Of a DNA stretch of 64,000 nucleotides, positions 1 through 64,000 are shown in pieces. Under the pieces are notes generated by a model. That model had not been told where the DNA came from and did no database searches. It saw nothing but the letters and a program-made list of their open reading frames with translations. Within the stretch, counting starts at the first letter, position 1; each line of letters opens with the position of its first letter. The translations under genes were made by a program, and so were the position numbers. This DNA is from Candidatus Aenigmatarchaeota archaeon (GTDB lineage Archaea > Aenigmatarchaeota > Aenigmatarchaeia > Aenigmatarchaeales > Aenigmatarchaeaceae), in contig JBDRJK010000011.1 of the NCBI GenBank assembly GCA_043814985.1, positions 10,710 through 74,709 of the forward strand, given 5' to 3'.

Positions 1-77
1 AATATAACAATGATGGATATTTTCATTATGTTAGAATCATAGAAGAAAACAATAATAGTACAGAAATTTTTGAAAAA

Positions 78-506
78 ATGAAAATGTTCTGGGAAAAGGA
101 GAAAAGAGTTCCGGAGGAATGGATATCAATTCGTAGTTTGCCTGGAATTTGGACAGCTATGTTTAGTCCCGAAAATACTTACAGTAGTGCTCAACCTCCT
201 ATTCACATACTTAGATTTTATTTCAAAGATGGATTTTTTGTTTATGACAACGAGAATCCAAGACATAGAAAGATATCAAAATCTTGGAAGACTGGGGGTA
301 GGAAGAACCCTTGGAAGAATTCAGAAAACATTCATGGAAATAGTATGGAAAAAAGAATGAAGGGGAATAAATATCCTTCTCATAAATGCTTTTATGAGGA
401 CAATAGTATTGGTGCAATAATTGGTTATCACGACTATATTTCTCCTGTAATCGTGCTTGAAGATTCTGTAGAAAAAGTTGAATTTTTGAGAAACTTTAAA
501 ATTTGA
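78..506 (+). CDS. hypothetical protein (142 aa), basic, no recognisable motif
   Basis: Open frame only; convergent with aCPSF1 gene; no signal peptide/TM seen. Confidence 0.25.
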   Translation: MKMFWEKEKRVPEEWISIRSLPGIWTAMFSPENTYSSAQPPIHILRFYFKDGFFVYDNENPRHRKISKSWKTGGRKNPWKNSENIHGNSMEKRMKGNKYPSHKCFYEDNSIGAIIGYHDYISPVIVLEDSVEKVEFLRNFKI

Positions 507-509
507 TAC

Positions 510-2393
510 TCACTTCAACCTGACAGTTTCCAAATTCTTAGGGCAAATAGTCTCAACCCTGAAAATCTTGTGCAAATCCCTTGCAAGCTCAACACACTTG
601 GAGCTCTCGCCGTGGTCGACTATAATCCTCTCTGGTCTTTGTTTCAATCTTGACAAATAGTTCAATATTTGCTTATGATCCGAGTGACCGCTCAGTCCCT
701 GCACATTGAATACCTCTAGGTTTATCGGGACAGCTGATGTCCGTCCGTTCTTGCTTTCCATTGGAACTTCCTTCCACCCCTTCTGCACCCTTCTTCCAAG
801 GCTTCCCTCTGCCTGATAAGAGACAAAGATAAGGCCGTTCTTCTCGTTGTCTGCCAGGTTCTTCAGCCACCAGACACTGGGGCCTCCGACAAGCATGCCG
901 GATGTTGCAATTATAACGCACGGCTCCCCGCTTTCCAGAATCTTTTTCCTGTCCTCAGTAGAGCCGACTCTTTTGAAAATCTCGTCAGTGAACGGGTTGA
1001 TGCCCTGCTGTAAAATTAATTTCTGCATTTCCCTGTTGAAATATTCGGGATAGGCAGTGTGGATTGCAGTCGCGTCCCAGACCATGCCGTCAATGTAAAT
1101 GGGATACTTGAAGCCCGACCTTGACAAAATTGCCATGGCATCTTGGGAACGCTCAACAGCAAAGCTGGGAATCAATGCAATGCCTCCTCTTTCGCATACT
1201 TTATTGCAGGCCTCGATAACCTGCGATTCCGAGTCCGCTCTTTTGGGAGTTATGTCCTCCCTTGCCCCATAAGTTGATTCAGTGATGACTGTCTCGGCTC
1301 TTGAAAAATTGTTGCTTGCTGGCTCTAACAGCATTGTTCTATCGAACTTGAAGTCCCCAGTATAAAGGACGTTGTGCATGCCGTTCCCAATATGGACGTG
1401 GACAAGAGAACCTCCCAGAATATGTCCTGAGTTCAACAAAGTCAGTCTCATGTCAGGGGTTATGTCAGACACCTCTTCATATTTGAGGCATATCGAGTGC
1501 TTGACAGCTTCCTTGATGCCCCTGGTCGTGTAAGGCGGGGTTCTCCCTTCCCTCTGCGTCAACTCAATGTAATCCATACATAGCAGAACCATCAGGTCCC
1601 TTGTGGGAGCTGTTAAATATAATGGCCCGTCATAGCCCATCTCATACAATAATGGAATCAAACCGCAGTGGTCCAAGTGGGCGTGTGACAGGACTATTGC
1701 ATTCAATTTGTTAATATCGAATTCAGGAGCAGTAAGATAGGGGAACTCGTTGTTGCCGGGCTTTATGCCACAATCTAATAATACCCTGCTTTCAGGCGTC
1801 TGCAATAATATGCATGACCTACCAACTTCCCTGAAGCCGCCCAGAGCTGTCATCCTGATCCATTCAGTTTCCTTCCACCCGCTGTGGATGTGCTTGCCTA
1901 CCTTGTTGAGGAAATCCTTCCTGAATTTCGAATTCTTGTACAGAATGTCCCTGAGAACTTTTACAATTTCAGATGGAATTACTGGAGCCCTCTTGACAGT
2001 AGGCAGCCACCATGTCTGCTTCTTAATTTCTCTTAGGTTCTCTCCACCTTTTCCAATTACCAGACCAGGTTTTTCTGCTTCAATTGTGACAGAGCCGAAC
2101 TCAGGCTCAAAGTCCATGTCGACCAAGCCAGCCTCCTTTGGGACAATAATCTTTATTATTTCCTTTGTCTCTTCAATGTCCCTGCAAATGGACGGGTCAG
2201 GCCTCAGTATCACCCTCTTCTTTATGGTCGACACCAGCATCTTTATCTCCTGACTATCTGAAACAAAGAAGTCCTTGCTCTTGGTGTAAAGAACTATCTC
2301 GCAGCCCTCGTACATTATGTCAGAAATCTTCGCATCTTTAGGAAGACTTTCCTTTACCCTGTCGAATAAATCACTAGTTTTTTCCTCTACCAT
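510..2393 (-). CDS. archaeal CPSF1-type beta-CASP ribonuclease with N-terminal KH domains
   Basis: 627 aa; metallo-beta-lactamase motif 'SHAHLDHCG', N-terminal KH-like 'VIGKGG', beta-CASP region; typical aCPSF1 length. Confidence 0.9.
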   Translation of the reverse strand: MVEEKTSDLFDRVKESLPKDAKISDIMYEGCEIVLYTKSKDFFVSDSQEIKMLVSTIKKRVILRPDPSICRDIEETKEIIKIIVPKEAGLVDMDFEPEFGSVTIEAEKPGLVIGKGGENLREIKKQTWWLPTVKRAPVIPSEIVKVLRDILYKNSKFRKDFLNKVGKHIHSGWKETEWIRMTALGGFREVGRSCILLQTPESRVLLDCGIKPGNNEFPYLTAPEFDINKLNAIVLSHAHLDHCGLIPLLYEMGYDGPLYLTAPTRDLMVLLCMDYIELTQREGRTPPYTTRGIKEAVKHSICLKYEEVSDITPDMRLTLLNSGHILGGSLVHVHIGNGMHNVLYTGDFKFDRTMLLEPASNNFSRAETVITESTYGAREDITPKRADSESQVIEACNKVCERGGIALIPSFAVERSQDAMAILSRSGFKYPIYIDGMVWDATAIHTAYPEYFNREMQKLILQQGINPFTDEIFKRVGSTEDRKKILESGEPCVIIATSGMLVGGPSVWWLKNLADNEKNGLIFVSYQAEGSLGRRVQKGWKEVPMESKNGRTSAVPINLEVFNVQGLSGHSDHKQILNYLSRLKQRPERIIVDHGESSKCVELARDLHKIFRVETICPKNLETVRLK

Positions 2394-2451
2394 AAAATTC
2401 CCTCTTTAAAGCAATTTCAAGAATAATAACAGTCTTCAATCATAAAAGCAA

Positions 2452-3081
2452 TCACGAATATTTTTTGACTTCCTGTTCAGACAGCTGCTTAAAGCCGTTT
2501 TTATCAATGACAGCAACCTCTATCCTCTTCCCGCCAGATGCGATATCCCTTTCCTTTGCAGCCTTGATAGCATTGATGACTAGGGCGATTGCATCTGCTG
2601 TTGTCATGTTCTCCTTGAAGCCAGCCTCTAAAACACCATAAGCAAATGGAGAACCAGATCCAGTCGAGTAGTACTTGTCATTGTGGTCATAACCGCCGAA
2701 CGGGTCAAACGAGTAAACATTAGGCTCCTTGTCAAAACCTGCCAGGATGAACTGGTTTATGTAAGGATAGTACTTGGAACCGTGCATTATGTTTGATAAA
2801 AGATTGGCTGCAGCCTTGACTGTTATTGGTCCCCTTTCAAGCTTGAATAAATTGAACTGCGCCTTTAGTAGTCTGACCATTGACTGGGCGTCGCCGACTC
2901 CTCCTGCTATTGTCAGGCCGATGTGGTCGTCCAGTTTGTATATCTTCTGCGCCAATTTCGAGTCCACCATGTAGCCCATTGTGGACTTCTGCTCTGCAGC
3001 TATGACAACAGAGTCCTTTGTAATCAGACCGATTGTAGTTGTTCCTTTTTTTACATCCATTAGTTCACCAGAATTTGACAA
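2452..3081 (-). CDS. psmB: proteasome subunit beta
   Basis: Propeptide followed by 'GTTTIGL' catalytic Thr region; 209 aa. Confidence 0.9.
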   Translation of the reverse strand: MSNSGELMDVKKGTTTIGLITKDSVVIAAEQKSTMGYMVDSKLAQKIYKLDDHIGLTIAGGVGDAQSMVRLLKAQFNLFKLERGPITVKAAANLLSNIMHGSKYYPYINQFILAGFDKEPNVYSFDPFGGYDHNDKYYSTGSGSPFAYGVLEAGFKENMTTADAIALVINAIKAAKERDIASGGKRIEVAVIDKNGFKQLSEQEVKKYS

Positions 3082-3123
3082 TTAATGATAATATGAAATG
3101 AATGTATATAAAGATTACGGTGA

Positions 3124-4569
3124 TTAGTAGGTCCTTGCGAAGTTGGCAACAACTTTGGCCTTTTTGCCGCAAACAATGCAGTTGCAGGACACTTTTCCCT
3201 GCTTGAATGGAATATTCGTTATCTTGGCTCCTGTTTCATCCTTTACCTTGTCCTCGCATTCCCTCTTTTCGCACCAACATGCTTGTATTATGCCGCCTTT
3301 TTCTAGGGCCTTCTTGAACTCCTCAAAGGTTTTGACCTTGTGTATGTTCTCGTTGAGGAACTTTGTTGCTTTATCCAATAGATTCTTGTGTATGTCGTCC
3401 AACAGGGCCTTTACTTTTGGAGCGACCTTATCAACTTTAACTATTTCCTTTTTACCGCTATCCCTTCTTACTAGCACCACCTGATTTTTCTCAACATCTT
3501 TAGGTCCTATCTCTATCCGCAATGGTACTCCCTTGAGTTCCCACTCGTTGAACTTGAAGCCAGGAGAGAAGCCGTCCCTATCATCAACATAAGTCCTGAA
3601 TTTTGTCTTGATTTCTTTATCCAATTTTCCAGCTTCCTTTACTATCTTGTCTCTTGTCTTTGAATTGTAAATCGGAACTATGACAACCTGGATGCTGGCA
3701 ACCTTTGGTGGAAGAACCAAGCCCTTGTCGTCTCCATGGGCAGCAATCATGACACCAATATTTCTTGTTGAAATAGCCCATGTGTTCTGCCAGGCAAACT
3801 TGTTCTCCTTTTTTTCATCAAGGAAAGTTATATTGAACGCCTTGGAGAATTTCTGCCCATCATGGTGGAAGTCAGGCCCCTGTATTGCCTTTCCATCGGG
3901 CAAGAGATGCTCTATGGTGGTTGTGAAGACAGCTCCAGCGAACTTTTCCTTGTCAGACTTCCTTCCCATTATTCCCGGCAAGGCCATGACATCTTCTGTG
4001 ATTTTTTTGTAAATATCCATGATTTGCTTCTCCTCACCCAAGGCCTCTTTTTCAGTTGCGAAAACAGTGTGTCCTTCATTCCAGAGGAACTCCCTTGTTC
4101 TCAAGAATGGAACAGCGTGCTTGAATTCCCATCTTATCACATTGTTCCACTGGTTGTATCTCATTGGCAAGTCTCTCCAGGACCTTATCCATTTTGAATA
4201 GCTTGGATACATTATTGTTTCGGAAGTAGGTCTTATAGCAAGTCTCTCATCAAGCTCACTGCTGCCGGTGTGGGTTACCCATGCGACCTCCGGTGAGAAG
4301 CCCTCAACATGCTCCTTTTCCTTGTTCAACAACCTCTCGGGAATTAATAAAGGAAAGTAAACATTCTTTATTCCTATTTTTTTGAACTCGTTGTCCGTGA
4401 ACTTTTGAATCTGCTCCCAGATGAAATATGCGTCAGGCCTCAGGATTATGCAGCCTGACACATCACTATACTCAGTCAGACCGGACTTCTGCAGAACCTC
4501 TAGGTACCACTTACCAAAATCTTCAGACTTTTTAAACGTTAACCCAAGCTCTTCGGACATTTGACTCAC
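3124..4569 (-). CDS. proS: prolyl-tRNA synthetase (archaeal/eukaryotic type)
   Basis: 481 aa class II aaRS; C-terminal Zn-binding Cys cluster 'CWCEKRECE...CNCIVCGK'. Confidence 0.85.
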   Translation of the reverse strand: MSQMSEELGLTFKKSEDFGKWYLEVLQKSGLTEYSDVSGCIILRPDAYFIWEQIQKFTDNEFKKIGIKNVYFPLLIPERLLNKEKEHVEGFSPEVAWVTHTGSSELDERLAIRPTSETIMYPSYSKWIRSWRDLPMRYNQWNNVIRWEFKHAVPFLRTREFLWNEGHTVFATEKEALGEEKQIMDIYKKITEDVMALPGIMGRKSDKEKFAGAVFTTTIEHLLPDGKAIQGPDFHHDGQKFSKAFNITFLDEKKENKFAWQNTWAISTRNIGVMIAAHGDDKGLVLPPKVASIQVVIVPIYNSKTRDKIVKEAGKLDKEIKTKFRTYVDDRDGFSPGFKFNEWELKGVPLRIEIGPKDVEKNQVVLVRRDSGKKEIVKVDKVAPKVKALLDDIHKNLLDKATKFLNENIHKVKTFEEFKKALEKGGIIQACWCEKRECEDKVKDETGAKITNIPFKQGKVSCNCIVCGKKAKVVANFARTY

Positions 4570-4650
4570 TTTTAATTTTGTTTCCTTTAATTTAAATCTA
4601 ATTTAAACCTTTATTAATTTTTACTTGCATAAACTATTAATCGTGATTCT

Positions 4651-5850
4651 ATGAAGATTGGGATTTTTTCTGATTGTCATTGTGGTTACAAGTACGATGA
4701 AGAGAGGGGAGAGGACAGCTTTATTGCTTTGAATGAGGCTATGGACAAGATCTCGGATTGCGACTTGATTTTGATAGCGGGCGATTTGTTCGATACTAGG
4801 ATTCCCAAGCCGGAAGTCTTCGCAAAAACCGCGAGGATACTCAGCAAGGCACAGAACATCCCCTCCAGGACAAATTTTTTAGAAATAATCAACAAGGAAA
4901 GGCGCGAGCTATCGCCCTCAGCCCTGAGGGGAATACCCATTGTTGTTATTCACGGGACGCACGAGAAGAGGAGCAAGTACATGATAAATCCCATGCAGTC
5001 ATTGGAGCATTCTGGCCTGGTTGTTCATCTTGATTCTGCCACAGCTGTCTTTGAAATTGACGGGGAGAAGGTTGCAATACACGGCATGAGCGGCGTCTCT
5101 GACAGGTACGCCAAAGACAAGCTAATGCAATGGGACCCGAAGCCTGTCCCGAACGCGAAGAACATCTTCATGATACACCAGAGCATTGACCCCTACATAT
5201 ATTCTCCTTTGGAACCGCCGTCAATAAAACTGGACGACCTTCCAAAGGGTTTTGACCTTTATGTTCTAGGCCATATGCACTGGAGCGAGATAAAGCCGTT
5301 CAAGGACGGCCAGCTTCTATTATGCGGGAGCACTGTCCCAACATCAATACACAAGATAGAGTCGGAACAGGGGAAGTTTATTTACAAGTACAACAATGTT
5401 GTTGAAAAGATACCTTTGGAGAAGCAGAGGAAAATAATCTGGAAGGAGTTCGAGGTATCGCCTAACATAATAGATACTGTTGAGAACTTTGTTCAGACAC
5501 TTTCATTGTCAAAGCCCAAGCCGATCATAAACATAAAGATAAAGGGGACTATTAAAAATGATGTCCTGCTGCCGAAATTCTCAAAGGTCGAGGAGAAGTT
5601 CAGCGAGAAGGCAATCATAAACATTAACAAGAACTTGCAGGTCGAGGGATTCCAAGAACAAATTGAGATGCTAAAGACACTGAGAGACCAGAGGCTCTCT
5701 CCCGAGGAGCATGGATTGAAAATTCTACAAGAAAATTTAAAGCAGGTTAATTGCGGTATAAAAGTTGATGAGATATTCGAATACTTGGTTGAAGGAAACA
5801 CAGATTTGATATTCAACCTGTTAATTGGTAATCAAAAGAGATTAGAATGA
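4651..5850 (+). CDS. mre11: DNA double-strand break repair nuclease Mre11
   Basis: Metallophosphoesterase motifs 'FSDCHCG','AGDLFD','HGTHE','GHMH'; 4-bp overlap with rad50. Confidence 0.9.
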   Translation: MKIGIFSDCHCGYKYDEERGEDSFIALNEAMDKISDCDLILIAGDLFDTRIPKPEVFAKTARILSKAQNIPSRTNFLEIINKERRELSPSALRGIPIVVIHGTHEKRSKYMINPMQSLEHSGLVVHLDSATAVFEIDGEKVAIHGMSGVSDRYAKDKLMQWDPKPVPNAKNIFMIHQSIDPYIYSPLEPPSIKLDDLPKGFDLYVLGHMHWSEIKPFKDGQLLLCGSTVPTSIHKIESEQGKFIYKYNNVVEKIPLEKQRKIIWKEFEVSPNIIDTVENFVQTLSLSKPKPIINIKIKGTIKNDVLLPKFSKVEEKFSEKAIININKNLQVEGFQEQIEMLKTLRDQRLSPEEHGLKILQENLKQVNCGIKVDEIFEYLVEGNTDLIFNLLIGNQKRLE

Positions 5851-8219
5851 TAACAAAAGTCAAGCTAAAAAATTGGAGAAGCCACTTGGATAGTGAATTT
5901 AATTTTTCCGATGGGACAAACTGTTTTGTGGGCTCAATGGGATCAGGCAAGACATCTGTGATGGATGCAATATGCTTTGGTCTGTTCGGAACATTCCTGC
6001 AATTGCAACAGAGAAAATTAAAACTGGAAGACATTGTGATGAAGAAACCAGTGAAAAAGGACAAGGCAGAAGTTTCTGTTTATTTTGACATCAATGGGAC
6101 AGAGTTCAATGTCAAGAGGATAATAGAGAACGGAAGGTCTTCAGCTGAGTTAAGGAAGAATGGTGAATTGATTGAGGGTCCCCATGCAACCAAGGTGACA
6201 AAAGAGGTTGAAAGGATATTGAAGATGGACTATGATTTGTTCACAAGAGCTGTATATTCTGAACAAAACCAATTGGACATGTTCCTGACAATACCGAAGG
6301 GAGAAAGAATGAAAAAGATTGACCAGCTGCTAGCAATAGACAAGTTTGAGAAGGCCAGGGCAAACACGAGGTCCTTGGTCAGCAGGTGCCTTGACCTGTT
6401 GAGGGAAAAGGAGAGGATTGTCAAGAACCTCGAGGCAGATGAGAGCCTGAAGAAGATTGAGTTGTTGAGAAGACAGTTTATGGAATACAAGGAAAAGGAA
6501 GTCAAGTTCAAAAAACAGCTGGAGGACATTGTCAAGAAAAAGTCAAGGACTGAAAAGGACATCATTGTTCTCAAGACACAGCAAAAAAGAATGCAGGAGA
6601 TAGAGGAAGAGAAAAAGAAGTTCACTGCATTGCTGGAGGTCACGGAAAAGGACATAGAAAAACTGAAGGACGAGCTGGTCGAGTTTGCGGAAATGACAAA
6701 GGACCAGATGGAAAAGGAAGCTGAAATAATATCAGGAGACATCCAAGAGCTTAACTTGCAAATAGAGAGCGAAAGACAAAGCATGGACAAGCTAAGGGGA
6801 GAATATGCAGAGGACAATGCTGCCATAAATCTGATAGAGTCAGAGCGGTTGCCGAAGGTCATGGAAAATGTCGAAGAGCTAAGGAGCATTGAAAAGAGAT
6901 TGAAGAAAAGTCCATTGAGAAAACTTGAATCCGAACTAAGCAAGAGCAGGAGTTCATTGGAGAATGGCCAGATAAAACTGCAAAAGTCAATTGTCAAACT
7001 TTCTGAGATAGAGGATTCAATTAATGAGTTGAATCTTGCTGGGAGCGCATGTCCTGTTTGTGATGGCAAGCTGCCGCCAGCAAAGAAAACCAAGCTGCTA
7101 ACAACAAAAAAGAAGAAAATAGATGAATTGAAAAAGGAAATTAAAAAACTTCAGCCAGATGTAATCAAGATTAAAAGATCAATAAATAAACTCGAGGAAG
7201 AAATCAACGAAACAAAATTATTGAAGCAGAAATTCGAGGAACTGAAGGATTCTGAAAAGGAAATGAGAAGCCTGAATGATCTGCTGAATAAATCCAAGTC
7301 AAAGACAAAGGTTTTCGATACCCAGAAGAGGATGTTCGAGAAAAACATACAGATGCTCGAGGACAGCCTCAGCAAATTCAGGGAAAAGCAGGAAAAAATC
7401 AAAAAGTTCCTATCAAAAGAGGAAGAGGTGACTGAAAAGCTTAACAGGTCAAAGAAGTACAGGCAGGATTTGGTCATGCTGGACAAGGAAAAGGAGCAGT
7501 ACCTGTCATTCTCCCCAGCAATCTTGGATAAGTACGAGTCAGACTACAGGTCTATCATTATTCTGGAAAGGGAGATAGAGACAAATCTGAAAAACCTTTC
7601 AACCATACTGGACGAGAAGAAAAATCTTCTTGACGAGATAAAAAGCAAAAAGGAAATGCTAGAAAACTTCATGCTTGAAATAAGAAAGACCCATGCAATA
7701 ACAGACCAGCTGAAACTTCTGGCAAACGCCCTTGTCATCACACAGGAACAATTGAGAAAGGAGTTCGTGTCAGCTGTCAACGAGGCAATGCAGACCATAT
7801 GGAACGAGCTCTACCCCTACAAGGACATCTACAACATTAGATTAGGTATTGAGGGCGGTGACTATGTCTTGCAATTACAGGATTCGACTGGATGGATACC
7901 TGCTGACGGAATCGCATCAGGTGGAGAAAGGTCAATGGCCGCCCTTACATTGAGGATTGCCTTTTCATTGGTTCTGGCTCCGCAGTTGAAATGGCTGGTT
8001 CTTGACGAGCCAACACATAATTTGGACAGCAGGGCTGTTGATGAGTTGGCAAATGTTCTAAGGGAGAGGATAAACAGCTTTGTCGACCAGGTGTTCCTGA
8101 TAACCCACGACCCCTCTCTGGAGAATGCTGTTTCCGGTTATCTGTACAGGTTGGATAGGGAGAAGGAGAAGGACGGCTTCACTAAAGTGTCACTTGTTTC
8201 AGGGCCTGATGTATTATAA
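5847..8219 (+). CDS. rad50: DNA double-strand break repair ATPase Rad50
   Basis: Walker A 'GSMGSGKTS', long coiled coil, zinc hook 'CPVCDG', ABC signature 'SGGERS', Walker B 'LVLDEP'. Confidence 0.9.
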   Translation: MITKVKLKNWRSHLDSEFNFSDGTNCFVGSMGSGKTSVMDAICFGLFGTFLQLQQRKLKLEDIVMKKPVKKDKAEVSVYFDINGTEFNVKRIIENGRSSAELRKNGELIEGPHATKVTKEVERILKMDYDLFTRAVYSEQNQLDMFLTIPKGERMKKIDQLLAIDKFEKARANTRSLVSRCLDLLREKERIVKNLEADESLKKIELLRRQFMEYKEKEVKFKKQLEDIVKKKSRTEKDIIVLKTQQKRMQEIEEEKKKFTALLEVTEKDIEKLKDELVEFAEMTKDQMEKEAEIISGDIQELNLQIESERQSMDKLRGEYAEDNAAINLIESERLPKVMENVEELRSIEKRLKKSPLRKLESELSKSRSSLENGQIKLQKSIVKLSEIEDSINELNLAGSACPVCDGKLPPAKKTKLLTTKKKKIDELKKEIKKLQPDVIKIKRSINKLEEEINETKLLKQKFEELKDSEKEMRSLNDLLNKSKSKTKVFDTQKRMFEKNIQMLEDSLSKFREKQEKIKKFLSKEEEVTEKLNRSKKYRQDLVMLDKEKEQYLSFSPAILDKYESDYRSIIILEREIETNLKNLSTILDEKKNLLDEIKSKKEMLENFMLEIRKTHAITDQLKLLANALVITQEQLRKEFVSAVNEAMQTIWNELYPYKDIYNIRLGIEGGDYVLQLQDSTGWIPADGIASGGERSMAALTLRIAFSLVLAPQLKWLVLDEPTHNLDSRAVDELANVLRERINSFVDQVFLITHDPSLENAVSGYLYRLDREKEKDGFTKVSLVSGPDVL

Positions 8220-8283
8220 ACTTAAAAAAAAGAGTTAAAAAATAAAAGTCAGCTTAATATCTTTTTCTACCGAATTAAGTTTT

Positions 8284-8799
8284 ATGGACGAAGACGGTGG
8301 AATTATGGGAGTTATAGACGAGTTCAGAGGAAGGCTCCCCAAGTTCCAGGACGGAAGAATAGACTATTCGAAATCCGACAAGGCTCCTGTCATAACTGTT
8401 TTTGTAAAATGCAAGAACAAGATTCTACTGCTGAAGCGGAGCAACAAGGTCAACGATTATCAGGGGAAATGGAATGCTGTTGCTGGCTATCTGGACAAGA
8501 TGATACCTGTGCAGGAAAAAGTTCTGGAGGAGATAGAGGAGGAGCTGGGGATTGAGAAGAAATGGATCATGTCAATACGCATTGGAAAGCCCTATGAAAT
8601 TGTGGACAGCGAAATAAACAAAACATGGATCGTCAATCCCGTGATTGTCGAATTAAAAGAATTCCCAAACATCAGACTAAACTTCGAACACACTGAGTTC
8701 AAGTGGATAAGAAAGGACGAACTGGTCAACTTTGACACTATTCCGAGACTGAAAAGCTTCTTTGAGGACTATGTGCACATGAGAACAATCATCTTTTGA
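8284..8799 (+). CDS. Nudix-family hydrolase (probable)
   Basis: Nudix-box-like 'AGYLD...EKVLEEIEEELGI'. Confidence 0.45.
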   Translation: MDEDGGIMGVIDEFRGRLPKFQDGRIDYSKSDKAPVITVFVKCKNKILLLKRSNKVNDYQGKWNAVAGYLDKMIPVQEKVLEEIEEELGIEKKWIMSIRIGKPYEIVDSEINKTWIVNPVIVELKEFPNIRLNFEHTEFKWIRKDELVNFDTIPRLKSFFEDYVHMRTIIF

Positions 8800-8841
8800 T
8801 AACATACTTAAATTAATAATCTTTGCAAATAAAATAAAACC

Positions 8842-9585
8842 ATGGAGATAAAATTTCTCACAGAGCCGGCATTGCTGTTAAAAAACAAAGTGTTGGTGGT
8901 GGCTGATTTGCACATTGGATTGGAGAATGAAATCCTCAAGTCGGGAATAACAGTGCCATCTCAGATTGAAAAGTTGAAAGAAAAGATTGACAATTTAATA
9001 AAGCAGACCAGAGCAAAACATCTTGTGTTTTTAGGCGACTTAAAGCACCAGGTCCCTTCAATTTCCTGGCAGGAGCAGAAGGAGATTCCTGAATTCCTGA
9101 ACCATTTTTCTAAATTAAAAGTTTCAATAGTCAAGGGAAACCACGACGGCAACATAGAGAGGCTGGCGCCAAAGGATATCGACATCTACGAACCCACAGG
9201 TTTTAAATTGGATAATTTCCTTTTGACACACGGTCAGGCTTGGCCTCTGAAAAAAGACTTGGGCGTTGAATATATTTTAATGGGTCATGTGCACCCTGCT
9301 GTAGAGTTCTGGAACGAGAACTTCAGAAGCACAGAGCCTTGCTGGATTAAATGTGGGATTGATAATGAGGAGCTTTTCAAGAAATACAAAATAAAGACTG
9401 ATGTCAAGCAAGGAATAGTGATGCCCGCTTTCAACCATTTAATTGGTGGTATGGCTTTCAACTCTGATGACTTCAAGCCACTTGGACCTCTGCTGAATAA
9501 TAATATATTAAAATGGAAAAAATCAGAAGTTTACCTTCTAGATGGAACATATTTAGGAAAGTTAGAAGATTTGAAACAAAAGTAA
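8842..9585 (+). CDS. ICC-like metallophosphoesterase (COG1407/PdeM-like)
   Basis: Calcineurin-like motifs 'VVADLHIG','FLGDLKH','GNHDG','LTHGQ','MGHVHP'. Confidence 0.6.
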   Translation: MEIKFLTEPALLLKNKVLVVADLHIGLENEILKSGITVPSQIEKLKEKIDNLIKQTRAKHLVFLGDLKHQVPSISWQEQKEIPEFLNHFSKLKVSIVKGNHDGNIERLAPKDIDIYEPTGFKLDNFLLTHGQAWPLKKDLGVEYILMGHVHPAVEFWNENFRSTEPCWIKCGIDNEELFKKYKIKTDVKQGIVMPAFNHLIGGMAFNSDDFKPLGPLLNNNILKWKKSEVYLLDGTYLGKLEDLKQK

Positions 9586-9595
9586 ACCAACTTTA

Positions 9596-9940
9596 TTAGA
9601 TGTAAACAAAAGAAGAAGTTATCCTTCTTCTCTCATCTTCCGGTATTTGTTCCAATTTCTCATTTACTTCCTTATAATCTCCTTCCCATATTCTTTTACC
9701 GTTTTTCTCAATATCATCTAAAAGATTTAGATGTGACAAAATTTTAACTGTTTTTCTTCTCTGCTTTTTATATTTTAAATTTTCTATTCTTTTTTGGGTT
9801 TCGTTACCCATTTCCTTTATTAAATTAGGTCGAATTTTATATTCTCCGCTCTGAATCATATATATTATTTTTCCAAATCTTGCATCCTGTTCTTCTATTG
9901 GTAAATCAAATTCGTCAATCGTTGATTTCATGTTTCCCAC
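9596..9940 (-). CDS. hypothetical basic protein (114 aa)
   Basis: ORF only. Confidence 0.3.
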   Translation of the reverse strand: MGNMKSTIDEFDLPIEEQDARFGKIIYMIQSGEYKIRPNLIKEMGNETQKRIENLKYKKQRRKTVKILSHLNLLDDIEKNGKRIWEGDYKEVNEKLEQIPEDERRRITSSFVYI

Positions 9941-9994
9941 TATAAAAAATAACAGAAAGTAGATATTTAAACTTAACCCTTCAGAATGAGTAAA

Positions 9995-10303
9995 CTACTC
10001 AACGGCCTTGACAGAGCCGCCCTTTCCTAATCCCAGTTGAAGTTCCTCTCTGAACTGCTTGGTAAAGCCGTTTGCCACCTCAACTTCCTTTCCCTTCTCA
10101 ATTCCTTCGCTCTGCTTTCCCCATAGAGTCAACTTTATAGAACCGGATCCGTCCTCAAGTGTAGCTTCAACAAGCTTTGTGACAGTTCCGAACTTAGTCA
10201 TGACTTCCCTGGGTTCAGACATTTCAGCAACAGTTGCTTTCAATTCTATGTTGTTCATTCCCGTTTTTAGTTCATTTATAGTTACCATATTATCAGTTAT
10301 CAA
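9995..10303 (-). CDS. ssb: single-OB-fold ssDNA-binding protein (SSB/RPA-like)
   Basis: Close pattern match to crenarchaeal-type SSB OB fold: 'ELKTGM..IELKATV...TKFG...LVEATLEDGSGSIKLTLWGKQ'. Confidence 0.7.
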   Translation of the reverse strand: MITDNMVTINELKTGMNNIELKATVAEMSEPREVMTKFGTVTKLVEATLEDGSGSIKLTLWGKQSEGIEKGKEVEVANGFTKQFREELQLGLGKGGSVKAVE

Positions 10304-10318
10304 TTATACTTTATAAAC

Positions 10319-10732
10319 TTATATTATTGTTCCTGTCCAATAAATCATCAATAATAGCACTAGTATCAGGAGATACTCGCCGAAGCCTCCTGTTTTTATG
10401 GGGCCGTTGAACTTGGGCTTCTTCACAGGCCAGAGAGGCATTATCCCCCTATGTGTCAGCGAGTCTCCGATTAAGTGGCTGAAGAACCCGATAGAAAGAA
10501 TTATTGCGGCAATCCTGTCCAACAGTCCTAATTGAAAACCTATGAAAAGGACTATCACCAAGAACCAGACATTGTGGAATACCTTCCTGTGGTATTTTCT
10601 GAACTTGAAATCAAAGTCAGGCAACAGAACTCCCACAAAGGCGAAGAGCGACATGTATATGGGGAAATCGAGGACAAACCCGAAAAGTATCAGGGTCAGA
10701 AAAGCGAATATTATGTGCGTCACTTTTTGCAT
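10319..10732 (-). CDS. membrane-bound metal-dependent hydrolase (DUF457/YdjM-like)
   Basis: 4 TM segments, His-rich 'FFSHLIGDSLTHRG'. Confidence 0.4.
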   Translation of the reverse strand: MQKVTHIIFAFLTLILFGFVLDFPIYMSLFAFVGVLLPDFDFKFRKYHRKVFHNVWFLVIVLFIGFQLGLLDRIAAIILSIGFFSHLIGDSLTHRGIMPLWPVKKPKFNGPIKTGGFGEYLLILVLLLMIYWTGTII

Positions 10733-10768
10733 AACAATATATACGAATGTTCTTTAAATCAATTTAAC

Positions 10769-11407
10769 ATGAAACTGAAAGCAGTGTTTTTCGATGTTGA
10801 TGGGACAATAATACCACTGGATGTTGTGGTCAAGGCATTTAAAGAGACGAGCGAGCACTTCAACATCAAGCCACCAAAAGACAAAAAATTGTTGAAAGAC
10901 ATAAAAGGGCTAAAGCTTATCGAGGCCATAAGAAAAGCCATACCAGAGGCAAGGCCAATTGAAAAGGAGTTCGCGGCTTACTTTGAAAAAATCCAGATAA
11001 AGAATTTTAAAAAATATTCAAGACTTCTTCCTTACGTCAAGACAACTTTCAGAGAAATAAAGAAGAAAAAAATAAAGATTGGAATTGTTACAACAAAGTT
11101 GAGGAGCGAGGCATTGGCAGTTGTTAGAGGTTACAAACTGCCTTTTGATGTTTTGATAGGAAATGATGATGTCAAAAGAAGGAAGCCACATCCTGAACCA
11201 GTTTTCAAAGCTTGCAAGAAACTAAGAGTAAAACCACAGGAGTGTATTTTTGTCGGGGACACTGATTTCGACATGCAGGCTGCAAGGTCTGCTGGTTGCG
11301 TTGCTGTGGGCGTCCTGACTGGGCATGGAAAAAGGAACAATTTAAAAAAATCAGGCGCGAACTTTATTATAAAGGATTTAAGGGAATTGAGGAAGCTAAT
11401 AAAATAA
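10769..11407 (+). CDS. HAD-superfamily hydrolase (phosphoglycolate phosphatase-like)
   Basis: Motif I 'FFDVDGTI', motif IV 'VGDTDFDMQAA'; start placed at MKLKAVFFDVDG (ORF-track extension overlaps opposite-strand gene). Confidence 0.8.
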   Translation: MKLKAVFFDVDGTIIPLDVVVKAFKETSEHFNIKPPKDKKLLKDIKGLKLIEAIRKAIPEARPIEKEFAAYFEKIQIKNFKKYSRLLPYVKTTFREIKKKKIKIGIVTTKLRSEALAVVRGYKLPFDVLIGNDDVKRRKPHPEPVFKACKKLRVKPQECIFVGDTDFDMQAARSAGCVAVGVLTGHGKRNNLKKSGANFIIKDLRELRKLIK

Positions 11408-11408
11408 G

Positions 11409-12887
11409 GTGATAAAGTTCAAAAAATTTTACGTGACAACAGCAATAGATTATGTCAATGCAGAGATACATATAGGACACGCATATCAAAAGGTTGTGGC
11501 AGATGTTTTATCCAGATGGAACAAGATTCTAGGCAATCAAGTATTCTTTTCAACAGGGACTGATGAGCATGGTAAGAAAGTTTCTCTGTCAGCTCAGAAA
11601 GCCGGTAAATCTCCAAAAGAATTTGTTGATGAGATTTCAGAAAGGAACAAGCAGGCTTGGAAAGTTTTGAATGTAGATTATGACAGGTTCATAAGGACAA
11701 CAGATGAAGATCATAAGAAAACAGTTTTAGAGTTCATAGACAAGATAAACAAGAATGGTGACATATACAAGGGAAAATACACTGGTCGCTATTGTGTTGG
11801 TTGTGAAAGATACTACACTGAGACAGAAATGCCAGGAAAGGTGTGTTCAATACACAAGGAACCATTAGAGGTGATAAGTGAGGATACATACTTCTTCAGA
11901 CTAAGTAAATATCAAAAATTCCTTTTAGATTTGTATGAAAAAAATCCTGAATTCGTTCTGCCAGAAGAGAGAAGGAACGAGATGGTTAACAGGGTAAAGG
12001 AAGGTTTGAAAGATTTATGCATAACAAGAACATCATTTGATTGGGGTATACCCTTTCCCCTTGAAAAAGGTTATATAGTTTATGTTTGGTTTGATGCTTT
12101 GATTAATTATTATACTGCAGTTAAGGACAAAGATTTTTGGCCTGCTGATGTTCACTTGCTAGGAAAGGACAATGGATGGTTCCATGCTGTGATATGGCCT
12201 GCAATGCTCAAGTCAGCAGGCATTGAACTTCCCAAGACAGTTTTCATTCATGGTTTCTTAACATTCAACGGAAGCAAGATATCAAAATCTCTGGGAAATG
12301 CTATATCACCTGTTACATTGGCAGAGAAATATGACACAGATTCAATAAGGTATTTCCTAATGAGGGAGATTCCTTTCGGACAGGATGGAGATTTTTCAGA
12401 AGAATCCTTGGTGAGCAGGCATAACTCGGAATTAGCTGACACATTAGGAAATCTTGTTAACAGGGTTCTTGTTCTGGTTGAGAAAAACTTTGGTGGCATT
12501 GTTCCAAAGTCAGGAGAGAAGGACAAACTAGCAGAGCTGGCTATTGAGACTCCTGAGAAAGTAAAAGCTTCTATCGAAGATTATCAATTCCACAATGCTC
12601 TTAATGATATATGGCATCTTATTTCCGAAGCAAACAAGTATATCAACGAAAACAAGGTATGGGAAATAAAAGACAAGAAGAAATTAGGCGGGATTATGTA
12701 CAATCTTCTGGAGACCTTGAGGTTCGTGTCAATTCTGACATACCCATTTATTCCAGAAACTGCTGAGAAAATAAGTGAACAGATAGGTTTGGAGAAAAAT
12801 TTCTCTTATGATGATTTGAAATGGGGACTACTAAAAGAAGGAATAAAAATAAGAAGAGGAGAAGTCCTCTTCAAAAAAATAAAATAA
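11409..12887 (+). CDS. metG: methionyl-tRNA synthetase (short form)
   Basis: HIGH motif 'AEIHIGHAY', KMSKS 'KISKS', Zn knuckle 'CVGCERYY...C'. Confidence 0.85.
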   Translation: MIKFKKFYVTTAIDYVNAEIHIGHAYQKVVADVLSRWNKILGNQVFFSTGTDEHGKKVSLSAQKAGKSPKEFVDEISERNKQAWKVLNVDYDRFIRTTDEDHKKTVLEFIDKINKNGDIYKGKYTGRYCVGCERYYTETEMPGKVCSIHKEPLEVISEDTYFFRLSKYQKFLLDLYEKNPEFVLPEERRNEMVNRVKEGLKDLCITRTSFDWGIPFPLEKGYIVYVWFDALINYYTAVKDKDFWPADVHLLGKDNGWFHAVIWPAMLKSAGIELPKTVFIHGFLTFNGSKISKSLGNAISPVTLAEKYDTDSIRYFLMREIPFGQDGDFSEESLVSRHNSELADTLGNLVNRVLVLVEKNFGGIVPKSGEKDKLAELAIETPEKVKASIEDYQFHNALNDIWHLISEANKYINENKVWEIKDKKKLGGIMYNLLETLRFVSILTYPFIPETAEKISEQIGLEKNFSYDDLKWGLLKEGIKIRRGEVLFKKIK

Positions 12888-13229
12888 TCAAACTCTTGCC
12901 ACGTGTGCGAAAGATGGTGTTATAACAATCCAGTCTTCATCAATGCCTGCTATGTCACCATTGATTGCCATGCAAGTTTTTCTCAATTTGTCAATAGCTC
13001 TCTTGAGTTCCGATATGTCCTTGCCTCTTAGGGCCTTTATCTTGACGAGAACTATGTTTCCATTTCTAACTTGCTTCTGGATTCTGTCAGAGTCTGCGAA
13101 ATCCTCAATCTTGTCAACCTTTATTGATATTTTCCCTGCAGGTTTTTCCAATTCGCTTGTGTCAAGCTCGATGAATTCCTCTTCTCCCATTTCCTTAAAA
13201 CCCCTTCCAAAAAGCCTTTCTAAAACCAT
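12888..13229 (-). CDS. sepF: cell division protein SepF-like (DUF552)
   Basis: N-terminal amphipathic 'LERLFGRGF', acidic linker 'FIELD', C-terminal 'DIAGIDEDWIVITPS' SepF core pattern. Confidence 0.55.
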   Translation of the reverse strand: MVLERLFGRGFKEMGEEEFIELDTSELEKPAGKISIKVDKIEDFADSDRIQKQVRNGNIVLVKIKALRGKDISELKRAIDKLRKTCMAINGDIAGIDEDWIVITPSFAHVARV

Positions 13230-13285
13230 TCACATCTACCTCCAAAATTATTATAATCTTAATTTATGCCCCAACACATAAATAT

Positions 13286-13537
13286 CTATTTCTGCACGCT
13301 TTCCAGAGCCGAAACTATGTTCCATATCTGGGTTCTGGTGTACATTGGTATGTTAGGATCATTAGAAACCTCATCCATGCTCGAGATGACCGTATTCACC
13401 CTCACAGCCATGTCTTCCTTCTCATCTTTCAGAATGACTAAGGATTCGTCGCATTTTGCCCTGATATTTCTAGGCACAGTCCTGTCGTTAGCGACCTGTT
13501 GGATAAAATTGATAACTTCCTCGAACATGAAAAACAC
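13286..13537 (-). CDS. UPF0147 family protein
   Basis: 83 aa; 'VPRNIR...DPNIPMYTRTQIWNIVSALE' matches archaeal UPF0147 signature. Confidence 0.5.
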   Translation of the reverse strand: MFFMFEEVINFIQQVANDRTVPRNIRAKCDESLVILKDEKEDMAVRVNTVISSMDEVSNDPNIPMYTRTQIWNIVSALESVQK

Positions 13538-13597
13538 CTTACCGTGAACATGATACTAGAAATTATCTTGGTCTCAAGTGTTTAAATTGTTTACTGT

Positions 13598-13963
13598 TTA
13601 ACTAGCTGCCTTTTCTTCCTGGTCCTTGAGAACCTCTTCCAGCCTTTCCTGACCTTGGTCCATTCTTTCCTTGAGCCTGTTCTCCTGCTTCTGCATGCTC
13701 TTGAGCCTTAAGTCAATGGTCTCTTTCCTCTCTTCCAGCTCTTTCTCCAGCTTTCCTTTCTCAGATTTTATCAGAATAGGCCCTACAGCCTTGAAAACAT
13801 CCTCGTTTTTCACTTTCTTCAACTCATCCAAAGCCTTGTCAATCTCCATGTTCTGGATGTTCAGGCTTTCCTTCTGTATTAGAACAGTCTGCATTTGCTG
13901 TTGGCATGCCTGCAAGTCCATCAAGACCTGCTGGGCTTCTGCCGTTATTTTCATTCCTTCCAT
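13598..13963 (-). CDS. pfdB: prefoldin subunit beta
   Basis: 121 aa coiled-coil-beta hairpin-coiled coil; terminal member of conserved superoperon. Confidence 0.85.
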   Translation of the reverse strand: MEGMKITAEAQQVLMDLQACQQQMQTVLIQKESLNIQNMEIDKALDELKKVKNEDVFKAVGPILIKSEKGKLEKELEERKETIDLRLKSMQKQENRLKERMDQGQERLEEVLKDQEEKAAS

Positions 13964-14179
13964 TCAAATCTCATCCATACTTATTGCAGTCCTTATCAGC
14001 TTCATGTAAGAGTTTATCCCGGCCAACAGCCCTGTCATGTCCCCTGACTCTATTGTCAGCACGAGCTTGTCTTGCTTGCCCTCCAGCTTCACGTCGAACT
14101 TCTTGGCGTCAATGTCAGGGCTTATTGCTTTTATGGCTGTCTCAGGGTCCTTACAATCTATCTCTATTTCTGCTTTCAT
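13964..14179 (-). CDS. KEOPS subunit Pcc1-like small protein
   Basis: 71 aa; conserved position between rpoP and pfdB in archaeal superoperon. Confidence 0.45.
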   Translation of the reverse strand: MKAEIEIDCKDPETAIKAISPDIDAKKFDVKLEGKQDKLVLTIESGDMTGLLAGINSYMKLIRTAISMDEI

Positions 14180-14180
14180 C

Positions 14181-14315
14181 CTAATCTGCTTTAACTTTTA
14201 CCACAGTTTCAGAGGCTTCCTTTAATATTATCTTGTACCCACAATAGGGGCACCTTACCTTTTCCTTCACCTTTTTGGGGTCGACCTCTTTCCTGCACTT
14301 AAGACATTTATACAT
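14181..14315 (-). CDS. rpoP: DNA-directed RNA polymerase subunit P (Rpc10/RpoP), 44 aa
   Basis: Not in ORF track (<60 aa). Translation MYKCLKCRKEVDPKKVKEKVRCPYCGYKIILKEASETVVKVKAD with C-x2-C...C-x2-C zinc ribbon; 2 nt after rpl37ae stop, abuts pcc1 start. Confidence 0.8.
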   Translation of the reverse strand: MYKCLKCRKEVDPKKVKEKVRCPYCGYKIILKEASETVVKVKAD

Positions 14316-14532
14316 TTTTATCACTCTTTGGAAAGTAAGCGCCACCGGCAAACTTGGTTTTGCACTTCTTGCAATACCAGATGCCTGAGGCGATCCTTTT
14401 CAGCACTGACCTCTCGCAATAGGGGCAGGTCCTCTTTTCTCTTGCTTTCTTCTCTACTTTAGCAATTATTTTCTTACCCTTAGTTCCATATCTAACACCG
14501 TATCTGCCTGTGCTACCAACTTTTTTGGTCAC
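14308..14532 (-). CDS. rpl37ae: ribosomal protein L37ae
   Basis: 'RTCPYCERS...YCKKCK' C4 zinc ribbon; 74 aa. Confidence 0.9.
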   Translation of the reverse strand: MTKKVGSTGRYGVRYGTKGKKIIAKVEKKAREKRTCPYCERSVLKRIASGIWYCKKCKTKFAGGAYFPKSDKNV

Positions 14533-15308
14533 TTAATCAACTTTCTTAGTTCTTTGCCTTTTAAAATTGACAAGTCTGCTGCTTTTAAAACTTCCTCTGT
14601 GCTTAGATAACCTGTTCCGCCCTTCTGTATTGAGCAGATGTCGCCCTTCTTGTTGGTTGTTATTGTTATCCTTGCGTCGAGGTTCTCCTCTTCCTCCAGA
14701 TTGATGTCAACCAAGAGGCTGCTGTTTATCTTGGCAACAGTTATTGCTATTGGCACGTCTCTGACTGGAAGCTTGCCTGTCTTTTCCTCTTGTATTACCT
14801 TTTCCTTGTCGTACTTTGGCATCTCTGCTGTCATGAGGGCAGCTATTGCTCCCAGGGCTGCAGCGTCAATCAAGTTTCCATCATAGTCTAAAACATGTAT
14901 GTCAACATTGACCATCCACACCTTTTCCCCTGATTCTATGCACAGCTTATCCAGTTCAATGCACTTGCTCTCCCTTATGCCCCTGTCTGTCACCCTTGAC
15001 GCCTCTATTGACTCTTCTCTTGGTGGTCCTTCCTCAAAGTCCGGTGATGCAACAGGAGACAGCTCTGTGTTAACAATCAAAACTCCCTCGTCCGGAACAT
15101 CTGCAAATGGTGCGCCAACAGACATCTTGACACCGGCTAGAATATGGGTGTTCCCTATCTTGACTCTGGCAGATCCCTCAGCATTTTTCATGACATTGGT
15201 CTCTATGCTTATTGGTCTGAACTCCTCGAATTTCCTCTCGTCCAATCTAGAGTTCTTCTCTACCAGTTTCCTTATGTAGCTTTCATTCATCTTCAACATT
15301 GTTTTCAC
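14529..15308 (-). CDS. rrp42: exosome complex component Rrp42 (RNase PH-like, inactive)
   Basis: RNase PH fold pattern; operon position after rrp41. Confidence 0.85.
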   Translation of the reverse strand: MKTMLKMNESYIRKLVEKNSRLDERKFEEFRPISIETNVMKNAEGSARVKIGNTHILAGVKMSVGAPFADVPDEGVLIVNTELSPVASPDFEEGPPREESIEASRVTDRGIRESKCIELDKLCIESGEKVWMVNVDIHVLDYDGNLIDAAALGAIAALMTAEMPKYDKEKVIQEEKTGKLPVRDVPIAITVAKINSSLLVDINLEEEENLDARITITTNKKGDICSIQKGGTGYLSTEEVLKAADLSILKGKELRKLIK

Positions 15309-16035
15309 CTGTTTTGTATTTTTCTTTCAAGGCCTGCTTCTGCTTCTCAAATAAATCTGCACAACCTTTTCTCGCGTATCCCAGCATCTTCTTTAATTCG
15401 TCCTTTGTTATTATGCCGTCCATCTGTAACAAGACAACTTTGTCCTCGTTGCCTATCATTGCTACTGCCATGTCAACGTCTCCGTAGTTGTCCTCCAGTC
15501 CTGCGACATCCACTATAATCTCGCCGTCAAGCTTTCCAACGCTGCATGATGTTACCAGGTTCCTCATTGGTATGCCGGCGTCCGCCATAGCCATTGAGGC
15601 AGCATTCAAGCCTGCGCACCTTGTAGTGCCGTCTGCCTGAATAATCTCCACGTACACCTTTATCAGTGATTTGGGGTAGTCCTCGAAAAAAATAACATTC
15701 GACAAGGCTTCCCTCAATACCTTTGATATTTCAGTTCCTCTCCTGCTTCTGCCAGGCCTTATTCTCTCCTTTGTTGAGAACGGTGCCATTGCATATCTGC
15801 ATTTTATTACAGCCCTTTGTGGGTCTTCAATATGCCTCGGATGTACAACGCTTGGACCATACACTGCTGCCAATGCGCGTGTGTTGCCAAAATTAAAAGT
15901 GGCAGAGCCTTCAGCTCTCTTTATCAAGCCTACTTCCATGCTTGTTGGCCTGAAATCCTCAAGGCCTCTTCCATCAAGCCTCTTGCCCTTGTCAATCATG
16001 TTTTTTGGTTTACCTACTTTTGCCATATCATTCAC
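15283..16035 (-). CDS. rrp41: exosome complex exonuclease Rrp41 (RNase PH)
   Basis: 'RLDGRGLEDFRP...' RNase PH N-terminus; 250 aa. Confidence 0.9.
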   Translation of the reverse strand: MNDMAKVGKPKNMIDKGKRLDGRGLEDFRPTSMEVGLIKRAEGSATFNFGNTRALAAVYGPSVVHPRHIEDPQRAVIKCRYAMAPFSTKERIRPGRSRRGTEISKVLREALSNVIFFEDYPKSLIKVYVEIIQADGTTRCAGLNAASMAMADAGIPMRNLVTSCSVGKLDGEIIVDVAGLEDNYGDVDMAVAMIGNEDKVVLLQMDGIITKDELKKMLGYARKGCADLFEKQKQALKEKYKTGENNVEDE

Positions 16036-16720
16036 CTTTCTCCAATAACAGGGATATCTTGTCTGTCAAGCCTGTTGTATGCGAATCTCTCTCAATTGTC
16101 AAAACAGCCTTTGTTGCCAGAGCTTCATTGTCTCCCTTTATCCAGATTACGCCGTTCTGTCCAACAATTATCTGGCACTTGGTCTTGTCCTTTATCAGCT
16201 CTATCATTGAGCCAGCCTTTCCTATGACCCTTGGGACCTTTGAAGGCATGATTTTCAATAGTCTTCCGCCAATCAATTTCCTTGTCCTCTGGTCGTCCAT
16301 TGTTAATTGGACTCTTTTTGTCTTGGAGACACTTAAAACTTTTGAATATATCACGTCTCCTATGTCATAGTAAACTGAGATATCTGTTTTATTCAAGTCA
16401 ACGTATTCGCCGACAGCCTCTCCTAAAAGCAGTATTGCTGTGTATGGGGAGTTTATGTTGACAATCCACATTGTTGTCTGCATGTCCTCTACAAAACCAA
16501 TAACTCCGTCCCTTGGTTTGGGAATGTAAACTCCTGCAAGAGGAATGACACTTACAAACCTTTCCTTTACTCTTGATAAACCCAGAATTTTTGATTTTAT
16601 TTGATTCTCATCCCTGAAACTTCCTTGGGATGGGAGAAAATCTAGGCCTGTTGCCAGAGGTTCTCCAGGAATTACCAGTTGCCTTTCATTAACTAAAAGT
16701 TCAGATTTTACTTCATTCAT
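16028..16720 (-). CDS. rrp4: exosome complex component Rrp4 (S1 + KH)
   Basis: N-terminal domain, S1 and KH 'IGKAGSMIELIK'. Confidence 0.85.
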   Translation of the reverse strand: MNEVKSELLVNERQLVIPGEPLATGLDFLPSQGSFRDENQIKSKILGLSRVKERFVSVIPLAGVYIPKPRDGVIGFVEDMQTTMWIVNINSPYTAILLLGEAVGEYVDLNKTDISVYYDIGDVIYSKVLSVSKTKRVQLTMDDQRTRKLIGGRLLKIMPSKVPRVIGKAGSMIELIKDKTKCQIIVGQNGVIWIKGDNEALATKAVLTIERDSHTTGLTDKISLLLEKGE

Positions 16721-16722
16721 TT

Positions 16723-17430
16723 TTATTCACCTACTCTTTTTATTATTTTAACCTCAACCTGCCCGTGGGTCAGGTTGTTCAGTCTATCATAAACTTCCTG
16801 CTGGATGCCAGCAGGTATCTCTATCATTGACAAAAGGCTTCCGTCAGAAGCCCACTCTTCTTTTAATAGGGTACCGAAGCTTCTTAAAATATTACTAGAC
16901 TTGCCCGCGAACGAGGAGGGTATCCTGATTGCAAGCTGTATCCTCTCTATCTTTATCGGCATGATGCTTTGTATGCTGTTTATCACACGGTCAATCTGCT
17001 CCTCGACCCTCTTGTCCAGGTCAACCCTTACCTTTGCCTCGTCCATTGCCCTCAGTATCCTGTCTGCAGGATGAGGGAGGTTGTTCTGCGGGTTAACACT
17101 CCTCTTGGAAATAATGTTTGCAATTGCTTTTGTTTTCTCCTCAATCATCTGCCTTCTTTGGTCAGTTGTAAGCTGGACCTCGCCATCTTTTATTATTGTC
17201 TTTACAATAACTTTCATGTCATTGGTCCCGAAGACCTTGTTGATGTTTTCCTTAGATGCTCTAAGACCCTTTTTAGAATCCTCGTAAACCTCTTCAGAGG
17301 CAATTATATCATCTAGAGCAATATCTTTACCCATCCTAAGTTCCAGTGCTCTCTCAGGATCAACAAGTATTTCAAACTTTTCTCCTGATTTTGACAACCT
17401 GGCTATAACAGCCTTTTCTACAGAAATCAT
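16723..17430 (-). CDS. ribosome maturation protein SBDS/Sdo1
   Basis: 235 aa; SBDS N-terminal FYSH-like region and position in superoperon. Confidence 0.85.
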   Translation of the reverse strand: MISVEKAVIARLSKSGEKFEILVDPERALELRMGKDIALDDIIASEEVYEDSKKGLRASKENINKVFGTNDMKVIVKTIIKDGEVQLTTDQRRQMIEEKTKAIANIISKRSVNPQNNLPHPADRILRAMDEAKVRVDLDKRVEEQIDRVINSIQSIMPIKIERIQLAIRIPSSFAGKSSNILRSFGTLLKEEWASDGSLLSMIEIPAGIQQEVYDRLNNLTHGQVEVKIIKRVGE

Positions 17431-17456
17431 TTAACCAACTTTGTAAATTATTCATA

Positions 17457-18152
17457 CTACCAGTACTTTTTGATGAATTTTAATCCATCGTTACCATGAT
17501 ATTTTTTAAATCCCTTACCATTAATGACAGCCAGTTCAATCTCTTCAGGTTTTAATCCCTTTTCTCCTACTTTCAAGGCCTTCACACCGAGCTTGATTGC
17601 TTCTTCCTCGCTTAGGTTCTCCTTCCACTGCTTCTTCAAAAGCTTCATTGCTTCTGGCGCTCCCCTTCCTATTACCTGTGCCTTCCAGCCGTAATATGCT
17701 GATGAGGGATCTATCTCGAAAAGCTGCGGGCCTTTCTCGTCTATTCCTCCAAGCAAGAAGGCAACTCCGAAAGGCCTTACGCCTCCGTATTGTGTGTACA
17801 GTTGCATCTTGTCGGATAATTCCTTGACTGCTCCCATGACATTTAACGGCTCGTCATAAGTCAGCTTGTAAACCTGTGCTTTAACCCTTCCCATGTCAAT
17901 TAGGACTCTTCCGTCTGCCATGAATCCTGATATGGCAGCTCCCAGATGGTCGTCTATCTGATGGACTTTCTCTCCGCTGCCGTCAGGCACTGCCAGCTCC
18001 ATTATTGGCTTTGATGCAATTAGAACAACTCCATTGCCAAATATCAAGCCTATTGAAGTTGTTCCCCTTTTAACAGCTTCCCTTGCATACTCTACCTGGA
18101 ACAACCTTCCATCAGGAGAAAATGTTACTATTGCCCTATCATAACCCATCAT
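17457..18152 (-). CDS. psmA: proteasome subunit alpha
   Basis: 'YDRAIVTFSPDGRLFQVEYA' alpha-subunit N-terminus. Confidence 0.9.
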   Translation of the reverse strand: MMGYDRAIVTFSPDGRLFQVEYAREAVKRGTTSIGLIFGNGVVLIASKPIMELAVPDGSGEKVHQIDDHLGAAISGFMADGRVLIDMGRVKAQVYKLTYDEPLNVMGAVKELSDKMQLYTQYGGVRPFGVAFLLGGIDEKGPQLFEIDPSSAYYGWKAQVIGRGAPEAMKLLKKQWKENLSEEEAIKLGVKALKVGEKGLKPEEIELAVINGKGFKKYHGNDGLKFIKKYW

Positions 18153-18221
18153 TTCTGGTATAGCTTGTATAATATCACCTTAGATGTTATTACTTTACAA
18201 TTTCTAACTTTATAAAGATTT

Positions 18222-18527
18222 TCATATATCTGATAGTTCTTTTTCTAGACCGTCCAGATCGAACTTAGCTCTGTATTCTTCCCAGCCTCTGATAAATTCA
18301 GTCCCCTTTTCTTTAAGATAATATAAGCTTTTTGTGGGACCACTTCCTGTTTCATTTTTCTCTGGCTTCCTATAACCAATATATTGCTTTTCTTCTAGAA
18401 ATTCTAAATATTTTGTGATTTCACCGCCAGTGTTACTTTTTCTTGAAATTGCTGATTGGCTTTTTCCATTTGAATTCTTAAGAGAATTCAATACGTCTAT
18501 ACACATTTCAAATTTACGCCTCCTCAT
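18222..18527 (-). CDS. small winged-helix protein (paralog 1)
   Basis: 101 aa; shares 'M.ID.L.S...Y...T.KG.EF...W..Y' pattern with next gene. Confidence 0.4.
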   Translation of the reverse strand: MRRRKFEMCIDVLNSLKNSNGKSQSAISRKSNTGGEITKYLEFLEEKQYIGYRKPEKNETGSGPTKSLYYLKEKGTEFIRGWEEYRAKFDLDGLEKELSDI

Positions 18528-18801
18528 TATTATTACCTACAGACGATTCCAATTCTTCTGCAAATTTTTTATACTGTTTCCATTCACTGAGAAAATCCAA
18601 TCCATTATCAGTTATAGCATAATGGGTCCTTTTCCCCACGCCCTCTGTTGAAGCATGTCCTCTTCGGATAGCCACGCGCAAATATTTTTTGGCAGTTGTT
18701 ATATTCGCGTTTGAGGAATACATAATTTTAGTTACCCCTTTCTTACTCTTTTCAATTGAACCTAATATATCCATATACAATTGAATTCTATTTCTTTTCA
18801 T
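18514..18801 (-). CDS. small winged-helix protein (paralog 2)
   Basis: 95 aa; 'MDILGSIEK...KYLRVAIRRG...YAITDNGLDFLSEWKQYKKF'. Confidence 0.4.
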   Translation of the reverse strand: MKRNRIQLYMDILGSIEKSKKGVTKIMYSSNANITTAKKYLRVAIRRGHASTEGVGKRTHYAITDNGLDFLSEWKQYKKFAEELESSVGNNNEEA

Positions 18802-18849
18802 GAAAGCACTAAGAATAATAAAAAAATTAAAGATTTAAACCCCCGCGAA

Positions 18850-19257
18850 TCAAGACGTGAATTCTGTTAATCTTGTTTCACCGAAGAACTTCATCTTGGC
18901 TGCCTTGATTGTTCCCGAGACTCCCAGCACCTTGACAACAACCCTTGTGTCACCTATCCTTTCCATCAATGCCAATGAAGCCCTGATATGCTCCACAGTT
19001 AAGTGAGAACATCTTATCAGGCCCATCTGTTTCTTCTCATCATAAATATCCCTTGCAATCCAGATGTCAGCCTCGGAAGAGCCATGCTCTCCTAAAAAGT
19101 TCAGGATGGAATGCCATATGCTGTTGATAAGGTCCTGCAGCAATACCTTCTCTTCCGATATCACCTGATAGGCAATGTACCTTCTCCTTCCCCTCAGGCT
19201 CGGGGGCAGTGATTTCGGTCTTCTATCATCCATACTAATCAACCACCTCAACACCAT
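18850..19257 (-). CDS. rnp2: RNase P protein component 2 (Pop5)
   Basis: 'LPPSLRGRRRYIAYQVISE...VKVLGVSGTIKAAKMKF' matches archaeal Pop5. Confidence 0.8.
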   Translation of the reverse strand: MVLRWLISMDDRRPKSLPPSLRGRRRYIAYQVISEEKVLLQDLINSIWHSILNFLGEHGSSEADIWIARDIYDEKKQMGLIRCSHLTVEHIRASLALMERIGDTRVVVKVLGVSGTIKAAKMKFFGETRLTEFTS

Positions 19258-19921
19258 CTGTTATTTTTGTGCCTTCCAAAGTCTTCATGTTGTTTTGGAT
19301 GATTTCCTGCGGGACAGACGTTACTCCATGGAATGCCTTGCCCAAGTCCAGACCAAGGACATTTGCCATTGACACCAATTCCCTTGGTGCCCTCATGTCC
19401 CAGATGCTCTTGGCTCCTGAAGAGATTATGACCGGTGTCCTGTATTGGTTTGTCAGGTTGATGTTCTTTGTTATATGGTTGAGTATATATGACCTGGGCT
19501 TCCTGAAAGAGTAAAGAATCTCCCTGAAGTTTATCTGGATTGCCATGTTGTTCCTTGTGGCGCATGCCAAGCACACCTGATCCAAGCCGCTGTCTATTCT
19601 TCCCAACTCTGGGTGGGCAAGTATGTCCACCCTCGGGTCCTCGCATGCAGCCCTGTTAATATTATAGTTGCCTCCGGCGACAACAACAACCATGGCATTC
19701 TCCCTGGCCTTGGTTATCATTTCCTTTAGTTCGGGAACATTCTTTGCCTGTATGTAGGCCCCTGCATAGACTTCTGTATTAGTCTCAAGCTTGCTGATTG
19801 CTTCCTTTAGCTTGTCTATATTTTCCTTGTTCTCAAAGGTATCGCATATTGCTATTCCAGTGTATCCCAGCTTCTGCGCAAACTCGACTATCTCTTGTAG
19901 TGTATTATCACCGCTGGACAA
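19235..19921 (-). CDS. rnp3: RNase P protein component 3 (Rpp30, PHP/TIM-barrel)
   Basis: 228 aa; Rpp30-like; 23-nt overlap with rnp2; operon position. Confidence 0.75.
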   Translation of the reverse strand: MSSGDNTLQEIVEFAQKLGYTGIAICDTFENKENIDKLKEAISKLETNTEVYAGAYIQAKNVPELKEMITKARENAMVVVVAGGNYNINRAACEDPRVDILAHPELGRIDSGLDQVCLACATRNNMAIQINFREILYSFRKPRSYILNHITKNINLTNQYRTPVIISSGAKSIWDMRAPRELVSMANVLGLDLGKAFHGVTSVPQEIIQNNMKTLEGTKITDGVEVVD

Positions 19922-20081
19922 ATTGCTCTGGATGTGTAAGTCGTAAAATTTCGTTCAAATCACCTTTTTAGAATTTGCTTTTTAAGTTTAAAAAATAGGT
20001 TGGAAAAAAAGAATTGTCAATTTTAGTGTATATAATTCTATTACCTTTTTATACCTAGAATTTAAATAATTTTTAGATAGT

Positions 20082-20654
20082 ATGCCAAACATTACGGAAA
20101 GTATACAAAAAGAAATGAAGAGCTTACCTACTAATTTTGTACTTATGGTATTAGTCGATTCTATTAATTATTCAAAGGTTAATTTAGGTATACTTGATTA
20201 TATTATAAATAAAATGCAGGTAGGCGGAGTTTATATCTCTGTAAACAGGCCGGCTGACAGTATGATAAAAACCTTACAAGAAAAAAACATTAACACAAAA
20301 AAGATGTTTTTTATAGATTGTATATCCAAGACAGTCAGTGGAAAGATGGAGAGGAAAGAAAACATTTTATACGCAACCTCACCAGAGAACCTAACTGATA
20401 TTGGTTTTGCAATATCACAAATAATAAAATCGACAAAATCACCAGATTATTTTTTATTTTTGGATTCAGTTTCGACTCTGTTGATATATAATAGTGTAAG
20501 AAGCGTTGCCAAATTCAGCCATTTTTTAATAAATATAATAAGAATGAATAATTTAAAAGGGGTTGTAATGTCCGTAGAAAAGGAAACAGATAAATTTGTT
20601 AGGAGAACGCTCTATGTTTTATCTGATAAAGTAATCAATTTTGGAGGCAAATAG
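20082..20654 (+). CDS. KaiC/RecA-fold-like (DUF835-like) cytoplasmic protein, no Walker A evident
   Basis: 190 aa; beta-alpha pattern 'VLMVLVDS...GGVYISVNRP...FFIDCIS...FLFLDSVSTL'. Confidence 0.3.
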   Translation: MPNITESIQKEMKSLPTNFVLMVLVDSINYSKVNLGILDYIINKMQVGGVYISVNRPADSMIKTLQEKNINTKKMFFIDCISKTVSGKMERKENILYATSPENLTDIGFAISQIIKSTKSPDYFLFLDSVSTLLIYNSVRSVAKFSHFLINIIRMNNLKGVVMSVEKETDKFVRRTLYVLSDKVINFGGK

Positions 20655-21042
20655 TATGGCTCAAATCCCATTTTTATTAGGTGTAACTTCCTTGCTTATC
20701 ATGATGGTAGCAGTAGTAATATTTACTATTTCTTATAGAAGACTCTCGAAAGGAGAGTTCAAAAAAATTTTAAAATGGCTGCTACTCGGATTTTATTTCA
20801 TGGTAATTCCTTATAGTTTATTTGTAAGTCGGGAAATAGGTTTATTAGAAGAATATCACGAAACTATAAGTTTGACTATATATTCTTTCATGGTTATCAC
20901 AGGTTTATGTATTCTTAAATCGTCATTTGTATTAAATAATTTTTCAAAAATTTTTGGGTTTGCTGATATAGGAGAAGAGTTCTCCAAAACATTCACAGAT
21001 AATAGCAAAAATACAAGTAAGAGAAAAGAGGAGGCTGGGTGA
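20641..21042 (+). CDS. integral membrane protein (4 TM)
   Basis: Hydrophobic segments; 14-nt overlap with upstream gene. Confidence 0.4.
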   Translation: MEANSMAQIPFLLGVTSLLIMMVAVVIFTISYRRLSKGEFKKILKWLLLGFYFMVIPYSLFVSREIGLLEEYHETISLTIYSFMVITGLCILKSSFVLNNFSKIFGFADIGEEFSKTFTDNSKNTSKRKEEAG

Positions 21043-21043
21043 A

Positions 21044-21829
21044 ATGAAAAGAAATGAATTGATAGGAATTGGAGCGGCAATAGCCATGCCTCTTTTGATT
21101 TATGGAATTTCTAATTTACAAGGAATATACTTTACCTTTTCGTCTATAGTCCTGCATTTTATAATAGAACTTTTTAGCATTATTGTGGGAATAGTAATAT
21201 TTTACTTTGCAGTTCAAGGATTTAGAAAAACAGGAGACAGACAAATTCTCTTATTAGGTTCTGCATTCTTGCTGCTGGGATTGATTGATATGTTTCATAC
21301 ATTTGCTTTCAAGAATATGCCCGCTATCATTGTTCCTACTGGGGCAGCATATGCCACTTACTATTGGATTTTAAGCAAAGTATTTGGAGTAGTTTTATTG
21401 TTTCTAAGCATTTTACTACCTAATGCTGTTGTCAATGAAAAATATAGAAAAAAACTAGTTTCGTGTGCTACAGTAAGCATAGTCATCTTTTCGCTTTTCA
21501 TTGGCTGGTTTGTTGCAAATTATATTGAAATCTTACCTCCAGTTTTTATTGAAGGGGTAGGCCTAACTCCATTAAAGATATACTTGGAATATTCTGTAAT
21601 GCTTTTGCTTGCTGTAACTTCTTTAATCTGTTTAAGAATGTTCATGAAAACCGGCAACAAAGTGTTGTACTGGTTTATTCTCGGCTTCATTTTCTTTATA
21701 ATGAGCGAACTAAGCTTTACATTCTACAAAGACGTATGGGATACTTACATATGGCTAGGGCATCTGTTCAAAGTTGCTTCTTACAGCCTCTTTCTAATGG
21801 GATTAGTCCGATTGGGTAAAAAATCTTAA
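21044..21829 (+). CDS. polytopic membrane protein (7-8 TM), sensor-domain-like
   Basis: 261 aa; TM helices; 'LLGLIDMFHTFAF' motif; immediately follows 20641 gene. Confidence 0.45.
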   Translation: MKRNELIGIGAAIAMPLLIYGISNLQGIYFTFSSIVLHFIIELFSIIVGIVIFYFAVQGFRKTGDRQILLLGSAFLLLGLIDMFHTFAFKNMPAIIVPTGAAYATYYWILSKVFGVVLLFLSILLPNAVVNEKYRKKLVSCATVSIVIFSLFIGWFVANYIEILPPVFIEGVGLTPLKIYLEYSVMLLLAVTSLICLRMFMKTGNKVLYWFILGFIFFIMSELSFTFYKDVWDTYIWLGHLFKVASYSLFLMGLVRLGKKS

Positions 21830-21901
21830 TTACTTTTTCTCAGGCTCATTTCTCTTAAACCTAGCAAAAACTAACTAAATAGACAAGAGTTTAAGATAAG
21901 A

Positions 21902-22153
21902 CTATTTCTTCATGCCTTTCAAGATGAAAGTGAAGATTAACCATGCTAAAAACCCGTATATCACGCCGTTGAAGACTGCTGAGACCATGGTTGTCGTGGC
22001 TATTCCCAATATTGGTTCATCGACAGCAGGAATTCCTAGTATGTCGTATATCTGTCTTCCAACTGGAAAGTCTGGATATATCAACGTAAATACCAATAAT
22101 ACCACGAAGACAATCAAGAATAATGTTGCACCTCTCATAATTTTAACTTTCAA
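21902..22153 (-). CDS. small membrane protein (2 TM)
   Basis: 83 aa hydrophobic. Confidence 0.35.
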   Translation of the reverse strand: MKVKIMRGATLFLIVFVVLLVFTLIYPDFPVGRQIYDILGIPAVDEPILGIATTTMVSAVFNGVIYGFLAWLIFTFILKGMKK

Positions 22154-22174
22154 GAAGGTCGGTTAAATACTTAA

Positions 22175-22717
22175 CTATTTCTTGCTCGGCTTGCTTCTTC
22201 TCTCAAAGCCCCTTTGCAGGCTTCTGGATTTCTTTCCCGCAGATGTCAAGCCTCTGAAAGCTCTTCTCTTGGTGTTGCAAACCCAATTCAATTTTTTATC
22301 ATTCTTTATGCATGAATGTTCTGGATCTACCATAATGACCTCGAACCACTTGTGCTTGCCATCCTCGGCAACGTAGTAAGAATTCAATACTTCAAGGTTG
22401 GGGAACTTCCTGTTGGCCCTCATCTCTGATATGTGCTGCATATTCATCTTGGGGTTCATCTTAGTAAGACCAGAGTGAGCAGGCTTCCTACCGCCAGAGG
22501 GCTTCTCCCTCTTCGAGGAACCCTTGCCAATCCTTATCCTTGTCATGACAAAGCCCTGCTTGGCCTTGTAGCCTAAGGCATGAGCCCTGTCCAGACGGGT
22601 GGGTTTGTCTATTCTTATTAGAACAGGTTCCTTTCTCCAAGAAATGAGCCTTTTCTTCATTACTTCTTTATGCTCTTCGCTTCTCCAAAATAATTTCATG
22701 TACTTTTGATAACCCAC
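22175..22717 (-). CDS. rpl15e: ribosomal protein L15e
   Basis: 'MGYQKYMKLFWRSEE...' L15e N-terminus; highly basic 180 aa. Confidence 0.9.
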   Translation of the reverse strand: MGYQKYMKLFWRSEEHKEVMKKRLISWRKEPVLIRIDKPTRLDRAHALGYKAKQGFVMTRIRIGKGSSKREKPSGGRKPAHSGLTKMNPKMNMQHISEMRANRKFPNLEVLNSYYVAEDGKHKWFEVIMVDPEHSCIKNDKKLNWVCNTKRRAFRGLTSAGKKSRSLQRGFERRSKPSKK

Positions 22718-22808
22718 TCACATCACCTTAAAGGTTTCAAGCTAATGAATATATAGATACCACGCAAGGGTTTTTATTCTTTATGGTTCTTAGAAAACTT
22801 TTTATATC

Positions 22809-23054
22809 TTGAATATTATAAAGAAATCAGGTGAATTAATGGGTATAGGTAAAATATTGATTGGAATCGTACTGGTCGTAATCGGCTTGTGGGCAATTGT
22901 ACCAATTTCCTGGAGCGGTTTGGGATTGTGGGAAGAACTGTACACAGTTGTCAAGGGCATTCTGCCAGCATTTGTAGTATTCATAGGAGCAGTGCTGGTC
23001 TGGATCGAGTCAGAAGAGCTGAAGGTTTCAAAGCCCAAGAGAAAAAGACGCTAG
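22809..23054 (+). CDS. small membrane protein (2 TM)
   Basis: 81 aa; hydrophobic, basic tail. Confidence 0.35.
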   Translation: MNIIKKSGELMGIGKILIGIVLVVIGLWAIVPISWSGLGLWEELYTVVKGILPAFVVFIGAVLVWIESEELKVSKPKRKRR

Positions 23055-24040
23055 ATTCTCAGGCTTTCTATTCTGTCTCTTTCAAGGGGGAAGACCTTTA
23101 CAGGCTTTACTAATTTTTCTTTTCCATATTTTACAAGAGTTTCTTCTTTAGAATCAGAGTATCTGGCTGTCAGCTTGGCTGCCAAGTTTATTGCCTTCTT
23201 TGTCTTCGGTCCTTTCAGAATCGTTATGGGGCTTCCCCAGTAGGGAGCTTCGAACATGTAGTCTGTTTTATTCTTCATTGCCTTTAGCATGTTGTTCTCA
23301 ATCTCGTTCCTGCCGACAATTATCTTGTTCTTCCCATGTCTGAAGTGCCTTCCCAGTTTCAACAGTTCAATGTCCTCTGGTTTAATTGCTCTCTTGTGCT
23401 TGAATAAATCTCTGATTTTTGCTGCGAACTCGGTATTGCAGAGTATGCAGCCTCCTGCAGGGTTTGGGAAATCCTTCAGCTTGAACCTTCTTGCCAGATC
23501 AAACTGCGGCTCCCTCCTTCTCCCGCTTATATCCAAAAGCTTGCTTCTGTCAACCCACTTCTTCTTTTCAGCCTCTGTTTCAGGCAACAGCTTTGCTGAC
23601 AAAGGTCTTAGCAGCTTCCCCTTTAATCCTGCTTTTGTCTCGATCAATTCCATGGCGCTTCTGTTCTGGCTCATCGGCCTTTCACCGACAACCTCTCCTG
23701 TGAAAATGAACTTGGCTTTTATTTTTTTGGCATAAACTTTTGCCTTTTTCAGCATGAATATCCTGCAATCGATGCAAGGGTTCATGCCGACTCCGTGACC
23801 GTGCTTTGGTTTTTTTACTAATCTAATATATTCCTGGAATTCTTTGCCCTTTGTCACATCAACAATATGCAAAGGAGTTTCTTCGACTTGTGTGAACTTG
23901 AAAGCGCAGTCAGATAGACAGCATCCCTTGAAGGGGAGCTTGAAGTGCAATGCTTCTACTCTTATTCCCTGCTCTTGTATTAGTTTTATTGCCAGTCTGC
24001 TGTCCAAACCGCCGGATAACAGTCCCAGTGCCTTTACCAT
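23051..24040 (-). CDS. PP-loop ATPase, ThiI/MnmA-like tRNA thiolation family
   Basis: 'LLSGGLDS' PP-loop; Cys motifs 'CIDCR'; start set at MVKALG (TATA-like 'tttttaaat' ~26 nt upstream; ORF-track start extends further). Confidence 0.55.
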   Translation of the reverse strand: MVKALGLLSGGLDSRLAIKLIQEQGIRVEALHFKLPFKGCCLSDCAFKFTQVEETPLHIVDVTKGKEFQEYIRLVKKPKHGHGVGMNPCIDCRIFMLKKAKVYAKKIKAKFIFTGEVVGERPMSQNRSAMELIETKAGLKGKLLRPLSAKLLPETEAEKKKWVDRSKLLDISGRRREPQFDLARRFKLKDFPNPAGGCILCNTEFAAKIRDLFKHKRAIKPEDIELLKLGRHFRHGKNKIIVGRNEIENNMLKAMKNKTDYMFEAPYWGSPITILKGPKTKKAINLAAKLTARYSDSKEETLVKYGKEKLVKPVKVFPLERDRIESLRI

Positions 24041-24110
24041 AATAGAAATCATTATAGAGAATTTAAAAACAATGCACAAGTTTAAATTTTTTTCTCCCTG
24101 AAATGTTATT

Positions 24111-24551
24111 ATGACAGACTCCGGAACACACATAAGATTAAGAGCGCATCATGTTGACACACTTTCTTATTTAGACGGTATATGGTCAAGGAATTTTCTT
24201 GGGATAGAATATGGCAAAAAATTTGTGGAGAACATGGAAGCATTGAAGAATAGAATTACGCCTGACACTTATATTGAAATCGTCTCAGGCTTGGATGACA
24301 TGTGCATTAATTTTGGGTGCCCTCGTGTTGAGTATTGCAGGGCAGGTGATTATGAAGCTTGGCGCAGGGATGTTATCAAGAGAATAGAGGAATCTGATTT
24401 AATACCTGTATTTAAAGAAGTCCTCAAAAAGAACGTGATTAAGAGCGAAAGCCCTGAGGCGCTTGATGCAGAAGCTATTGAAAGATACTATCTTAAAAAT
24501 ATTATTGATAGAGGCCCGATTCTCAAGTTTGAGAGCATTAAGAGATTTTGA
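24111..24551 (+). CDS. hypothetical Cys/His-containing protein (DUF1284-like?)
   Basis: 146 aa; 'RAHHV', 'CINFGCPRVEYC'. Confidence 0.3.
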   Translation: MTDSGTHIRLRAHHVDTLSYLDGIWSRNFLGIEYGKKFVENMEALKNRITPDTYIEIVSGLDDMCINFGCPRVEYCRAGDYEAWRRDVIKRIEESDLIPVFKEVLKKNVIKSESPEALDAEAIERYYLKNIIDRGPILKFESIKRF

Positions 24552-24586
24552 AAAATATTTAAGCCGGCTTTATCAAGCTATTATAT

Positions 24587-25063
24587 ATGAGGGAATCCCT
24601 GAAAACAGGATTTAATTTTGGCCTAACTTCAGGAATAATTACAACCCTTGGTCTTATGGTAGGATTGCATTCTGGGACGCACTCGACGCTTGCTGTTATC
24701 GGAGGCATTTTGACAATAGCAATAGCAGACGCTTTCTCTGATTCATTAGGTATTCATGTCTGCGAGGAGTCAGAGAACAAGCACACGACAAAGGAAATAT
24801 GGGAAGCTACAATCTCCACATTCTTGACCAAGTTCTTTTTCGCATTGACCTTTTTTATCCCGGTTTTTTTGTTTGAGCTTGATACAGCAATTATAGTAAG
24901 CATTGCATGGGGATTGTCAATGATAAGCGTTCTCAGTTTTAACATGGCTAGAAAGGAAAAGGAACCTTATTGGAAAGTTATAGGAGAGCATATTGCTATT
25001 GCACTTGTAGTTATAACCATAACTCATTTTGTCGGGGACTGGATAGCAGTTACGTTTGTTTAG
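24587..25063 (+). CDS. VIT1/CCC1-family-like membrane protein
   Basis: 'FGLTSGIITTLGLMVGL' Gly-rich TM pattern; 4-5 TM. Confidence 0.4.
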   Translation: MRESLKTGFNFGLTSGIITTLGLMVGLHSGTHSTLAVIGGILTIAIADAFSDSLGIHVCEESENKHTTKEIWEATISTFLTKFFFALTFFIPVFLFELDTAIIVSIAWGLSMISVLSFNMARKEKEPYWKVIGEHIAIALVVITITHFVGDWIAVTFV

Positions 25064-25070
25064 AATTAAG

Positions 25071-25087
25071 TCCTGCCCTCCGCATTA
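25071..25087. repeat. 17-bp GC-rich direct repeat 'tcctgccctccgcatta' (copy 1)
   Basis: Exact second copy at 25588..25604; brackets the PAS gene. Confidence 0.7.
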
Positions 25088-25152
25088 CGCTTGCCCTACA
25101 AAGAGTATGGGTTATTTTAAATCTTCTGACTTGCAAATAAATCTGTGTTTAA

Positions 25153-25557
25153 ATGATAGGACAAATACCAAAAGATGTTTTGGAATCATTATTAGAGACT
25201 ATTCCTGTAGAGTTTTCTATTCTTGATGAGAATGACAAAGTATTGGCTTGGAACAAGCATGACACAAGAATTTTCAAAAGACCTGAAGGTGTTATTGGAA
25301 GGGACGTCAGGAACTGCCATCCAAAAAAGAGCCTTGAAAAAGTAGAAAAAATAATACAAGAAATGAAAGATGGCAAAAGGGATGTGGTAGAATTCTACAT
25401 AGACTTACCTATCGGTGAAAGCAAGGATAAGCATAAGATTTTAATCAGATATTTTGCTCTGCGTGACAAGAAAAATAAATATCTGGGTTGTCTTGAGGTT
25501 ACTCAAGACATTACACATATCCAAAAGTTAAAGGGCGAAAAGAGACTACTTGATTGA
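25153..25557 (+). CDS. PAS-domain protein
   Basis: 134 aa; PAS-like fold pattern; flanked by 17-bp direct repeats. Confidence 0.45.
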   Translation: MIGQIPKDVLESLLETIPVEFSILDENDKVLAWNKHDTRIFKRPEGVIGRDVRNCHPKKSLEKVEKIIQEMKDGKRDVVEFYIDLPIGESKDKHKILIRYFALRDKKNKYLGCLEVTQDITHIQKLKGEKRLLD

Positions 25558-25587
25558 AGCTGGTAAAAAGTGGAATGATAGTAGCGT

Positions 25588-25604
25588 TCCTGCCCTCCGC
25601 ATTA
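25588..25604. repeat. 17-bp direct repeat (copy 2)
   Basis: Identical to 25071..25087. Confidence 0.7.
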
Positions 25605-25763
25605 ATCAATAAATAATTCCAGCAACAATTCTCTCTATGGAACTTTCTTCTAATGCTTCGCTTTGCGCTAAGTGTAAAGGACGAATATAATTTAATTTTC
25701 ATTAAGTTATTTTCACATAAGGTGGTTAATAATCAATAAATATTCCACCAACAATATTTAGTT

Positions 25764-26999
25764 ATGGATAATGGAATAGTTGATTTCTGGTCTTTACCCC
25801 ATGACAAAATTTATTTAAATTTAGAAAATGAATTAAAGGAAAAAATTTTCAATTCTTCAAAAGAATATGCTGGGAGCTGGAGCAAATTAGGAAAATGTCT
25901 TGGCCTTTCCCTAAACAAATATGGAAGCTGTAAAATTATAGAAAGTGCTAGATGTAAAAAATTTAGTTTATTTTTACTTGATAAAATTATAGATTATTTG
26001 AATTCTAATGGCGAGAAAATAGATAAGAAGAATATAGAAAAGAAAATAACAGTACTTTCCTCTAAAAGAGGAGGTTCAAACAAGTTAGCCAACAGTATTT
26101 TCAATCCAAAGATACCCTTTAATTTTAATACTGTTGACGGTGCTACTGTCCTTTCTTCCATTTTTTATGATGGTGGAATTAACAGCAACCTATTGCCTCA
26201 TTATAGTAATCCAGACAATGTAGAACTGAGGAAAAGTGTGTTCGATTCTTTCACAAATGTTTTTGGCACATTCAAATCTAAAAAAAGCAACCCCTTAGAA
26301 AATCCTCAGCTATACTTCCCAAAAATAGTCGGAGTAATTCTTGTTTATGGTTTAGGATTATCTTATGGAAGAAAAGTTGTAAATAATCCATCCATACCAG
26401 AATTCTTATTTGAATCCTCTGAAGAAATAAAATCATCATTTCTTCGACAAGCCTTTGATGATGAAGGCTCTGTCCACAAGACTAAAAGAAATATAAGTTT
26501 CAAATTGGCCTCTTCTTCTGAAAGACCTGCTAAACTTCTTACCGGTGTAAAATGTCTGTTAGAGAGTCTAAACATAGAGAGCAATGGTCCTCATTATGTT
26601 GATACATACAATACTAAGAACGGCATTACAGCTTCCAGATGGAGAATATCTGTAACACATCAAGATAATTTAAAAAAGTTTTATGAAAAAATTGGTTTTC
26701 ATTCATCCTATAAGAAAAATAGACTTAAGAATATTATTCATACATTAAAATACCCTCATTATTCTGTTAAAAATAGAAACAAAATTATTATAAAATCTTG
26801 CAGTGAACTTCAAAAAAGATACGGTTTTATAACTAGCAGAGAACTTGCAATACAAATCGACAGAAGTCGGGTCTTAGCTAAAAAGGTTATTCGAAAATTA
26901 GTAGATAGGAAAGTTCTCTTAGTTAAAGAATGCCGCCATGGAAATATGGGAGCTAAATATGTTTTAAGTGATAATTATGAATCTTTGTGTAAGATGTAA
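25764..26999 (+). CDS. LAGLIDADG-like double-motif endonuclease-like protein with C-terminal wHTH
   Basis: Motifs 'LSSIFYDGGIN' and 'SFLRQAFDDEGSV' (LAGLIDADG-like); C-terminal 'ITSRELAIQIDRSRVLAKKVIRKLVDRKVL'. Confidence 0.5.
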   Translation: MDNGIVDFWSLPHDKIYLNLENELKEKIFNSSKEYAGSWSKLGKCLGLSLNKYGSCKIIESARCKKFSLFLLDKIIDYLNSNGEKIDKKNIEKKITVLSSKRGGSNKLANSIFNPKIPFNFNTVDGATVLSSIFYDGGINSNLLPHYSNPDNVELRKSVFDSFTNVFGTFKSKKSNPLENPQLYFPKIVGVILVYGLGLSYGRKVVNNPSIPEFLFESSEEIKSSFLRQAFDDEGSVHKTKRNISFKLASSSERPAKLLTGVKCLLESLNIESNGPHYVDTYNTKNGITASRWRISVTHQDNLKKFYEKIGFHSSYKKNRLKNIIHTLKYPHYSVKNRNKIIIKSCSELQKRYGFITSRELAIQIDRSRVLAKKVIRKLVDRKVLLVKECRHGNMGAKYVLSDNYESLCKM

Positions 27000-28191
27000 A
27001 GGTACTAGGATTTTATGTGGAAAAAGTAGTTGTCCATTGTTGATAAAGTTCTATAGTTATATGAGAACTAAACCACTTATTGATTCGACTACTCTCAATG
27101 GTTCATCGCCACCAGCTTGCTTTGTAGGTTCTTATGGATATCCCAAGGTTTTCGTGGGGCCCTTGGTGCCGCCGAAACACGGTGACACCAGCTTCATGGA
27201 CACGCCTGAGATGTGGAGGGGCAAGACAATGTGGGACATAGTCGACTTCAGGTTCCAGCTGGTGAGGGGCAAGTTCGTGACTGATGTCAAGAACTTTGAG
27301 GGAAAGATAATCGAGCGGACTAGGGAGATTGCCCTGGCTCAGGAGTCTCCCAGTGCTGAGGTTGAGTTCAAGAACAAACCAAGAGGATTATCCTTTAACA
27401 GTGAGACACAGCCCTTTGGTCCGTCGGCAAATGTCATTGGCCTTAATATTGAAAACAAGGGCTACAACAAGAAAATAGAAAAAGCGTTCTACGACACTGA
27501 CCTGAAGGCTGTGCCTGCTGTTGTTGATCTTTACAAGAACGGCGTGCTGATTTCAAAAATACAGAAGGCTTTTTCTGTGGGTGCGTTTGGAATCGGAAAG
27601 AGCAGGAGATTCGTTCCAACGCGCTGGAGCATAACAGCTGTTGATGACATGATTTCAAAACATCTCATAGAGCAGGTAAAAACATTCCCGCTGATAAACG
27701 AGTATCTGGTTTACGAGCACGCTGCTTTGGACAACCGCTGGTTTGTTTTAATGATACCACACGAATGGAGTTACGAGCAGATGGAAGCGTGGTATCCCAA
27801 GACATTGTGGAACCCGTCTGATGCAATTGACATATCAACAGCATGGGAAGGTTTCAACGGACTAAAGGGCTATCCGGATACAGCTGGCTGCTACTTTTCC
27901 ACGAGGCTGGCTGCCACCGAGTACCTTGCCAATGAAAGGAGGCAGGCTGCTGTAATAGTATTCAGGGAAATCCATCCAGGTTACACTGTTCCTGTGGGTG
28001 TCTGGCACACCCGAGAGAGCATAAGGGATGCTGTCAAGAAAACTCCTGTTAGATTCAGCTCAATGAGTGGCGCCTTGGACTATCTGTCAAAGAAGATGAC
28101 CATACCTGTTAAGAGGTGGGTTGAAAAATCCAGTCTTCTTAGGAACCTGATGCGACAGAGAAAGCTGTCAGACTTCATCAAGCCTTTCTAA
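26968..28191 (+). CDS. NreA-like DNA repair protein (DUF650/DUF651)
   Basis: N-terminal 'CVRCKGTRILCGKSSCP' and 'PPACFVGSYGYP'; ~400 aa. Confidence 0.5.
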   Translation: MIIMNLCVRCKGTRILCGKSSCPLLIKFYSYMRTKPLIDSTTLNGSSPPACFVGSYGYPKVFVGPLVPPKHGDTSFMDTPEMWRGKTMWDIVDFRFQLVRGKFVTDVKNFEGKIIERTREIALAQESPSAEVEFKNKPRGLSFNSETQPFGPSANVIGLNIENKGYNKKIEKAFYDTDLKAVPAVVDLYKNGVLISKIQKAFSVGAFGIGKSRRFVPTRWSITAVDDMISKHLIEQVKTFPLINEYLVYEHAALDNRWFVLMIPHEWSYEQMEAWYPKTLWNPSDAIDISTAWEGFNGLKGYPDTAGCYFSTRLAATEYLANERRQAAVIVFREIHPGYTVPVGVWHTRESIRDAVKKTPVRFSSMSGALDYLSKKMTIPVKRWVEKSSLLRNLMRQRKLSDFIKPF

Positions 28192-28217
28192 GATAATTTA
28201 AAGTAAGGGCTGTGCTA

Positions 28218-28868
28218 CTAGATGCCCAATAACATTGCAAGGGATTCAGAATCATGTCTCACGAAAGTTGCTCTGGGCCATTTTTTCTTTTGCTCTTTCT
28301 TGATTCTGTTTAGAGTACTGTTGTCAAACGACCTATAATCATCTGTTGCTATATTACAACCGAGTTCCACTGAAGCTACTGCCACTGAGAAATCTCCATT
28401 CTCTTTCAGAATTTCTGAAATAACAGGATATTTTTTTCGATAATATTCGGTTGGCATGAAGGCATTGCATACATTTTCTTTATTTTTTCTTAACCATTGT
28501 TTTATGTTTTCAGTCCCAGCCTTTTTTTCAAAGTTTCTGAGTTCTGCATAAACGTTATTTGTTATTACAGGGCAAATACCAGCATCAATGAGAAGTCCTT
28601 CTTCAATAGCATCAACTATTTTCATTCCCCTTTTATGATAAATAATGCTCTTTTTCATCAGAAATCCTCTTTTTTTCCCGTATGCGTGTTGTTGGCATTT
28701 TAAAAATTCATTTATATTCCTGCTTTCTTTTGGAATTACTGACGATATTAAAATATTCGTGTCAAAGACACTAATGTTTTCCCTTGGAATATTTACAAAT
28801 TTCTCGAAATTAATTTCATCCATGTATATGGATTTTGGATTTAATTTTTCCAGTGTCTCCATAAGCAA
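28218..28868 (-). CDS. PIN-domain nuclease-like protein
   Basis: 'SVFDTNILISS' PIN N-terminal acidic motif. Confidence 0.4.
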   Translation of the reverse strand: MLMETLEKLNPKSIYMDEINFEKFVNIPRENISVFDTNILISSVIPKESRNINEFLKCQQHAYGKKRGFLMKKSIIYHKRGMKIVDAIEEGLLIDAGICPVITNNVYAELRNFEKKAGTENIKQWLRKNKENVCNAFMPTEYYRKKYPVISEILKENGDFSVAVASVELGCNIATDDYRSFDNSTLNRIKKEQKKKWPRATFVRHDSESLAMLLGI

Positions 28869-28986
28869 AAAATGTGTATAAAGCTTTAAAAGTCTTTAAT
28901 TGGACTTCTTGAAAGCTGTCAGACTCCATCAAGCCCTTCTGAATAAACTTAAAGTACGGGCTGTGCTATTAATAATAGGTGAAAAA

Positions 28987-29661
28987 ATGAAAACAATAGT
29001 CGTTTTGGCAAGTTTGATTCTAATAGTAAGCTTTGCAGTTACAGCATTCGCAGCACAGGAGCAAATAGGTGTTGGAACAACAGCAACAGCAGTGAAGACA
29101 GCAGCAACACCAGCTGCAATACCAGTTAATCAGAAGAACCAGTTCAAACAAACACTGAGAAATTACTTCAAACCAGTTAATCACGGCTACGGCATAGGCT
29201 TTACAGAAGAGACCTATATAACAGCGAAGTGGCACATCACCAATGTCAAGATTTTGCCAAGGGTCAATGTCAATACAATGATAAGGGAAGTTAAGCAAGG
29301 AAACAACACTGACTGGGATGCTTTGAGAACTAGGATAAGAGAAGCATTGAATGCAGGAACCACTACTGTGAAAAAAGGCAGGATAAGAATAGAGGGAAGG
29401 GATTATGCCTTGACCAATATAGTTGTTTCTAGCGAATCAATAACAGCAGACATAAACCAGGTACCGAACTATTCGGCATGCAAGAATGATGACTTATCTG
29501 CAGAGGATTGTGAAACCAGTTCTGAGAAAGTAGGTGATATCTCAATGACAAAGAAGACCAAGGCAAGCCAGGAAGTGGCAGGCCGTGAGAAAGTATGGGC
29601 TGGAACTTTGACTCTCAATGGCATAGGGTACACATTCGTTACCTTCGTATATCCAAAGTGA
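28987..29661 (+). CDS. secreted protein with signal peptide
   Basis: 'MKTIVVLASLILIVSFAVTAFAAQEQ'; start chosen at MKT (ORF-track start is upstream). Confidence 0.5.
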   Translation: MKTIVVLASLILIVSFAVTAFAAQEQIGVGTTATAVKTAATPAAIPVNQKNQFKQTLRNYFKPVNHGYGIGFTEETYITAKWHITNVKILPRVNVNTMIREVKQGNNTDWDALRTRIREALNAGTTTVKKGRIRIEGRDYALTNIVVSSESITADINQVPNYSACKNDDLSAEDCETSSEKVGDISMTKKTKASQEVAGREKVWAGTLTLNGIGYTFVTFVYPK

Positions 29662-29665
29662 TTGA

Positions 29666-29947
29666 ATGAACAAATTGATTATAGCTGTGGTTATAGTGAT
29701 AATAGCAGCTGTGGCAATAATGATGCTGCCTCCAGCTAAACAGGAAACAGGAACATCAGACACAGTTACAATTCAGGAAGGGGCAACAGCAGAACAGACA
29801 ACAGTGGACGAGTCATACCTTCTAGAGGATTTGTACATCAGCATGCTAGAAGAGGAAATGGATGCCCTGGATATGGAACAGACAGACTACAACAGCGAGA
29901 TGGAAGAACAACTAGCTTCTGATATGAGCCAATTCTATTACGAATGA
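29666..29947 (+). CDS. membrane-anchored acidic protein
   Basis: N-terminal TM 'LIIAVVIVIIAAVAIMML', acidic C-terminus. Confidence 0.4.
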   Translation: MNKLIIAVVIVIIAAVAIMMLPPAKQETGTSDTVTIQEGATAEQTTVDESYLLEDLYISMLEEEMDALDMEQTDYNSEMEEQLASDMSQFYYE

Positions 29948-29984
29948 TTTTCTTTTTCTTTTGTTTTAATTTATTTAGAATTAG

Positions 29985-30119
29985 TTATTGACTGAACAGT
30001 CCGAGTCTTCTTACTGCATCTCTGACAGCCTCGGACCTGTTAGGGTAAATGCCCTGTTCAATTAATTGATCAATCTTCTCTATCAATTCTCTTGTCAGCC
30101 TGATTTGTATTGGGTGCAT
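29985..30119 (-). CDS. ribbon-helix-helix (CopG-like) protein, 44 aa
   Basis: Not in ORF track; MHPIQIRLTRELIEKIDQLIEQGIYPNRSEAVRDAVRRLGLFSQ; RHH beta-strand + 'NRSEAVRDAVR' helix. Confidence 0.55.
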   Translation of the reverse strand: MHPIQIRLTRELIEKIDQLIEQGIYPNRSEAVRDAVRRLGLFSQ

Positions 30120-30329
30120 TTAATCACTTTAGAAAACTTGGACAGAAAAGGATTTAAGCTTGAATTTTTTTTGTGCTTCTATAAGTTTTCTTATAAAAGT
30201 GCGTAATTTGTAGGACAAGTGTTAGACAAACGTAGTTGATGCGTAATGCTGGAAAAGCAATAAATAGTTTCAGTTACCATTAATCTTTGTGTGTTTTACA
30301 CAAAAAAATATTCTATGTGAGGTGAGTAA

Positions 30330-31406
30330 ATGAGTTTAGTTAGTAAAAGATTGAAAGGTAGTTCCGGCGCTGTCAAGGGCGCAATTGTTCTACTCACACT
30401 CGCGTTCATAGTTGCTAGCGTGAGCTATGTAATACCTGCTTTGGCTGTTCATAGTTCATCTGCTGTAATCAGTCCAGAATGGGTTATACCAAGTTCTGAA
30501 TACACATTCACCATAAATGTAACACATACTTATGTTGGCGGTGACGCCATAAGGGAAGTTAGAATATACAATAATACGCCAGGACATGAGGGTTTTGTTT
30601 GCGGTGTTGCTCCTTCTGGATGGTGGCTTATTGACCAAACAGGAACTTCTAATTACTGCCAATACCAAACAAACACCAATTGGCTTTATTATGATGATTT
30701 TGAAGACTTTACTTTCAAGGCAACAATGATTCAGGCCGAATGTACTTTGGTCACATGTTCTCATCTTTTTAGAACATCAACAATAGATATCAAGGAACCA
30801 CAAGGAGAGTTGTTCTATAATCTACCTGAAGTAAAGGTTGATTGTTTTGATCCTATAACAACAAAAACATATGGGGATCCTAAAAAACTTTTAGATGAAC
30901 ATTGGATTAATTCTTCAACGCCAATAACACTCACAGCAACAGATAATAAGGACTGTGATTCTGGTGTTGATTACATAAAGTATAGGTACTGTCTTGATTC
31001 CGGCTGTTATGAAGGCGAACCATGTGACTGTAGGGATGATCCTTGGACTACAGTAGATGACTATACAGATACATTCACAATTCCAGAAGATTCTGAACAC
31101 TGTATAGAATTTTATGCTGTAGACAATGTAGGTAATGATGAAAAGATAAAATCGCAGTGTGTTTTTGTTGACAATCAACCGCCTTATTCTGTTAAGGAAG
31201 TTGGTGATCCAAAGCTCCCACAGGATATAGAGGAAGAAGGTAGCGGAGATGCAGGATGGTCGACAGAAGGAGAATATAATTCACCGACCCATTCAGCAAA
31301 GCTTTATGTTGCAAACGGAGGAAATGACTGGGCTGGAGTTGATATAGAAGTTGATAAAGCTTTAAAAGATATTACTGAATTATCATTTTGGGAGAAAGTA
31401 GCATGA
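30330..31406 (+). CDS. N-terminal segment (signal peptide + first Ig-like Cys-rich repeat) of giant surface protein; interrupted
   Basis: Signal peptide 'AIVLLTLAFIVASVSYVIPALA'; repeat 'ITLTATDNKDCDSGVDYIKYRY...CIEFYAVDNVGNDE...QCVFVDNQPP'; ends at TGA 31404-31406 with downstream ORF open in +1 frame. Confidence 0.6.
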   Translation: MSLVSKRLKGSSGAVKGAIVLLTLAFIVASVSYVIPALAVHSSSAVISPEWVIPSSEYTFTINVTHTYVGGDAIREVRIYNNTPGHEGFVCGVAPSGWWLIDQTGTSNYCQYQTNTNWLYYDDFEDFTFKATMIQAECTLVTCSHLFRTSTIDIKEPQGELFYNLPEVKVDCFDPITTKTYGDPKKLLDEHWINSSTPITLTATDNKDCDSGVDYIKYRYCLDSGCYEGEPCDCRDDPWTTVDDYTDTFTIPEDSEHCIEFYAVDNVGNDEKIKSQCVFVDNQPPYSVKEVGDPKLPQDIEEEGSGDAGWSTEGEYNSPTHSAKLYVANGGNDWAGVDIEVDKALKDITELSFWEKVA

Positions 31407-31422
31407 TGACACATTCGTAGAA

Positions 31423-34400
31423 ATGGATGGGGCATTGGGACCGCTAGGCAGTACATTTGACTGGACAAAGATAGATGCTCTTGCTACACCAAGATGGTGG
31501 ACACCTAATGCTGGTGGAGATGGTTTATCTGGAGCTGGATATGGTTATACTGTACCACCTGCTCTCTATGATACATTCACCAATCTTTTGACTAAAATTG
31601 ATGACGGAACTTGGGATACGAATATTCCTGACACCAATGTGAAAGTAAAACTAATAAAACTAGTTATAGGTGGCTCAGGAAGTTGGATGAATGAAACAGC
31701 ATTTGTAGATGATTTAAGTTTGAATAATGTCATCATAATGTCTGAACCACCAGAATATTGGGTAACTCAAAATACATCAATAACATTGGATTGTGTAGAT
31801 CCAGAGCCTCATCCAGTTGATCAAGAAACTTTGTGCTATAGAGTATCTTTACACGATGATGGATTGGAGTATATAACAAACAATCCAGGTAAATATTGTG
31901 ACACCTTCGGAGGAACAAAAGACGAAGATTGGTGTTGTGTAAATGTTGGTGTCAACCCACTACCAATTCATTTCTTAGAAGATTCACACCATAACCTGGA
32001 ATACTTCTGTGAAGACTATCTTGGCAATACAGAAAGTCCATTTAATATACAGTGGTATTATGTTGATACTGTACCGCCAGCAACGACCAAAACATATGAG
32101 CCTGGTGTGTATGTAGACGGAAATACAGAGTATGCAGACACTGTTCATAGAGTAATATTGGAATCAGATGACGTAGGCGATATTTGTGTAATTGGTTTGG
32201 ATGAAATATATTATAGGGTCAGAGTTTTGAAGAACCCGAACAACTGGCATTACTGTTATGACGGTTGTGACGGATGGAACGGAATACCAGACCATTTGGA
32301 AGCTTTCCAAGCAACCCCATGGTTAACCTATGATGTGCCATTCGGTTTGCCAGAGGAATCTTGTAACGTTATTGAATATTATGCTGTAGACAGTTTAGGA
32401 AACGAAGAAACAGTTAAAAGACAGTGTGTATTCTATGATGCAACAGACCCAGTGACTGAAAAGAGTTATGGAGAGCCATTCTTCAGTCCTGATGGAAATG
32501 TTACAAAGTGGATAAACACAAGTACTGAAATAACCCTTGCTGCAACAGACCCCGAACCACATCCTTCTGGTGTTAAGGAAACAAATTATAGAGTAACATT
32601 ACTAGGAAGCAATGAGGCATGTGAAAGTAATAGTAGATGCCAAGAAATAAAAATAGATGGGGGTGGTTGGACACCATATACGGTCCCATTTACAATTGGA
32701 GAAGAATCATGCCATTTGATTGAATATTATAGCGTTGATAATGTCGATAAAGATGAGGACATAAATAGGCAGTGTGTATTTGTTGAAGACACAGCACCAA
32801 CTATTTTGGAAAAGACAGTCGGTCAGCCAAGTTTTGAGAGAGAAGGAAAGACTTACATATCAGGCCAGAGTCCAATAACCATGAGATGTGAGGATCGGGG
32901 AGACCACCCAGTAGATTATGTCTCAATGTGGTACAGATACAGGGTGAGTGATGACTGTGCAACGTGGGGACCTTGGATTACAGACGGTTGCCAGGATCAA
33001 GTTGTGAACGGATGGTGTGATCCAACAGGACAAGGTGTAGTTGAAAAGACAATATACTTCCCACAAGACTCCTGCCATGAATTAGAATACTATTGTGTGG
33101 ACGCACTAGGCAACGAGGCACAGCATGAATTCGAGATTGATGTTGTTGACAATCAGGCACCTGAAATAGAAAAAATAATAGTCGGTCCGCAATGGGGAGA
33201 CTGTCCACCTGGAGAAGGTGATACATGCTTTGTTGACAGTGCAACCGAGATAATTGTTAATGCAAGCGATCCAGAGCCACATCCAGCAGGTGAAGTGCTT
33301 TGTGATTGGAATGTTGTTGTAAAGAATGTTGCAGGAGCAGAGATTGACAGTTATGGAGATAGTGGAATTACTCCACCATTCCCAATAACCTTCCCAGAAG
33401 AATCGTTCCACGAATTAACAATAGATTGTTATGATAGACTTGGAAATAATGCATACGATTTTGAAGTTTTCGAAGCTGATCATACATCACCTTTAATTTT
33501 GAAGAGTTACAATCCAGAAGAAATATATCGCGAAGGCAATGGATGGTGGGCAGAGTGGATAGACTCAGATACAGAAATAAACATTGAAGTAACTGACGAT
33601 GGAGATCATAAATCAGGAATTAAAGAAGTCAAGTATCGTTATACAAGACAAGACAATGATGAATATTGTAACTACACTGTTGAAGACCAATATGAGTGTG
33701 AAGATGCAGTCGGAACTGGTGTTTGGACATATGTTGACCCAGCAGATTTTGATGACTTTACTTTCCAAATACCACAAGACTCATGTCACTTAATTGAAAT
33801 AGTAGCAACAGACAATGTAGATAAAGAAAATTATCATAAACAGTGTGTATACGTTGACAATCAAGGACCAGACCCATTGAAAGAAGTATATGATCCAAAA
33901 GCAATGTGGACTCCAGGTATAGACGGAGATCAACCAAGTTACTTCTATCCTGAAGAAACTGCACATTGTTGGGATGGAACAGAGTTTTCAATAGACTGCT
34001 GGAAAGTTACAATGATGACAAGAATATCTCTTGACTGCGAAGACAAGCAGCCACACCCAGTTGATCATGAAGGCGTTTGCTTCAAAGTTGGTTTGGATGG
34101 AGAAGACGCAACTGAAGAATACTGTAACAGCAATGAAGAAGTATCCTGTGTCTTAGATTGCACTGATAACGAAAATGACATCAAGGGAGAAATGATTGAT
34201 GGTTGGTGTTGTGTCGATGGTACAATAGAAAACTTTTATTTCCAAGAAGAAACAGAGCACAACCTAAAGTATTATTGTACTGATGCTTTAGGAAATGTAG
34301 GACCAGAAGACGAAGAGAAGTTCAAGGTTGAAGGAACAACATTTGAAATACCATTGTACAAGAAGTGGAACTTGATATCAGTGCCATTTGTATTATTGGA

Positions 34401-35055
34401 CGACGACCCAGAAGTGGTATTCAATAATGTAAAAGAAAACATAATATCAGTCTGGGCATATGACGGAGACAAGGTATTATGTGGTCAAGAGTGGTGCGTA
34501 TGGACACCAGGAGATGGTCCAGATAATCTAAGAATAATACCAGGTTGGGGTTATTGGGTATTGACAAACCTGACAGAAGAACCAGTAGAGGTATTGATTG
34601 GAGGAAGCTTGTTCAGTCCAAGAACAACGCCACCAAGCAGGGATTTGGTTTCAGGATGGAACCTGATTGGTTACTATGGAACAAGTTGGGAACTGTATGA
34701 ATGTGGAGACTTTGAGCCAACATGCAGACCAGGAATCAATTGGTTCCCAGGCAAGTACATATACGGAGACCAAGTATACTGCGCCTTGAACTCGCTGGTA
34801 GACACACAAGAAGGATATCCAAGATGGAGTTCATTGTGGAGTTACATAAGCTGTGGAAGTCACACTGCATATTGGTTAGGATTGAACACATGTGCAGACC
34901 CAGATAGTCCACTACAATCAAACCTTGACAGAATGTATGCAGGTCGTGGATACTGGTTAGAGTTGGATGTAGCAGACATGTATGCACCAGCAACAACTTG
35001 TCTATGGAACAGTGACTATGAATGCAGATGGTCAGGCGGCGGAATAATACCTTAG
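31423..35055 (+). CDS. giant Cys-rich surface protein, >=7 Ig-like repeat modules plus Trp-rich C-terminal domain (continuation of 30330 ORF)
   Basis: 1210 aa; modules 'TLDCVDPEPHP...YRV...EESCHxIEYYxVDxxGNxE...QCVFVD'; no own signal peptide. Confidence 0.7.
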   Translation: MDGALGPLGSTFDWTKIDALATPRWWTPNAGGDGLSGAGYGYTVPPALYDTFTNLLTKIDDGTWDTNIPDTNVKVKLIKLVIGGSGSWMNETAFVDDLSLNNVIIMSEPPEYWVTQNTSITLDCVDPEPHPVDQETLCYRVSLHDDGLEYITNNPGKYCDTFGGTKDEDWCCVNVGVNPLPIHFLEDSHHNLEYFCEDYLGNTESPFNIQWYYVDTVPPATTKTYEPGVYVDGNTEYADTVHRVILESDDVGDICVIGLDEIYYRVRVLKNPNNWHYCYDGCDGWNGIPDHLEAFQATPWLTYDVPFGLPEESCNVIEYYAVDSLGNEETVKRQCVFYDATDPVTEKSYGEPFFSPDGNVTKWINTSTEITLAATDPEPHPSGVKETNYRVTLLGSNEACESNSRCQEIKIDGGGWTPYTVPFTIGEESCHLIEYYSVDNVDKDEDINRQCVFVEDTAPTILEKTVGQPSFEREGKTYISGQSPITMRCEDRGDHPVDYVSMWYRYRVSDDCATWGPWITDGCQDQVVNGWCDPTGQGVVEKTIYFPQDSCHELEYYCVDALGNEAQHEFEIDVVDNQAPEIEKIIVGPQWGDCPPGEGDTCFVDSATEIIVNASDPEPHPAGEVLCDWNVVVKNVAGAEIDSYGDSGITPPFPITFPEESFHELTIDCYDRLGNNAYDFEVFEADHTSPLILKSYNPEEIYREGNGWWAEWIDSDTEINIEVTDDGDHKSGIKEVKYRYTRQDNDEYCNYTVEDQYECEDAVGTGVWTYVDPADFDDFTFQIPQDSCHLIEIVATDNVDKENYHKQCVYVDNQGPDPLKEVYDPKAMWTPGIDGDQPSYFYPEETAHCWDGTEFSIDCWKVTMMTRISLDCEDKQPHPVDHEGVCFKVGLDGEDATEEYCNSNEEVSCVLDCTDNENDIKGEMIDGWCCVDGTIENFYFQEETEHNLKYYCTDALGNVGPEDEEKFKVEGTTFEIPLYKKWNLISVPFVLLDDDPEVVFNNVKENIISVWAYDGDKVLCGQEWCVWTPGDGPDNLRIIPGWGYWVLTNLTEEPVEVLIGGSLFSPRTTPPSRDLVSGWNLIGYYGTSWELYECGDFEPTCRPGINWFPGKYIYGDQVYCALNSLVDTQEGYPRWSSLWSYISCGSHTAYWLGLNTCADPDSPLQSNLDRMYAGRGYWLELDVADMYAPATTCLWNSDYECRWSGGGIIP

Positions 35056-35226
35056 TAAAAACGCTGCCCTTTCCTTTATTTTTATTTGATCAAAGGTGAG
35101 AATCTTGAACAGAAAAGTTATGTATATGGCAATTACGCTTGCATATGGAATGGGGGCTTTAATTGCGCCGAAAATAATAGTTAAGCTTTTATCCTTTTCG
35201 GCTTAACTATAAGCAGGTAATAAAAA

Positions 35227-35982
35227 ATGAACCAAAAATTGATGTTGACTACATTTGTTGGTATTATGTTACTTTCTAATTTAGTTTTGGCAGTGCCAAT
35301 CGCCCATCAATTTTATGGCAATGTCAGTATTAACGGAAGTCCAGCTCCGGATGGAACAACTGTTGTTGCTAAAATAGACGGAACAGAGGTTGGAAGCACA
35401 ACAACTAAAGGTGGAAAGTATGGTTATGACCCAGTATTCATAATATCACTTTCTTCTATACAATCTGGAAGAACAATTAATTTTTTTGTTAATGGAAATC
35501 AAGCAAATGAAAACTTTCAATCTTGTTATGATTTTGCTTGTAGCACAGAATTAGATTTAACAGCTACAGGTGAAACAACTTCTGGCACTACAACAACTAC
35601 TACAGGCGGCGGAGCTCCTAGCGGTGGCGGTTCCACACCATCAACAGAAACCACAACTGAAACAACCGAAACTACAGAAGAGGGTTGCCAGGAGAGATGG
35701 ACTTGTTCAGACTGGGGAGCATGTGAGAACGGCATCCAGACAAGAGTTTGTGAAGACATAAACAACTGCGGAACAAACAGTGGAGAACCGTTCTCATCTC
35801 AGCCATGTGCAACTGTTGGAGAGGAAGCAGAAGCATCAGTTGGACCATCAGGATTCTTCCTACTAACGCCGACCAACCTGTTGATAGGGTCAGTTGTTTT
35901 AATAATAGTCGCGGCAATCACAATCTTTCTATTAAGAAGAAAATCCGAAAACATCGTACTGCCGCCCAAAGCGCTTCTTTAA
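35227..35982 (+). CDS. secreted Thr-rich protein with TSP1-like Cys motif and C-terminal TM anchor
   Basis: Signal peptide; 'TTTTTTGGG...TETTETTE' linker; 'CQERWTCSDWGACENGIQTRVCEDINNCG'; C-terminal TM + 'RRK'. Confidence 0.55.
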   Translation: MNQKLMLTTFVGIMLLSNLVLAVPIAHQFYGNVSINGSPAPDGTTVVAKIDGTEVGSTTTKGGKYGYDPVFIISLSSIQSGRTINFFVNGNQANENFQSCYDFACSTELDLTATGETTSGTTTTTTGGGAPSGGGSTPSTETTTETTETTEEGCQERWTCSDWGACENGIQTRVCEDINNCGTNSGEPFSSQPCATVGEEAEASVGPSGFFLLTPTNLLIGSVVLIIVAAITIFLLRRKSENIVLPPKALL

Positions 35983-36049
35983 AATTTATTCTGTAGTGCT
36001 TGCGTAATGTCAGATAGGCATAAAACTTTTTCCTACTAATTAAAAGTGA

Positions 36050-36802
36050 ATGTCCAAGAAAAATAAGTTTCTCTTTATAATAGTATTGTCGATAGTTTTG
36101 TCGTCTTCGTTAGCCTATGCTATGATAAATTTCCCAGACTTCAAGATCTTCCCGACAATATACGATGAGATAATGCCGAATGAATTGCTTGAGGAGCTGA
36201 AGATTATTGACAGGCTGTCTTTCGTCAAGCTGGCCCAGCACGGCTACAGCCACGGCACAAATGAAAGCCGCCTTGATGTTTTGAAAGGCTACAAGATTCT
36301 GGAATACGATTACGGCTTGGACATAGAATACTATATCCCGCCTTATGATATTCCCCATGCATTCCCCGTGCCCGAAAAAATTTTCTACATACCGGAAAAG
36401 GCCGAGGGCATATACTATGAAAAGGAGAAGATGGACTACGGCCAGTCTTCAGTTGATGATAAATGGACAATGGCCATCCATATTCAGAACGAGATAAACA
36501 CTACTTGGCTGGACGAGATATCAGAGGGAAAGGAGATTGATTACTTCCGTATTGATGACATCAACACGGACATAGTTGATGTAGATACCCAAAAAAACAG
36601 GATATACACCATGATCAACTTCTGCGGCTATAAGAACTGCACCCTTGTTCTGGGTATCATTCCTGTTGTTCCTAGGATGCAGGAGTCGGACAAAAGCTAC
36701 CTTTTCTTCAACAAGGCAATGATAGCCTTGGGCATAATGATGATACTCCCCATATACCTTTTCTACTTTTTGAGTTACCAGTTCCATTGGTGGTTAAAAT
36801 GA
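36050..36802 (+). CDS. membrane-anchored extracytoplasmic protein, weak polysaccharide-deacetylase-like (DUF2334-like 'HGYSH')
   Basis: N-terminal signal/TM, C-terminal TM; 16-nt overlap with GT2 gene. Confidence 0.3.
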   Translation: MSKKNKFLFIIVLSIVLSSSLAYAMINFPDFKIFPTIYDEIMPNELLEELKIIDRLSFVKLAQHGYSHGTNESRLDVLKGYKILEYDYGLDIEYYIPPYDIPHAFPVPEKIFYIPEKAEGIYYEKEKMDYGQSSVDDKWTMAIHIQNEINTTWLDEISEGKEIDYFRIDDINTDIVDVDTQKNRIYTMINFCGYKNCTLVLGIIPVVPRMQESDKSYLFFNKAMIALGIMMILPIYLFYFLSYQFHWWLK

Positions 36803-37845
36803 ATAATGTATCAAGCATCATAATACCGGTCTATAATGAAGAGAAGATTATCATGAATATGCTCAAAAAGAATGTCAAGGTTTTTGAAAACAGCAATATG
36901 GACATCAAGGAGATAATCGTGGTTGATGACGGTTCCATTGACAACTCAAAGAAGGAGATTAAGAGATTCATAAGGGATTACAAAGGCAATATTGACATCA
37001 GGCTGATTCCCCACACAACAAACATGGGAAAGGCCCAGGCTCTTAACACGGGGATAAGGCACGCCAATGGGGAATACGTTCTCTTGTCTGATTCGGACTC
37101 TTTCATGGATGTTGAGGCGCCTGAAAAGATTATTCTGAAGATGAGAGAGACAGGGGCTTCATGTATTGTAGGACATGTTGTGCCTGCTCAGAACACCCTT
37201 CTGACGCGCCTGCAGAGGATGGAGTATGACTTTGACCAAAAGGTAATAAGAAGGGTGCAGTCCCTGTACACCAACGTGATATCAATTCCAGGACCGCTGT
37301 ATTTCACCAAAAAGAGCATTGTTGAAAAGATAAAATTCGACAAGTACAGCATTGTCGAGGATTTCAAGATCGGGATTGAGATGAACAAGAAGAGGCAAAG
37401 GATAGTCCCGACTGATGCCGTGGTATACTCTTATGCCCCTACCAACTTTTCGCAGCTCAGGAAGCAGAGGCTCAGATGGTTCGGGGGAGTATTGAAGGAG
37501 ACCCTGAGAAACAAGGATGTCTGGAAGACCAACCCGTTCTATTTTTCCAACGTGCTGATGTGCTTCACGTCGTTCTTCTTCACCATATCAACCGTAACTT
37601 TGTTTGGCCTGATGCTTTACTTCGCTACAAACCTGCCCAACCTGCTGGTAAACTTCGTGCTGTTCTTCCTTTTCTTCTGCTTTACAATTTCAGCTGTTTA
37701 TGCCCTGTCTATAAGAAGGTTCGAGTTGGACACTTTCCTGGCATTCCCGCTCTATCTGACCTTCTTGTTCATAGTCAGGACAGAGGTTGTCATAAAAGTT
37801 GTTTTGAACAGGAAGTTCGTTTGGGGGACAAGGGAATACCGTTAA
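36787..37845 (+). CDS. family-2 glycosyltransferase, processive synthase type (QxxRW)
   Basis: 'VVDDGSID', 'LLSDSDSF' DxD, 'QRLRWFGG'; 4 C-terminal TM helices. Confidence 0.8.
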   Translation: MVVKMNNVSSIIIPVYNEEKIIMNMLKKNVKVFENSNMDIKEIIVVDDGSIDNSKKEIKRFIRDYKGNIDIRLIPHTTNMGKAQALNTGIRHANGEYVLLSDSDSFMDVEAPEKIILKMRETGASCIVGHVVPAQNTLLTRLQRMEYDFDQKVIRRVQSLYTNVISIPGPLYFTKKSIVEKIKFDKYSIVEDFKIGIEMNKKRQRIVPTDAVVYSYAPTNFSQLRKQRLRWFGGVLKETLRNKDVWKTNPFYFSNVLMCFTSFFFTISTVTLFGLMLYFATNLPNLLVNFVLFFLFFCFTISAVYALSIRRFELDTFLAFPLYLTFLFIVRTEVVIKVVLNRKFVWGTREYR

Positions 37846-38165
37846 TCAGTAGTGTTTCCCTTTAGGAGAATTTCAATTATCTGCGGCAAAGAATTGTTTA
37901 TTGTATTGACAATATTCTCCAGTATCCTGTTGAACAAATAGCCCAATGCACTGTTCGCCCTTTCTGCCAGAACATTAGTGATGTTAGTACCTTCAAACAA
38001 ATCCAAGATATCAGAGACCCTGGTCTGGTTGAACACGGTTATGTTGGGAAGCCCCCTGATGGTGATGTTGGGGATCCTTATGGTTATGTTGGGAATAGTT
38101 ATACCTTGGGCCATCACAACAGGAGAAAGTAGCAGGAACACCGCAAAAACCAGAAAGGCTTTCAT
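37842..38165 (-). CDS. small secreted protein with 'IPNITIR' repeats and many N-x-T sequons
   Basis: Signal peptide 'MKAFLVFAVFLLLSPVVMAQG'. Confidence 0.45.
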   Translation of the reverse strand: MKAFLVFAVFLLLSPVVMAQGITIPNITIRIPNITIRGLPNITVFNQTRVSDILDLFEGTNITNVLAERANSALGYLFNRILENIVNTINNSLPQIIEILLKGNTTD

Positions 38166-38236
38166 GAAGAATAGATTAAATTTTCAACTTAAATATTTAT
38201 CAAGTTTTAATACTGCTTTATTTCCTACGGGTCAGT

Positions 38237-38253
38237 GATTAAGTATTTAAAAC
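38237..38253 (+). promoter_or_regulatory. BRE/TATA promoter element 'gattaagtatttaaaac' ~25 nt upstream of ATG 38273 (leaderless)
   Basis: Archaeal TATA 'tatttaaa'; identical 16-mer reused at 38726. Confidence 0.4.
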
Positions 38254-38272
38254 TTACTGTTTAATTGCTCTT

Positions 38273-38698
38273 ATGAATAAGATATCCTTGAGAATTATTG
38301 AGCCTGTTGACAAGAACAATGATCTTGGAATAATGGCAAGGCTCATACCCGAAGTAAGGATAATATGCTCGAACCAGATAAGGGCGGGCATTCTTCATTT
38401 AATGGTCAACTCTCCGGAGACAATGCACTCCATGAGCGTTGAGAACATGTGTTTTAAACTGGGGATAAGACAGTCTGTTGCCATCCATCACTTGGAAAGG
38501 ATGATTGAGTGGAGGCTGATCGAGGTCAAGAAGAACCAGAGGTACGGCAACAAGACCAGAAGGAGCATATGGGGTCTGAACCTTAAGCATCCCAACTGGA
38601 TAACAGAATGCTACAAGAGCGTAAGGTCACACTTTTTCTCAGAAAAAGAGCTTGACAAGATAACAAACATAAACAAAAGCCTTAGAATTTACAGCTAA
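38273..38698 (+). CDS. putative wHTH transcriptional regulator
   Basis: 141 aa; 'AGILHLMVNSPETMHSMSVENMCFKLGIRQSVAIHHLERMIEWRLIEV' HTH-like. Confidence 0.35.
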   Translation: MNKISLRIIEPVDKNNDLGIMARLIPEVRIICSNQIRAGILHLMVNSPETMHSMSVENMCFKLGIRQSVAIHHLERMIEWRLIEVKKNQRYGNKTRRSIWGLNLKHPNWITECYKSVRSHFFSEKELDKITNINKSLRIYS

Positions 38699-38725
38699 TG
38701 TCGTATTCTTGTACAAGGAAAATCC

Positions 38726-38741
38726 GATTAAGTATTTAAAC
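38726..38741 (+). promoter_or_regulatory. second copy of promoter box 'gattaagtatttaaac' upstream of a ~200-nt leader/ncRNA candidate
   Basis: Identical 16-mer to 38237; followed by GC-rich palindromic block 38851..38940. Confidence 0.35.
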
Positions 38742-38970
38742 TTTTAATGTTCTGTATCACTCCTGTAATAATCCTGTACAGTTTCTGTGCGTAATTTGTC
38801 TCAGAGGGGATTAAATAATTCTTAATTTTATTCTGTTTATGATTAAATTTCTAGAAAGTCTAGAGATGAGTCTAGCGCCGAGGAGGGGCGCTATATCAAG
38901 CTGAGGTTCACCGCGAGGCTTAGGTTTTCCTAGGGAGACAAAATACCCAAAATATTATGGTGAAATTAAT

Positions 38971-39642
38971 ATGAATAACAAAATAATCGCAGCAATTCTT
39001 GGTCTTTTGATGGTAGCATCACCAGCACTAGCATGGAATGTTAACATAGATGCAACTGTTAATAATGCAGTAGCAGGTATATTTGGTGCAGGTGCAGGTA
39101 GTGATACTGGTTTCAGTTATGCAGTTTCTTCAACTGGTGGAATAAGTGGAAGCGGTAACATTGATTTACACGGTGGAGGCAGCAATAACGGTGGAGGAAT
39201 GGGATTAGAAATAGGCGGATCAGGAGCAGAAGGAAACATATTCGCTACACACGACTTAACAGTAATCGGATGCTGTGCAGGACAATGTCCATGCCCAACA
39301 GGTTATGTATATGATGCATCTTCAGCTGTAGAAATAACAGGTGGAGATAACGTAGAACTAGAATTAAAAGGCGGAGCAGGTGAAGAAGGAGCAGGACAAA
39401 AGCTCAAAGTCGGTGGACATGACAACTCAATAGATGCCGGGACAGTTCAAGTAGAAATGGCTTCAAGCCTAACAGTTGACGGAGAAACATCAAGTCATGT
39501 AATGGGCGCATACGGAGAAAACGTATGGTTCAAAGCATTTGGAAAGCAAAAACTTGATGCAGTAGACTGTGCTGTAAACGGATTCTTTGTATCTGTAATG
39601 GGTTTCAGAGAAGCTGTTTGCGATGGCGATAACTGCGATTAA
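38971..39642 (+). CDS. secreted Gly-rich protein
   Basis: Signal peptide 'AAILGLLMVASPALAW'; Gly-rich; 'CCAGQCPCPTG'. Confidence 0.5.
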   Translation: MNNKIIAAILGLLMVASPALAWNVNIDATVNNAVAGIFGAGAGSDTGFSYAVSSTGGISGSGNIDLHGGGSNNGGGMGLEIGGSGAEGNIFATHDLTVIGCCAGQCPCPTGYVYDASSAVEITGGDNVELELKGGAGEEGAGQKLKVGGHDNSIDAGTVQVEMASSLTVDGETSSHVMGAYGENVWFKAFGKQKLDAVDCAVNGFFVSVMGFREAVCDGDNCD

Positions 39643-39772
39643 TTAAGAACATAATCAAAAAAATCGACTCCCCTTTTTCCTTTTATTTTTTAAGGAATTA
39701 AAAATCGAAAGTTTGACTTGATACCTAATGGGTATTTAAAGTTAACTTTTTATTATTATAAAGTGGTAAAAA

Positions 39773-40804
39773 ATGAAGAAAACATTAACAGGATTCGTGA
39801 TTTTATCAATTCTATTAGTATTATCAGTAAACATCGCTATTGCTGAAGAAGAGAGCGTATCATTCGATGTAACTGAGAATGAGACAAACAGCAGCTATAC
39901 TGTAAACATAGACATACAAATCTCAGGAAACGATACTCATGTAAGAGATGACCTATACGGAACAGCAACTGGTTCAGGACCAAGGGATGTGATTTTGGGA
40001 GGTGCTGAATTTGATCATAATAGCGAAGTTAGAGAGATTTGCTATCAGCCAAGCTTACAAGCATATTTTAACCAAATAGGAGACATACCACCATCAGGTT
40101 TTGCAGCATATCTAAAATCTTTGGGATATGATGATGAATCTCATATAAGTTTTATATGGAGTTTGTGCCAGCAAGAGTACATCAACCAACAGCAAGACGC
40201 ATGGTCAACAGACTCTGGCGTACAACCAACTGATATGGTCCGTTACATTACAGGTTCCATAGACTGGTTGTTGGGAAGAGAAGCAAATCCTTTAGACGGA
40301 TACAAAAAGATAGGAGTTGCCTTGGACAGTTACTTTGCTTCTGATAGGGATGTTTGGCTTCTGGTAAACAGAATAAACATTCTGGAGGTAAGAATAGAAG
40401 CATTGGAAAAGACAATAGAAAGAATCGCTTCTGAGGAATACTGTGAAATGAAGGTTGAAGCTCTAATGAAATATAATTTGAGCTATGTCAAGTGCGGAGA
40501 GAACTCGACCATCTATGCAAGAGTCGATCCAAACGAATTTGGTTTCAACATAATCGGTTACACTAACGAGGATCAATGCGCTGTAGAATGGGGATGTACA
40601 GATTGGAGTGAATGCGAGAACGGAATCCAGACTAGAAGATGTTCTGATGCAAACATGTGCGGAAGATATGAAAATAAACCAGAAGAAACACAGGTATGTG
40701 CAGTGGTTCAAGAAGATATAGAAGAGCCAGATTTAACTTATGTTTCAGTCAAGGAAGTCCTTCCAACAATACAGAGCTTGCTTCTGCCTTTGTTCGTGGT
40801 CTGA
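39773..40804 (+). CDS. secreted protein with TSP1-like Cys motif
   Basis: Signal peptide; 'EWGCTDWSECENGIQTRRCSDANMCG' paralogous to motif in 35227 gene. Confidence 0.5.
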   Translation: MKKTLTGFVILSILLVLSVNIAIAEEESVSFDVTENETNSSYTVNIDIQISGNDTHVRDDLYGTATGSGPRDVILGGAEFDHNSEVREICYQPSLQAYFNQIGDIPPSGFAAYLKSLGYDDESHISFIWSLCQQEYINQQQDAWSTDSGVQPTDMVRYITGSIDWLLGREANPLDGYKKIGVALDSYFASDRDVWLLVNRINILEVRIEALEKTIERIASEEYCEMKVEALMKYNLSYVKCGENSTIYARVDPNEFGFNIIGYTNEDQCAVEWGCTDWSECENGIQTRRCSDANMCGRYENKPEETQVCAVVQEDIEEPDLTYVSVKEVLPTIQSLLLPLFVV

Positions 40805-40837
40805 AAGCGTAACAGACCCTTTTGATTTTATTTTCTA

Positions 40838-40968
40838 CTTTGAATAGAGAGTATGTCCCCGTTCTTCAGCTCATAGTCAGCAGAGACTCTCTTCTTTGTC
40901 CTAGCATCGATTGCTCCAATGAACTTGTCACCAATATCAGTGTGAACCTTGTAGGCAAAGTCAAGGGC
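40838..40968 (-). pseudogene. orphan 3'-terminal fragment (~44 codons, TGS domain end) of an Obg-family GTPase gene; diverged direct repeat of 44122..44252
   Basis: ~88% nt identity to 3' end of 44112..45242 gene; encoded peptide [44 protein letters not shown] differs by 1 aa; upstream in-frame stop. Confidence 0.6.
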
Positions 40969-41011
40969 CTGTAGGTATCAACTTTATATTATTGTTGTCA
41001 GAATTATAATA

Positions 41012-43129
41012 ATGAAGAAAGTTATTTTATTTTCTATAATAGCAATAGTCTTGCTGAGCTCAATAACATTGGCAATGACAGACGTGAGAGCGTCAAATAT
41101 TAAATCTAATAGAGTTATAGCGCGCACAAATTCTCTAGCAGACAGGATGCTATTCAGAATGCAGGGGTGCAAAATAATTCACGAGCTGGAAGATGCGACT
41201 GCAATGAATTGCCCAGAGGCAATTGCTTCGAGATTCGAGCAAGATGAAGTTCTTTATATAATGGATTTACAAGCAGACCAACAGATAGGGGCGGACAAGG
41301 TTTGGGCTTTGGGTTATGACGGTTCTGGGGTAACAGTCGCGGTTTTGGATACAGGAGTTGATTATGACCATCAGGAGCTGTCAGACAGCATAGTTGGAGG
41401 TATAAGCTTTGTCTCATACACATCTAGCTATTCTGATGACCATGGACATGGAACACATGTCTCAGGAATAATAACTGCCAATGGTGTTGTAGCCTCTGCA
41501 GAAGGCGTTGCGCCAGGAGCAAAGGTATGGATGGCAAAAGTTTGCGATTCTGGTGGTTCTTGCTATACGAGCGATATAGCAGCTGCGATTGATTATGTTG
41601 TTGATGGGCCTGATGGTGCACCAAATACAGGAGACGAACCAGCAAAGATAATGAGCATAAGCTTGGGCGGCGGAGGAACTTCTAGGTCAAATTGTGATAA
41701 TGATTACTTGGCTTCAAAAGTTAACTGGGCAGTAAGCAAGGGTGTGACTGTTGTAGCAGCAGCAGGCAATACCGGAAGAGTAGTTAGCAGCCCTGGTTGT
41801 GCAAGCGGGGCAATAGCAGTTGGGGCAGTTGACAAAGGCGATGTAAGACCATCTTGGTCTGGCTCAGGCAGTGCGTTAGATATAGTTGCACCAGGGGTAA
41901 GCATTTATTCTAGTTTGCCGGGCGGCGCTTATGCGTCTTGGAGCGGTACTTCAATGGCAACACCGCATGTTTCAGCAACAGTGGCTTTGATGAGGCAGGT
42001 GAACCCGAGCTTAACAGACAGTCAAATCAAAAGCATACTTTATTCAACAGCCAAAGATTTAGGAAGTGCAGGATGGGATAGATATTATGGCTGGGGAAGA
42101 GTCGACGCCTACAATGCATACTTGGCTGTTAAACCAATAGAACCTGAATGCACAATTGATTCAGAATGTGATGACGGATTATACTGTAATGGAGCTGAGA
42201 CATGTATTTCAGGAGTTTGCCAATCAGGAGCATCTGTTGGCTGTTCCTATTTAGATAATCAATGCAATGTTGGAATTTGTGATGAAGCTTCAGATAGTTG
42301 TGTGGCACAACCAAGACCCGACGGAACTTCTTGTAATGACGGTTTGTTCTGTAATGTAGGAGAAACCTGTCAGGCTGGAGCATGCGGCGGAGGAGAGGCT
42401 TACACCTGTGGTGTTAATGACACTTGTACTATTGCTTCTTGTGATGAATCATCAGATAGCTGTTCAAGTTCACCAGTAGCAGACGGAACAACATGTGACG
42501 ATAATTTGTTTTGCACAGTGTATGACGCTTGTACAAGCGGTATTTGCGGTGGAGAACAAATAAACTGTAATGACGGTGTAGGATGCACTGTTGATTCTTG
42601 CAACGAGGGAACAGGCTCTTGCGATAACACGCCGGATAATTCAATATGTGATGATGAAATATATTGTAATGGTGTGGAAACATGCCATGCAACATCAGAT
42701 TGCCAGGCGGGAATCCCAGTAAATTGTAATGATAATAATTTTTGTACAGCAGATAGTTGCGTTGAAGGTTTAAAAACATGTGAAAACGTCTGGGAGGCAT
42801 GTGGTTCGACGGATGGATGCTGCGGACCCGATTGCAATAGTATAAATGATCCAGACTGTGCAACAGCTGTTAAATGCTGGAGCGGAGATTACCAATATCT
42901 CTACAGGAATTCGAATCAGATGAAAAAATTCTGCAAGTGTGCAATGGGTATTTATGGATACAATAGTTACAGTTATAGTTGGGGAAGGGAAACAGTTTAT
43001 TATTATTTAGACTCGGGAAACAATGAAGAGTGGGATACAAATTCAAGGTCATCATATCTTCCAGTAAACAAAGTAGTTTGTGCAGACGGTGAACCATACT
43101 CGACTGGCGAAGATTACTACTACGGTTAA
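41012..43129 (+). CDS. secreted subtilisin-like serine protease (S8) with C-terminal Cys-rich repeats
   Basis: Signal peptide; Asp 'VAVLDTGVD', His 'HGHGTHVSG', Ser 'GTSMATPHVS'; >=6 repeats 'CxDGLYCNGAETC'. Confidence 0.85.
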   Translation: MKKVILFSIIAIVLLSSITLAMTDVRASNIKSNRVIARTNSLADRMLFRMQGCKIIHELEDATAMNCPEAIASRFEQDEVLYIMDLQADQQIGADKVWALGYDGSGVTVAVLDTGVDYDHQELSDSIVGGISFVSYTSSYSDDHGHGTHVSGIITANGVVASAEGVAPGAKVWMAKVCDSGGSCYTSDIAAAIDYVVDGPDGAPNTGDEPAKIMSISLGGGGTSRSNCDNDYLASKVNWAVSKGVTVVAAAGNTGRVVSSPGCASGAIAVGAVDKGDVRPSWSGSGSALDIVAPGVSIYSSLPGGAYASWSGTSMATPHVSATVALMRQVNPSLTDSQIKSILYSTAKDLGSAGWDRYYGWGRVDAYNAYLAVKPIEPECTIDSECDDGLYCNGAETCISGVCQSGASVGCSYLDNQCNVGICDEASDSCVAQPRPDGTSCNDGLFCNVGETCQAGACGGGEAYTCGVNDTCTIASCDESSDSCSSSPVADGTTCDDNLFCTVYDACTSGICGGEQINCNDGVGCTVDSCNEGTGSCDNTPDNSICDDEIYCNGVETCHATSDCQAGIPVNCNDNNFCTADSCVEGLKTCENVWEACGSTDGCCGPDCNSINDPDCATAVKCWSGDYQYLYRNSNQMKKFCKCAMGIYGYNSYSYSWGRETVYYYLDSGNNEEWDTNSRSSYLPVNKVVCADGEPYSTGEDYYYG

Positions 43130-43138
43130 AAATTCTTT

Positions 43139-43564
43139 TTATTTCCTGCTCTGTACGGGAAGGTATTTCTCTGTAAGCTCTTTTTTCATAGAAAAAATTT
43201 TGTTTATTATTTCCTTTCCTTGCCCAAATTCAATCTTTGTTCCATAATAATTTATGCTGTTCCTTATCCATCTCAATCTGTCAAACTTCCCATAGTCAAA
43301 GCCCTTGAGCAAGTCTTTCAGTAGTTCCCCTATGCAGACGTGTGATAGAACCTTGTAGCCCTTGGAAATGCAGACTGCCTCCAGAACCTCCCTCAGAGAA
43401 TCATAGGCAAGGGAGACATAAGCAGATATGTTTATGCTGTCAATCGGCGCCTTCCTTACTGCCATCTCCTTTATGTAGGACATTTCTAACAATGACTTGA
43501 CAAGCTCCCCATCTATTCTAGCCTTCTTTATCAACCCTTTCTCAAAGCATTCACTTAAGTCCAT
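43139..43564 (-). CDS. HEPN-domain protein (partner of MNT)
   Basis: 141 aa all-alpha; 'RLRWIRNSINYYG' HEPN-like R-x4-6-N/H motif; 10-nt overlap with MNT gene. Confidence 0.5.
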   Translation of the reverse strand: MDLSECFEKGLIKKARIDGELVKSLLEMSYIKEMAVRKAPIDSINISAYVSLAYDSLREVLEAVCISKGYKVLSHVCIGELLKDLLKGFDYGKFDRLRWIRNSINYYGTKIEFGQGKEIINKIFSMKKELTEKYLPVQSRK

Positions 43565-44103
43565 TCAATACTACCCTCTATGGCTATGCCGTTCAGCACG
43601 TTGCTGATAAGATGCTTGTTTTTAAGCTCTTTAACATTCTTTACCACAAAGAGTTGTAGCGTTCTGTTCAACCTCTTTTCAAACTTCCTGGTTTGAGGAA
43701 ATTCCTTTGTCTTCTCGGAGACAACCAGCAGGTCGAAATCGCTTGTTTTTGTGTCAAGACCACTCGCGGCAGAGCCAAAAAGGACAATTGCCGGTTTCAT
43801 ATAGAATGCGTTCAAGGCAGCGACCAGACCCGATTTCCTCAGCTTCCTTATGTTATAGTAGGTCTTCAGGTCCCTGTAGGAGTCGCTTTCAAGGTCCGAC
43901 CTGTACAGATTGAAGCCCCTTTCCTTCCTTTCCTTCAGAAGGCCCTCCTTTGCCATTCTTTTCAGTTCCTTGCTCGCAGTCGCCGGTGAGATTTCCGAAA
44001 GCCTGGCAACCTCCCTGACATTGAATTCCTTGGCAGGGTCCTCAAAGAATATTTTCAGTATGTTTAATTTATTGAACATATGTTTAATTTTATGAACAGA
44101 CAT
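43555..44103 (-). CDS. wHTH + minimal nucleotidyltransferase (MNT)
   Basis: 'VLFGSAASGLDTKTSDFDLLVV' GS-x9-DxD; N-terminal wHTH. Confidence 0.65.
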   Translation of the reverse strand: MSVHKIKHMFNKLNILKIFFEDPAKEFNVREVARLSEISPATASKELKRMAKEGLLKERKERGFNLYRSDLESDSYRDLKTYYNIRKLRKSGLVAALNAFYMKPAIVLFGSAASGLDTKTSDFDLLVVSEKTKEFPQTRKFEKRLNRTLQLFVVKNVKELKNKHLISNVLNGIAIEGSIEWT

Positions 44104-44111
44104 TTAAATAA

Positions 44112-45242
44112 TTATCTTCTGCTTTGAATAGAGAGTATGTCTCCGTTCTTCAGCTCATAGTCGGCAGAGACTCTTTTCTTTGTCCTAGCATCGATTGCTC
44201 CAATGAACTTATCACCGATGTCCGTATGGACCTTGTACGCCATGTCCAAGGCAGTTGACCCCTTGGGTAAGAGAAACACGTCTGGAAGAACATTGCCCTT
44301 CTTGTCAGACATTTTGGATTCGTTCTCAACAGGAAAAACAGCAATGTAATTAAGGAATTCAAAGACAGCCTTGTTCAGGCAGTCCTGGACACCGGTTGAA
44401 CCATACTTGTCAAGAACAACCTTCCTTATCAGCTCAAGGCCCTTTTTCTGGTTCTCGTTCAGCTCCTTTTTTATTTCAAATGTCTTGCTTCCAGGGACAT
44501 AGTCAATGAAACTTACCTTGGATGCAGTCCTCAGAGTTATCTCTGCCTCAGCAGAGCAGGGAACAATGGTCAGCTCAGGAAAATCACCCTTCATCCTTTC
44601 CAGATTGTCATGAGAGCTCGGCAAGTCAATTTTGTTGGCAGCTATAAGAATCTGTTTTGAAAGCTTTCTCAGCTCCCTTGCCAAACCCAAGGGTTCCAGC
44701 CCAGCCTCGTTAAGAGCAGTTTCAATGTGATCGGGCTTGATTCCCAGACCAGACAAGATATCAGATGCCTTCTCCTTGTCCCTTATCTTGGCAAGGTTCC
44801 TCTTGATGACTGAAGCAAACCAGAGCTCAATCTCATTCTCCAGGAACTTCACGTCTTCAGAGGGATTGTGCTTGTCTGTTGCATTGCCCTCAGCATCTGT
44901 TTTCCCAGACGCGTCGACAATATGTATCAGCATATCTGTCTGTATGATGTCAGTCAAGAACCTGTTACCCAAGCCTTTCCCCTCGTGGGCTCCTGGAATC
45001 AAACCAGCAACATCCCACAGCTTTACAGGTATCATCCTTGTCCCGTTAACGCACTGGGAGTTCTTGGGGCTGCACTTCAAGCCCAGTTCCTTGCAAGGAC
45101 AGTCTGTAGTAACATAGGCAACACCAACATTGGGTTTGATCGTGGTGAACGGCCTTGAGGATATTGGGACGTCAATCATGGTCGAAGACTTGAAAAAACT
45201 CGACTTACCGGAAGATGGTTTACCGCAGATAGCAATTTCCAT
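44112..45242 (-). CDS. Obg-family GTPase with C-terminal TGS domain (Ygr210/MJ1332-like)
   Basis: G1 'GKPSSGKSSFF', G3 'DVAGLIPGA', Cys-rich insert, TGS '[13 protein letters not shown]'. Confidence 0.8.
   Translation of the reverse strand: MEIAICGKPSSGKSSFFKSSTMIDVPISSRPFTTIKPNVGVAYVTTDCPCKELGLKCSPKNSQCVNGTRMIPVKLWDVAGLIPGAHEGKGLGNRFLTDIIQTDMLIHIVDASGKTDAEGNATDKHNPSEDVKFLENEIELWFASVIKRNLAKIRDKEKASDILSGLGIKPDHIETALNEAGLEPLGLARELRKLSKQILIAANKIDLPSSHDNLERMKGDFPELTIVPCSAEAEITLRTASKVSFIDYVPGSKTFEIKKELNENQKKGLELIRKVVLDKYGSTGVQDCLNKAVFEFLNYIAVFPVENESKMSDKKGNVLPDVFLLPKGSTALDMAYKVHTDIGDKFIGAIDARTKKRVSADYELKNGDILSIQSRR
44122..44252. repeat. 131-bp direct repeat (3' end of GTPase gene), partner of 40838..40968
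   Basis: ~88% identity; mostly synonymous differences. Confidence 0.7.
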
Positions 45243-45314
45243 GTTTTATCACAAATTTTTACTATGCTTAACAATACAAAATAATTTATATTAAGGTTTG
45301 ATTAATATATCCTT

Positions 45315-45818
45315 ATGCAAACCCCTTTGTGCCATGATTGTTTGACATCTAAAAACTTGTGCGATACATGTCACTCAAAGCTAGAAAACAACGAGCTGAC
45401 TGAAAAGGAAATCAGTGTTCTGAGATTCATCTACAACCTGAGCACCAAGACGATGAGCTTGCAGGACATCAAGATTGTAAAGGTAATTGACAGAGGAGTC
45501 CTTCTCATAATAACAGGAAGAGGGAATGCAGCAAGACTGGTTGGCAAGGGAGGCGCTGTTGTCAAGCTTATAGCAAAAAAATTCAAGAAGTCAATAAGAA
45601 TCCTGGAAGAGGCCTCCAACATCAAGGACTTCGTGGAGGAACTGGTCACGCCAGCCAAGGTCAACGGCATAAACACCCTGTACAGGGACAACGAGGAGAT
45701 ATTCAGGGTGAGAGTCCCTGAGATACAGAAGAACCATTTGTTACTTTCTCAGGAAGACTTTTCCAGTGTTATTTCAAGCTTCTACGACAAGAAGGTCGAG
45801 CTTGTTTTCGACATCTAA
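45315..45818 (+). CDS. KH-domain RNA-binding protein with N-terminal Zn ribbon
   Basis: 'CHDC...CDTCH' and KH 'VGKGGAVVK'. Confidence 0.45.
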   Translation: MQTPLCHDCLTSKNLCDTCHSKLENNELTEKEISVLRFIYNLSTKTMSLQDIKIVKVIDRGVLLIITGRGNAARLVGKGGAVVKLIAKKFKKSIRILEEASNIKDFVEELVTPAKVNGINTLYRDNEEIFRVRVPEIQKNHLLLSQEDFSSVISSFYDKKVELVFDI

Positions 45819-46435
45819 ATCAATTTTATCTTCTTTGCAATCTTCTTGATTGGCAGGATTAGTACTATCGATCCGATTAGGAATCCGTTTATCGAGCCTG
45901 ATAATATATCGAAGGGATAGTGAACCCCGATGTAGATTCTGCTAATGCCGACCAGCAAGGCCAATGCGAAGAACAGTTTGCTGAACTTCTTGTAGAACGA
46001 GCCAAGTACCACTGCTCCCGAGAACGCCCTTTGAGTATGGCCAGAGGGGAAGCTGGGGCCAAGGTCCATCTCAAGGCTGAGAAAATTCAGGTCCGAAAGG
46101 TTCTCAAACGGCCTGGGCCTGGAAATTAGGAACTTGAGGAAAAACAGGGACACTGTGTCTATTATGAAGGCAAGGACAAGGTAGATTGATGCCTTCCTCT
46201 TGCCCCTCATCCAGAGCAGCATTACTGCCACTATCCAGAAGACTGACGAGCCCAGATAAGTTATAAACACAAAGAAGGGATCTAGCAAAGGGTTTGATAT
46301 TGAGTTTACAGCGAGAAAAAGCTGTTGGTCGAACGCCATTATCTGGTCCAAGAACAGTAAGGAGACCGCGTAAATCGTAACACCAATAAGTATTTTCCTT
46401 TTCAATTCCATAAAAGTATTTAGATATAAAGGCAA
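45815..46435 (-). CDS. PAP2-family phosphatase (membrane)
   Basis: 'PSGHT', 'SRIYIGVHYPFD' PAP2 motifs; 5-6 TM. Confidence 0.8.
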   Translation of the reverse strand: MPLYLNTFMELKRKILIGVTIYAVSLLFLDQIMAFDQQLFLAVNSISNPLLDPFFVFITYLGSSVFWIVAVMLLWMRGKRKASIYLVLAFIIDTVSLFFLKFLISRPRPFENLSDLNFLSLEMDLGPSFPSGHTQRAFSGAVVLGSFYKKFSKLFFALALLVGISRIYIGVHYPFDILSGSINGFLIGSIVLILPIKKIAKKIKLI

Positions 46436-46449
46436 TATATAATGATTTT

Positions 46450-46716
46450 ATGAGGAAGATAGTAACTCTGATGGTGCTGGCGTTTATAGTTTTTTCAATA
46501 GCAACAGCACTACTTCTTTTTGAAATAATATTCGGAGGAGGGTTAGAGGATTACAGCGTCATAATATGGAACTTTGCAATTTCCATTGTTTTGGTCATTA
46601 TTGCGATAACCATTATCAGGTACAGGCATGACAAGAAGAAAAGGGGAAAGAAAGAGAAAAAGGAAGTTGTATATTATGAGGCAGAAGGCGATGACTACAG
46701 AACAGAGTATTATTAA
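46450..46716 (+). CDS. small membrane protein with basic/acidic tail
   Basis: 2 TM helices. Confidence 0.35.
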   Translation: MRKIVTLMVLAFIVFSIATALLLFEIIFGGGLEDYSVIIWNFAISIVLVIIAITIIRYRHDKKKRGKKEKKEVVYYEAEGDDYRTEYY

Positions 46717-46738
46717 ATTTTAAAACTTAATTCTAATT

Positions 46739-47548
46739 ATGCCGACAAATGTTACTATTGGTTATGCCAAGGCCCAGGCGAGGTACCTTAGCGCAAAGAC
46801 CAAGGAAGAGAAGATTGCTGCTCTAGAAGATATGATAAGCGAGGCGCCTTCCCACAAGGGCGGGGAGAACCTTAGGAAGCAGCTGAAGCAGAGGCTGGCA
46901 AAGATGAAGCAGCAAAAGGAGGCCAGCACCTCGAGAAATAGTTTCAACATTCCCAAGAAAGGCGATGCCCAAGTCTGCATTCTAGGCATGACGCAAACAG
47001 GCAAATCAACCATATTGACTATACTGACCAATGCCAGACCGAAAATATCTCCACACAAGTTTACAACAGAAAAGCCCCAGATAGGGACAGTGGATTATCA
47101 AGGCGTTAAGATACAGATGATAGAGATACCATCCACATTCAAACCAATGTTCATGAGCATAGTGCACAGCTCTGACGCATTGGTTCTGGTTTACAGGAAC
47201 AAGGATGATTTAGAAAAGATAAAGGACATAATGTCCAAGTTCAGAATCAGAAAGAAATACATAGCAATAAGCAGGGACGAGGAACCCGAGAAGATAAAGG
47301 AAAAGCTATGGGGCATTCTTGGTCTGATAAAGATATTCTGCAAGGAGCCTGGCCAGAAGCCAGAGAAAACCCCAATGGTTCTGAAAGAAGGCTCGACTGT
47401 GGAGGATGCTGCAAGTGACCTTCACAAGGACTTTTCAAAATATTTCAAGTTCGCAAGGGTGTGGGGTTCCTCAAAGTTTCCAGGTGAAAAGGTCGGTCCG
47501 GAATACAAGCTGGAGGACGGAGACGTGCTGGAAGTCCACATAACTTAA
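46739..47548 (+). CDS. DRG-family GTPase (short) with TGS domain
   Basis: DRG-like N-terminal helix, G1 'GMTQTGKST', C-terminal TGS 'EYKLEDGDVLEVH'. Confidence 0.55.
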   Translation: MPTNVTIGYAKAQARYLSAKTKEEKIAALEDMISEAPSHKGGENLRKQLKQRLAKMKQQKEASTSRNSFNIPKKGDAQVCILGMTQTGKSTILTILTNARPKISPHKFTTEKPQIGTVDYQGVKIQMIEIPSTFKPMFMSIVHSSDALVLVYRNKDDLEKIKDIMSKFRIRKKYIAISRDEEPEKIKEKLWGILGLIKIFCKEPGQKPEKTPMVLKEGSTVEDAASDLHKDFSKYFKFARVWGSSKFPGEKVGPEYKLEDGDVLEVHIT

Positions 47549-48252
47549 GAAAATTTCAATCCCTTCAAATCATTATATAATTCTAAAAATGATTTTCTCA
47601 TTTGATTTGTTTTCTGTTCATTGGTTTCAATTCCATATACCATCTTGAAAAGCCTTTCAAAGTTCCTTGGTTTCTTCTTTAATTCAAGAATCTCGTTAAA
47701 GAGATTGTCTTCACTTGAGGGTCTTGTGTCGTTTAGTATAAACAATGCATGAGACATACTGTTCCATTCCCTCATTAAGAACATGTTCTTTTCTAAATTG
47801 CTTGGAGGTGTATTTTTCAATTTGTCAGCATACAATTGTGACTCTTCAATGTAGGTTTTAAAGGCCTCTTTTTTCTTTTGTTTTGGGACTGATATTATAT
47901 AATTCTTCAATTTTTCAAGGATTTTACCAGGATCGTATAAAGCAAGGGCATTCATGACCAATCCTGAAGCCAACCAACAACCAACTTCAAAATTGATTTC
48001 GGAAACCAATCCTTTTTCTGTGTTGTAATTAAAGTCTATTATAATCCCACTGATTTTTTCATGCCTTATGTTAAAAATATCTAGATTTTCAGGAATTTTC
48101 TTAACGATTATCAATAAATCTATGTCCGAACCCTCTCTTAACCTGTCAGTCGCTAGAGAGCCGTACGCAAGAACGGCAATTAAATTCGAATCCTCCTTTA
48201 GCTTACTAGTGGCATCATTCGCTATTTTGAGATACTTTTCTCTTAATTTCAT
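47545..48252 (-). CDS. nucleotidyltransferase-domain protein (Pol-beta superfamily) with helical C-terminal domain
   Basis: 'YGSLATDRLREGSDIDLLI' GS...DxD. Confidence 0.55.
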   Translation of the reverse strand: MKLREKYLKIANDATSKLKEDSNLIAVLAYGSLATDRLREGSDIDLLIIVKKIPENLDIFNIRHEKISGIIIDFNYNTEKGLVSEINFEVGCWLASGLVMNALALYDPGKILEKLKNYIISVPKQKKKEAFKTYIEESQLYADKLKNTPPSNLEKNMFLMREWNSMSHALFILNDTRPSSEDNLFNEILELKKKPRNFERLFKMVYGIETNEQKTNQMRKSFLELYNDLKGLKFS

Positions 48253-48309
48253 ACAACCAATTAATCATTTTTTGGGCGTTTATAAATATTTATCAGAACA
48301 AATAGTAGT

Positions 48310-48681
48310 ATGGAGATTTCTAAGAGGAATATGCCTTTGCCTGACAACTGGTATTCTGCAATAGAAAAGAGCAAGGAGAAGGCAAGGAAGCTGCTAAACC
48401 AGGTAATTGCAGTTGATTTGAACACTTCGATAGTTGTCGGCAGGCTGGAGGATGTCTCGCTGGACAAGCTTTTCAGGATACAGTACCCGTTCTGCAAGTT
48501 AACACTGAGCATGTCAAAGAAGTACAGGATCGACGAAAAGCTGGACAAGTCTTCTGCCGGCGACCAGATAGCGTTCGTGAACAAGCCGCGGATGATAATG
48601 GACATGACTGAATTATCAACAAAGTTCCCGAGGATACATGAGGACACCCATGTTGACATAAAGAGAGGAAGGTTTGGATAA
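48310..48681 (+). CDS. hypothetical protein (123 aa)
   Basis: ORF only; abuts Zn-ribbon gene. Confidence 0.3.
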   Translation: MEISKRNMPLPDNWYSAIEKSKEKARKLLNQVIAVDLNTSIVVGRLEDVSLDKLFRIQYPFCKLTLSMSKKYRIDEKLDKSSAGDQIAFVNKPRMIMDMTELSTKFPRIHEDTHVDIKRGRFG

Positions 48682-48872
48682 TGGCTTTGAAACAGATTGA
48701 ATCAAGAGAGGACAGGAGCGAGGACAGAGCCCCGTGCCCAAGATGCGGCGAAAAGGCACTGATAATAGATGGCAGATTCATCAGGTGGCTCACATGCCCG
48801 AGCTGCAAGTTCAAGAAGCTTATAGAGAAACAGGACGAGAGTACAAGGGTAAGGGTAGTATCTCTTAAGTAA
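48681..48872 (+). CDS. C4 zinc-ribbon protein (63 aa)
   Basis: 'CPRCGEKA...CPSCKFK'. Confidence 0.4.
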   Translation: MALKQIESREDRSEDRAPCPRCGEKALIIDGRFIRWLTCPSCKFKKLIEKQDESTRVRVVSLK

Positions 48873-48904
48873 TTATTTTAAATGACACTCGTCATAATTC
48901 TATT

Positions 48905-50266
48905 ATGTTAAACAATTATTCTCCAAAAATAAGGAATGTTCTGAAAAAGGGTAAGATAAAGGTTGGAGACAGGATTTCTGTTACAAAAGGTAAGAAGACT
49001 TATGAGGGCCTGTTGATGCCTAGAGCCGAGATAGGAGATTTGAATTCTATTGTAATTAAATTGGATAATGGTTACAACATAGGCATAAGGTTTGAGAAAG
49101 GAACAAAAGTTAATAAGAGCAAGAAGAGAGAGCCCAGGAAAATCAAGGATGAGATGAAGTTCGAGATGGGTAAGGAGAAGTTCAAGAAACTGAAATTCGA
49201 TCCTAAGAAGCCTAAAGTAGCTCTTATAATGACTGGTGGAACTATTGCTTCTAGAGTTGATTACAAGACAGGCGGTGTCAGAGCCTTGGAAAAGCCAGAG
49301 GAGCTTGTGGCCAATGTTCCTGAACTGAAGGATATAATCTACATAAAGGATGTTTCCACTCCCTTTAGGAAGATGTCTGAGGACTTGGGTCCAAAGGACT
49401 GGCAGAAGTTGGCAAAGGTAGTAGCAAGAGAATTGAATAAAAACAGGGGAGTGATAATTGCTCATGGAACAGACACTATGCATTATACTGCTGCTGCCTT
49501 GTCTTTCATGCTGAAGAACGTCTCCAAGCCAGTTGTTTTAGTTGGTTCACAGAGGTCTTCTGACAGAGGAAGTTCTGATTCTTCAATGAACCTTATCTGC
49601 GCTGCCCATGTTGCCATATCAGACATCGGGGAAGTTGGAATATGCATGCACGGCTCAACAGACGACCATTACTGCTATTTCACAAGAGGAGTAAGTGCAC
49701 GAAAACTTCATAGTACCAGAAGAGATGCTTTTAAGTCAGTTAACGAGCCGCCCCTGGCAAAAGTCTTTCCAAGCGGCAAGATTTCAATTATTAACAAGAA
49801 TCATAAGAAAAGGGGTGATAAGAAAGTAATAGCTGATGTCAAGTTCGAGCCCAAGGTTGCTTTACTGAAAGTTTATCCAGGAAGCGATCCAGAGATTATG
49901 GAATTTTTGCTCAAGAAAGGCTACAAGGGATTTGTCATTGAGGGAACTGGAATGGGACATGTTCCTACATCAGCTGAAAAGTCCTGGATACCTACCATTA
50001 AGAAATTGACAAAGAAGGGCATACCAGTTGTCATCACAACGCAGACAATATACGGCAGGGTCAATCCTGATGTTTACACGAACCTGAGAATCCTGTTCCA
50101 CGAGGCAGGGGCGATTCCTGCGGAAGATATGCTTAGTGAAGTTGCATACATAAAACTTGGTTGGTTGCTAGCACATTATAAGAATATAAACGATGTAAGG
50201 AAAATGATGTTAACCAACATGGTGGGAGAAATAAGAGACAGGTCTACTATTGATTCCTTCTTTTAG
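48905..50266 (+). CDS. gatD: Glu-tRNA(Gln) amidotransferase subunit D
   Basis: Asparaginase-like 'IMTGGTIAS', 'AHGTDTMHYTAAALS'; N-terminal GatD-specific domain. Confidence 0.85.
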   Translation: MLNNYSPKIRNVLKKGKIKVGDRISVTKGKKTYEGLLMPRAEIGDLNSIVIKLDNGYNIGIRFEKGTKVNKSKKREPRKIKDEMKFEMGKEKFKKLKFDPKKPKVALIMTGGTIASRVDYKTGGVRALEKPEELVANVPELKDIIYIKDVSTPFRKMSEDLGPKDWQKLAKVVARELNKNRGVIIAHGTDTMHYTAAALSFMLKNVSKPVVLVGSQRSSDRGSSDSSMNLICAAHVAISDIGEVGICMHGSTDDHYCYFTRGVSARKLHSTRRDAFKSVNEPPLAKVFPSGKISIINKNHKKRGDKKVIADVKFEPKVALLKVYPGSDPEIMEFLLKKGYKGFVIEGTGMGHVPTSAEKSWIPTIKKLTKKGIPVVITTQTIYGRVNPDVYTNLRILFHEAGAIPAEDMLSEVAYIKLGWLLAHYKNINDVRKMMLTNMVGEIRDRSTIDSFF

Positions 50267-51458
50267 CAGAGAAGATGGAATCCCGGTTTTTAATGAAAAT
50301 TTTTACTGAATTCATATCCTTATTAATATTTTCCCTCCCTTCATTATTGACTTTCTTGTATTGTAGAATTTTATTTAAGAGTGCCAATTTTTTATACGGG
50401 TTTAATTCAAAGATGTCATTTTTGTATAGCTTCAGAAAACCATCTAGATTCGTTATTATAATTCTAGGAGGAGATGTTGATGTGGCCTTTGAAGGGGACG
50501 ACTTTATATCTAAAAGATTTAGGCATTGGTTTGCCACAGCTAATTCATTATTGTTAACTGAAGCGAATTGAACTGCTCTATCATAACTTCCTACGTAAGC
50601 CTCTCCGGCTAAATAACCTTTGAGATAGTATACTGCTAACTTTCTGTTGCCAATTACTTTCTCTTTAACATGCTCCAATAGTTTTAATATGACTCTTCTA
50701 AAGATGGTGTTATTGTAATAGATATCTGTAGAACCCCATGGAACATTTTTCCTCATCTTGCCCTTTGTATTTTTAGTATAGTGTGGCGAACTAGATTGCT
50801 CATTATTGGGACTTAATTTTGTAGTTTTTAGCCAAAACTCTCTAGATGCCTTTTCATCAGATTCTGTATACTTTCTCTTAAGTTTTCCATTGAAGATTAT
50901 TCTCCATTTCAGTTTTTCAGGGCTTATTTTAAAGAATTTGAAAAAATCTAAAATCCTTTGTATCATAACAGGTTCGCTGTTAACAAATTCTAAGCTCTTT
51001 GGATTAGTCTTTGTCGCTTCAGCCACTAACAGACCGCAAGAAGACACAATTAACTCATTTAAGGGTATTTCTTTAGGGATAAACATGTAATGATTTTTAT
51101 AGCCTTTGTTGTAGTGTGAAGTACTGTACCAAAGATATGAATAATTTTCTGGTACAACTTTTTTGATTTCTATCCTTTTTACCAGCCTCCATTTATCTGA
51201 GAATCTGAATGATTTATTGATTTTTCTTCCTTCCGTTCTTTTGACAATTTTCTTATTTTCAAGATTTGATAGGACTTTTCTTACTGTCCTCTTTTTATAG
51301 TTTGAGGACTTGTATATTTCTTTTGTTGTTTTGGAACCATCTTGCAACAAGTCCGTGACCCTCAAATCCAAAGGCATTTTGTCTATAATTTTTTCTCCAC
51401 TATTCGAGACTTTAATTTTACTGTCATTTTTTACCAATTCCTTTGTTAGAATTTTCAT
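50247..51458 (-). CDS. LAGLIDADG-like double-motif endonuclease-like protein with N-terminal wHTH
   Basis: 'CGLLVAEAT' and 'YLKGYLAGEAYVG' motifs; wHTH 'TKEIYKSSNYKKRTVRKVLSNLENKKIV'; sits between gatD and gatE, 20-nt overlap with gatD. Confidence 0.45.
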   Translation of the reverse strand: MKILTKELVKNDSKIKVSNSGEKIIDKMPLDLRVTDLLQDGSKTTKEIYKSSNYKKRTVRKVLSNLENKKIVKRTEGRKINKSFRFSDKWRLVKRIEIKKVVPENYSYLWYSTSHYNKGYKNHYMFIPKEIPLNELIVSSCGLLVAEATKTNPKSLEFVNSEPVMIQRILDFFKFFKISPEKLKWRIIFNGKLKRKYTESDEKASREFWLKTTKLSPNNEQSSSPHYTKNTKGKMRKNVPWGSTDIYYNNTIFRRVILKLLEHVKEKVIGNRKLAVYYLKGYLAGEAYVGSYDRAVQFASVNNNELAVANQCLNLLDIKSSPSKATSTSPPRIIITNLDGFLKLYKNDIFELNPYKKLALLNKILQYKKVNNEGRENINKDMNSVKIFIKNRDSIFSAKRRNQ

Positions 51459-51586
51459 ATATCTTAGTTCCTCTATCTATATTTAAAAAGTTTTGTACAA
51501 CTTATATAAGTGCTAAAAAAATGTTAATTGGTATTATGATAGATATTACAAAGAGGACAGAGATAGAGACTTTTATGGTGTAGAAA

Positions 51587-51898
51587 ATGGTAGAAATGAC
51601 AAAACAAGAAGAATTTTTAAATTTAATAGAGAAAATTGACGGAAAGAATCCAAGATTGTTTTTGGAACTGTTTATGAAAAAATATAATCATGAAATAACT
51701 GATTATTGTTATGTGACAAGTTGCGAGCACAATCATATTGAAGGTACTTCCCACAAAGCTTTCTTTTATGAGATATTGGACGGTTCCCAATTGTGGGTAA
51801 AGGATTCCATAGGTAAGATAGTCACCATATCTTACAATAATTACAGAAAAGATGTCATGGAAGTCTGGAGGGAGCGTCAAAAAAGGAGGAATGGCTAG
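51587..51898 (+). CDS. hypothetical protein (103 aa)
   Basis: ORF abutting gatE start. Confidence 0.3.
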   Translation: MVEMTKQEEFLNLIEKIDGKNPRLFLELFMKKYNHEITDYCYVTSCEHNHIEGTSHKAFFYEILDGSQLWVKDSIGKIVTISYNNYRKDVMEVWRERQKRRNG

Positions 51899-53341
51899 AT
51901 GACCGATTACAAAAAGATAGGTTTCAAATGTGGAATAGAAATTCATAATCGTCTAGACACGAAAACAAAACTGTTCTGCAACTGCAAACCAAGATTCTCT
52001 GAATCAAAACCAATCTCATTAATCAAGAGAAAACTCAGGGCAGTGGCAGGAGAAACTGGACAAGTGGATGTTGCTGCATTATATGAATATCTGAGAGATA
52101 GGACATTCTTCTACCAGTGCTATCCTGATGAAACATGTTTGATATGCATAGACGAGGAGCCTCCAAAGTCTGTAAACAAGGAAGCATTGAATGTTTCGTT
52201 GCAGGTAGCAAAGCTTTTGAAAGCGGAAATACCAGATGAAATCCATATAATGAGGAAAACTGTTATTGATGGTTCTAACACCTGCGCCTTCCAGAGAACA
52301 GCAATCGTAGGTATGAACGGAGTCTTGAAGACATCACAAGGAGACGTTGGAATAACTAATATTTCTTTGGAGGAAGAATCAGCAGGCAAAGTAAAAAAAG
52401 AAGGCAATGAACTAACCTACAGATTAGACAGATTGGGCATTCCTCTTGTTGAAATGGGGACAGCACCTGACATAAAGAGTCCTGAGCATGCAAAAGAAGT
52501 TGCTGAGAAGCTGGGAATGATGATAAGGTCAACAGGCAAGAGCCAGAGAGGTATTGGTGTTACAAGACAGGACGTCAATGTTTCAATCAAAGGTGGAGCA
52601 AGAGTCGAGATAAAGGGAGTTCAAGAATTGGACATGATACCCCAGCTGATTAATAATGAAATCAAGAGGCAGCAGGAAATGATAAAGAAAGGAAAGAAAC
52701 CCAAAGAAGAAACCAGAATAGCAAAAGCAGATGGGACAACCGAATTCACAAGGCCCCTGCCAGGAGGAGAACGATTATACCCGGAGACTGATCTGGAGAG
52801 CATTGTAATTACAAAGCCATTCCTTTCAAAGATAAAGGTTCCTGAGACATGGGACCAGAAGGCAAAAAGATTCAAGAACAAATTGCCAAAAGAAATGGTT
52901 GATCAAATACTAAGAAGCGAATACTTGGATTTGTTTGAAAAGTTTTCCAAAACTTACAATCCTGTTTTGGTTGCCAATACATTCACATCAACTGTAAAGG
53001 ACTTGAGTCGCCAAGGTCTTGAGACAGAATTTACTGAAGAACAGTTTGATAATATTTTCTCTTCTGTTAAGAACAAAACAATTTCAAAGGAAGCTATACC
53101 TAACATTCTGGAAATAGTTGCCAGGGAAAAAACTTCTGTTGAGCAGGCAATAAAGAAGAGCGGCCTCAAGGGCATGTCAGAGGATGATTTGAGAAAGATA
53201 GTGAAGAAAGTAATTGAAAAACACCCTAACCTAGTCGAGCAAAAAAGAATCCCCCCTCTAATGGGAATAGTAATGAAGGAAGTCAGGGGAAGGATATCTG
53301 GCAAGACAGTTGCTAAAATTCTGAACGAAGAATTAAAGTAA
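51899..53341 (+). CDS. gatE: Glu-tRNA(Gln) amidotransferase subunit E (short, GatB-sized)
   Basis: 'IGFKCGIEIHNRLDTKTKLFCNC' GatE/GatB N-terminus; C-terminal YqeY/GatB domain; partner gatD nearby. Confidence 0.7.
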   Translation: MTDYKKIGFKCGIEIHNRLDTKTKLFCNCKPRFSESKPISLIKRKLRAVAGETGQVDVAALYEYLRDRTFFYQCYPDETCLICIDEEPPKSVNKEALNVSLQVAKLLKAEIPDEIHIMRKTVIDGSNTCAFQRTAIVGMNGVLKTSQGDVGITNISLEEESAGKVKKEGNELTYRLDRLGIPLVEMGTAPDIKSPEHAKEVAEKLGMMIRSTGKSQRGIGVTRQDVNVSIKGGARVEIKGVQELDMIPQLINNEIKRQQEMIKKGKKPKEETRIAKADGTTEFTRPLPGGERLYPETDLESIVITKPFLSKIKVPETWDQKAKRFKNKLPKEMVDQILRSEYLDLFEKFSKTYNPVLVANTFTSTVKDLSRQGLETEFTEEQFDNIFSSVKNKTISKEAIPNILEIVAREKTSVEQAIKKSGLKGMSEDDLRKIVKKVIEKHPNLVEQKRIPPLMGIVMKEVRGRISGKTVAKILNEELK

Positions 53342-54286
53342 TCATTCTAGAAATTCCACAAAGTCAACTTTCCCATCATTGTTCATATCAAGACCATCGA
53401 CAACCCTGGCATAGTGTTTCTTGTTGTAAGAATTACCTGAACATAATTCGTCAAACTTCAACAAAAAAGCCAATAAAGCAGCCTTTGTTCCTTTGTATCT
53501 CCTTCCACTGACAACCAGTATGCTCTTCTTCTTGTCATAGGGATTCTTTATCTTGACAATTATGCCGTAGCTTTCGTCAGAATAAGACTTCTTTGATATC
53601 TCTGAATAGAAGCTGTCAAAGTAATTGTCCTTGTACTTTACTTTTCCGAACTTTATTGGCAGCTTGGAATTGATCTTGGCTGTTATGGAATTGACAGAAG
53701 GGCCTCCAATGAGAATCAGATTGTTCTTCAAATCCTCTTTGCTTAATTCTGTATCAAATCTGACACAATCACCAGGAACGTAATTCAAGAAAGTCCCGAA
53801 AAACAAGGCCAAGTTGGTTGCATAGACACCATCATGACCTCTTTCCTTTGTGGGGCCATGTGGCTCAGGGCTTCCTATTACAATAGTGGCATTGAACTTG
53901 CCGTTTTGGATGAACGGTTCTAGGAACTTTTCATGCTCCTGCTTCATTTCAAAGAACTTTGATGACGGCTGCAAGGGCTTTAGGACCAAGACAAGAGCAG
54001 GGTCTGTTATTGAATAATACTTGGTTATTGCCCCCTGCCTCCTCTCCTCTCTAATTACTTTGATTAGATTGGACTTTTCCAGATTCCTTATGTGGTAGTA
54101 TATCTTCTGTTCGTGCATTTTCAATTTCTTACCCATTTCCTTGGGATAGTAGGGCTTCTCAGCTAACAAACCTAATATTTTCCATGCAAGAGGAGAAAGC
54201 GCAACTTTCAATTCATCGGGTTTCAGTATCCTTGCAGGCAAACTTGTTGGTTTCCCGTTTTTCTCCTCAACTATCCACGTCATCAT
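53342..54286 (-). CDS. wHTH (ArsR-like) protein with C-terminal EF-hand-like Ca-binding loop
   Basis: 'LAWKILGLLAEKPYYPKEMGKKL...IYYHIRNLEKSNLI'; C-terminal 'DMNNDGKVDFVEFLE'. Confidence 0.4.
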   Translation of the reverse strand: MMTWIVEEKNGKPTSLPARILKPDELKVALSPLAWKILGLLAEKPYYPKEMGKKLKMHEQKIYYHIRNLEKSNLIKVIREERRQGAITKYYSITDPALVLVLKPLQPSSKFFEMKQEHEKFLEPFIQNGKFNATIVIGSPEPHGPTKERGHDGVYATNLALFFGTFLNYVPGDCVRFDTELSKEDLKNNLILIGGPSVNSITAKINSKLPIKFGKVKYKDNYFDSFYSEISKKSYSDESYGIIVKIKNPYDKKKSILVVSGRRYKGTKAALLAFLLKFDELCSGNSYNKKHYARVVDGLDMNNDGKVDFVEFLE

Positions 54287-54442
54287 ACCACTATAAAATA
54301 TTTTTTAATACTATTATAATATTTTTAATAACACTTATATTTAAAATTTTCTATATTTTATTTATCGATTCAGAAAAAAAGCAGGGGAGATAAAACCCCA
54401 AGGGGCTTCCGATAATAAAATAAGCGTCTCCCTCTGCTTTTT

Positions 54443-54697
54443 ATGGTTATTAACATGAGTGAAAAAAATATTCGAAGAGTATATCCTAGTAAATTTAGAG
54501 GTCCAATTCCATCTAGTGCTTATCTTCATGAATGTTGCAGTGGTTGTCCGTATGTGAATGATATGAGTTCTGAGTTAAGTGGTTTTGAAAGGTTTGACAA
54601 ATGCTCTGAATGTATACCCAAATTAGACGAAGCCTATAGTGGACGCAAGCCCTTTGAATTCAACACAGAAACATTAGAAATAACAATAATAAAATAA
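54443..54697 (+). CDS. small Cys-containing hypothetical protein
   Basis: 'CCSGCPY...CSEC'. Confidence 0.3.
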   Translation: MVINMSEKNIRRVYPSKFRGPIPSSAYLHECCSGCPYVNDMSSELSGFERFDKCSECIPKLDEAYSGRKPFEFNTETLEITIIK

Positions 54698-54744
54698 AAA
54701 ATAATATAGAAAAAACTAAACATCTAATTCTTACTTTAGGTTCT

Positions 54745-55164
54745 CTATCTTCTTAGCTTTGCGCCTATGAAGCCGCCAATCAGTCCTAAGACCAAACCCA
54801 CTAGAGCCATTTGTGGTAATGCATACCAAGGATTTGCAGTTAAGGAACCAAGTATTCCTCCTATTAGGTCGTTTAGCCAGCCACCTAAAGGAATTCCCAA
54901 GACTGGTACTAAACCACCAATTGTACCACCAATTATGCCACCGACCAAGCCTGCCATTAGACCATGAATTGCTCCCTTAAATGGTGTTGCACCGCGTCCC
55001 ATGTAGATACCTGCAATCAAAGCGCCTATTGCTATTGCGTATATTGCAAAGTCTGCTAAGAACCATGCAATCACAATAGCAACGATTATGTAGACCAAAG
55101 AACCTATTAACAATTTTTTCATGTAGGTCATAATTTCACCTTTTCTTAAGATGAATAACCTCAA
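54745..55164 (-). CDS. Gly-rich integral membrane protein
   Basis: 3-4 TM; GxxxG repeats. Confidence 0.4.
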   Translation of the reverse strand: MRLFILRKGEIMTYMKKLLIGSLVYIIVAIVIAWFLADFAIYAIAIGALIAGIYMGRGATPFKGAIHGLMAGLVGGIIGGTIGGLVPVLGIPLGGWLNDLIGGILGSLTANPWYALPQMALVGLVLGLIGGFIGAKLRR

Positions 55165-55177
55165 ATATAAAGTTTAC

Positions 55178-56479
55178 TTAAACGGTTTCTGCGAACAAAT
55201 AGGAATAACCAGCTTTTATGACCCTGATTCTCAAGAATTTGCCAAGAGCACCAGTCTCTTCTATTAGAACTGGTTTGTAGGCAAAGTTCCTACCAATCCA
55301 CTGGTTCTCCCCCTTACCTTTCTTTGAGAACAGGACCTCTCCCTCCCAGCCAACCCACTTCCTGTTATTCTCCAGGGTTATCTCTCTTGAAAGCTTTGAG
55401 AGAACAGCGCTCCTCTTAATAACAATGTTGGGGTCTAGCTGTTCCATTTTTGAGGCTGGAGTGTTCGGCCTTGTCCCGTATTTTGACACATTAACCCAGT
55501 CAGGCCTCATTCTTTTTACTAATTCAAGGGTGTTGTTGAACTGCTCCTCAGTCTCTCCAGGGAAGCCGACAATCACATCAGTCCACACTTGGCATCTTAG
55601 GTTATCCCTGAATTCTTTGACAATGCTCTCAAATTGTCCTATATAATATGCTCTATTCATCCTTCTCAGCACCTCATTGTCTCCTGACTGGACAGGCAGG
55701 TGCAGGAAGTTGTATATCTTGTCGCTCCTGTAGGCTTGGATCAAGTCTGGAAGAATTAGAAGAACATTGTTGGGGTTCATCATGCCTATTCTCACTAGGA
55801 ACTTTCCAGGAATTCTTGATATGTCCTTCATGAGTTCTGGCAGCTTTCCATTGCCATACGAGGCATTGTCCTGCGAGGTTATCCATATCTCCTTGCAGCC
55901 CTGGTTAACAGAATCCGAAACTTCTTTCAGTATTTTTTCCTTTGGATAAGAGAACAAATTCCCTTTGGCTATCCTGACGCAACAGTAGTTGCAATTGGAA
56001 TTGCAACCACTTGAGATTGGCACTATGCCTATTACTGGATTCTTTCTTGTCTTGGGCAAACATAACTTCACTTCATCTGACTTTCCCAAGAACTCAATTT
56101 TTCTTCCTTCCAAAGTCTTCTTGACAGCTTCAACAATCTTCTTGACATGATGTGTGCTTACTAAGCTGGCATTGGGAGCAATCTTAACAAGTTTCCAGTA
56201 AATTCCCTCAGGCATGCACCCGGATATAATCAATTTCTTTTCAGGATAATTCTTTTGCAGTTCACCTAATCTGTATATTATTTTTTGTTCTGTTGTGTTT
56301 TTGACATAACAAGTAACAAGAATTGTCAAATCAGCTGCTTTCTCGTTTTCAACAATCCTGAAGCCAGCCTCTTCCAACAACCCTGAAATTATCTCTGATT
56401 CGTTTTGGGATGCAGAACAGCCGTAGGATTCAATGTAGATATTCACTTTAAGAATTATTTCTCCAAAACTTATATTCAT
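55178..56479 (-). CDS. radical-SAM methylthiotransferase (MtaB/CDKAL1-like) with TRAM domain
   Basis: MTTase N-domain, 'SSGCNSNCNYCCV' CxxxCxxC, C-terminal TRAM. Confidence 0.85.
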   Translation of the reverse strand: MNISFGEIILKVNIYIESYGCSASQNESEIISGLLEEAGFRIVENEKAADLTILVTCYVKNTTEQKIIYRLGELQKNYPEKKLIISGCMPEGIYWKLVKIAPNASLVSTHHVKKIVEAVKKTLEGRKIEFLGKSDEVKLCLPKTRKNPVIGIVPISSGCNSNCNYCCVRIAKGNLFSYPKEKILKEVSDSVNQGCKEIWITSQDNASYGNGKLPELMKDISRIPGKFLVRIGMMNPNNVLLILPDLIQAYRSDKIYNFLHLPVQSGDNEVLRRMNRAYYIGQFESIVKEFRDNLRCQVWTDVIVGFPGETEEQFNNTLELVKRMRPDWVNVSKYGTRPNTPASKMEQLDPNIVIKRSAVLSKLSREITLENNRKWVGWEGEVLFSKKGKGENQWIGRNFAYKPVLIEETGALGKFLRIRVIKAGYSYLFAETV

Positions 56480-56874
56480 TCTCCGATAACTGATACCACG
56501 ACTTCCCTCTCCCTCTCCCCTGTGTCAAAGTTGGCAACCATTATCTCCTGCCAGGTCCCAAGAAGCATTTTGCCGTTTTTCACAGGAACATTTTGGCTGT
56601 TTCCTATCAAGCTGGACCTTATATGGGAACGAGCGTTCTCAGTATGGTGATATATCTGATACTTCCCAGCTATTTTTTCCAGGCTGTTTTTCAGGTCTTC
56701 CAGAAGCATTGGATCATCCTCGTTTATCAACAAGCCACTTGTGGCTCCAACAGAGAACATAACACAGATACCGTTTTTTATTTTTGATTTTCTAACAATG
56801 CTTTCAACCTTTCCGGTTATGTTTGAGAAACCCTCTGATTTAACTTTCACCTTTATTGTGTCCGTGTAGGTCAT
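56476..56874 (-). CDS. YjbQ/UPF0047 family protein
   Basis: 132 aa; 'GICVMFSVGATSGLLINEDD...HHTENARSH'. Confidence 0.8.
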   Translation of the reverse strand: MTYTDTIKVKVKSEGFSNITGKVESIVRKSKIKNGICVMFSVGATSGLLINEDDPMLLEDLKNSLEKIAGKYQIYHHTENARSHIRSSLIGNSQNVPVKNGKMLLGTWQEIMVANFDTGEREREVVVSVIGE

Positions 56875-56905
56875 ATAATTAAATTCGTTGGAGAATTATA
56901 AAAGA

Positions 56906-57586
56906 CTACTTTTCAACAAACTTGGCGTCCTTTATTTCATAAACTCCAGAGTTATCTTTCCATACTTTCTCTGCCTTTGTTATTTCCAATTTTTTTGAGA
57001 ATAAAGGACAGTCAAGAACAAAAGTTTCAAACTCCCCTCCCTCGCCAACTATGCTGATGTTGTGTTTCTTTTCCAATTTCAATAAATCCTTTATGCAGGC
57101 ATCGTCTATTTTTCTTCCCAGCCAGCTCTCGTCAAAACCGTCAGCAGCAACAGCAGTTATTATTATTTCAAAACCATTTTTGAGCATTTCCCTCAGGAGC
57201 TTTTCAGGGTTCATTCCCCACAGAGGTGCCAATAGTTTCAACTTAAGCTCCTTGCAAACCTTCTCAACCCTGTCCCTCTGATACTTGCTTGCGATTGCCC
57301 CGCAGACAACACCCTCAGCATCAAGATTTTTTAGCAGTATCTCCAAGTCCCTAACCTCCTGCTCTTTTATTCCCAAAGATTCCTTGGAAACCATCTGAAT
57401 TCCCATAAGCCTTGACTGCATTAGTGTTAATCCAATGTTAGGCGTGTGGTACATGTAGCTGTCAGGATTCTTGGAATGGATGGTTGCCGCATACTTTACT
57501 TCATGATCATCTTGTTTTGCCTTGTAAATGGCGTATATCGAGTCTTTTCCACCGGAAACCAAGGCTATCAATTTCATTTTAATCAA
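56906..57586 (-). CDS. diphthine-ammonia ligase-like PP-loop ATPase (MJ0570 family)
   Basis: 'LVSGGKDS' PP-loop; ~226 aa. Confidence 0.6.
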   Translation of the reverse strand: MIKMKLIALVSGGKDSIYAIYKAKQDDHEVKYAATIHSKNPDSYMYHTPNIGLTLMQSRLMGIQMVSKESLGIKEQEVRDLEILLKNLDAEGVVCGAIASKYQRDRVEKVCKELKLKLLAPLWGMNPEKLLREMLKNGFEIIITAVAADGFDESWLGRKIDDACIKDLLKLEKKHNISIVGEGGEFETFVLDCPLFSKKLEITKAEKVWKDNSGVYEIKDAKFVEK

Positions 57587-57642
57587 CTAAATAACTTATA
57601 AATACTTTATTTATTATTATTTATAATCAACGAGGAATTCTT

Positions 57643-58185
57643 ATGGCGTTTCATATAAAAATCGAAAATGTTGTTGCTTCATCTTCTTTGAATGTTCCCA
57701 TAAAGCTCGAAAAGCTTGTTGCTAGTCTTGATAATATTGAATACGAGCCAGAACAGTTTCCTGGTCTGGTGTTGAGATTAAAACAACCAAAGGCAGCTGC
57801 TTTGATTTTTTCTTCGGGTAAAATTGTTTGCACAGGTGCCAAGTCTCCGAAAGAGGCAAAAATAGCTATATCAAAGATAGTCAGGAAAATGAACAAGATT
57901 GGCTTAAAGATACCCAAGAACCACAAGGTAAGGCTAGAGAACATTGTTGCATCTGCGAAACTGGACAGAGAATTGAACCTGAACAATATTGCTTTTACTT
58001 TGGAAAACACTGAATACGAACCAGAGCAGTTTCCTGGCCTGGTTTATAGAATGGACGACCCGAGGGTCACTTTTCTTCTTTTTGGTAGTGGCAAAATTAT
58101 TTGTACTGGCGGAAGAAGTGTAGCAGATGTGAAGAGAGCAGTTGCAAAGGCAGACAAACGATTAAGAAGATTAAAGAAGAAGTGA
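57643..58185 (+). CDS. tbp: TATA-box-binding protein
   Basis: Two direct repeats 'LENTEYEPEQFPGLVYR...FxSGKIxCTG'. Confidence 0.9.
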   Translation: MAFHIKIENVVASSSLNVPIKLEKLVASLDNIEYEPEQFPGLVLRLKQPKAAALIFSSGKIVCTGAKSPKEAKIAISKIVRKMNKIGLKIPKNHKVRLENIVASAKLDRELNLNNIAFTLENTEYEPEQFPGLVYRMDDPRVTFLLFGSGKIICTGGRSVADVKRAVAKADKRLRRLKKK

Positions 58186-58190
58186 TTTTT

Positions 58191-60194
58191 ATGGACGTGG
58201 AAAAGTTTGAAGAGTTTTTTAGCCAATACTATGAAAAAGATTTGCTAGCGGCAGCTGCAAAAGGAGACAAGGCAATAACTGTTGACTTCGAGCTTCTTGA
58301 CAAGTTTGACCCTGAACTGGCTGACAAGCTGATTAACGAGCCTGAAGAGGTTCTTGGTTATGCGAGAGATGCCATATCGAACATTGATTTGCCTGAGGGA
58401 AGCGTGGAAATAGAACCGAGATTCAATAACATTCCCAAAGAGTTCAACATAAGGATAAGGAATTTAAGATCCAAACACATAGGAAAGTTTGTTTCTCTTG
58501 ACGGTGTTGTTAGAAGGGCTTCTGAGGTAAAGCCAGAAATTTCTGTTGCTATTTTTGAGTGCCCTTTGTGTCAGGAAAGGATTGAAGTAAAACAGGCAGA
58601 AAGGGCAATAAAGCCGCCTACAAGATGCACCAATTTGGAGTGCAGGGTAAAGACCGGTTTTGTTGAGGTCGATAAGAAATTGTTTGATGCCAGGTGGATT
58701 TTTATAGAGGAGCCTTTTGAGATCGTTAGTGGTGAGAGACCAGGAGAAGTTTCTGTTTATCTTAAGAACGATTTGACAAGTCCCAGGATGCAGAGGAAAA
58801 CTGATCCTGGAAACAGGCTCAGAGTCAATGGTGTTCTCAAGGAAATAAGAAGAGTAGCCAAGGGAAGGGGAAAGATACAAATGGATATTTATGTTGATGC
58901 GAATTATGTCGAGCCTACAGAGATGGAGTGGGAGGAAGTCATAATATCTCCTGAGGACGAGGCAAGGATAAAAGGTTTGGCAGCTGACCCTGATGTCTAT
59001 GATAAAATAGTTGCTTCGATTGCTCCATCAATATATGGAATGGATGAGATCAAGAAGGCAGTGATGTTTCAATTGTTCGGAGGAGTTCAACACATACTTC
59101 CTGACAGAACCAAGATAAGAGGAGACATTCATGTTTTGCTTATTGGTGACCCTTCAACAGGAAAGAGTCAGTTGCTAAAATTAATAGCATCAATAATTCC
59201 AAGAGGAAAGTATGTCGGTGGCAGTGGAGCAACTGCTGCTGGTCTGACAGCTACAGTTGTCAAGGACGAGGAATTTCTGGGAGGCTGGGTTCTTGAGGCA
59301 GGTGCAATGGTTCTGGCAAACAAGGGCGTTTTGGCCATTGACGAATTCGACAAGATGTCCAAGGATGACCAGATTGCAATGCATGAGGCACTTGAACAGC
59401 AGACTGTTTCAGTAGCAAAAGCTTCTATTGTTGCCACGCTGCCTGCGCAGGTTTCTGTTCTGGCAGGTTCAAACCCCAAGTTCTTCAGGTTCGATCCGTA
59501 CAAGTCTGTTGCTGAACAGGTGGATATACCTGACACATTGCTGGCCAGGTTTGACTTGAAATTTGCTTTGAAGGATGTTCCGGACAAGGAAAGGGACAAC
59601 AAATTGGCAACCCATATTCTGGAGACAAGGCTTGAGCCAAACAGGGTCAAGCCTCTGATAGAGCCCGAGTTCCTGAGAAAGTATATTGCATACTGTAGGA
59701 AGAACTCCAAGCCCAAGATGACAAGGGAGGCTGCCGAGAGGCTGAAGAATTTCTATCTTGACATGAGGGGCATGTATACTGGAGAGGACACAATAGCAAT
59801 TACTTTAAGACAGAACGAAGGTCTGATGAGACTGTCAGAGGCGGCAGCCAAGATAAGGCTGTCAGAAAAGGTGGAAGCCAAGGATGCTGAGAGAGCGATC
59901 AGCGTGATGAAGTTCTCAATACAGCAACTAGGCTATGATTACGAGACAGGTAAAATTGATATTGATAGAACAGATGGCGTTCCCGCATCGCAGAGAAGCA
60001 AGATACACACTATCTTGGATATAATTGACATGCTTGAGAAGAAGCTCGGCAAGCCTGTTGCAAAGGAGGAGATAATAACAACAGCAGAGGAACAAGGTAT
60101 TAAAGTTTCAGATACAGAAGATTTATTGAGAAGATTGAAAACAGAAGGCTCTATATTCGAGCCAAGAATAAATTATGTTGAGAGGATAAGATAA
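58191..60194 (+). CDS. mcm: MCM replicative helicase
   Basis: Zn finger 'CPLCQ...C.NLEC', Walker A 'GDPSTGKSQLL', Walker B 'DEFDKM', Arg finger 'SRFDL'; start set at MDVEKFEEFF (ORF-track start overlaps tbp). Confidence 0.9.
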   Translation: MDVEKFEEFFSQYYEKDLLAAAAKGDKAITVDFELLDKFDPELADKLINEPEEVLGYARDAISNIDLPEGSVEIEPRFNNIPKEFNIRIRNLRSKHIGKFVSLDGVVRRASEVKPEISVAIFECPLCQERIEVKQAERAIKPPTRCTNLECRVKTGFVEVDKKLFDARWIFIEEPFEIVSGERPGEVSVYLKNDLTSPRMQRKTDPGNRLRVNGVLKEIRRVAKGRGKIQMDIYVDANYVEPTEMEWEEVIISPEDEARIKGLAADPDVYDKIVASIAPSIYGMDEIKKAVMFQLFGGVQHILPDRTKIRGDIHVLLIGDPSTGKSQLLKLIASIIPRGKYVGGSGATAAGLTATVVKDEEFLGGWVLEAGAMVLANKGVLAIDEFDKMSKDDQIAMHEALEQQTVSVAKASIVATLPAQVSVLAGSNPKFFRFDPYKSVAEQVDIPDTLLARFDLKFALKDVPDKERDNKLATHILETRLEPNRVKPLIEPEFLRKYIAYCRKNSKPKMTREAAERLKNFYLDMRGMYTGEDTIAITLRQNEGLMRLSEAAAKIRLSEKVEAKDAERAISVMKFSIQQLGYDYETGKIDIDRTDGVPASQRSKIHTILDIIDMLEKKLGKPVAKEEIITTAEEQGIKVSDTEDLLRRLKTEGSIFEPRINYVERIR

Positions 60195-60195
60195 C

Positions 60196-60942
60196 ATGGA
60201 TATCAAAAGATTAACAGCAAAAAAAGCTTCTGCAAAGGAAATAGTTGACGGCAAGTTTGTGAAGAGGGAAGGCTTCCAGAGCAGTTATGTTCTTACCAAT
60301 TTAGGAAGAAGGCTCTCAAGGGTCAGGGTTGTGGGCGTGATAGTTAACAGGTTCATAAGCGATGACGAGAAATATGCCACAGTTACTCTGGACGATTCCA
60401 CGCAGACAATCAGATGCAAGGTTTTTGTCAACACCAAGATACTTGATGGCTTTGGCCCTGGGGATTTTGTAGATGTTTTCGGAAAGCTCAGGGAGTACAA
60501 CGGGGAGGTTTACATGATGCCCGAGATATTGAGAAAGGCTGATGCTAATCTGGAAACATTAAGGATGTTGGAGATGGAGAAGATTTTCAGGGAGCAAAAG
60601 GAAAAAATAAAGAAAATCCAAGAGCTCCAAAATCAGACTTCTGACTTGAAAGAATTGAGGTCATTGGTCAAAGACTCGATGACCCTGGAAGATTTGGAAG
60701 GAATTCTTGAGGCCCAGGAAATGATTGAGGACATTGTCGAGGAAAAGACTGTTACATCCACTGAAATAAAGGGCAAGATACTTAAGTTAATAGAAAAGCT
60801 AGACGAGGGAAAGGGAGCTGACTACCAGGACATCCTGAAAAAATCAGGATTCTCCGAGAACGAGGTCGACTTTGCAATCCAGGACCTGCTGGAAACAGGC
60901 GTTTGCTACGAGCCAACTCCTGGCAAGATAAGGAAGTTGTGA
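60196..60942 (+). CDS. RPA32/Stn1-like OB-fold protein with C-terminal winged helix
   Basis: OB 'RVRVVGVIVNRF...YATVTLDDSTQTIRCKVF'; C-terminal wH 'ENEVDFAIQDLLETGVCYEP'. Confidence 0.5.
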   Translation: MDIKRLTAKKASAKEIVDGKFVKREGFQSSYVLTNLGRRLSRVRVVGVIVNRFISDDEKYATVTLDDSTQTIRCKVFVNTKILDGFGPGDFVDVFGKLREYNGEVYMMPEILRKADANLETLRMLEMEKIFREQKEKIKKIQELQNQTSDLKELRSLVKDSMTLEDLEGILEAQEMIEDIVEEKTVTSTEIKGKILKLIEKLDEGKGADYQDILKKSGFSENEVDFAIQDLLETGVCYEPTPGKIRKL

Positions 60943-60943
60943 T

Positions 60944-61351
60944 ATGGATTATGAAAAACTATTGAATAAAGCTTATGAGAATCTTCCTAAGGTCGAGGAG
61001 ACAACAGAGAGGTTTGAGGTCCCTGAAGTTGACAGCATGATCCAGGGAAGGCAGACAATAATAAAGAACTTCTCCCAGATATGCGAGGCCCTGAGAAGGG
61101 AGCCCAAGCATGTAATAAAATTCTTGACAAAGGAACTGGCAACGCCAGCAGGCTTTGACGGTGTCAGGGCAACATTCCAGTCAAAGCTTCCGGGAAGGAT
61201 GATACAGACCAAGCTCGGAGTCTATGTCAGGGACTATGTCATATGCAAGGAGTGCGGGAAGCCCGACACAAAACTAGTCAAAGAGGACAGGTTAACTTTC
61301 TTGAGATGTGAGGCATGTGGAGCCAAGGCCTCTCTCAAGTCAATAAAGTGA
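60944..61351 (+). CDS. eif2b: translation initiation factor 2 subunit beta
   Basis: 'CKECGKPDT...CEACGA' C4 ribbon; aIF2-beta core. Confidence 0.85.
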   Translation: MDYEKLLNKAYENLPKVEETTERFEVPEVDSMIQGRQTIIKNFSQICEALRREPKHVIKFLTKELATPAGFDGVRATFQSKLPGRMIQTKLGVYVRDYVICKECGKPDTKLVKEDRLTFLRCEACGAKASLKSIK

Positions 61352-61355
61352 AGCA

Positions 61356-61751
61356 ATGAAAGGCCAATTTTTCGTGATGGCTACTGTGATAATGATACTC
61401 ACTCTTATGGCTCTTATTCGCTACTTCTACGATTTTTCAGATATCAATCTTCCAAGACTCAAGGAAGTGAGCGAGCTTAATTACATACCTTTCGTTAAAG
61501 AGACTTTAATTGATACTATCAACTCTTATAACGGAAACTGCAACAAGCTCCAGGACGATTTAACTTTCACAAAAGACTTTCTGGAAAGCAGGATGATTGG
61601 AAGAGGAATGAATCTTAACATAGACTATCAATTATTCTGCATTCCACCAAATCCTCCAGATGCTGATTTCAATTTCACCATAACCACGTCGAATCTTTAC
61701 ACGGAAACAGTTTTCTTATTTTCAGACGAAATGCCACCGCCACCACCATAG
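61356..61751 (+). CDS. small pilin-like protein (class III signal-peptide-like N-terminus)
   Basis: 'MKGQFFVMATVIMILTLMALI'; ends PPPPP. Confidence 0.4.
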   Translation: MKGQFFVMATVIMILTLMALIRYFYDFSDINLPRLKEVSELNYIPFVKETLIDTINSYNGNCNKLQDDLTFTKDFLESRMIGRGMNLNIDYQLFCIPPNPPDADFNFTITTSNLYTETVFLFSDEMPPPPP

Positions 61752-61786
61752 TTAAGCATATTTTAAACCAGAATAAATATTATATT

Positions 61787-64000
61787 ATGCGAGGCGTATC
61801 CGTTATCATAGCTACTGTACTAGTTCTGATGATATCGGCTTCTCTAGTCACTCTCGGCTATACATTTTTCACAGAAATCAGCGATGAAGCCACAGATGTT
61901 GCTCGAAAGACAACAGAAAAAAGATTTTCTGCTATTGGAGCTGACATGGTAGTTGAGTCTGTGTCAGGCAGAAATATCTATGTTAGAAACACTGGAAGGA
62001 CCAACCTTACTGCGTTTAGCGTTTATGTTAATGAGTTACCTGTATCCTTTTCAATTGATAAAGAGACACTGCAGCCAGGCGAGACAGCAACCATTACATT
62101 GAATGCTGATCCTGTTGGCCTGATAGAGGTTTACTCGGCACAGGGCGGTCCAGCAGACTATTATATTCCAGGTCCAGGAGTATGCGGTGATAGTATTCTT
62201 GACATCTTGGAAGACTGTGATCCTCCAGGATCAGACAGTAGTGAATGCTCTTGCTCAGGCATTGACGGCTGTAATGGAGATGATTATTATGATTATCCGC
62301 CATTCGGGGACTGTACAGCCTTGTGCGAGTGTGACACTGGACCAGGTTCAGGGGAGCCTTGCGAACCAACCATAACTTATGACGACCCCGGTTGTCTCGG
62401 TCCTTGTGATATAGATGGTACAGCCTGCGATACAGGGAGCCAATGCTGTAATGGTATGTGCGTGGAAGGAATCTGCGGGCCCTGTGTTTCTGGTACAAAC
62501 TGTGGAGAAAGATGTAGTGACGGCTCTTATGATTTTGATGACATAATTAACCCACATACTTGTGAAGGTTCCACAAACGATGCCTGTAATGTTCTATTAG
62601 GAGTAGGAGAGGGTGACTGTGATTGTGATGCAAACTGTCAACAGCCTGGTTTAATCTGTGATGAAATACCTGGTACTGATTATTGTGTTGTATCAGGAGG
62701 AGGCGGTTTAATTGGCTTCTGGAATTTTGATGGAAATACCTTGGATAGCTCTGGTAATGGAAACGATGGGACAAATAACGGGGCAAGCTGGGTTAGTGGT
62801 ATATCTGGTCAGGCTCTTGATTTTAATAACTTAGAAGGCGACTATGTTAATGTTGACGATTCTCCTAGCTTAGATGTAGACTATATAACATTATCAACAT
62901 GGATATACGTCAATCAATATTTGAATGATCAAAGAATTGTTTCAAGAGAATACGGAACAACCGAACCTTACAATATATACTCATTAATACTTTCAGGAAC
63001 TGGTGAGAGGAAGCTTCAGTTCAGAATTGCTCGAGACGGCCAAGCGACAAGAGATATTATAACAAGCGATGCTGATATCCCATTGAATACGTGGACTCAT
63101 GTCGCTGCAACATACGACGGGAGCACTGCTGTTGTTTACATAAACGGAGACCCTAATAAAACCATTTTAGGTTTGCCAGGAACTATCATAGATAGCGACA
63201 GACCAGTTCTCATAGGTTCAAGTGAATTCTATACACCGAGATTTTTCGACGGAATTATTGACGAGGTTGAAATTTGGGACAGGGCATTAACTCCAGCAGA
63301 AATACAAGCAGAATACCAGCAATATGCACCTTCTGGTCTAATTGGTTTCTGGGGTTTGGACGGTGATGCTACTGATAGTACTCCAAATAATAATGACGGA
63401 ACAGAAGTTAACATTGATTCTAGTGATTGGAAAACAGGAGCAGATTGTGTATCAGGAGGTTGCTTAGAATTAAATGGAGTGGATGAATACATTAATATAC
63501 CAAGCATAGTTCCGGACCCTTCACAAGGTACATTTGAGGCATGGTTTAAACCGAATAATTTGCATGCAGGTATGATACTTTATGTTGGCCAATCAGGAGG
63601 AAATGGTCTGGGCGGCGAGCAAGAACTCCATATAAACGCTTGGAGTAGTGGAGCAGTGAATGGTTATTATGGAGGTGGTGTATTACTAGAATTAGAGGCT
63701 GGTTCATATAATGTTGGTGGATGGAATCATATTGCATATACCTATAACAACAATGGTGCATGTGAGTTATACTTAAATGGTGCTCCAATTGGTAGTGGAA
63801 CACTCTCTGGGACAGTACAGACGAATTTATGGGAGGTTTCAACAAAGATAGGCAGACCATCTGCAAATGAACGATATTTCAATGGATTATTGGATGAGGT
63901 TAAAGTTTGGAACAGAGTATTAACTCCAGCAGAAGTTCAGCAAGAATATATAGATAATGTACCAAGCATGGGAGGTGAGATAGGCTTCTGGAAGTTTGAT
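61787..64000 (+). CDS. partial (5') giant secreted protein: pilin-like N-terminus, Cys-rich region, >=3 LamG/ConA-like lectin domains; continues beyond window
   Basis: Not in ORF track (no stop in window). 738 codons with no stop; 'MRGVSVIIATVLVLMISASLVTLGYTFF'; repeated 'GLIGFW.FDG......GNGNDGT' and 'W.HVAATYDG....YINGD' LamG_3 signatures. Confidence 0.7.
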   Translation, partial: MRGVSVIIATVLVLMISASLVTLGYTFFTEISDEATDVARKTTEKRFSAIGADMVVESVSGRNIYVRNTGRTNLTAFSVYVNELPVSFSIDKETLQPGETATITLNADPVGLIEVYSAQGGPADYYIPGPGVCGDSILDILEDCDPPGSDSSECSCSGIDGCNGDDYYDYPPFGDCTALCECDTGPGSGEPCEPTITYDDPGCLGPCDIDGTACDTGSQCCNGMCVEGICGPCVSGTNCGERCSDGSYDFDDIINPHTCEGSTNDACNVLLGVGEGDCDCDANCQQPGLICDEIPGTDYCVVSGGGGLIGFWNFDGNTLDSSGNGNDGTNNGASWVSGISGQALDFNNLEGDYVNVDDSPSLDVDYITLSTWIYVNQYLNDQRIVSREYGTTEPYNIYSLILSGTGERKLQFRIARDGQATRDIITSDADIPLNTWTHVAATYDGSTAVVYINGDPNKTILGLPGTIIDSDRPVLIGSSEFYTPRFFDGIIDEVEIWDRALTPAEIQAEYQQYAPSGLIGFWGLDGDATDSTPNNNDGTEVNIDSSDWKTGADCVSGGCLELNGVDEYINIPSIVPDPSQGTFEAWFKPNNLHAGMILYVGQSGGNGLGGEQELHINAWSSGAVNGYYGGGVLLELEAGSYNVGGWNHIAYTYNNNGACELYLNGAPIGSGTLSGTVQTNLWEVSTKIGRPSANERYFNGLLDEVKVWNRVLTPAEVQQEYIDNVPSMGGEIGFWKFD

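Follow-up and report, generated by a model that had tools for sequence, protein, structure and literature searches.

The 13 genes lying between 28.9 and 43.1 kb of the window (the whole stretch of 64,000 nucleotides analysed here, from a Candidatus Aenigmatarchaeota MAG, a DPANN archaeon) appear to form a cell-envelope gene neighbourhood that is conserved in an Aenigmatarchaeota lineage and built on a DPANN-wide two-gene cassette. We give this reading a probability of about 0.6. The cassette pairs a gene for a giant exported repeat protein with a downstream gene for a small membrane-anchored partner (Table 1), and their products would probably make up a two-part surface structure, an anchor and a displayed giant, served by accessory genes specific to the lineage. 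Direct observation covers the genes present, their synteny, the pairing within the cassette, the domain architecture and the interruption of the giant gene; binding between giant and anchor, display at the surface and a polysaccharide product are inferred.

All the ORFs named in the preliminary description of this DNA are present where it had placed them, and the dense cluster of exported proteins that it reported stands: a signal-peptide-like N-terminus was found in nine of the 13 cluster genes, compared with about three of 66 in the rest of the window (Fisher p = 6.5e-7). These nine ORFs, which start at 28987, 29666, 30330, 35227, 36050, 37842 (minus strand), 38971, 39773 and 41012, have a K/R-containing n-region and a hydrophobic core, followed in most of them by an A-x-A-type cleavage site; signal peptides were called by heuristics and by conservation of the N-terminus among homologues. 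The Cys-rich character noticed earlier is borne out by the giant protein (60 cysteines) and the subtilase (48). Outside the cluster the window is not purely housekeeping, as had been supposed. It contains a pilin-like ORF at 61356 and a gene for a surface protein with LamG repeats, over 730 aa long, running from 61787 to the window end.

Nearly the same gene order is found in two other Aenigmatarchaeota species (loci L051 and L033), and part of it in a third locus (L001). By this synteny, the cluster is a conserved feature of the lineage and not a strain-specific island.

Table 1. Features of the 28.9–43.1 kb region (a slash in a signal peptide marks the cleavage position)
Position	Strand	Feature	Properties
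28987..29661	+	Exported protein, 224 aa	Signal peptide ...AFA/AQ; lineage-specific
29666..29947	+	Acidic membrane protein, 93 aa	N-terminal TM segment 1–27; very acidic tail, net charge -18
29985..30119	-	Ribbon-helix-helix (RHH) regulator, 44 aa	Divergent from giant gene; NCBIfam CdrS 1.6e-11; NikR and ParD RHH models also match
30330..31406	+	Giant gene, 5′ fragment	Long Sec-type signal peptide, first beta-sandwich domains, first half of lectin-like insert domain
31399..31409	+	Giant gene, break point	Frame change; ~36–40 codons kept in homologues (N.YGVN.ILG.DADGDG...) absent
31423..35055	+	Giant gene, 3′ fragment	1210 aa from first ATG; homology begins at 31402
35227..35982	+	Anchor partner, 251 aa	Signal peptide, transthyretin-like beta-sandwich N-domain (PIAHQFYGNVSINGSPAPDGT...), Thr/Gly-rich linker, one six-Cys module, GPSGFF, TM helix, RRK tail
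36050..36802	+	Membrane protein, 250 aa	N-terminal signal or anchor, C-terminal TM; stop overlaps GT2 start
36787..37845	+	Processive-type family-2 glycosyltransferase (GT2), membrane-embedded	D, DxD, ED and QRLRW motifs; three C-terminal TM helices
37842..38165	-	Secreted protein, 107 aa	Signal peptide VMA/QG; seven N-x-S/T sequons
38273..38698	+	Putative winged-helix (wHTH) regulator, 141 aa	Weak HTH_5 match, E = 0.006
38971..39642	+	Gly-rich secreted protein, 223 aa, variable slot	Conserved signal peptide; mature part unrelated to relatives' proteins at this position
39773..40804	+	Secreted protein, 343 aa	Signal peptide AIA/EEE; second six-Cys module near C-terminus
41012..43129	+	Secreted S8 subtilase, 705 aa	Peptidase_S8; 330-aa Cys-rich C-terminal extension

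The giant gene and its interruption

What had been described as a single giant Ig-repeat protein does contain the repeats, but it is encoded by two ORFs in different frames, and these are one interrupted gene. The break was located by direct reading of the sequence and by alignment to the homologues P0006, P0084, P0077 and P0023 and to L051. The 5′ ORF is 47 per cent identical to residues 8–373 of P0006, a protein of 1565 aa, and the gene is a single intact ORF in both L051 (1430 aa) and L033 (1557 aa). The same break is found in an independent assembly, a Logan contig from SRR27458548 that is 100 per cent identical over 29971–31720. To judge from these alignments, the giant gene has been inactivated or split in this genome by a recent out-of-frame deletion of some 36–40 codons. 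With its giant gene disrupted, the cassette would be either dispensable or non-functional in this organism.

The 5′ ORF matches an OmpL47-type domain (3.7e-10), reaching 40.1 bits with NF047446 against a cutoff of 40, and the 3′ ORF matches the same model in three stretches (9.6e-29, 99.7 bits), so that the repeats qualify as OmpL47-type. The full-length OmpL47 equivalog model gives 62 bits with the giant, far under its cutoff of 250. At least seven OmpL47/Big-like repeats with the signature E-[ED]-S-x-H-x-[LI]-E-Y-Y-x-x-D-x-x-G-N are encoded by the 3′ ORF, and the conserved C-terminal domain that follows them measures about 240 aa; this ORF has neither a signal peptide of its own nor a membrane anchor.

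Homologues of the giant number 248 and are typically 1400–1900 aa long; those with a named source come from DPANN archaea. Differing modules are inserted in them, among which are an integrin-like vWA domain, DUF4215 and the lectin-like insert. A profile of the C-terminal domain gathers 294 clusters at 50 per cent identity (E ≤ 1e-30), and in the best matches listed, which are long proteins, its place is the C-terminus or close to it. An AF2 model of the domain (pTM 0.69), used as the query, found no PDB fold match below E = 0.015.

The two-gene cassette

Giant relatives are encoded in at least 147 GTDB species representatives carrying nine DPANN lineage labels. In 67 of 79 loci, which also span nine such labels, the giant gene is followed, at a distance of less than 600 nt and on the same strand, by the start of an anchor-family gene; five of the 12 loci lacking a nearby anchor gene have no room downstream. 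Anchor-family ORFs almost always end in a C-terminal TM segment (74/77) and a basic tail (73/77), and a TG motif is present in 61 of the 77. The AF2 model of the anchor from this window has a pLDDT above 90 for residues 25–115 and of about 90 for residues 155–195, with a helix at 215–242; its helices are those of the signal peptide and the TM segment only. Its fold matches are generic beta-sandwiches, including SlaB 8qox_B (E = 4e-3, TM 0.25).

The six-Cys modules of the anchor and of the 39773 protein are 50 per cent identical to each other. Both proteins had been called TSP1-like, an identity that fails profile tests and that we reject. No Pfam TSP_1 match was obtained for them at E ≤ 10, a 20-sequence profile brought up no TSR chain among PDB entries (E ≤ 10), and hhalign against TSR2–3 of human TSP-1 returned a probability of 1.8% over 10 columns. 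The likeness comes down to a motif of 10 residues.

We propose the following organization for the cassette. The first gene would specify a protein of about 1,570 aa, exported by a Sec-type signal and free of any membrane anchor. Its parts would be eight or more OmpL47/Big-like beta-sandwich repeats with disulfides, binding modules inserted in some cases, and the unique conserved C-terminal domain. The product of the second gene, immediately downstream, would be a protein of about 250 aa whose C-terminal helix, followed by a basic tail, fixes it in the membrane; before this helix lies a TG[F/A] motif that resembles a sorting signal, and the conserved beta-sandwich N-domain would be carried on the Gly/Thr-rich linker. 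The small protein would serve as a membrane stalk that binds the giant and displays it at the cell surface, probably via the two most conserved domains. Such a two-component surface layer or fibril would follow the logic of SlaA/SlaB, by analogy and not by homology. Some observations speak against it: the anchor is without a coiled-coil stalk like that of SlaB, to which it is matched in fold only as a generic beta-sandwich; the giant gene is disrupted in this genome; and the type IV pilus gene neighbours of a few loci may indicate another assembly route.

Accessory genes of the lineage

Around the cassette, the lineage carries genes for RHH and putative wHTH regulators, two small exported proteins, a small sequon-rich protein, a fast-changing secreted slot and a secreted subtilase, together with a PgaC/NodC-like processive GT2 and a possible deacetylase-like partner that may produce an exopolysaccharide.

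The GT2 synthase was correctly recognized in the preliminary description. It matches Glycos_transf_2 (PF00535, 1.3e-29) and Glyco_trans_2_3 (PF13632, 2.8e-18), and its translation contains the motifs VVDDGS, SDSDS, VEDF and QRLRW of the processive synthase class. The top NCBIfam models are PgaC_IcaA (2.1e-33) and NodC (6.5e-21). A more precise assignment as the PgaC/IcaA poly-beta-1,6-GlcNAc synthase equivalog was rejected (TIGR03937, 115.9 bits against a cutoff of 422.3).

The deacetylase-like nature claimed for the 36050 protein is weakly supported. The direct match to DUF2334 is non-significant (E = 0.23), but PF10096 is carried by its homologues P0205–P0207, which are 47–48% identical to it. 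The protein has the invariant motifs QHGxxH, HxQ and RxDDxNTD, and QHGxxH precedes RxDDxNTD, an order that is permuted relative to the canonical one; it may represent a circularly permuted DUF2334/deacetylase-like domain. A profile of the protein gave no PDB match. Its orthologues lie before the GT2 gene in L033 and L051.

Upstream of the cassette, the 28987 protein matches no Pfam or NCBIfam family. Orthologues 49–69% identical to it occupy the same position in L001, L033 and L051, where each is directly followed by an orthologue of the acidic 29666 protein, a conserved partner. The RHH regulator announced earlier is supported as to its fold class by the models in Table 1. As a CdrS/aCcr1 cell-cycle regulator it was rejected (CdrS, 44 bits against a cutoff of 100; aCcr1, 19.5 against 60). 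Of the 51 loci having sequence upstream of the giant gene, six carry an RHH ORF within 1.5 kb of it on that side.

Downstream, weak orthologues of the sequon-rich 37842 protein are encoded in L033 and L051, where their position and strand agree with those seen here. The proposed wHTH regulator is still putative, given its weak profile match; its orthologues in L001, L033 and L051 are 70–74% identical. The next gene, 38971, marks the variable slot. Its product matches the relatives' proteins (L051_17709, L033_21132 and L001_16328) over residues 1–21 only, or to about residue 50 for L051, and these three are mutually 36–42% identical. The 39773 protein has full-length orthologues in L051 and L033 (46–48%) and a partial match in L066 (residues 136–319, 51%). 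The last gene encodes a subtilase with a Cys-rich extension, as had been described: PF00082 matches residues 104–362 (1.3e-57), and the triad motifs LDTGV, HGTHV and GTSMATP place it in family S8. The extension has no significant Pfam match, and the protein as a whole is 85% identical to its L051 orthologue.

Alternative readings and known systems

The preliminary description saw in this region a cell-surface system for host attachment. Its surface part agrees with our results, given how densely the region is packed with syntenic genes for exported and membrane proteins, and given the processive GT2. That the giant and the secreted proteins are adhesins and enzymes binding and processing the surface of a host cell is somewhat unlikely, although such a role would be compatible with the two-part structure. 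It would fit the tandem Ig-like repeats of an adhesin-type domain and the differing modules inserted in the homologues, as well as the divergent mature parts encoded in the variable slot after the wHTH gene. The giant is also less conserved between relatives (38–51% identity) than Nre (67–71%), and surface proteins of DPANN are viewed in the literature as candidate mediators of host interaction. On the other hand, the cluster is conserved and not strain-specific, the genome studied here has a broken giant gene, and giant and anchor genes are also found in Iainarchaeum andersonii and Altiarchaeota, which are possibly capable of independent life (PMC6349945).

It is unlikely, though worth considering, that the cassette represents an undescribed DPANN envelope or attachment organelle, with a C-terminal docking domain that has no solved relative, the six-Cys module, a sorting signal of its own (TG[F/A], TM, basic tail) subject to sortase-like processing, and horizontally exchanged genes. 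Exchange between lineages, if it occurs, would explain the conserved low GC content at third codon positions (GC3) and the 85%-identical subtilase. We found no description of the two-gene cassette in the searchable literature. No structure of a DPANN S-layer or adhesin has been solved, and little is known of how these archaea build their envelope or attach to other cells. The cassette, widespread in DPANN and constant in its gene order, lends itself to proteomics, cryo-ET and structural study as a concrete target of wide use. Within this window itself the outcome is less far-reaching, a conserved lineage feature whose central gene is broken.

We consider it quite improbable that the neighbourhood, conserved across relatives as it is (L051, L033 and partly L001), is an ordinary S-layer locus with the giant as lattice protein and the small protein as membrane stalk, as in SlaA and SlaB of Sulfolobales. 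The superphylum-wide adjacency of a large unanchored and a small C-terminally anchored gene would suit such a locus, as would the weakly SlaB-like fold of the anchor N-domain and the multi-Ig make-up, again lacking a C-terminal TM, of the published DPANN candidates. However, the giant contains 60 cysteines, whereas the Micrarchaeum S-layer protein is described as nearly free of sulfur amino acids, and the published candidates, compared by description, are shorter (about 1000 aa, or 101 kDa). The codon-usage comparison suggested earlier did reveal a difference from the core: GC3 is 0.26–0.30 in the giant and anchor genes and 0.485 in core genes, opposite to the pattern expected of very high expression, which is a weak hint at most. 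Moreover, the gene is disrupted and no replacement was seen in the window, no sequence similarity to SlaA/SlaB turned up, and a coiled coil is missing from the anchor.

The N-terminus of the giant (...AVKG/AIVLLTLAFIVAS) resembles a prepilin-peptidase site and is strongly kept in the closest homologues. The KG or KA with its hydrophobic stretch is limited to these, the others having ordinary Sec signals, and all homologues share a mature start after an A-x-A site (...ALA/VH[ST], or ...A/xH[TSD]). We therefore rejected an archaeal class III (prepilin-like) signal peptide for the giant. Among the four loci whose called genes were inspected, L002 has T2SSE and T2SSF genes after the cassette and L003 has Peptidase_A24 and T2SSE genes flanking it. 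That the giant carries such a signal and is displayed on a type IV pilus-like machine, or put together by one, is highly improbable, since the conserved prepilin-like N-terminus and these neighbours at two of four loci are outweighed by the plain Sec signals of many homologues, the shared mature start and a cluster devoid of pilus genes in this window.

The two-part surface structure that we favour can be set beside several known systems. It shares with SlaA/SlaB the arrangement of a large unanchored multi-beta-sandwich gene followed by a small gene for a beta-sandwich N-domain and a C-terminal TM anchor. It differs in that no sequence homology was found, in the Gly/Thr linker and six-Cys module that replace the coiled-coil stalk, and in the Cys-rich giant with its variable inserts. 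Leptospira OmpL47-type and bacterial Big/CHB_HEX-type repeat adhesins are likewise exported tandem-repeat proteins, and NF047446 scores above its cutoff here; the proteins described in this work are archaeal, however, and have their unique C-terminal domain and a dedicated anchor partner.

The DPANN S-layer candidates NEQ300, Micr_00292 and MJ1_0160 and the giant SPEARE proteins of Nanohaloarchaeota are also exported multi-Ig proteins with a proposed role in the envelope or in host contact. By their descriptions, the S-layer candidates are set apart by their length of about 1000 aa and, for the Micrarchaeum protein, by its paucity of cysteine, and the SPEARE proteins by a TM segment, a VirB4-like ATPase and a length of 8,900–9,400 aa. 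The combination seen here, of the C-terminal domain with a paired anchor gene, is absent from both descriptions.

The GT2 resembles the PgaC/IcaA and NodC synthases that act with PgaB/IcaB-type deacetylases, in its D, DxD, ED and QxxRW motifs, its C-terminal TM helices and its translational coupling to a membrane protein with His/Asp motifs. It departs from them in its score of 116 bits against the cutoff of 422 and in a partner whose similarity to DUF2334 is non-significant alone and whose motif order is permuted. Finally, the short motif TG[F/A][F/V], TM helix and K/R cluster of the anchor family recall the PGF-CTERM/archaeosortase and LPXTG/sortase signals. No curated CTERM model matches the anchor C-terminus, no archaeosortase gene was seen near the cassette, and the copy in this window reads SGFF; processing of the anchor as a sorting signal, by analogy with these systems, is speculation.

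Pairing of the giant gene with a small anchored partner

The strongest result of this analysis is that a giant protein without an anchor, multi-Ig and Cys-rich, is almost always paired with a small protein anchored at its C-terminus. Patterns taken from the giant-protein alignment were run against a single genome of each GTDB species, and a giant relative was found in 147 species. The best 80 loci are labelled Aenigmatarchaeota, Iainarchaeota, Woese-, Pace-, Micr-, Nano-, Alti-, Nanohalo- and Parvarchaeota; AR10, a complete genome, and Iainarchaeum andersonii are among them. Of 79 loci that reach the 3' end of the giant gene, 67 have a partner-family gene starting at most 600 nt downstream of the giant gene on the same strand; 5 of the 12 loci without it have no room there. 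In four loci (L005, L038, L058 and L072), this two-gene cassette lies on short contigs in MAGs labelled Omnitrophota, Pseudomonadota and Chloroflexi, most likely through misbinning; L038 and L058, from one MAG, may represent two copies of the cassette.

The 251-aa partner of the window begins with a signal peptide, followed in order by a transthyretin-like beta-sandwich that was modelled with confidence, a linker rich in Thr and Gly, a six-Cys module and, at the C-terminus, a helix and basic tail. Among 77 partner-family ORFs, 74 have the hydrophobic C-terminal helix and 73 the basic tail, and in 61 the motif TG[F/A/L][F/V] precedes the TM helix and K/R tail by about 10 residues (61 of the 74 with a helix; loci L001–L084). 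The succession of TG[F/A/L], helix and basic tail looks like a sorting signal; the curated NCBIfam CTERM models gave no match to the partner tails. Genes of the type IV pilus/archaellum type (T2SSE, T2SSF and a Peptidase_A24 prepilin peptidase) adjoin the cassette in two loci, L002 and L003, and none lies beside it in the window.

The six-Cys module, C-x-E-x-W-x-C-x-x-W-x-x-C-x-N-G-x-Q-x-R-x-C-x-D-x-N-x-C-G-T, was recognized in 32 ORFs across the loci. It had been described as TSP1-like, an identity that we rejected after three failed tests: Pfam TSP_1 did not match at E<=10, a 20-sequence profile retrieved no TSR chain from the PDB, and hhalign against the human TSP-1 repeats gave a probability of 1.8%. 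The likeness is confined to C-x-x-G-x-Q-x-R.

The giant protein and its broken gene

Homologues of the giant are typically 1400–1900 aa long. In the protein, a repeat unit marked by E-[ED]-S-x-H-x-[LI]-E-Y-Y-x-x-D-x-x-G-N occurs at least eight times and scores above cutoff against the OmpL47-type beta-barrel domain of NCBIfam. Its most conserved part is formed by the last ~240 residues; a profile of this region collected 294 clusters at 50% identity (E<=1e-30), and among the best matches listed the domain stands at or near the C-terminus of long proteins. An AF2 model of the domain reached a pTM of 0.69, and a Foldseek search of the PDB with it returned nothing below E=0.015 (TM ~0.14). The modules inserted in the homologues vary and include an integrin-like vWA domain and DUF4215. 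Signals at the N-termini of 40 homologues vary, from the plain Sec type to long forms, and all reach the mature start ...A|xH[TSD]; the idea of a class III/prepilin-type signal on the giant was consequently dropped.

The giant Ig-repeat protein of the preliminary description is encoded in the window by two ORFs. These lie in different frames and are one broken gene: the product of the first is 47% identical to residues 8–373 of the 1565-aa homologue P0006, and the two closest relatives have the giant in one uninterrupted ORF, of 1430 aa in L051 and 1557 aa in L033. Alignment at the junction indicates the loss of 36–40 codons, including the conserved ILG-x-DA-D/N-GDG, that are kept in every homologue with the lectin-like insert. 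An independent Logan assembly of SRR27458548 is 100% identical to the window across 29971–31720, so the break is in the data and a binning artefact is excluded. The 3' part lacks its own signal peptide, yet is still open for 1210 codons, and the event therefore looks recent. Programmed +1 frameshifting at GCA-UGA-U was set aside because there is no slippery codon and the conserved codons are also missing.

The surrounding cluster of exported-protein genes

ORF listing and translation delimit a run of genes, mostly on the + strand, at 28.9–43.1 kb. Signal-peptide-like starts were called by heuristics for the genes at 28987, 29666, 30330, 35227, 36050, 37842 (- strand), 38971, 39773 and 41012; in these nine, a short basic stretch leads to a hydrophobic core and, in most, to an A-x-A-type cleavage site, and the calls are backed by N-terminus conservation among homologues. 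Such N-termini occur in 9 of 13 cluster genes versus ~3 of the 66 remaining genes of the window (Fisher p=6.5e-7 on the heuristic calls). The dense set of exported proteins announced in the preliminary description was thereby confirmed, and its guess of a reduced-genome archaeon agrees with the source, a Candidatus Aenigmatarchaeota MAG: an NCBI protein encoded on a 90.8-kb contig of such a MAG has the very sequence of the 31423–35055 product, and the protein under the adjacent locus tag that of the 36050 product. Apart from the OmpL47-type match of the giant, searches of Pfam and NCBIfam gave family matches in the cluster to the family-2 glycosyltransferase (GT2), the S8 subtilase and the ribbon-helix-helix (RHH) ORFs only. 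The 64-kb window yielded neither tRNA genes nor Rfam families.

Features of the window and of related loci, with coordinates
Feature	Sequence	Coordinates	Strand	Remarks
LAGLIDADG_3 ORF	window	25764-26999	+	free-standing, 411 aa; GC very low (0.31); 3' end overlaps Nre start by 32 nt
Nre	window	26968-28191		upstream flank of cluster
RHH protein	window	29985-30119	-	44 aa
Giant, 5' ORF	window	30330-31406		
Giant, junction	window	31399-31409		
Giant, 3' ORF	window	31423-35055		
Partner	window	35227-35982		
Partner, C-terminal tail region	window	35860-35982		
GT2	window	36787-37845		start overlapped by the 36050 gene
Slot after wHTH gene	window	38971-39642		Gly-rich secreted protein
Slot after wHTH gene	L051	17709-18263		184-199-aa secreted family
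Slot after wHTH gene	L033	21132-21722		184-199-aa secreted family
Slot after wHTH gene	L001	16328-16927		184-199-aa secreted family
S8 subtilase	window	41012-43129		
wHTH/MntA-like pair	window	43139-44103	-	182-aa and 141-aa proteins
Obg-like GTPase	window	44112-45242		downstream flank of cluster
Pilin-like ORF	window	61356-61751	+	131 aa
Laminin_G_3 ORF	window	61787-64000	+	>730 aa, runs off window end
Pilus-type genes	L002	15689-19516		adjoin cassette
Pilus-type genes	L003	1-294, 15130-15924		adjoin cassette

Nearly the whole gene order is common to two Aenigmatarchaeota GTDB representatives. In L051 it runs Nre, a PIN-like ORF, the orthologues of 28987 and 29666, RHH, giant, partner, the 36050 orthologue and GT2, followed by the 37842 orthologue, wHTH, a variable stretch, the 39773 orthologue, S8 and the 43139 orthologue; L033 has the same order up to the end of the locus. 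In a third relative, L001, the upstream pair is present together with RHH, giant, partner and wHTH, and the GT2 pair is absent. The cluster is consequently a lineage feature with variable cassettes and not a strain-specific island, the possibility that had been raised.

Total GC differs little (0.41 in the cluster versus 0.43 in core genes), on which grounds horizontal transfer of the whole cluster was rejected, while GC3 is a mosaic around the core-gene average of 0.485: 0.23–0.34 in the giant, partner, 38971, 39773 and S8 genes, and 0.53–0.62 in the 36050, GT2, 37842 and wHTH genes. The giant, partner, S8 and GT2-block genes are split in the same way in L051 and L033, in which the 39773 orthologues have core-like GC3. 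Window and L051 share 85% identity in the S8 protein and 67% in Nre. Horizontal exchange of exported-protein genes would fit both the mosaic and the 85%-identical S8 protein, as would gene-specific codon selection.

Of the accessory genes, GT2 was correctly anticipated as a synthase: it has the D, DxD, ED and QRLRW motifs and, at the C-terminus, three helices, its best models are PgaC/IcaA and NodC with scores far under cutoffs, and it is of the processive type. The 36050 protein is possibly deacetylase-like, as proposed. Its family has invariant QHGxxH, HxQ and RxDDxNTD motifs, and PF10096 is carried by three homologues (47–48% identity); against this, its own DUF2334 match is not significant (E=0.23) and the motif order is permuted. 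A profile of the family gave only chance matches to TM segments in the PDB. The subtilase with a Cys-rich part was also recovered, with an intact S8 catalytic triad and an extension without family match. The RHH protein is indeed one, CdrS being the best model (1.6e-11, under the curated cutoff) and aCcr1 a weak one. CdrS is a haloarchaeal cell-division regulator. An RHH gene is divergent from the giant gene in 6 of the 51 loci with upstream sequence (L003, L009, L033, L042, L051 and L084). The 38971 protein shares with its slot counterparts only the near-identical signal peptide (MN.KIIAA..GL.M.A.P.LA); its mature Gly-rich part is unrelated to their family.

The - strand pair next to the S8 gene, a wHTH protein with an MntA-like nucleotidyltransferase domain and a helical protein without family match, probably forms a toxin-antitoxin system of type VII (HepT/MntA-like); in L001, a HepT-like/NTP_transf_2 pair is inserted 5' of the giant gene. 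Outside the cluster, an ORF with a pilin-like N-terminus (MKGQFFVMATVIMILTL) precedes an ORF for a second large surface protein, in which a signal of the archaeal class III-like type (MRGVSVIIATVLVLMIS) is accompanied by a Cys-rich stretch and by Laminin_G_3 repeats (6.9e-59).

Possible function and relation to known surface systems

The pairing is most economically read as a surface structure of two parts, in which the giant would be tethered by its small partner. Host attachment, which had been put forward for the exported cluster, is compatible with the variable inserts of the giant homologues and is a role proposed in the literature for other DPANN surface proteins. However, the cassette is present in Iainarchaeum andersonii and Altiarchaeota, for which independent life has been suggested as possible (PMC6349945), and the giant gene is broken in the window genome. 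These two facts argue against host attachment as the defining function of the cassette. The proposal of a secretome island for host attachment was thus borne out in part.

We found no description of the cassette in the literature on DPANN S-layers, surface and giant proteins and Aenigmarchaeota surfaces, of which coverage was incomplete. The published DPANN surface proteins NEQ300, Micr_00292, MJ1_0160 and SPEARE are, by their descriptions, other proteins, and the Cys-rich giant differs from the Micrarchaeum S-layer protein as described. In operating logic, a small protein tethering a large one, the proposed two-part structure resembles SlaA/SlaB. Membership in that system was nevertheless rejected: there is no sequence homology, the match of the partner model to SlaB is that of a generic beta-sandwich, the coiled-coil stalk of SlaB is absent from the partner, and the giant is Cys-rich. 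The proposed archaeal surface structure of two components would combine a new putative docking domain, a new Cys module and a possibly new sorting signal.

Follow-up and report, generated by a model that had tools for sequence, protein, structure and literature searches.

Large cysteine-rich surface proteins of DPANN archaea, for example those of Ca. Huberarchaeum crystalense, have been proposed to serve host contact, which is a proposal and not a demonstrated role (Probst et al. 2018, PMC6792436). Our literature search on the protein family considered here, or on the metagenome-assembled genome (MAG) carrying it, returned nothing beyond a general remark about such large Cys-rich proteins at the DPANN cell surface. 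Among curated models, OmpL47-type proteins are covered by the OmpL47-type beta-barrel domain (NF047446, curated cutoff 40 bits) and by the Leptospira OmpL47 equivalog (NF047441, curated cutoff 250 bits). A classic way to stimulate a +1 shift is to have the A site occupied by a stop codon, as in prfB, the gene of release factor 2. It is also known that TGA is reassigned in some uncultivated lineages.

The locus described here belongs to Candidatus Aenigmatarchaeota archaeon (assembly GCA_043814985.1) and lies in a stretch of 64,000 nt of contig JBDRJK010000011.1, the whole of which is referred to below as the window. An earlier reading of these letters (the sequence-only reading) had described a giant Cys-rich surface protein gene split over two ORFs, with one +1 frame change as the link between them, and had offered three options: a sequencing indel, a fresh pseudogenisation, or a programmed +1 frameshift or stop-codon-associated recoding. 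As the homologues are contiguous and residues are missing at the junction, we favour the second of these options over the other two. With a probability of approximately 85%, a single giant surface-protein gene was disrupted by a recent internal out-of-frame deletion.

Two ORFs of one ancestral gene

The features of the locus are as follows.

30319..30325, + strand: Shine-Dalgarno-like GAGGTGA 5' of the ORF1 ATG start (direct reading)
30330..31406, + strand: ORF1, 358 aa, 5' part of the disrupted gene for the giant surface protein (direct reading)
30330..30449, + strand: N-terminal charged, then hydrophobic segment, MSLVSKRLKGSSGAVKG-AIVLLTLAFIVASVSYVIPALA (read by eye, no predictor run)
31053..31157, + strand: match to the OmpL47-type beta-barrel domain in ORF1 (NF047446; signature EHCIEFYAVDNVGN at 31095)
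31194..31403, + strand: junction domain, N-terminal 70 residues, ending ...ITELSFWEKVA (phmmer and alignment)
31399..31409, + strand: junction TAG-CA-TGA-TGA (direct reading; flank homology by alignment)
31405..31749, + strand: junction domain, C-terminal ~115 residues, DDTFVEMDGALGPLG ... KLVIGGSGSWMNETAFVDDLSLNN (phmmer and alignment)
31423..35055, + strand: ORF2, which makes up the 3' part; 1210 aa when counted from its first ATG (direct reading)
33961..35052, + strand: conserved C-terminal region (…FKVEGTTFEIPLYKKWNLISVPF…PGWGYWV…GWNLIGYYG…), common to more than 100 DPANN giant homologues

The ORF boundaries, the stop of ORF1 and the frame opening at 31402 given in the sequence-only reading were all confirmed by direct reading. 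ORF1 is 100% identical to the NCBI MAG protein ABIE55_01560 of Candidatus Aenigmatarchaeota archaeon (listed as P0001), and ORF2 is identical to ABIE55_01565 (listed as P0011). The ORF2 frame is open from 31402 (CAT GAT GAC ACA TTC ...) to TAG at 35053-35055, its first ATG being at 31423. There is no Shine-Dalgarno motif at this ATG, and the same is true of many genes in the window.

The charged and hydrophobic N-terminal segment of ORF1, a putative signal peptide or N-terminal anchor, is also kept in the contiguous homologues P0013, P0040 and P0099. No hydrophobic signal or anchor segment is seen in the directly read sequence of ORF2. Both ORFs match NF047446 (ORF1 with a borderline 40.1 bits, ORF2 with 99.6 bits), and the signature C/E-H-x-[ILV]-E-[YF]-x-x-x-D-x-x-G-N has one copy in ORF1 and seven in ORF2. 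Thus, the earlier statements that ORF2 has no signal peptide of its own and shares the repeat family of ORF1 hold. The fused product contains 60 Cys in 1574 aa (3.8%).

Residues 6-1573 of the fused product align with residues 8-1564 of the contiguous homologue P0013 (1,565 aa) in one HSP with 44.7% identity. Protein searches yielded over 100 homologues in DPANN MAGs that are contiguous and 1,300-2,600 aa long, assigned to Aenigmatarchaeota, Woesearchaeota, Pacearchaeota, Micrarchaeota, Diapherotrites, Iainarchaeota and Altiarchaeota. Since the alignment with contiguous homologues spans the whole fused product, ORF1 and ORF2 are halves of one ancestral gene, encoding a predicted secreted, Cys-rich, multi-domain surface protein of ~1,600 aa, which bears out the giant split gene of the sequence-only reading. 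The order of the parts is the signal or anchor segment, an N-terminal domain, an OmpL47-type repeat, a CBM-like beta-sandwich, seven OmpL47-type repeats and the conserved C-terminal domain.

The window's own two ORFs aside, protein searches of indexed assemblies (including Logan) gave no close relative above ~50% identity, and among the GTDB representatives ORF1 had neither a close relative nor an undeleted allele. The exact 26-mer upstream of the junction had 0 matches in JGI metagenomes.

The junction and the missing residues

ORF1 ends as ...FWEKVA followed by TGA (31404-31406) and TGA (31407-31409), which shut its frame, and the ORF2 frame is shut on the 5' side by TAG (31399-31401). The open frames overlap by 2 nt, the CA at 31402-31403, which can be assigned to either flank, as part of GCA in ...KVA or of CAT in HDDTF. 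Only three joins are possible: KVA/DD, KV/HDD (+1) and KVA/HDD (-2). At the junction the fused product would read ...SFWEKVA-DDTFVEMDGALG..., or, as a peptide, SFWEK/VADDTFVEMDGALGPLGSTFDWTK. An overlap of 2 nt, where ORF1 stops right at the junction, is the geometry expected for a stop-codon-stimulated +1 site, and this counts against a deletion. Off-frame stops at the locus are on average 10.5 and 13.7 codons apart, and we estimate that a random out-of-frame junction would be bracketed by stops so tightly ~1-3% of the time, which is uncommon, not extraordinary.

With the intact domain of P0013 as a phmmer query, positions 4-76 match fused residues 289-360 and positions 114-211 match residues 359-473, leaving 37 positions of the domain unmatched at the junction. 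In the blastx search with the window DNA, a jump from P0013 residue 373 to ~408 coincides with the frame change. In the alignment of 23 sequences, 21/21 intact copies have the domain in a single frame, with a stretch of 37-46 residues that separates FWEKV from (H)DDTF and of which the window is devoid. Among the intact copies the nearest is the second one of P0021, with 44 residues at the gap, KSFNKNGWDVNVILGIDLDGDGDFEANLPRWHGVGGAMHQAADL. The GTDB representative genomes provide 7 loci, and in all of them (7/7) the ORF that contains the domain is uninterrupted. Contiguity, proposed earlier as a check on orthologues, is seen both at these loci and in the more than 100 DPANN homologues.

Thus, the single +1 frame change of the sequence-only reading does not account for the locus, as the residues at the gap are absent relative to every intact homologue. 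Because these conserved codons are missing and the frame changes from 0 to +1 at the same point, the lesion is a deletion of 3n+2 length and not a skip of one nucleotide.

AlphaFold2 models the intact junction domain (pLDDT 87, pTM 0.87) as a beta-sandwich with a DxDGDG loop resembling a calcium site; the missing residues 77-120 cover this loop, the core strand E87-93 and a pair of helices. For the fused domain, the model has pLDDT 72 and pTM 0.71, and 15 residues past the junction fall below 50. A Foldseek search against the PDB gave as the top matches CBMs, lectins and phage tailspike or turret domains, with TM 0.3-0.45 and 9-14% identity. Neither a Pfam family nor a sequence relative in the PDB was found for the domain; that it binds sugar is only a guess. 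The domain also exists as stand-alone proteins of ~370 aa.

In our reading, an internal segment of ~110-140 nt, of 3n+2 length, was lost within the CBM-like beta-sandwich domain. The core beta-strand, the DxDGDG loop and two short helices went with it, and the 1,216 codons that follow were put in the +1 frame. This loss may have originated from illegitimate recombination or slippage at the 2-nt CA microhomology, which would yield the required 3n+2 length. Translation from the ORF1 start would be expected to stop at TGA 31404, producing a secreted fragment of 358 aa, and ORF2 would then be left with no route to the cell surface and would probably not be productively expressed.

Across 104 homologues, 74 C-terminal columns show a conservation of 90% or more; ORF2 keeps 74/74 of them, and no second interruption was found over its 1,210 codons. 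A second interruption had been named earlier as a sign of pseudogene decay; the scanned, intact ORF2 points instead to a recent event rather than long decay. As ORF2 shows no further decay, the deletion seems to be recent, or to be one allele of a mixed or polymorphic population. The intact ORF2 fits a very recent deletion, and it also fits continued selection on ORF2, implying some expression.

Alternative explanations

If the two frames were joined by a programmed +1 frameshift or recoding at GCA-TGA-T, the ribosome would pause at TGA and skip T31404, yielding a surface protein of 1,574 aa with a shortened beta-sandwich. The stop of ORF1 does sit exactly at the sole place where the frames can be joined, its 0-frame TGA (31404-31406) directly follows the last joinable codon GCA, and ORF2 is free of decay; GGGAG (31390-31394) lies 6 nt 5' of GCA, yet it encodes the conserved Trp-Glu of FWEK. 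The joined product, however, would miss the 37-46 conserved residues together with the core strand, and would be collinear with no homologue. The search for a conserved frameshift site, suggested in the sequence-only reading, found a frame change at this position in no homologue (21 aligned intact copies, 7 GTDB-representative loci), and the break in the same domain of a homologous gene in another metagenomic contig (L003) is ~15 codons further in, in unrelated sequence. By the decoding rules CAU cannot pair with tRNA-Ala, hence a P-site shift from GCA to CAU allows no +1 re-pairing and the site is not slippery; the downstream RNA fold is not significant (z = -1.14). No Rfam matches and no tRNAs were found in the window. 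The recoding option thus finds no support, the domain being kept in one frame in all intact copies and GTDB loci, and we consider it highly improbable. A functional gene fission, where ORF1 and ORF2 are translated separately and ORF2 is reinitiated at ATG 31423, appears improbable as well. This ATG is just 17 nt past the ORF1 stop, a Shine-Dalgarno motif is missing in many window genes, and ORF2 is perfectly preserved, but ORF2 has no signal peptide or anchor though made of Cys-rich extracellular-type repeats, the split runs through one beta-sandwich domain whose core strand is gone, and the two-gene organisation is present in no homologue. Reassignment of TGA, known in some uncultivated lineages, would let ORF1 continue in its own frame through TGA read as an amino acid; past 31404, however, frame 0 is broken by 116 stops over 1,217 codons, TAA and TAG among them, and shows no homology to anything; the homology of the gene carries on in the +1 frame. 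In the window, TGA is a normal stop, the long ORFs (n = 46) ending with TGA (14), TAA (21) or TAG (11). Such readthrough was rejected, and its probability is negligible.

An artefact of assembly or sequencing, with the real gene intact and ~110-140 nt lost in silico or in library preparation (e.g. through an amplification chimera), would be conceivable for a metagenome-assembled genome, as giant repeat-rich genes are difficult to assemble, and homologous giant genes are broken in two other metagenomic contigs (two deletions in L003, a 1-nt shift in L002). Against this, the Logan contig SRR27458548_40388 (1,750 nt) is identical to 29971..31720 of the window, junction included, and in de Bruijn assemblers each k-mer of a contig must be present in the reads. 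Up to the 2-nt CA, each flank matches a different part of the domain, and there is no repeat of k-mer length on the two sides of the junction. A repeat collapse by the assembler was rejected for the difference between the flanks, and it is unlikely because the independently built Logan contig carries the identical junction. The same base-for-base match, together with a loss of more than 100 nt, makes the sequencing indel of the sequence-only reading unlikely. The contig is not generally error-ridden, since housekeeping genes scanned across the window give full-length Pfam matches; the other scanned window genes are intact. Protein searches of indexed assemblies, including Logan, found no intact allele with near-100% flanks. 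An artefact is, in our view, unlikely, and we retain the deletion as the main reading: the locus is an ordinary disrupted gene, not a programmed ribosomal frameshift.

Recurrence and implications

In contig L003, the homologous giant gene has two similar out-of-frame deletions, one of them in the same beta-sandwich domain. The deletion in the window and both deletions in L003 each cause a net +1 shift, and no common sequence feature was seen at the three junctions. Two further scenarios may be imagined: either out-of-frame deletions of ~30-45 codons recur in DPANN giant surface genes as a population on/off switch or an escape (e.g. to evade viruses or to change hosts), or a non-canonical stop-stimulated +1 event keeps ORF2 in use here. 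We regard these scenarios as unlikely. If loss-of-function deletions do recur, this would, speculatively, bear on how episymbionts vary their host-contact surface.

For annotation, ABIE55_01560 and ABIE55_01565 should be treated as one disrupted gene instead of two hypothetical proteins. More generally, a deletion of more than 100 nt can hide behind what looks like a lone +1 junction and a frame overlap of 2 nt, and only an alignment to intact homologues reveals it. The analysis also outlines a widespread uncharacterised DPANN family of giant Cys-rich surface proteins (~1,400-2,600 aa) and defines a new CBM-like domain that has no Pfam family.

Comparison with known systems

The junction shares with prfB the 0-frame TGA at the point of +1 entry; a purine-rich GGGAG a few nucleotides upstream, within the conserved Trp-Glu codons, may be a second likeness. 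However, prfB has a slippery CUU-U in the P site, whereas here the P-site codon is GCA, the arrangement is not conserved in homologues, and the product is 37-46 residues short. The modelled beta-sandwich fold of the junction domain resembles CBM11, CBM16, CBM22, CBM4 and legume lectins, but these fold matches are weak (TM 0.3-0.45, 9-14% identity) and are accompanied by no Pfam or PDB sequence relative.

The likeness to OmpL47-type proteins (NF047446; Leptospira OmpL47, NF047441) consists in the domain match in both ORFs, the eight occurrences of the signature ...CH-x-IEYY-x-VD-x-x-GN, and the predicted secreted or surface location. The Leptospira equivalog NF047441 scores 34.4 bits with ORF1 and 62.4 bits with ORF2, not reaching its curated cutoff of 250 bits. 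Unlike Leptospira OmpL47, the present protein comes from an archaeon (DPANN) and is rich in Cys; it is four to five times the size and includes further domains (N-terminal, CBM-like and C-terminal) that are uncharacterised. With the proteins of Ca. Huberarchaeum crystalense it shares, as far as a likeness by description goes, the features of a giant extracellular Cys-rich protein of an ultra-small DPANN archaeon, differing from them in that the present gene is disrupted.

Structure of the split gene

The region holds a giant surface-protein gene of a DPANN archaeon that an internal, out-of-frame deletion has recently disrupted. The elements read directly around the break, and two genes downstream of it, are the following:

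30319-30325, +, GAGGTGA upstream of the ORF1 ATG
30330..31406, +, ORF1, with an ATG start and the C-terminus ...ITELSFWEKVA-TGA-TGA
31402 to 35055, +, open ORF2 frame (CAT GAT GAC ACA TTC GTA GAA ATG ...), first ATG at 31423
36787-37845, +, GT2 glycosyltransferase, adjoining several secreted proteins
41012-43129, +, 705-aa S8 subtilase, likewise

As direct reading shows, the ORF2 frame has a stop, TAG at 31399-31401, just before its opening, and the two open frames share no more than 2 nt, as the sequence-only reading had stated along with the ORF coordinates; hence, the only joins possible are KVA/DD or KV/HDD (+1) and KVA/HDD (-2). With off-frame stops as dense here as 1 per 10.5 and 1 per 13.7 codons, the chance of so tight a bracketing is estimated at ~1-3%, which is uncommon, not extraordinary.

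The same reading had described a Cys-rich product, a shared repeat family and an ORF2 devoid of a signal peptide, and all three hold: of the 1,574 residues in the fused product, 60 are Cys, both ORFs match the NF047446 model (OmpL47-type beta-barrel domain; ORF1, 40.1 bits; ORF2, 99.6 bits) with one copy of the repeat signature motif in ORF1 and seven in ORF2, and the charged, then hydrophobic N-terminal segment of ORF1 has nothing comparable in ORF2. The segment encoded by 30330-30449 (+) and the N-termini of the homologous proteins P0013, P0040 and P0099 share a conserved ...K(G/N)xSGAVKG/A and, after it, ~22 hydrophobic residues; this N-terminus could be a class III (prepilin-like, KG-cleaved) signal peptide instead of a Sec signal.

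With the fused sequence as query, 203 proteins reached E <= 1e-10. Among the top 120 listed, all but the window's ORF2 are 1,103-2,683 aa long, and those listed with source names come from DPANN lineages. For P0013 (1,565 aa), whose N-terminal segment is the same as that of ORF1, one HSP (44.7% identity) spans fused residues 6-1573. Thus, ORF1 and ORF2 are two pieces of one ancestral gene, as had been proposed. No relative with more than ~50% identity and no undeleted allele were found in protein searches, JGI metagenomes and GTDB representatives.

A missing segment at the junction

The break falls within a CBM-like beta-sandwich domain of ~215 residues, which also occurs alone in ~370-aa secreted proteins (P0002, P0003, P0006-P0010). 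All 21 intact copies aligned have 37-46 residues between ...ELSFWEK[VI] and ...[GD]D[ST]F[VI]EMDG (consensus xxxxNGWxVNVILGIDxDGDGVFEADxxxWHxGxxxHxPxxL), whereas the window has none, so that the single +1 frame change suggested earlier does not account for the junction. Phmmer aligns the P0013 domain to the fused protein in two stretches (4-76 and 114-211) abutting at the junction, and in blastx of the window DNA the match skips, where the frame changes, from P0013 residue 373 to about 408. The nearest intact copy, the second one in P0021, reads FWEKV-KSFNKNGWDVNVILGIDLDGDGDFEANLPRWHGVGGAMHQAADL-HGDTF; this suggests that CAT (His) at 31402 belonged to the original sequence downstream and GCA (Ala) to that upstream, 'CA' being common to both. 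A deletion resolved in this 2-nt microhomology would remove 3n+2 nt, exactly what a change from frame 0 to +1 needs.

Logan contig SRR27458548_40388 (1,750 nt) exactly equals window positions 29971..31720, with the junction well inside; in de Bruijn assemblers, each k-mer of such a contig necessarily occurs in the reads. Repeat collapse by the assembler is ruled out, as each flank is homologous to a separate part of the domain, as far as the 2-nt overlap, which leaves no repeat of k-mer length. The deletion could be fixed, or the population could be mixed with the deletion as its major allele.

In a confident AlphaFold2 model, the intact domain is a beta-sandwich (pLDDT 87.2, pTM 0.87), and residues 77-120, absent from the window, comprise the last part of strand 70-78, core strand 87-93, the DxDGDG loop and two short helices. 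The fused domain is modelled worse (pLDDT 72.0, pTM 0.71): only 19 residues attain pLDDT 90, vs 159 in the intact one, and just past the junction there are 15 below 50. No Pfam family covers the domain, and it lacks a sequence relative in the PDB; Foldseek with the intact model gave weak similarity only, to CBM11, CBM16, CBM22, lectins and phage tailspike/turret domains (TM 0.3-0.45). It is also found in ~300-370-codon ORFs of bacterial MAGs (Dehalococcoidia, Rokuibacteriota and Nocardioidaceae; loci L004, L009, L010), and hence is common to DPANN archaea and bacteria.

Origin of the break

We estimate at roughly 85% the probability that a recent deletion by illegitimate recombination or slippage truncated the gene. 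The alternative proposed earlier, programmed +1 frameshifting or other recoding, would fit the position of the ORF1 stop exactly at the join, the perfect preservation of ORF2 and a GGGAG stretch 6 nt upstream, although the latter encodes conserved Trp-Glu. However, the joined product would not be collinear with the homologues, none of which changes frame here, and the domain is uninterrupted at 7/7 GTDB-representative loci, among them DPANN ORFs ranging in length from 1,430 to >1,800 codons. Moreover, GCA-U offers no +1 re-pairing, and no significant RNA fold lies downstream (z = -1.14). We therefore consider recoding very improbable. As for the preservation of ORF2, 74/74 conserved C-terminal columns are kept (median of 104 homologues, 72.5), which we read as recency of the break.

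Breaks at other loci

In L003:1-3824 (JGI 3300033388, Ga0370355_1102808), two out-of-frame deletions, both with a net shift of +1, divide a homologous giant gene into three ORFs:

near L003:520-560, same beta-sandwich domain, ~28 residues absent (P0040 444-471)
near L003:1600-1650, OmpL47-type repeat, ~31 residues absent (P0040 807-837)

There are thus three out-of-frame deletions of 28-46 codons at two unrelated loci, and no motif shared by their junctions was found. They could reflect recurrent inactivation of genes of this kind, low-coverage assembly problems in these JGI contigs, or chance. In a Candidatus Iainarchaeum MAG (L002:1060-1160; JGI 3300033153 = GTDB record JAFCCW010000022.1), the junction domain of the homologous giant gene is intact; further along, the gene carries a simple -1 break, VDNEGP/YANKMVGDPSDK, with no residues absent.

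Genomic context and possible consequences

ORF1 and ORF2 are identical to ABIE55_01560 and ABIE55_01565, respectively (NCBI, Candidatus Aenigmatarchaeota MAG). The archaeal housekeeping genes of the window (aCPSF1/FttA, proteasome subunit, ProRS, Mre11/Rad50, MetRS, exosome RNase PH subunits, Nre, GatD/GatE, TBP, MCM) all have full-length Pfam matches, hence frameshifting is no general feature of the contig; as stop codons, TGA, TAA and TAG all occur. A 411-aa ORF with a LAGLIDADG_3 domain (25764-26999, +) shares 32 nt with the 5' end of the Nre gene (26968..28191). It is weakly similar to the intein regions found in several intein-containing proteins, and may represent a homing-endonuclease-like gene that stands alone.

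Downstream of the giant gene, small secreted/anchored Cys-containing proteins together with the glycosyltransferase and the subtilase suggest a cell-surface/cell-envelope gene neighbourhood. Two of the small proteins (35227-35982 and 39773-40804, +), with no Pfam family, have in common a Cys-rich module, W[TG]C[ST]DW[GS][AE]CENGIQTR.C.D.N.CG, presumably resembling the thrombospondin type-1 repeat.

Following the deletion, translation would end at 31404, yielding a 358-aa secreted fragment with the N-terminal domain, one OmpL47-type repeat and a third of the beta-sandwich, while ORF2, having neither an export signal nor an SD motif, would be silent or useless. The intact giant protein is presumably an adhesin-like surface protein, and may function in host contact, the role proposed for large Cys-rich surface proteins in DPANN archaea (PMC6792436).

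What the first reader, a model, noticed from the sequence alone, without database searches (positions are those of the whole stretch)
31790..35055. Novel Cys-enriched variant of a bacterial-Ig-like repeat (>=7 modules) plus a distinct Trp/Gly-rich C-terminal domain
Modules of ~110-130 aa recur with a shared signature, e.g. TLDCVDPEPHP.., TEITLAATDPEPHPSG.., SPITMRCEDRGDHP.., TEIIVNASDPEPHPAG.., TEINIEVTDDGDHKSG.. and TRISLDCEDKQPHP... The signature is [ST]-x-I-[TS]-[LMV]-x-[CA]-x-D-P-E-P-H-P ... Y-R-[VY] ... F-x-[IF]-[PG]-[EQ]-[ED]-S-[CF]-H-x-[IL]-E-[YI]-[YV]-x-V-D-x-[VL]-[GD]-[NK]-x-E ... Q-C-V-[FY]-V-[DE]-x-x-x-P. This mirrors the 'ITLxATDxxSGVxxIxY..DGG.W......EG.H...Y.A.DxAGN.E....V.VD..AP' Ig-like domain seen in bacterial surface proteins (CHB_HEX_C/Big-like). 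Here it is decorated with conserved Cys pairs, and DPEPHP replaces SGV. The final ~240 aa (34330..35055) switch to a W/G/Y-rich domain (WNLISVPF, VWAYDG, GWGYWVL) of unknown fold, a candidate host- or S-layer-binding module.
Basis: partly seen in the sequence, partly recalled or inferred. Interest (0 to 1): 0.55.

Follow-up and report, generated by a model that had tools for sequence, protein, structure and literature searches.

The report
Broken DPANN surface-protein gene with anchor partner
The repeats are real: they belong to a large, cysteine-stapled, secreted surface protein of a tiny symbiotic (DPANN) archaeon, whose gene is broken in this genome and is almost always followed by a small membrane-anchored partner gene, so the two probably form a previously undescribed surface complex.

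Summary
ORF 31423..35055 holds 7 repeat modules and a Trp/Gly-rich C-terminal domain. An 8th module, the signal peptide and a conserved N-terminal domain lie in the upstream ORF 30330..31406. Full-length homologues show the two ORFs are one gene, broken here by an out-of-frame deletion of about 35-43 codons.

The window comes from a Ca. Aenigmatarchaeota MAG. The family is DPANN-wide and everywhere annotated "hypothetical". The modules are a divergent, enlarged form of the NCBIfam OmpL47-type domain (NF047446, 99.7 bits against a cutoff of 40), with a Cys-stapled inserted loop. They do not pass any Pfam Big or CHB_HEX_C threshold. Cys positions co-vary in three module classes, which form C-A-B triplets.

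The C-terminal domain is an internal duplication, always at the extreme C-terminus, with no Pfam, NCBIfam or PDB relative.

New here is a small gene (35227..35982) for a signal peptide, a beta domain, a Gly/Thr linker, a Cys motif and a C-terminal TM helix. It lies directly downstream in 73/88 genes, and in 83/88 counting tandem paralogues. The reverse test gives 60/69.

Best reading: an anchor-less modular adhesin docked by its C-terminal domain to a co-encoded membrane stalk. The docking step is inferred, not shown.

The parts
30330..30446 (+). Sec-type signal peptide of the (broken) gene: MSLVSKRLKGSSGAVKGAIVLLTLAFIVASVSYVIPALA, then VH...
   Evidence: Read from the sequence. Homologues have varied hydrophobic N-termini that end in A-x-A followed by a His that is 98% conserved. 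The cleavage site itself is inferred.
30447..30854 (+). Conserved N-terminal domain (~135 aa) of the family
   Evidence: BLASTP finds it at residues ~30-180 in 95 of 120 homologues. Conserved residues are H3, P11, C53, G59-W60, C72, Y74, D115 and D133. No Pfam hit.
30855..31199 (+).
   Evidence: NF047446 scores 44.4 bits, above the cutoff of 40. The module profile scores 128.5 bits.
31200..31719 (+). Inserted accessory domain (beta-rich, jelly-roll-like by sequence pattern only), split by the lesion at ~31395..31425
   Evidence: It is contiguous in P0003, P0013, P0044 and P0031. The window lacks ~35-43 residues ('..NDYGVNVILGVDANGDGVYEAQDKLWHIGATQHDPGVLG..') and changes frame at this point. 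The domain is present in only 15 of 120 homologues. The fold was not tested.
31720..32100 (+). Module M1 (class B: C23/C94 + C37/C70)
32098..32472 (+). Module M2 (class A: C87-C108 + loop Cys)
   Evidence: NF047446 26.6 bits
32470..32820 (+). Module M3 (class A); modelled
   Evidence: NF047446 scores 44.4 bits. The AF2 model has pLDDT 88.1. Foldseek matches only Ig-like domains, and weakly.
32818..33186 (+). Module M4 (class b)
33184..33522 (+). Module M5 (class C: C11/C36 + C94)
33520..33888 (+). Module M6 (class A)
33886..34347 (+). Cys-rich linker plus terminal module M7 (class B), conserved as one unit with the C-terminal domain
   Evidence: 106 homologues align over M7 plus the C-terminal domain at 39-66% identity. 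The last module is class B or b in 119 of 120. The AF2 model has pLDDT 81.6.
34348..34638 (+). C-terminal domain, lobe 1 (KKWNLISVPF ... VWAYD ... PGWGYWVL)
   Evidence: Found at the extreme C-terminus in 119 of 120 homologues. 763 representative clusters match at E<=1e-3, always at the C-terminus. Predicted all-beta, with pLDDT about 90.
34639..35052 (+). C-terminal domain, lobe 2 (SGWNLIGYYG ... WSSLWSY ... AGRGYWLEL), homologous to lobe 1
   Evidence: hhalign of lobe 1 against lobe 2 gives probability 92.6%, E 4.4e-7. No Pfam, NCBIfam or PDB relative.
35227..35982 (+). Conserved partner gene. It encodes a signal peptide, a ~100-aa beta domain (PxQFYGxVxxNGxPAxDG...), a Gly/Thr linker, a Cys motif (WTCSDWGACENGIQTRVC), a C-terminal TM helix and a basic tail
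   Evidence: 48% identical to the gene downstream of P0003. Found immediately downstream in 73 of 88 genes, plus 10 more behind a tandem paralogue. The reverse test gives 60 of 69. 77 of 80 partners have a C-terminal TM helix.

Best explanation
ORF1 and ORF2 together are one gene for a ~1,600-aa, very acidic protein secreted through Sec by a DPANN archaeon (Ca. Aenigmatarchaeota).

Its body is a rod of small beta-sandwich modules. These derive from the OmpL47-type domain and are each enlarged by a loop held by disulfides. The modules fall into three Cys-pattern classes that usually form C-A-B triplets, typically nine modules in all. Between modules, different family members carry different ligand-binding inserts: here a jelly-roll-like domain, elsewhere VWA, discoidin, LamG or PA14 domains.

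The protein has no membrane anchor of its own. I infer that its duplicated Trp-rich C-terminal domain docks onto the small type-I membrane protein encoded directly downstream. The pair would then form a cell-surface adhesion or display complex, with logic like SlaA/SlaB or dockerin/cohesin.

In this genome the large gene is interrupted by an out-of-frame deletion. As assembled, ORF2 lacks a signal peptide and would not be functional, unless the lesion is an assembly error.

Shown: the repeats, the family, the architecture, the broken gene, the Cys co-variation, the synteny and the partner's topology features. Inferred: the disulfides, the docking between the C-terminal domain and the partner, and the adhesive function.
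For: One gene, broken:
- P0003, P0013, P0044 and P0031 cover 99-100% of the ORF1+ORF2 fusion.
- They carry ~35-43 residues that are missing exactly at the junction.
- The two ORFs are in different frames.

Secreted and anchor-less:
- An N-terminal signal peptide is present.
- The C-terminal domain ends the protein in 119 of 120 homologues and in all listed representative hits.

Module identity:
- NF047446 scores 99.7 bits against a cutoff of 40.
- The module model has pLDDT 88 and matches only Ig-like, BIg or cadherin folds.

Disulfides:
- Cys columns co-occur in pairs: C87/C108 phi 0.87, C37/C70 0.94, C23/C94 0.61, C11/C36 0.64. C94 and C108 are mutually exclusive (phi -0.98).
- 67% of modules have an even Cys count.
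- C51, C57, C81 and C102 are invariant within class A.

Ordered architecture:
- C-A-B triplets recur and the last module is class B or b in 119 of 120.
- The number of modules is most often 9.

Adhesion-type inserts in homologues:
- VWA/integrin-beta-like, F5/8-C, LamG_3, PA14 and disintegrin domains.

Partner:
- Adjacent downstream on the same strand in 73 of 88 genes, and 83 of 88 counting tandem paralogues.
- The reverse test gives 60 of 69.
- 77 of 80 have a C-terminal TM helix, and 76 of these are followed by K/R.
- Paralogues that lack the N-terminal domain and most modules still carry the C-terminal domain and sit in the same cassette.
Against: - No direct evidence exists for an interaction between the C-terminal domain and the partner.
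- The N-terminal domain is also conserved (95 of 120) and could be the docking end instead.
- Disulfides are inferred from co-variation only. Many of these organisms are anaerobes, and no oxidative-folding genes were looked for.
- No expression or localisation data exist, and no cultivated DPANN turned up among the listed hits.
- N-glycosylation sequons are not enriched (10 against 9.8 expected). Enrichment might be expected for a major archaeal surface protein, though this is my own expectation and was not checked.
- The copy in this window is disrupted, so nothing can be said about function in this organism.
Confidence: 0.6

Rival explanations
1. The pair is a two-component S-layer or coat, like SlaA/SlaB of Sulfolobales. 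The large protein would form the outer lattice and the small TM protein the stalk.
For: - The cassette is DPANN-wide, with one or two loci per genome where this can be judged from record titles.
- The number and order of modules are rather fixed.
- The large subunit has no anchor and is paired with a membrane-anchored small subunit in an operon-like arrangement.
- A SlaA-like, anchor-less, multi-Ig protein has been proposed as the S-layer of Nanobdella (bioRxiv 10.1101/2023.10.27.564410).
Against: - S-layer proteins are described as almost free of sulfur-containing amino acids (bioRxiv 10.1101/2021.04.28.441871). This family has a median of 3.9% Cys.
- S-layers of Aenigmatarchaeota, Altiarchaeota, Nanoarchaeota and Micrarchaeota are predicted to be MSTP-like beta-sandwich proteins, a different family (bioRxiv 10.1101/2024.05.28.596244).
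- Variable adhesion-type inserts and tandem paralogues sharing one partner fit adhesins better than a lattice.
- The gene is broken here, which would be hard to tolerate if it encoded the only coat.
Confidence: 0.15
2. It is a secreted or loosely attached extracellular protein (matrix, biofilm or nutrient-binding). The downstream gene would be an unrelated neighbour or an assembly/export helper rather than an anchor.
For: - The large protein has no anchor.
- It is very acidic: 281 D+E against 92 K+R.
- The closest named relative of the module, OmpL47, is a Leptospira surface protein studied among matrix-binding adhesins (papers listed, which were not read in detail).
Against: - The adjacency holds in both directions across at least nine DPANN phyla (83/88 and 60/69). 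This is far beyond chance neighbourhood.
- The partner has the topology of a surface stalk, not of a chaperone or transporter.
Confidence: 0.15
3. ORF2 as annotated (1210 aa, starting at 31423) is a complete, functional stand-alone gene, and ORF1 is a separate gene.
For: - NCBI annotates ORF2 as a protein, ABIE55_01565.
- Both ORFs are open and start with ATG.
Against: - ORF2 has no signal peptide although it is Cys-rich and built of extracellular modules.
- The junction cuts one domain in two. Every homologue with that domain has it contiguous, with ~35-43 more residues.
- 95 of 120 homologues start with the signal peptide and N-terminal domain that here lie in ORF1.
Confidence: 0.05

Closest known systems
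OmpL47-type beta-barrel domain (NCBIfam NF047446; Leptospira surface protein OmpL47, NF047441)
   Same: - It shares the sequence signature: ITLxATD..SGV..YR ... W ... F.I.E[ED]S.H.IEY.A.D..GN.E ... V.VD..P.
- The whole ORF scores 99.7 bits (cutoff 40), and modules M0 and M3 each pass alone with 44.4 bits.
- Both are tandem arrays in a surface protein.
   Different: - Modules here are 113-131 aa against a 68-position profile. The match is split in two by an inserted loop (median 24 aa, range 7-74) that carries 2-3 Cys.
- Extra residues (P-E-P-H-P) precede SGV.
- Classes B and C are too divergent to pass: M1 and M5 give no hit, and M4, M6 and M7 score 14.6-19.6 bits.
- The host is an archaeon.
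- It is not an OmpL47 equivalog (62 bits against 250).
Bacterial Ig-like / cadherin-like adhesin repeats (e.g. SiiE BIg domains 2yn5, Sas6 BIg 7uww, intimin D00-D0 6tqd, BT-R1 cadherin EC12 7tni)
   Same: - The predicted module fold is a small beta-sandwich, and these are the best Foldseek matches: probability up to 0.99, TMq 0.47-0.52, rmsd 3.6-3.9 A over 107-115 columns.
- Modules are arranged as a tandem rod.
- There is an acidic 'V-D-N-T-P-P' junction between modules.
   Different: - No match reaches E<0.03 or TM>0.52.
- No Pfam Big, cadherin or CHB_HEX_C model passes.
- Ca2+ binding was not tested.
- The Cys staples and the helical insert (H49-59 in the model) were not compared with these structures. 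That they are absent from them is my own recollection.
SlaA/SlaB two-component S-layer of Sulfolobales
   Same: A large anchor-less multi-beta-sandwich protein is encoded next to a small protein with a single C-terminal TM helix (description of SlaA/SlaB).
   Different: - No sequence similarity was detected.
- This family is Cys-rich.
- It carries variable adhesion inserts.
- DPANN S-layers are predicted to be of another type.
Pfam DUF6843 (PF20862) and W_rich_C (PF07483)
   Same: - DUF6843 gives sub-threshold hits on the 'ESCH.IEYYAVD.GN.E..K.QCVF' half of class A modules (19.5-28.5 bits).
- W_rich_C gives a faint hit at the M7/C-terminal domain boundary (E 0.009-0.035).
   Different: - In the window both are below their curated cutoffs of 27 and 26.2.
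- Only 1 of 29 family members touches W_rich_C.

Membership tests
NCBIfam NF047446 OmpL47-type beta-barrel domain | Score at or above the curated cutoff (40 bits) for the protein | tested here: met
   ORF2 scores 99.7 bits, E 9.6e-29, and ORF1 scores 40.1 bits. Taken singly, M0 and M3 each score 44.4 bits.
NCBIfam NF047446 OmpL47-type beta-barrel domain | Every repeat recognisable as the domain, with a contiguous ~68-residue match | tested here: not met
   M2 scores 26.6, M7 19.6, M6 15.1 and M4 14.6 bits. M1 and M5 give no hit. Matches are split into two stretches around an inserted loop.
NCBIfam NF047441 Leptospira OmpL47 (equivalog) | Score at or above 250 bits | tested here: not met
   62.4 bits
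   CHB_HEX_C_1 scores 13.4 against 22 and Big_3_2 scores 15.9 against 23.3, both on M0 only. Nothing was found for the other modules or for the whole ORF.
Ig-like beta-sandwich fold (structural class) | A confident model whose best structural neighbours are Ig-like sandwiches with TM of 0.5 or more | tested here: inconclusive
Disulfide-stabilised module | Cys residues paired in space and oxidised | not testable with these tools
   Only indirect evidence is available: paired co-occurrence of Cys columns with phi 0.61-0.94, and mutual exclusion with phi -0.98.
Two-component S-layer (SlaA/SlaB-like) | Large anchor-less subunit plus small TM-anchored subunit encoded together | tested here: met
   73-83 of 88 forward, 60 of 69 reverse, and a TM helix in 77 of 80 partners.
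Two-component S-layer (SlaA/SlaB-like) | Typical S-layer composition (few or no Cys) and homology to known SLP families | tested here: not met
   Median Cys is 3.9%. There is no PDB, Pfam or NCBIfam S-layer hit. DPANN SLPs are predicted to be MSTP-like.
Two-component S-layer (SlaA/SlaB-like) | Forms a 2D lattice; among the most abundant proteins | not testable with these tools
   No expression or imaging data exist for any carrier.

The most novel reading that the evidence does not exclude
The large protein and its small TM partner form a previously undescribed two-component surface apparatus conserved across most DPANN phyla. It would consist of a disulfide-stapled rod of C-A-B module triplets, exchangeable ligand-binding inserts, a new duplicated Trp-rich docking domain and a dedicated membrane stalk. 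It would serve as the general host-attachment (or second coat) device of these episymbiotic archaea.
Probability: 0.3. Interest if true: 0.75.

Novelty: new variant of a known kind. Interest (0 to 1): 0.55.

Why it matters
DPANN archaea are mostly tiny episymbionts, and how they hold on to their hosts is largely unknown. According to the papers read here, most of their lineage-specific surface proteins lack any annotation.

This family is large: at least 124 species-level genomes and 763 representative clusters for the C-terminal domain. It spans at least nine DPANN phyla and is named only "hypothetical".

Four results turn an anonymous giant ORF into a concrete, testable candidate for a conserved DPANN surface or attachment complex:
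- The family has a fixed modular plan.
- It carries swappable adhesion-type inserts.
- It has a private C-terminal domain.
- It has an almost obligatory membrane-anchored partner.

The work also gives two domain families (the C-terminal lobes and the partner ectodomain) that are missing from Pfam and NCBIfam. For this particular genome, it corrects the annotation: two ORFs are one disrupted gene.

Tried and rejected
- Pfam on the whole ORF, on each module, on the C-terminal unit of 29 homologues, on the intact insert and N-terminal domains of P0003, and on the partner. Nothing passed threshold.
- PDB sequence search with profiles of the modules, of M7 plus the C-terminal domain, and of the partner. 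The only hits were designed Kelch proteins ('SAKe'; every single stretch has E of 20 or more) and Gly-linker artefacts. Both were rejected as motif or low-complexity noise.
- Foldseek of the M7 plus C-terminal domain model against PDB and BFVD. Only generic multi-Ig arrays came up, with TM below 0.2, so there is no fold assignment for the C-terminal domain.
- A type IV pilin-like (class III) signal was considered because of 'KG|AIVLL'. It was rejected because homologues have ordinary, poorly conserved signal peptides ending A-x-A.
- Viral or mobile origin was rejected. The neighbours are archaeal housekeeping genes: Nre, FttA, Rad50 and an Obg-like GTPase.
- Rfam and tRNA scans of the window were empty.
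- Literature searches found no description of this family.
- N-glycosylation sequon enrichment was tested and is absent.
Full report
**What is in the sequence.**
- The + strand carries an ORF at 31423..35055 (1210 aa).
- Motif searches and a MAFFT alignment show seven modules of 113-131 aa, 20-45% identical to each other.
- A last segment of ~235 aa has a clearly different composition: W 6.2%, G 10%, almost no His.
- An eighth module, preceded by a signal peptide and a further domain, lies in the upstream ORF 30330..31406.
- That ORF is in another reading frame. Its end ('...ELSFWEKVA**') and the beginning of the ORF2 frame ('...K*HDDTFVEMDG...') overlap within about 20 nt.

**Origin and family.**
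- Neighbouring genes are archaeal housekeeping genes: Nre, FttA, a Rad50-like protein and an Obg-like GTPase.
- ORF2 is identical to a 'hypothetical protein' of a Candidatus Aenigmatarchaeota MAG.
- A search with the joined ORF1+ORF2 found at least 120 homologues with E below 1e-206. They are 1,100-2,700 aa long (mostly 1,300-2,200) and come from Aenigm-, Woese-, Pace-, Micr-, Alti- and Nanoarchaeota and Diapherotrites. Almost all are unnamed.
- A scan of one genome per species found 124 matching stretches, of which the best 80 (78 distinct loci) were kept. Nearly all of these are DPANN. They include the complete AR10 chromosome and the Iainarchaeum andersonii single-cell genome. A few lie on short contigs in bins labelled bacterial or Methanosarcinales, which I take to be binning noise.

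**The gene is broken here.**
- Four homologues (P0003, P0013, P0044, P0031) cover 99-100% of the joined query.
- They read straight through the junction. They carry ~35-43 residues ('NDYGVNVILGVDANGDGVYEAQDKLWHIGATQHDPGVLG' in P0003) that are absent from the window exactly where the frame changes.
- A single out-of-frame deletion of roughly 110-130 nt, inside an inserted accessory domain, explains both the missing residues and the frameshift.
- Whether this is a real lesion or a MAG assembly error cannot be decided from the window.
- As assembled, ORF2 has no signal peptide.

**Architecture of the family.**
- By BLASTP, 95 of 120 homologues have the N-terminal domain at residues ~30-180, directly after a signal peptide that ends in A-x-A. 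A His that follows is 98% conserved.
- 119 of 120 have the C-terminal domain at the very end.
- The number of modules is 7-15, with a mode of 9.
- The insert found in the window occurs in only 15 of 120. Other members carry integrin-beta-like VWA, F5/8-C discoidin, LamG_3, PA14 or disintegrin-type domains instead.
- The protein is very acidic (281 D+E against 92 K+R). It is not enriched in N-glycosylation sequons.

**What the modules are.**
- No Pfam model passes threshold. Sub-threshold values are DUF6843 19.5 against 27 on the whole ORF, and on M0 alone Big_3_2 15.9 against 23.3 and CHB_HEX_C_1 13.4 against 22.
- NCBIfam NF047446, the OmpL47-type beta-barrel domain, scores ORF2 at 99.7 bits (cutoff 40).
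- Taken singly, only M0 and M3 pass (44.4 bits each). M2, M7, M6 and M4 score 26.6 down to 14.6 bits, and M1 and M5 are not seen.
- The profile has 68 positions while the modules have ~116 residues. The match is split around a central loop (median 24 aa, range 7-74) that usually holds 2-3 Cys.
The modules are an enlarged and partly very divergent form of it.
- 'DPEPHP' does not replace 'SGV'. It precedes it.
- Across 968 modules, D25, S86, H88 and D96 are 90-100% conserved.

**Cysteines.**
- Cys columns co-occur in sets:
  - C87 with C108, phi 0.87.
  - C37 with C70, phi 0.94.
  - C23 with C94, phi 0.61.
  - C11 with C36, phi 0.64.
  - C94 and C108 exclude each other, phi -0.98.
- 67% of modules have an even number of Cys.
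- This defines three classes. Class A has C87-C108 plus a loop pair. Class B has C23/C94 plus C37/C70. Class C has C11/C36 plus C94.
- The classes follow each other as C-A-B triplets. The commonest pattern is CABCAbCAB, where lower-case b marks a class B variant that has C23/C94 but lacks the C37/C70 pair. The last module is class B or b in 119 of 120.
- The window reads (A)-insert-B-A-A-b-C-A-B.
- Paired co-variation is what disulfides predict, but the bonds themselves were not observed.

**Structure.**
- An AF2 model of module M3, built with 57 class A homologues, is confident (pLDDT 88.1). It shows long beta strands and a short helical segment at the Cys-containing loop.
- Its only PDB neighbours by Foldseek are Ig-like sandwiches: cadherin EC12, intimin D00-D0, Sas6 and SiiE BIg domains, Fn3 and PKD.
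- These matches are weak. The best E is 0.036 and the best TMq is 0.52.
- An Ig-like sandwich is therefore the most likely fold class, but no solved structure is a close relative.
- A model of M7 plus the C-terminal domain (pLDDT 81.6, pTM 0.80) is all-beta. It has no significant neighbour in the PDB or among viral models.

**The C-terminal domain.**
- It has no Pfam, NCBIfam or PDB relative.
- It consists of two homologous lobes, each running from 'GWNLI' to 'PG.GYW' (hhalign probability 92.6%, E 4.4e-7).
- In 1.84 billion representative proteins it matches 763 at E<=1e-3. In every listed full-domain match it ends within about 25 residues of the C-terminus, and the few exceptions are partial matches.
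- It also ends shorter paralogues that lack the N-terminal domain and have only 0-4 modules.

**The partner gene.**
- The next gene is 171 nt downstream (35227..35982, 251 aa). It encodes a signal peptide, a ~100-aa conserved domain ('PxQFYGxVxxNGxPAxDG...'), a Gly/Thr linker, a Cys motif (WTCSDWGACENGIQTRVC), a C-terminal hydrophobic helix and a basic tail.
- The gene after P0003 is 48% identical to it.
- In the species-level genome loci, 73 of 88 evaluable genes with the C-terminal domain have this gene starting within 400 nt downstream on the same strand. Ten more have it behind a tandem paralogue.
- Searching metagenomes with the small protein alone, 60 of 69 evaluable copies have a C-terminal domain ending within 1.5 kb upstream.
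- 77 of 80 complete partners have the C-terminal TM helix, and 76 of these are followed by at least two K/R.
- The partner also has no Pfam, NCBIfam or PDB relative.

**Interpretation.**
- The facts that need explaining are:
  - a secreted protein that has no anchor;
  - a private domain that always sits at the C-terminus;
  - an almost obligatory downstream type-I membrane protein;
  - paralogues that share only the C-terminal domain and the partner;
  - variable inserts of adhesion type.
- The simplest account is a surface complex in which the C-terminal domain docks the rod onto the membrane stalk and the rod displays binding domains. The docking step and the adhesive role are inferences.
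- The main rival is a SlaA/SlaB-like coat. Against it stand the high Cys content (compared), the prediction that S-layers in these phyla are MSTP-like, and the variable inserts.
- A freely secreted protein with an unrelated neighbour is hard to reconcile with the two-way synteny.
- I found no paper describing the family.

**Verdict.**
- The thing is a new, Cys-stapled variant of a known kind of repeat (the OmpL47-type, Ig-like surface module). It sits in an unannotated DPANN-wide surface protein, with an undescribed C-terminal domain and an undescribed partner.
- The copy in this window is disrupted.

Noticed in passing
window 30441..30449 (ORF1 residues 38-40, 'AVH'): A His two to three residues after the predicted signal-peptidase site is 98% conserved in the N-terminal domain of the family (62 sequences). 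It could be a metal-binding or otherwise special mature N-terminus.
   Followed up: partly
window 35698..35751 and 40589..40642: The same Cys motif W.C.DW..CENGIQTR.C occurs in the partner protein and near the C-terminus of another secreted protein (ORF 39773..40804). It loosely resembles a thrombospondin type-1 repeat. A weak PDB hit to a TSR construct (5foe, E 0.026) is the only support.
   Followed up: partly
window 25764..26999 (+), overlapping the start of the Nre gene at 26968..28191: A 411-aa ORF with a LAGLIDADG_3 homing-endonuclease-like domain lies directly upstream of, and slightly overlaps, the archaeal Nre gene.
   Followed up: no
window 36050..37845 and 41012..43129: The cassette is followed by three genes: a 250-aa protein with N- and C-terminal hydrophobic segments, a family-2 glycosyltransferase (E 1.3e-29) and, further on, a 705-aa S8 subtilase. 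This could be a cell-envelope gene neighbourhood. It is not conserved in the six other loci whose gene lists were examined (L001-L006).
   Followed up: partly
window 37842..38165 (-): A small secreted ORF (107 aa) contains the reiterated peptide 'ITIPNITIRIPNITIRGLPNITV', which is rich in N-I-T sequons.
   Followed up: no
L003 13143..17168; also L017, L025, L037, L041, L043, L054, L055, L057, L059, L066: Many genomes carry a second, shorter paralogue in tandem. It has a different N-terminus and 0-4 modules but the same terminal module and C-terminal domain. It sits between the large gene and the shared small partner gene.
   Followed up: partly
L007, L021, L024, L018, L065 (genome contigs): A few carriers are binned as Omnitrophota, Chloroflexi, Pseudomonadota or Methanosarcinales, mostly on short contigs. 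This is probably mis-binning of DPANN contigs, but horizontal transfer was not excluded.
   Followed up: no
window 35023..35052 (C-terminal tail ...CRWSGGGIIP): The closest homologues share a conserved extreme C-terminal tail, C.W[TS]GGG[IL].P. More distant members lack it. Its meaning is unknown.
   Followed up: no
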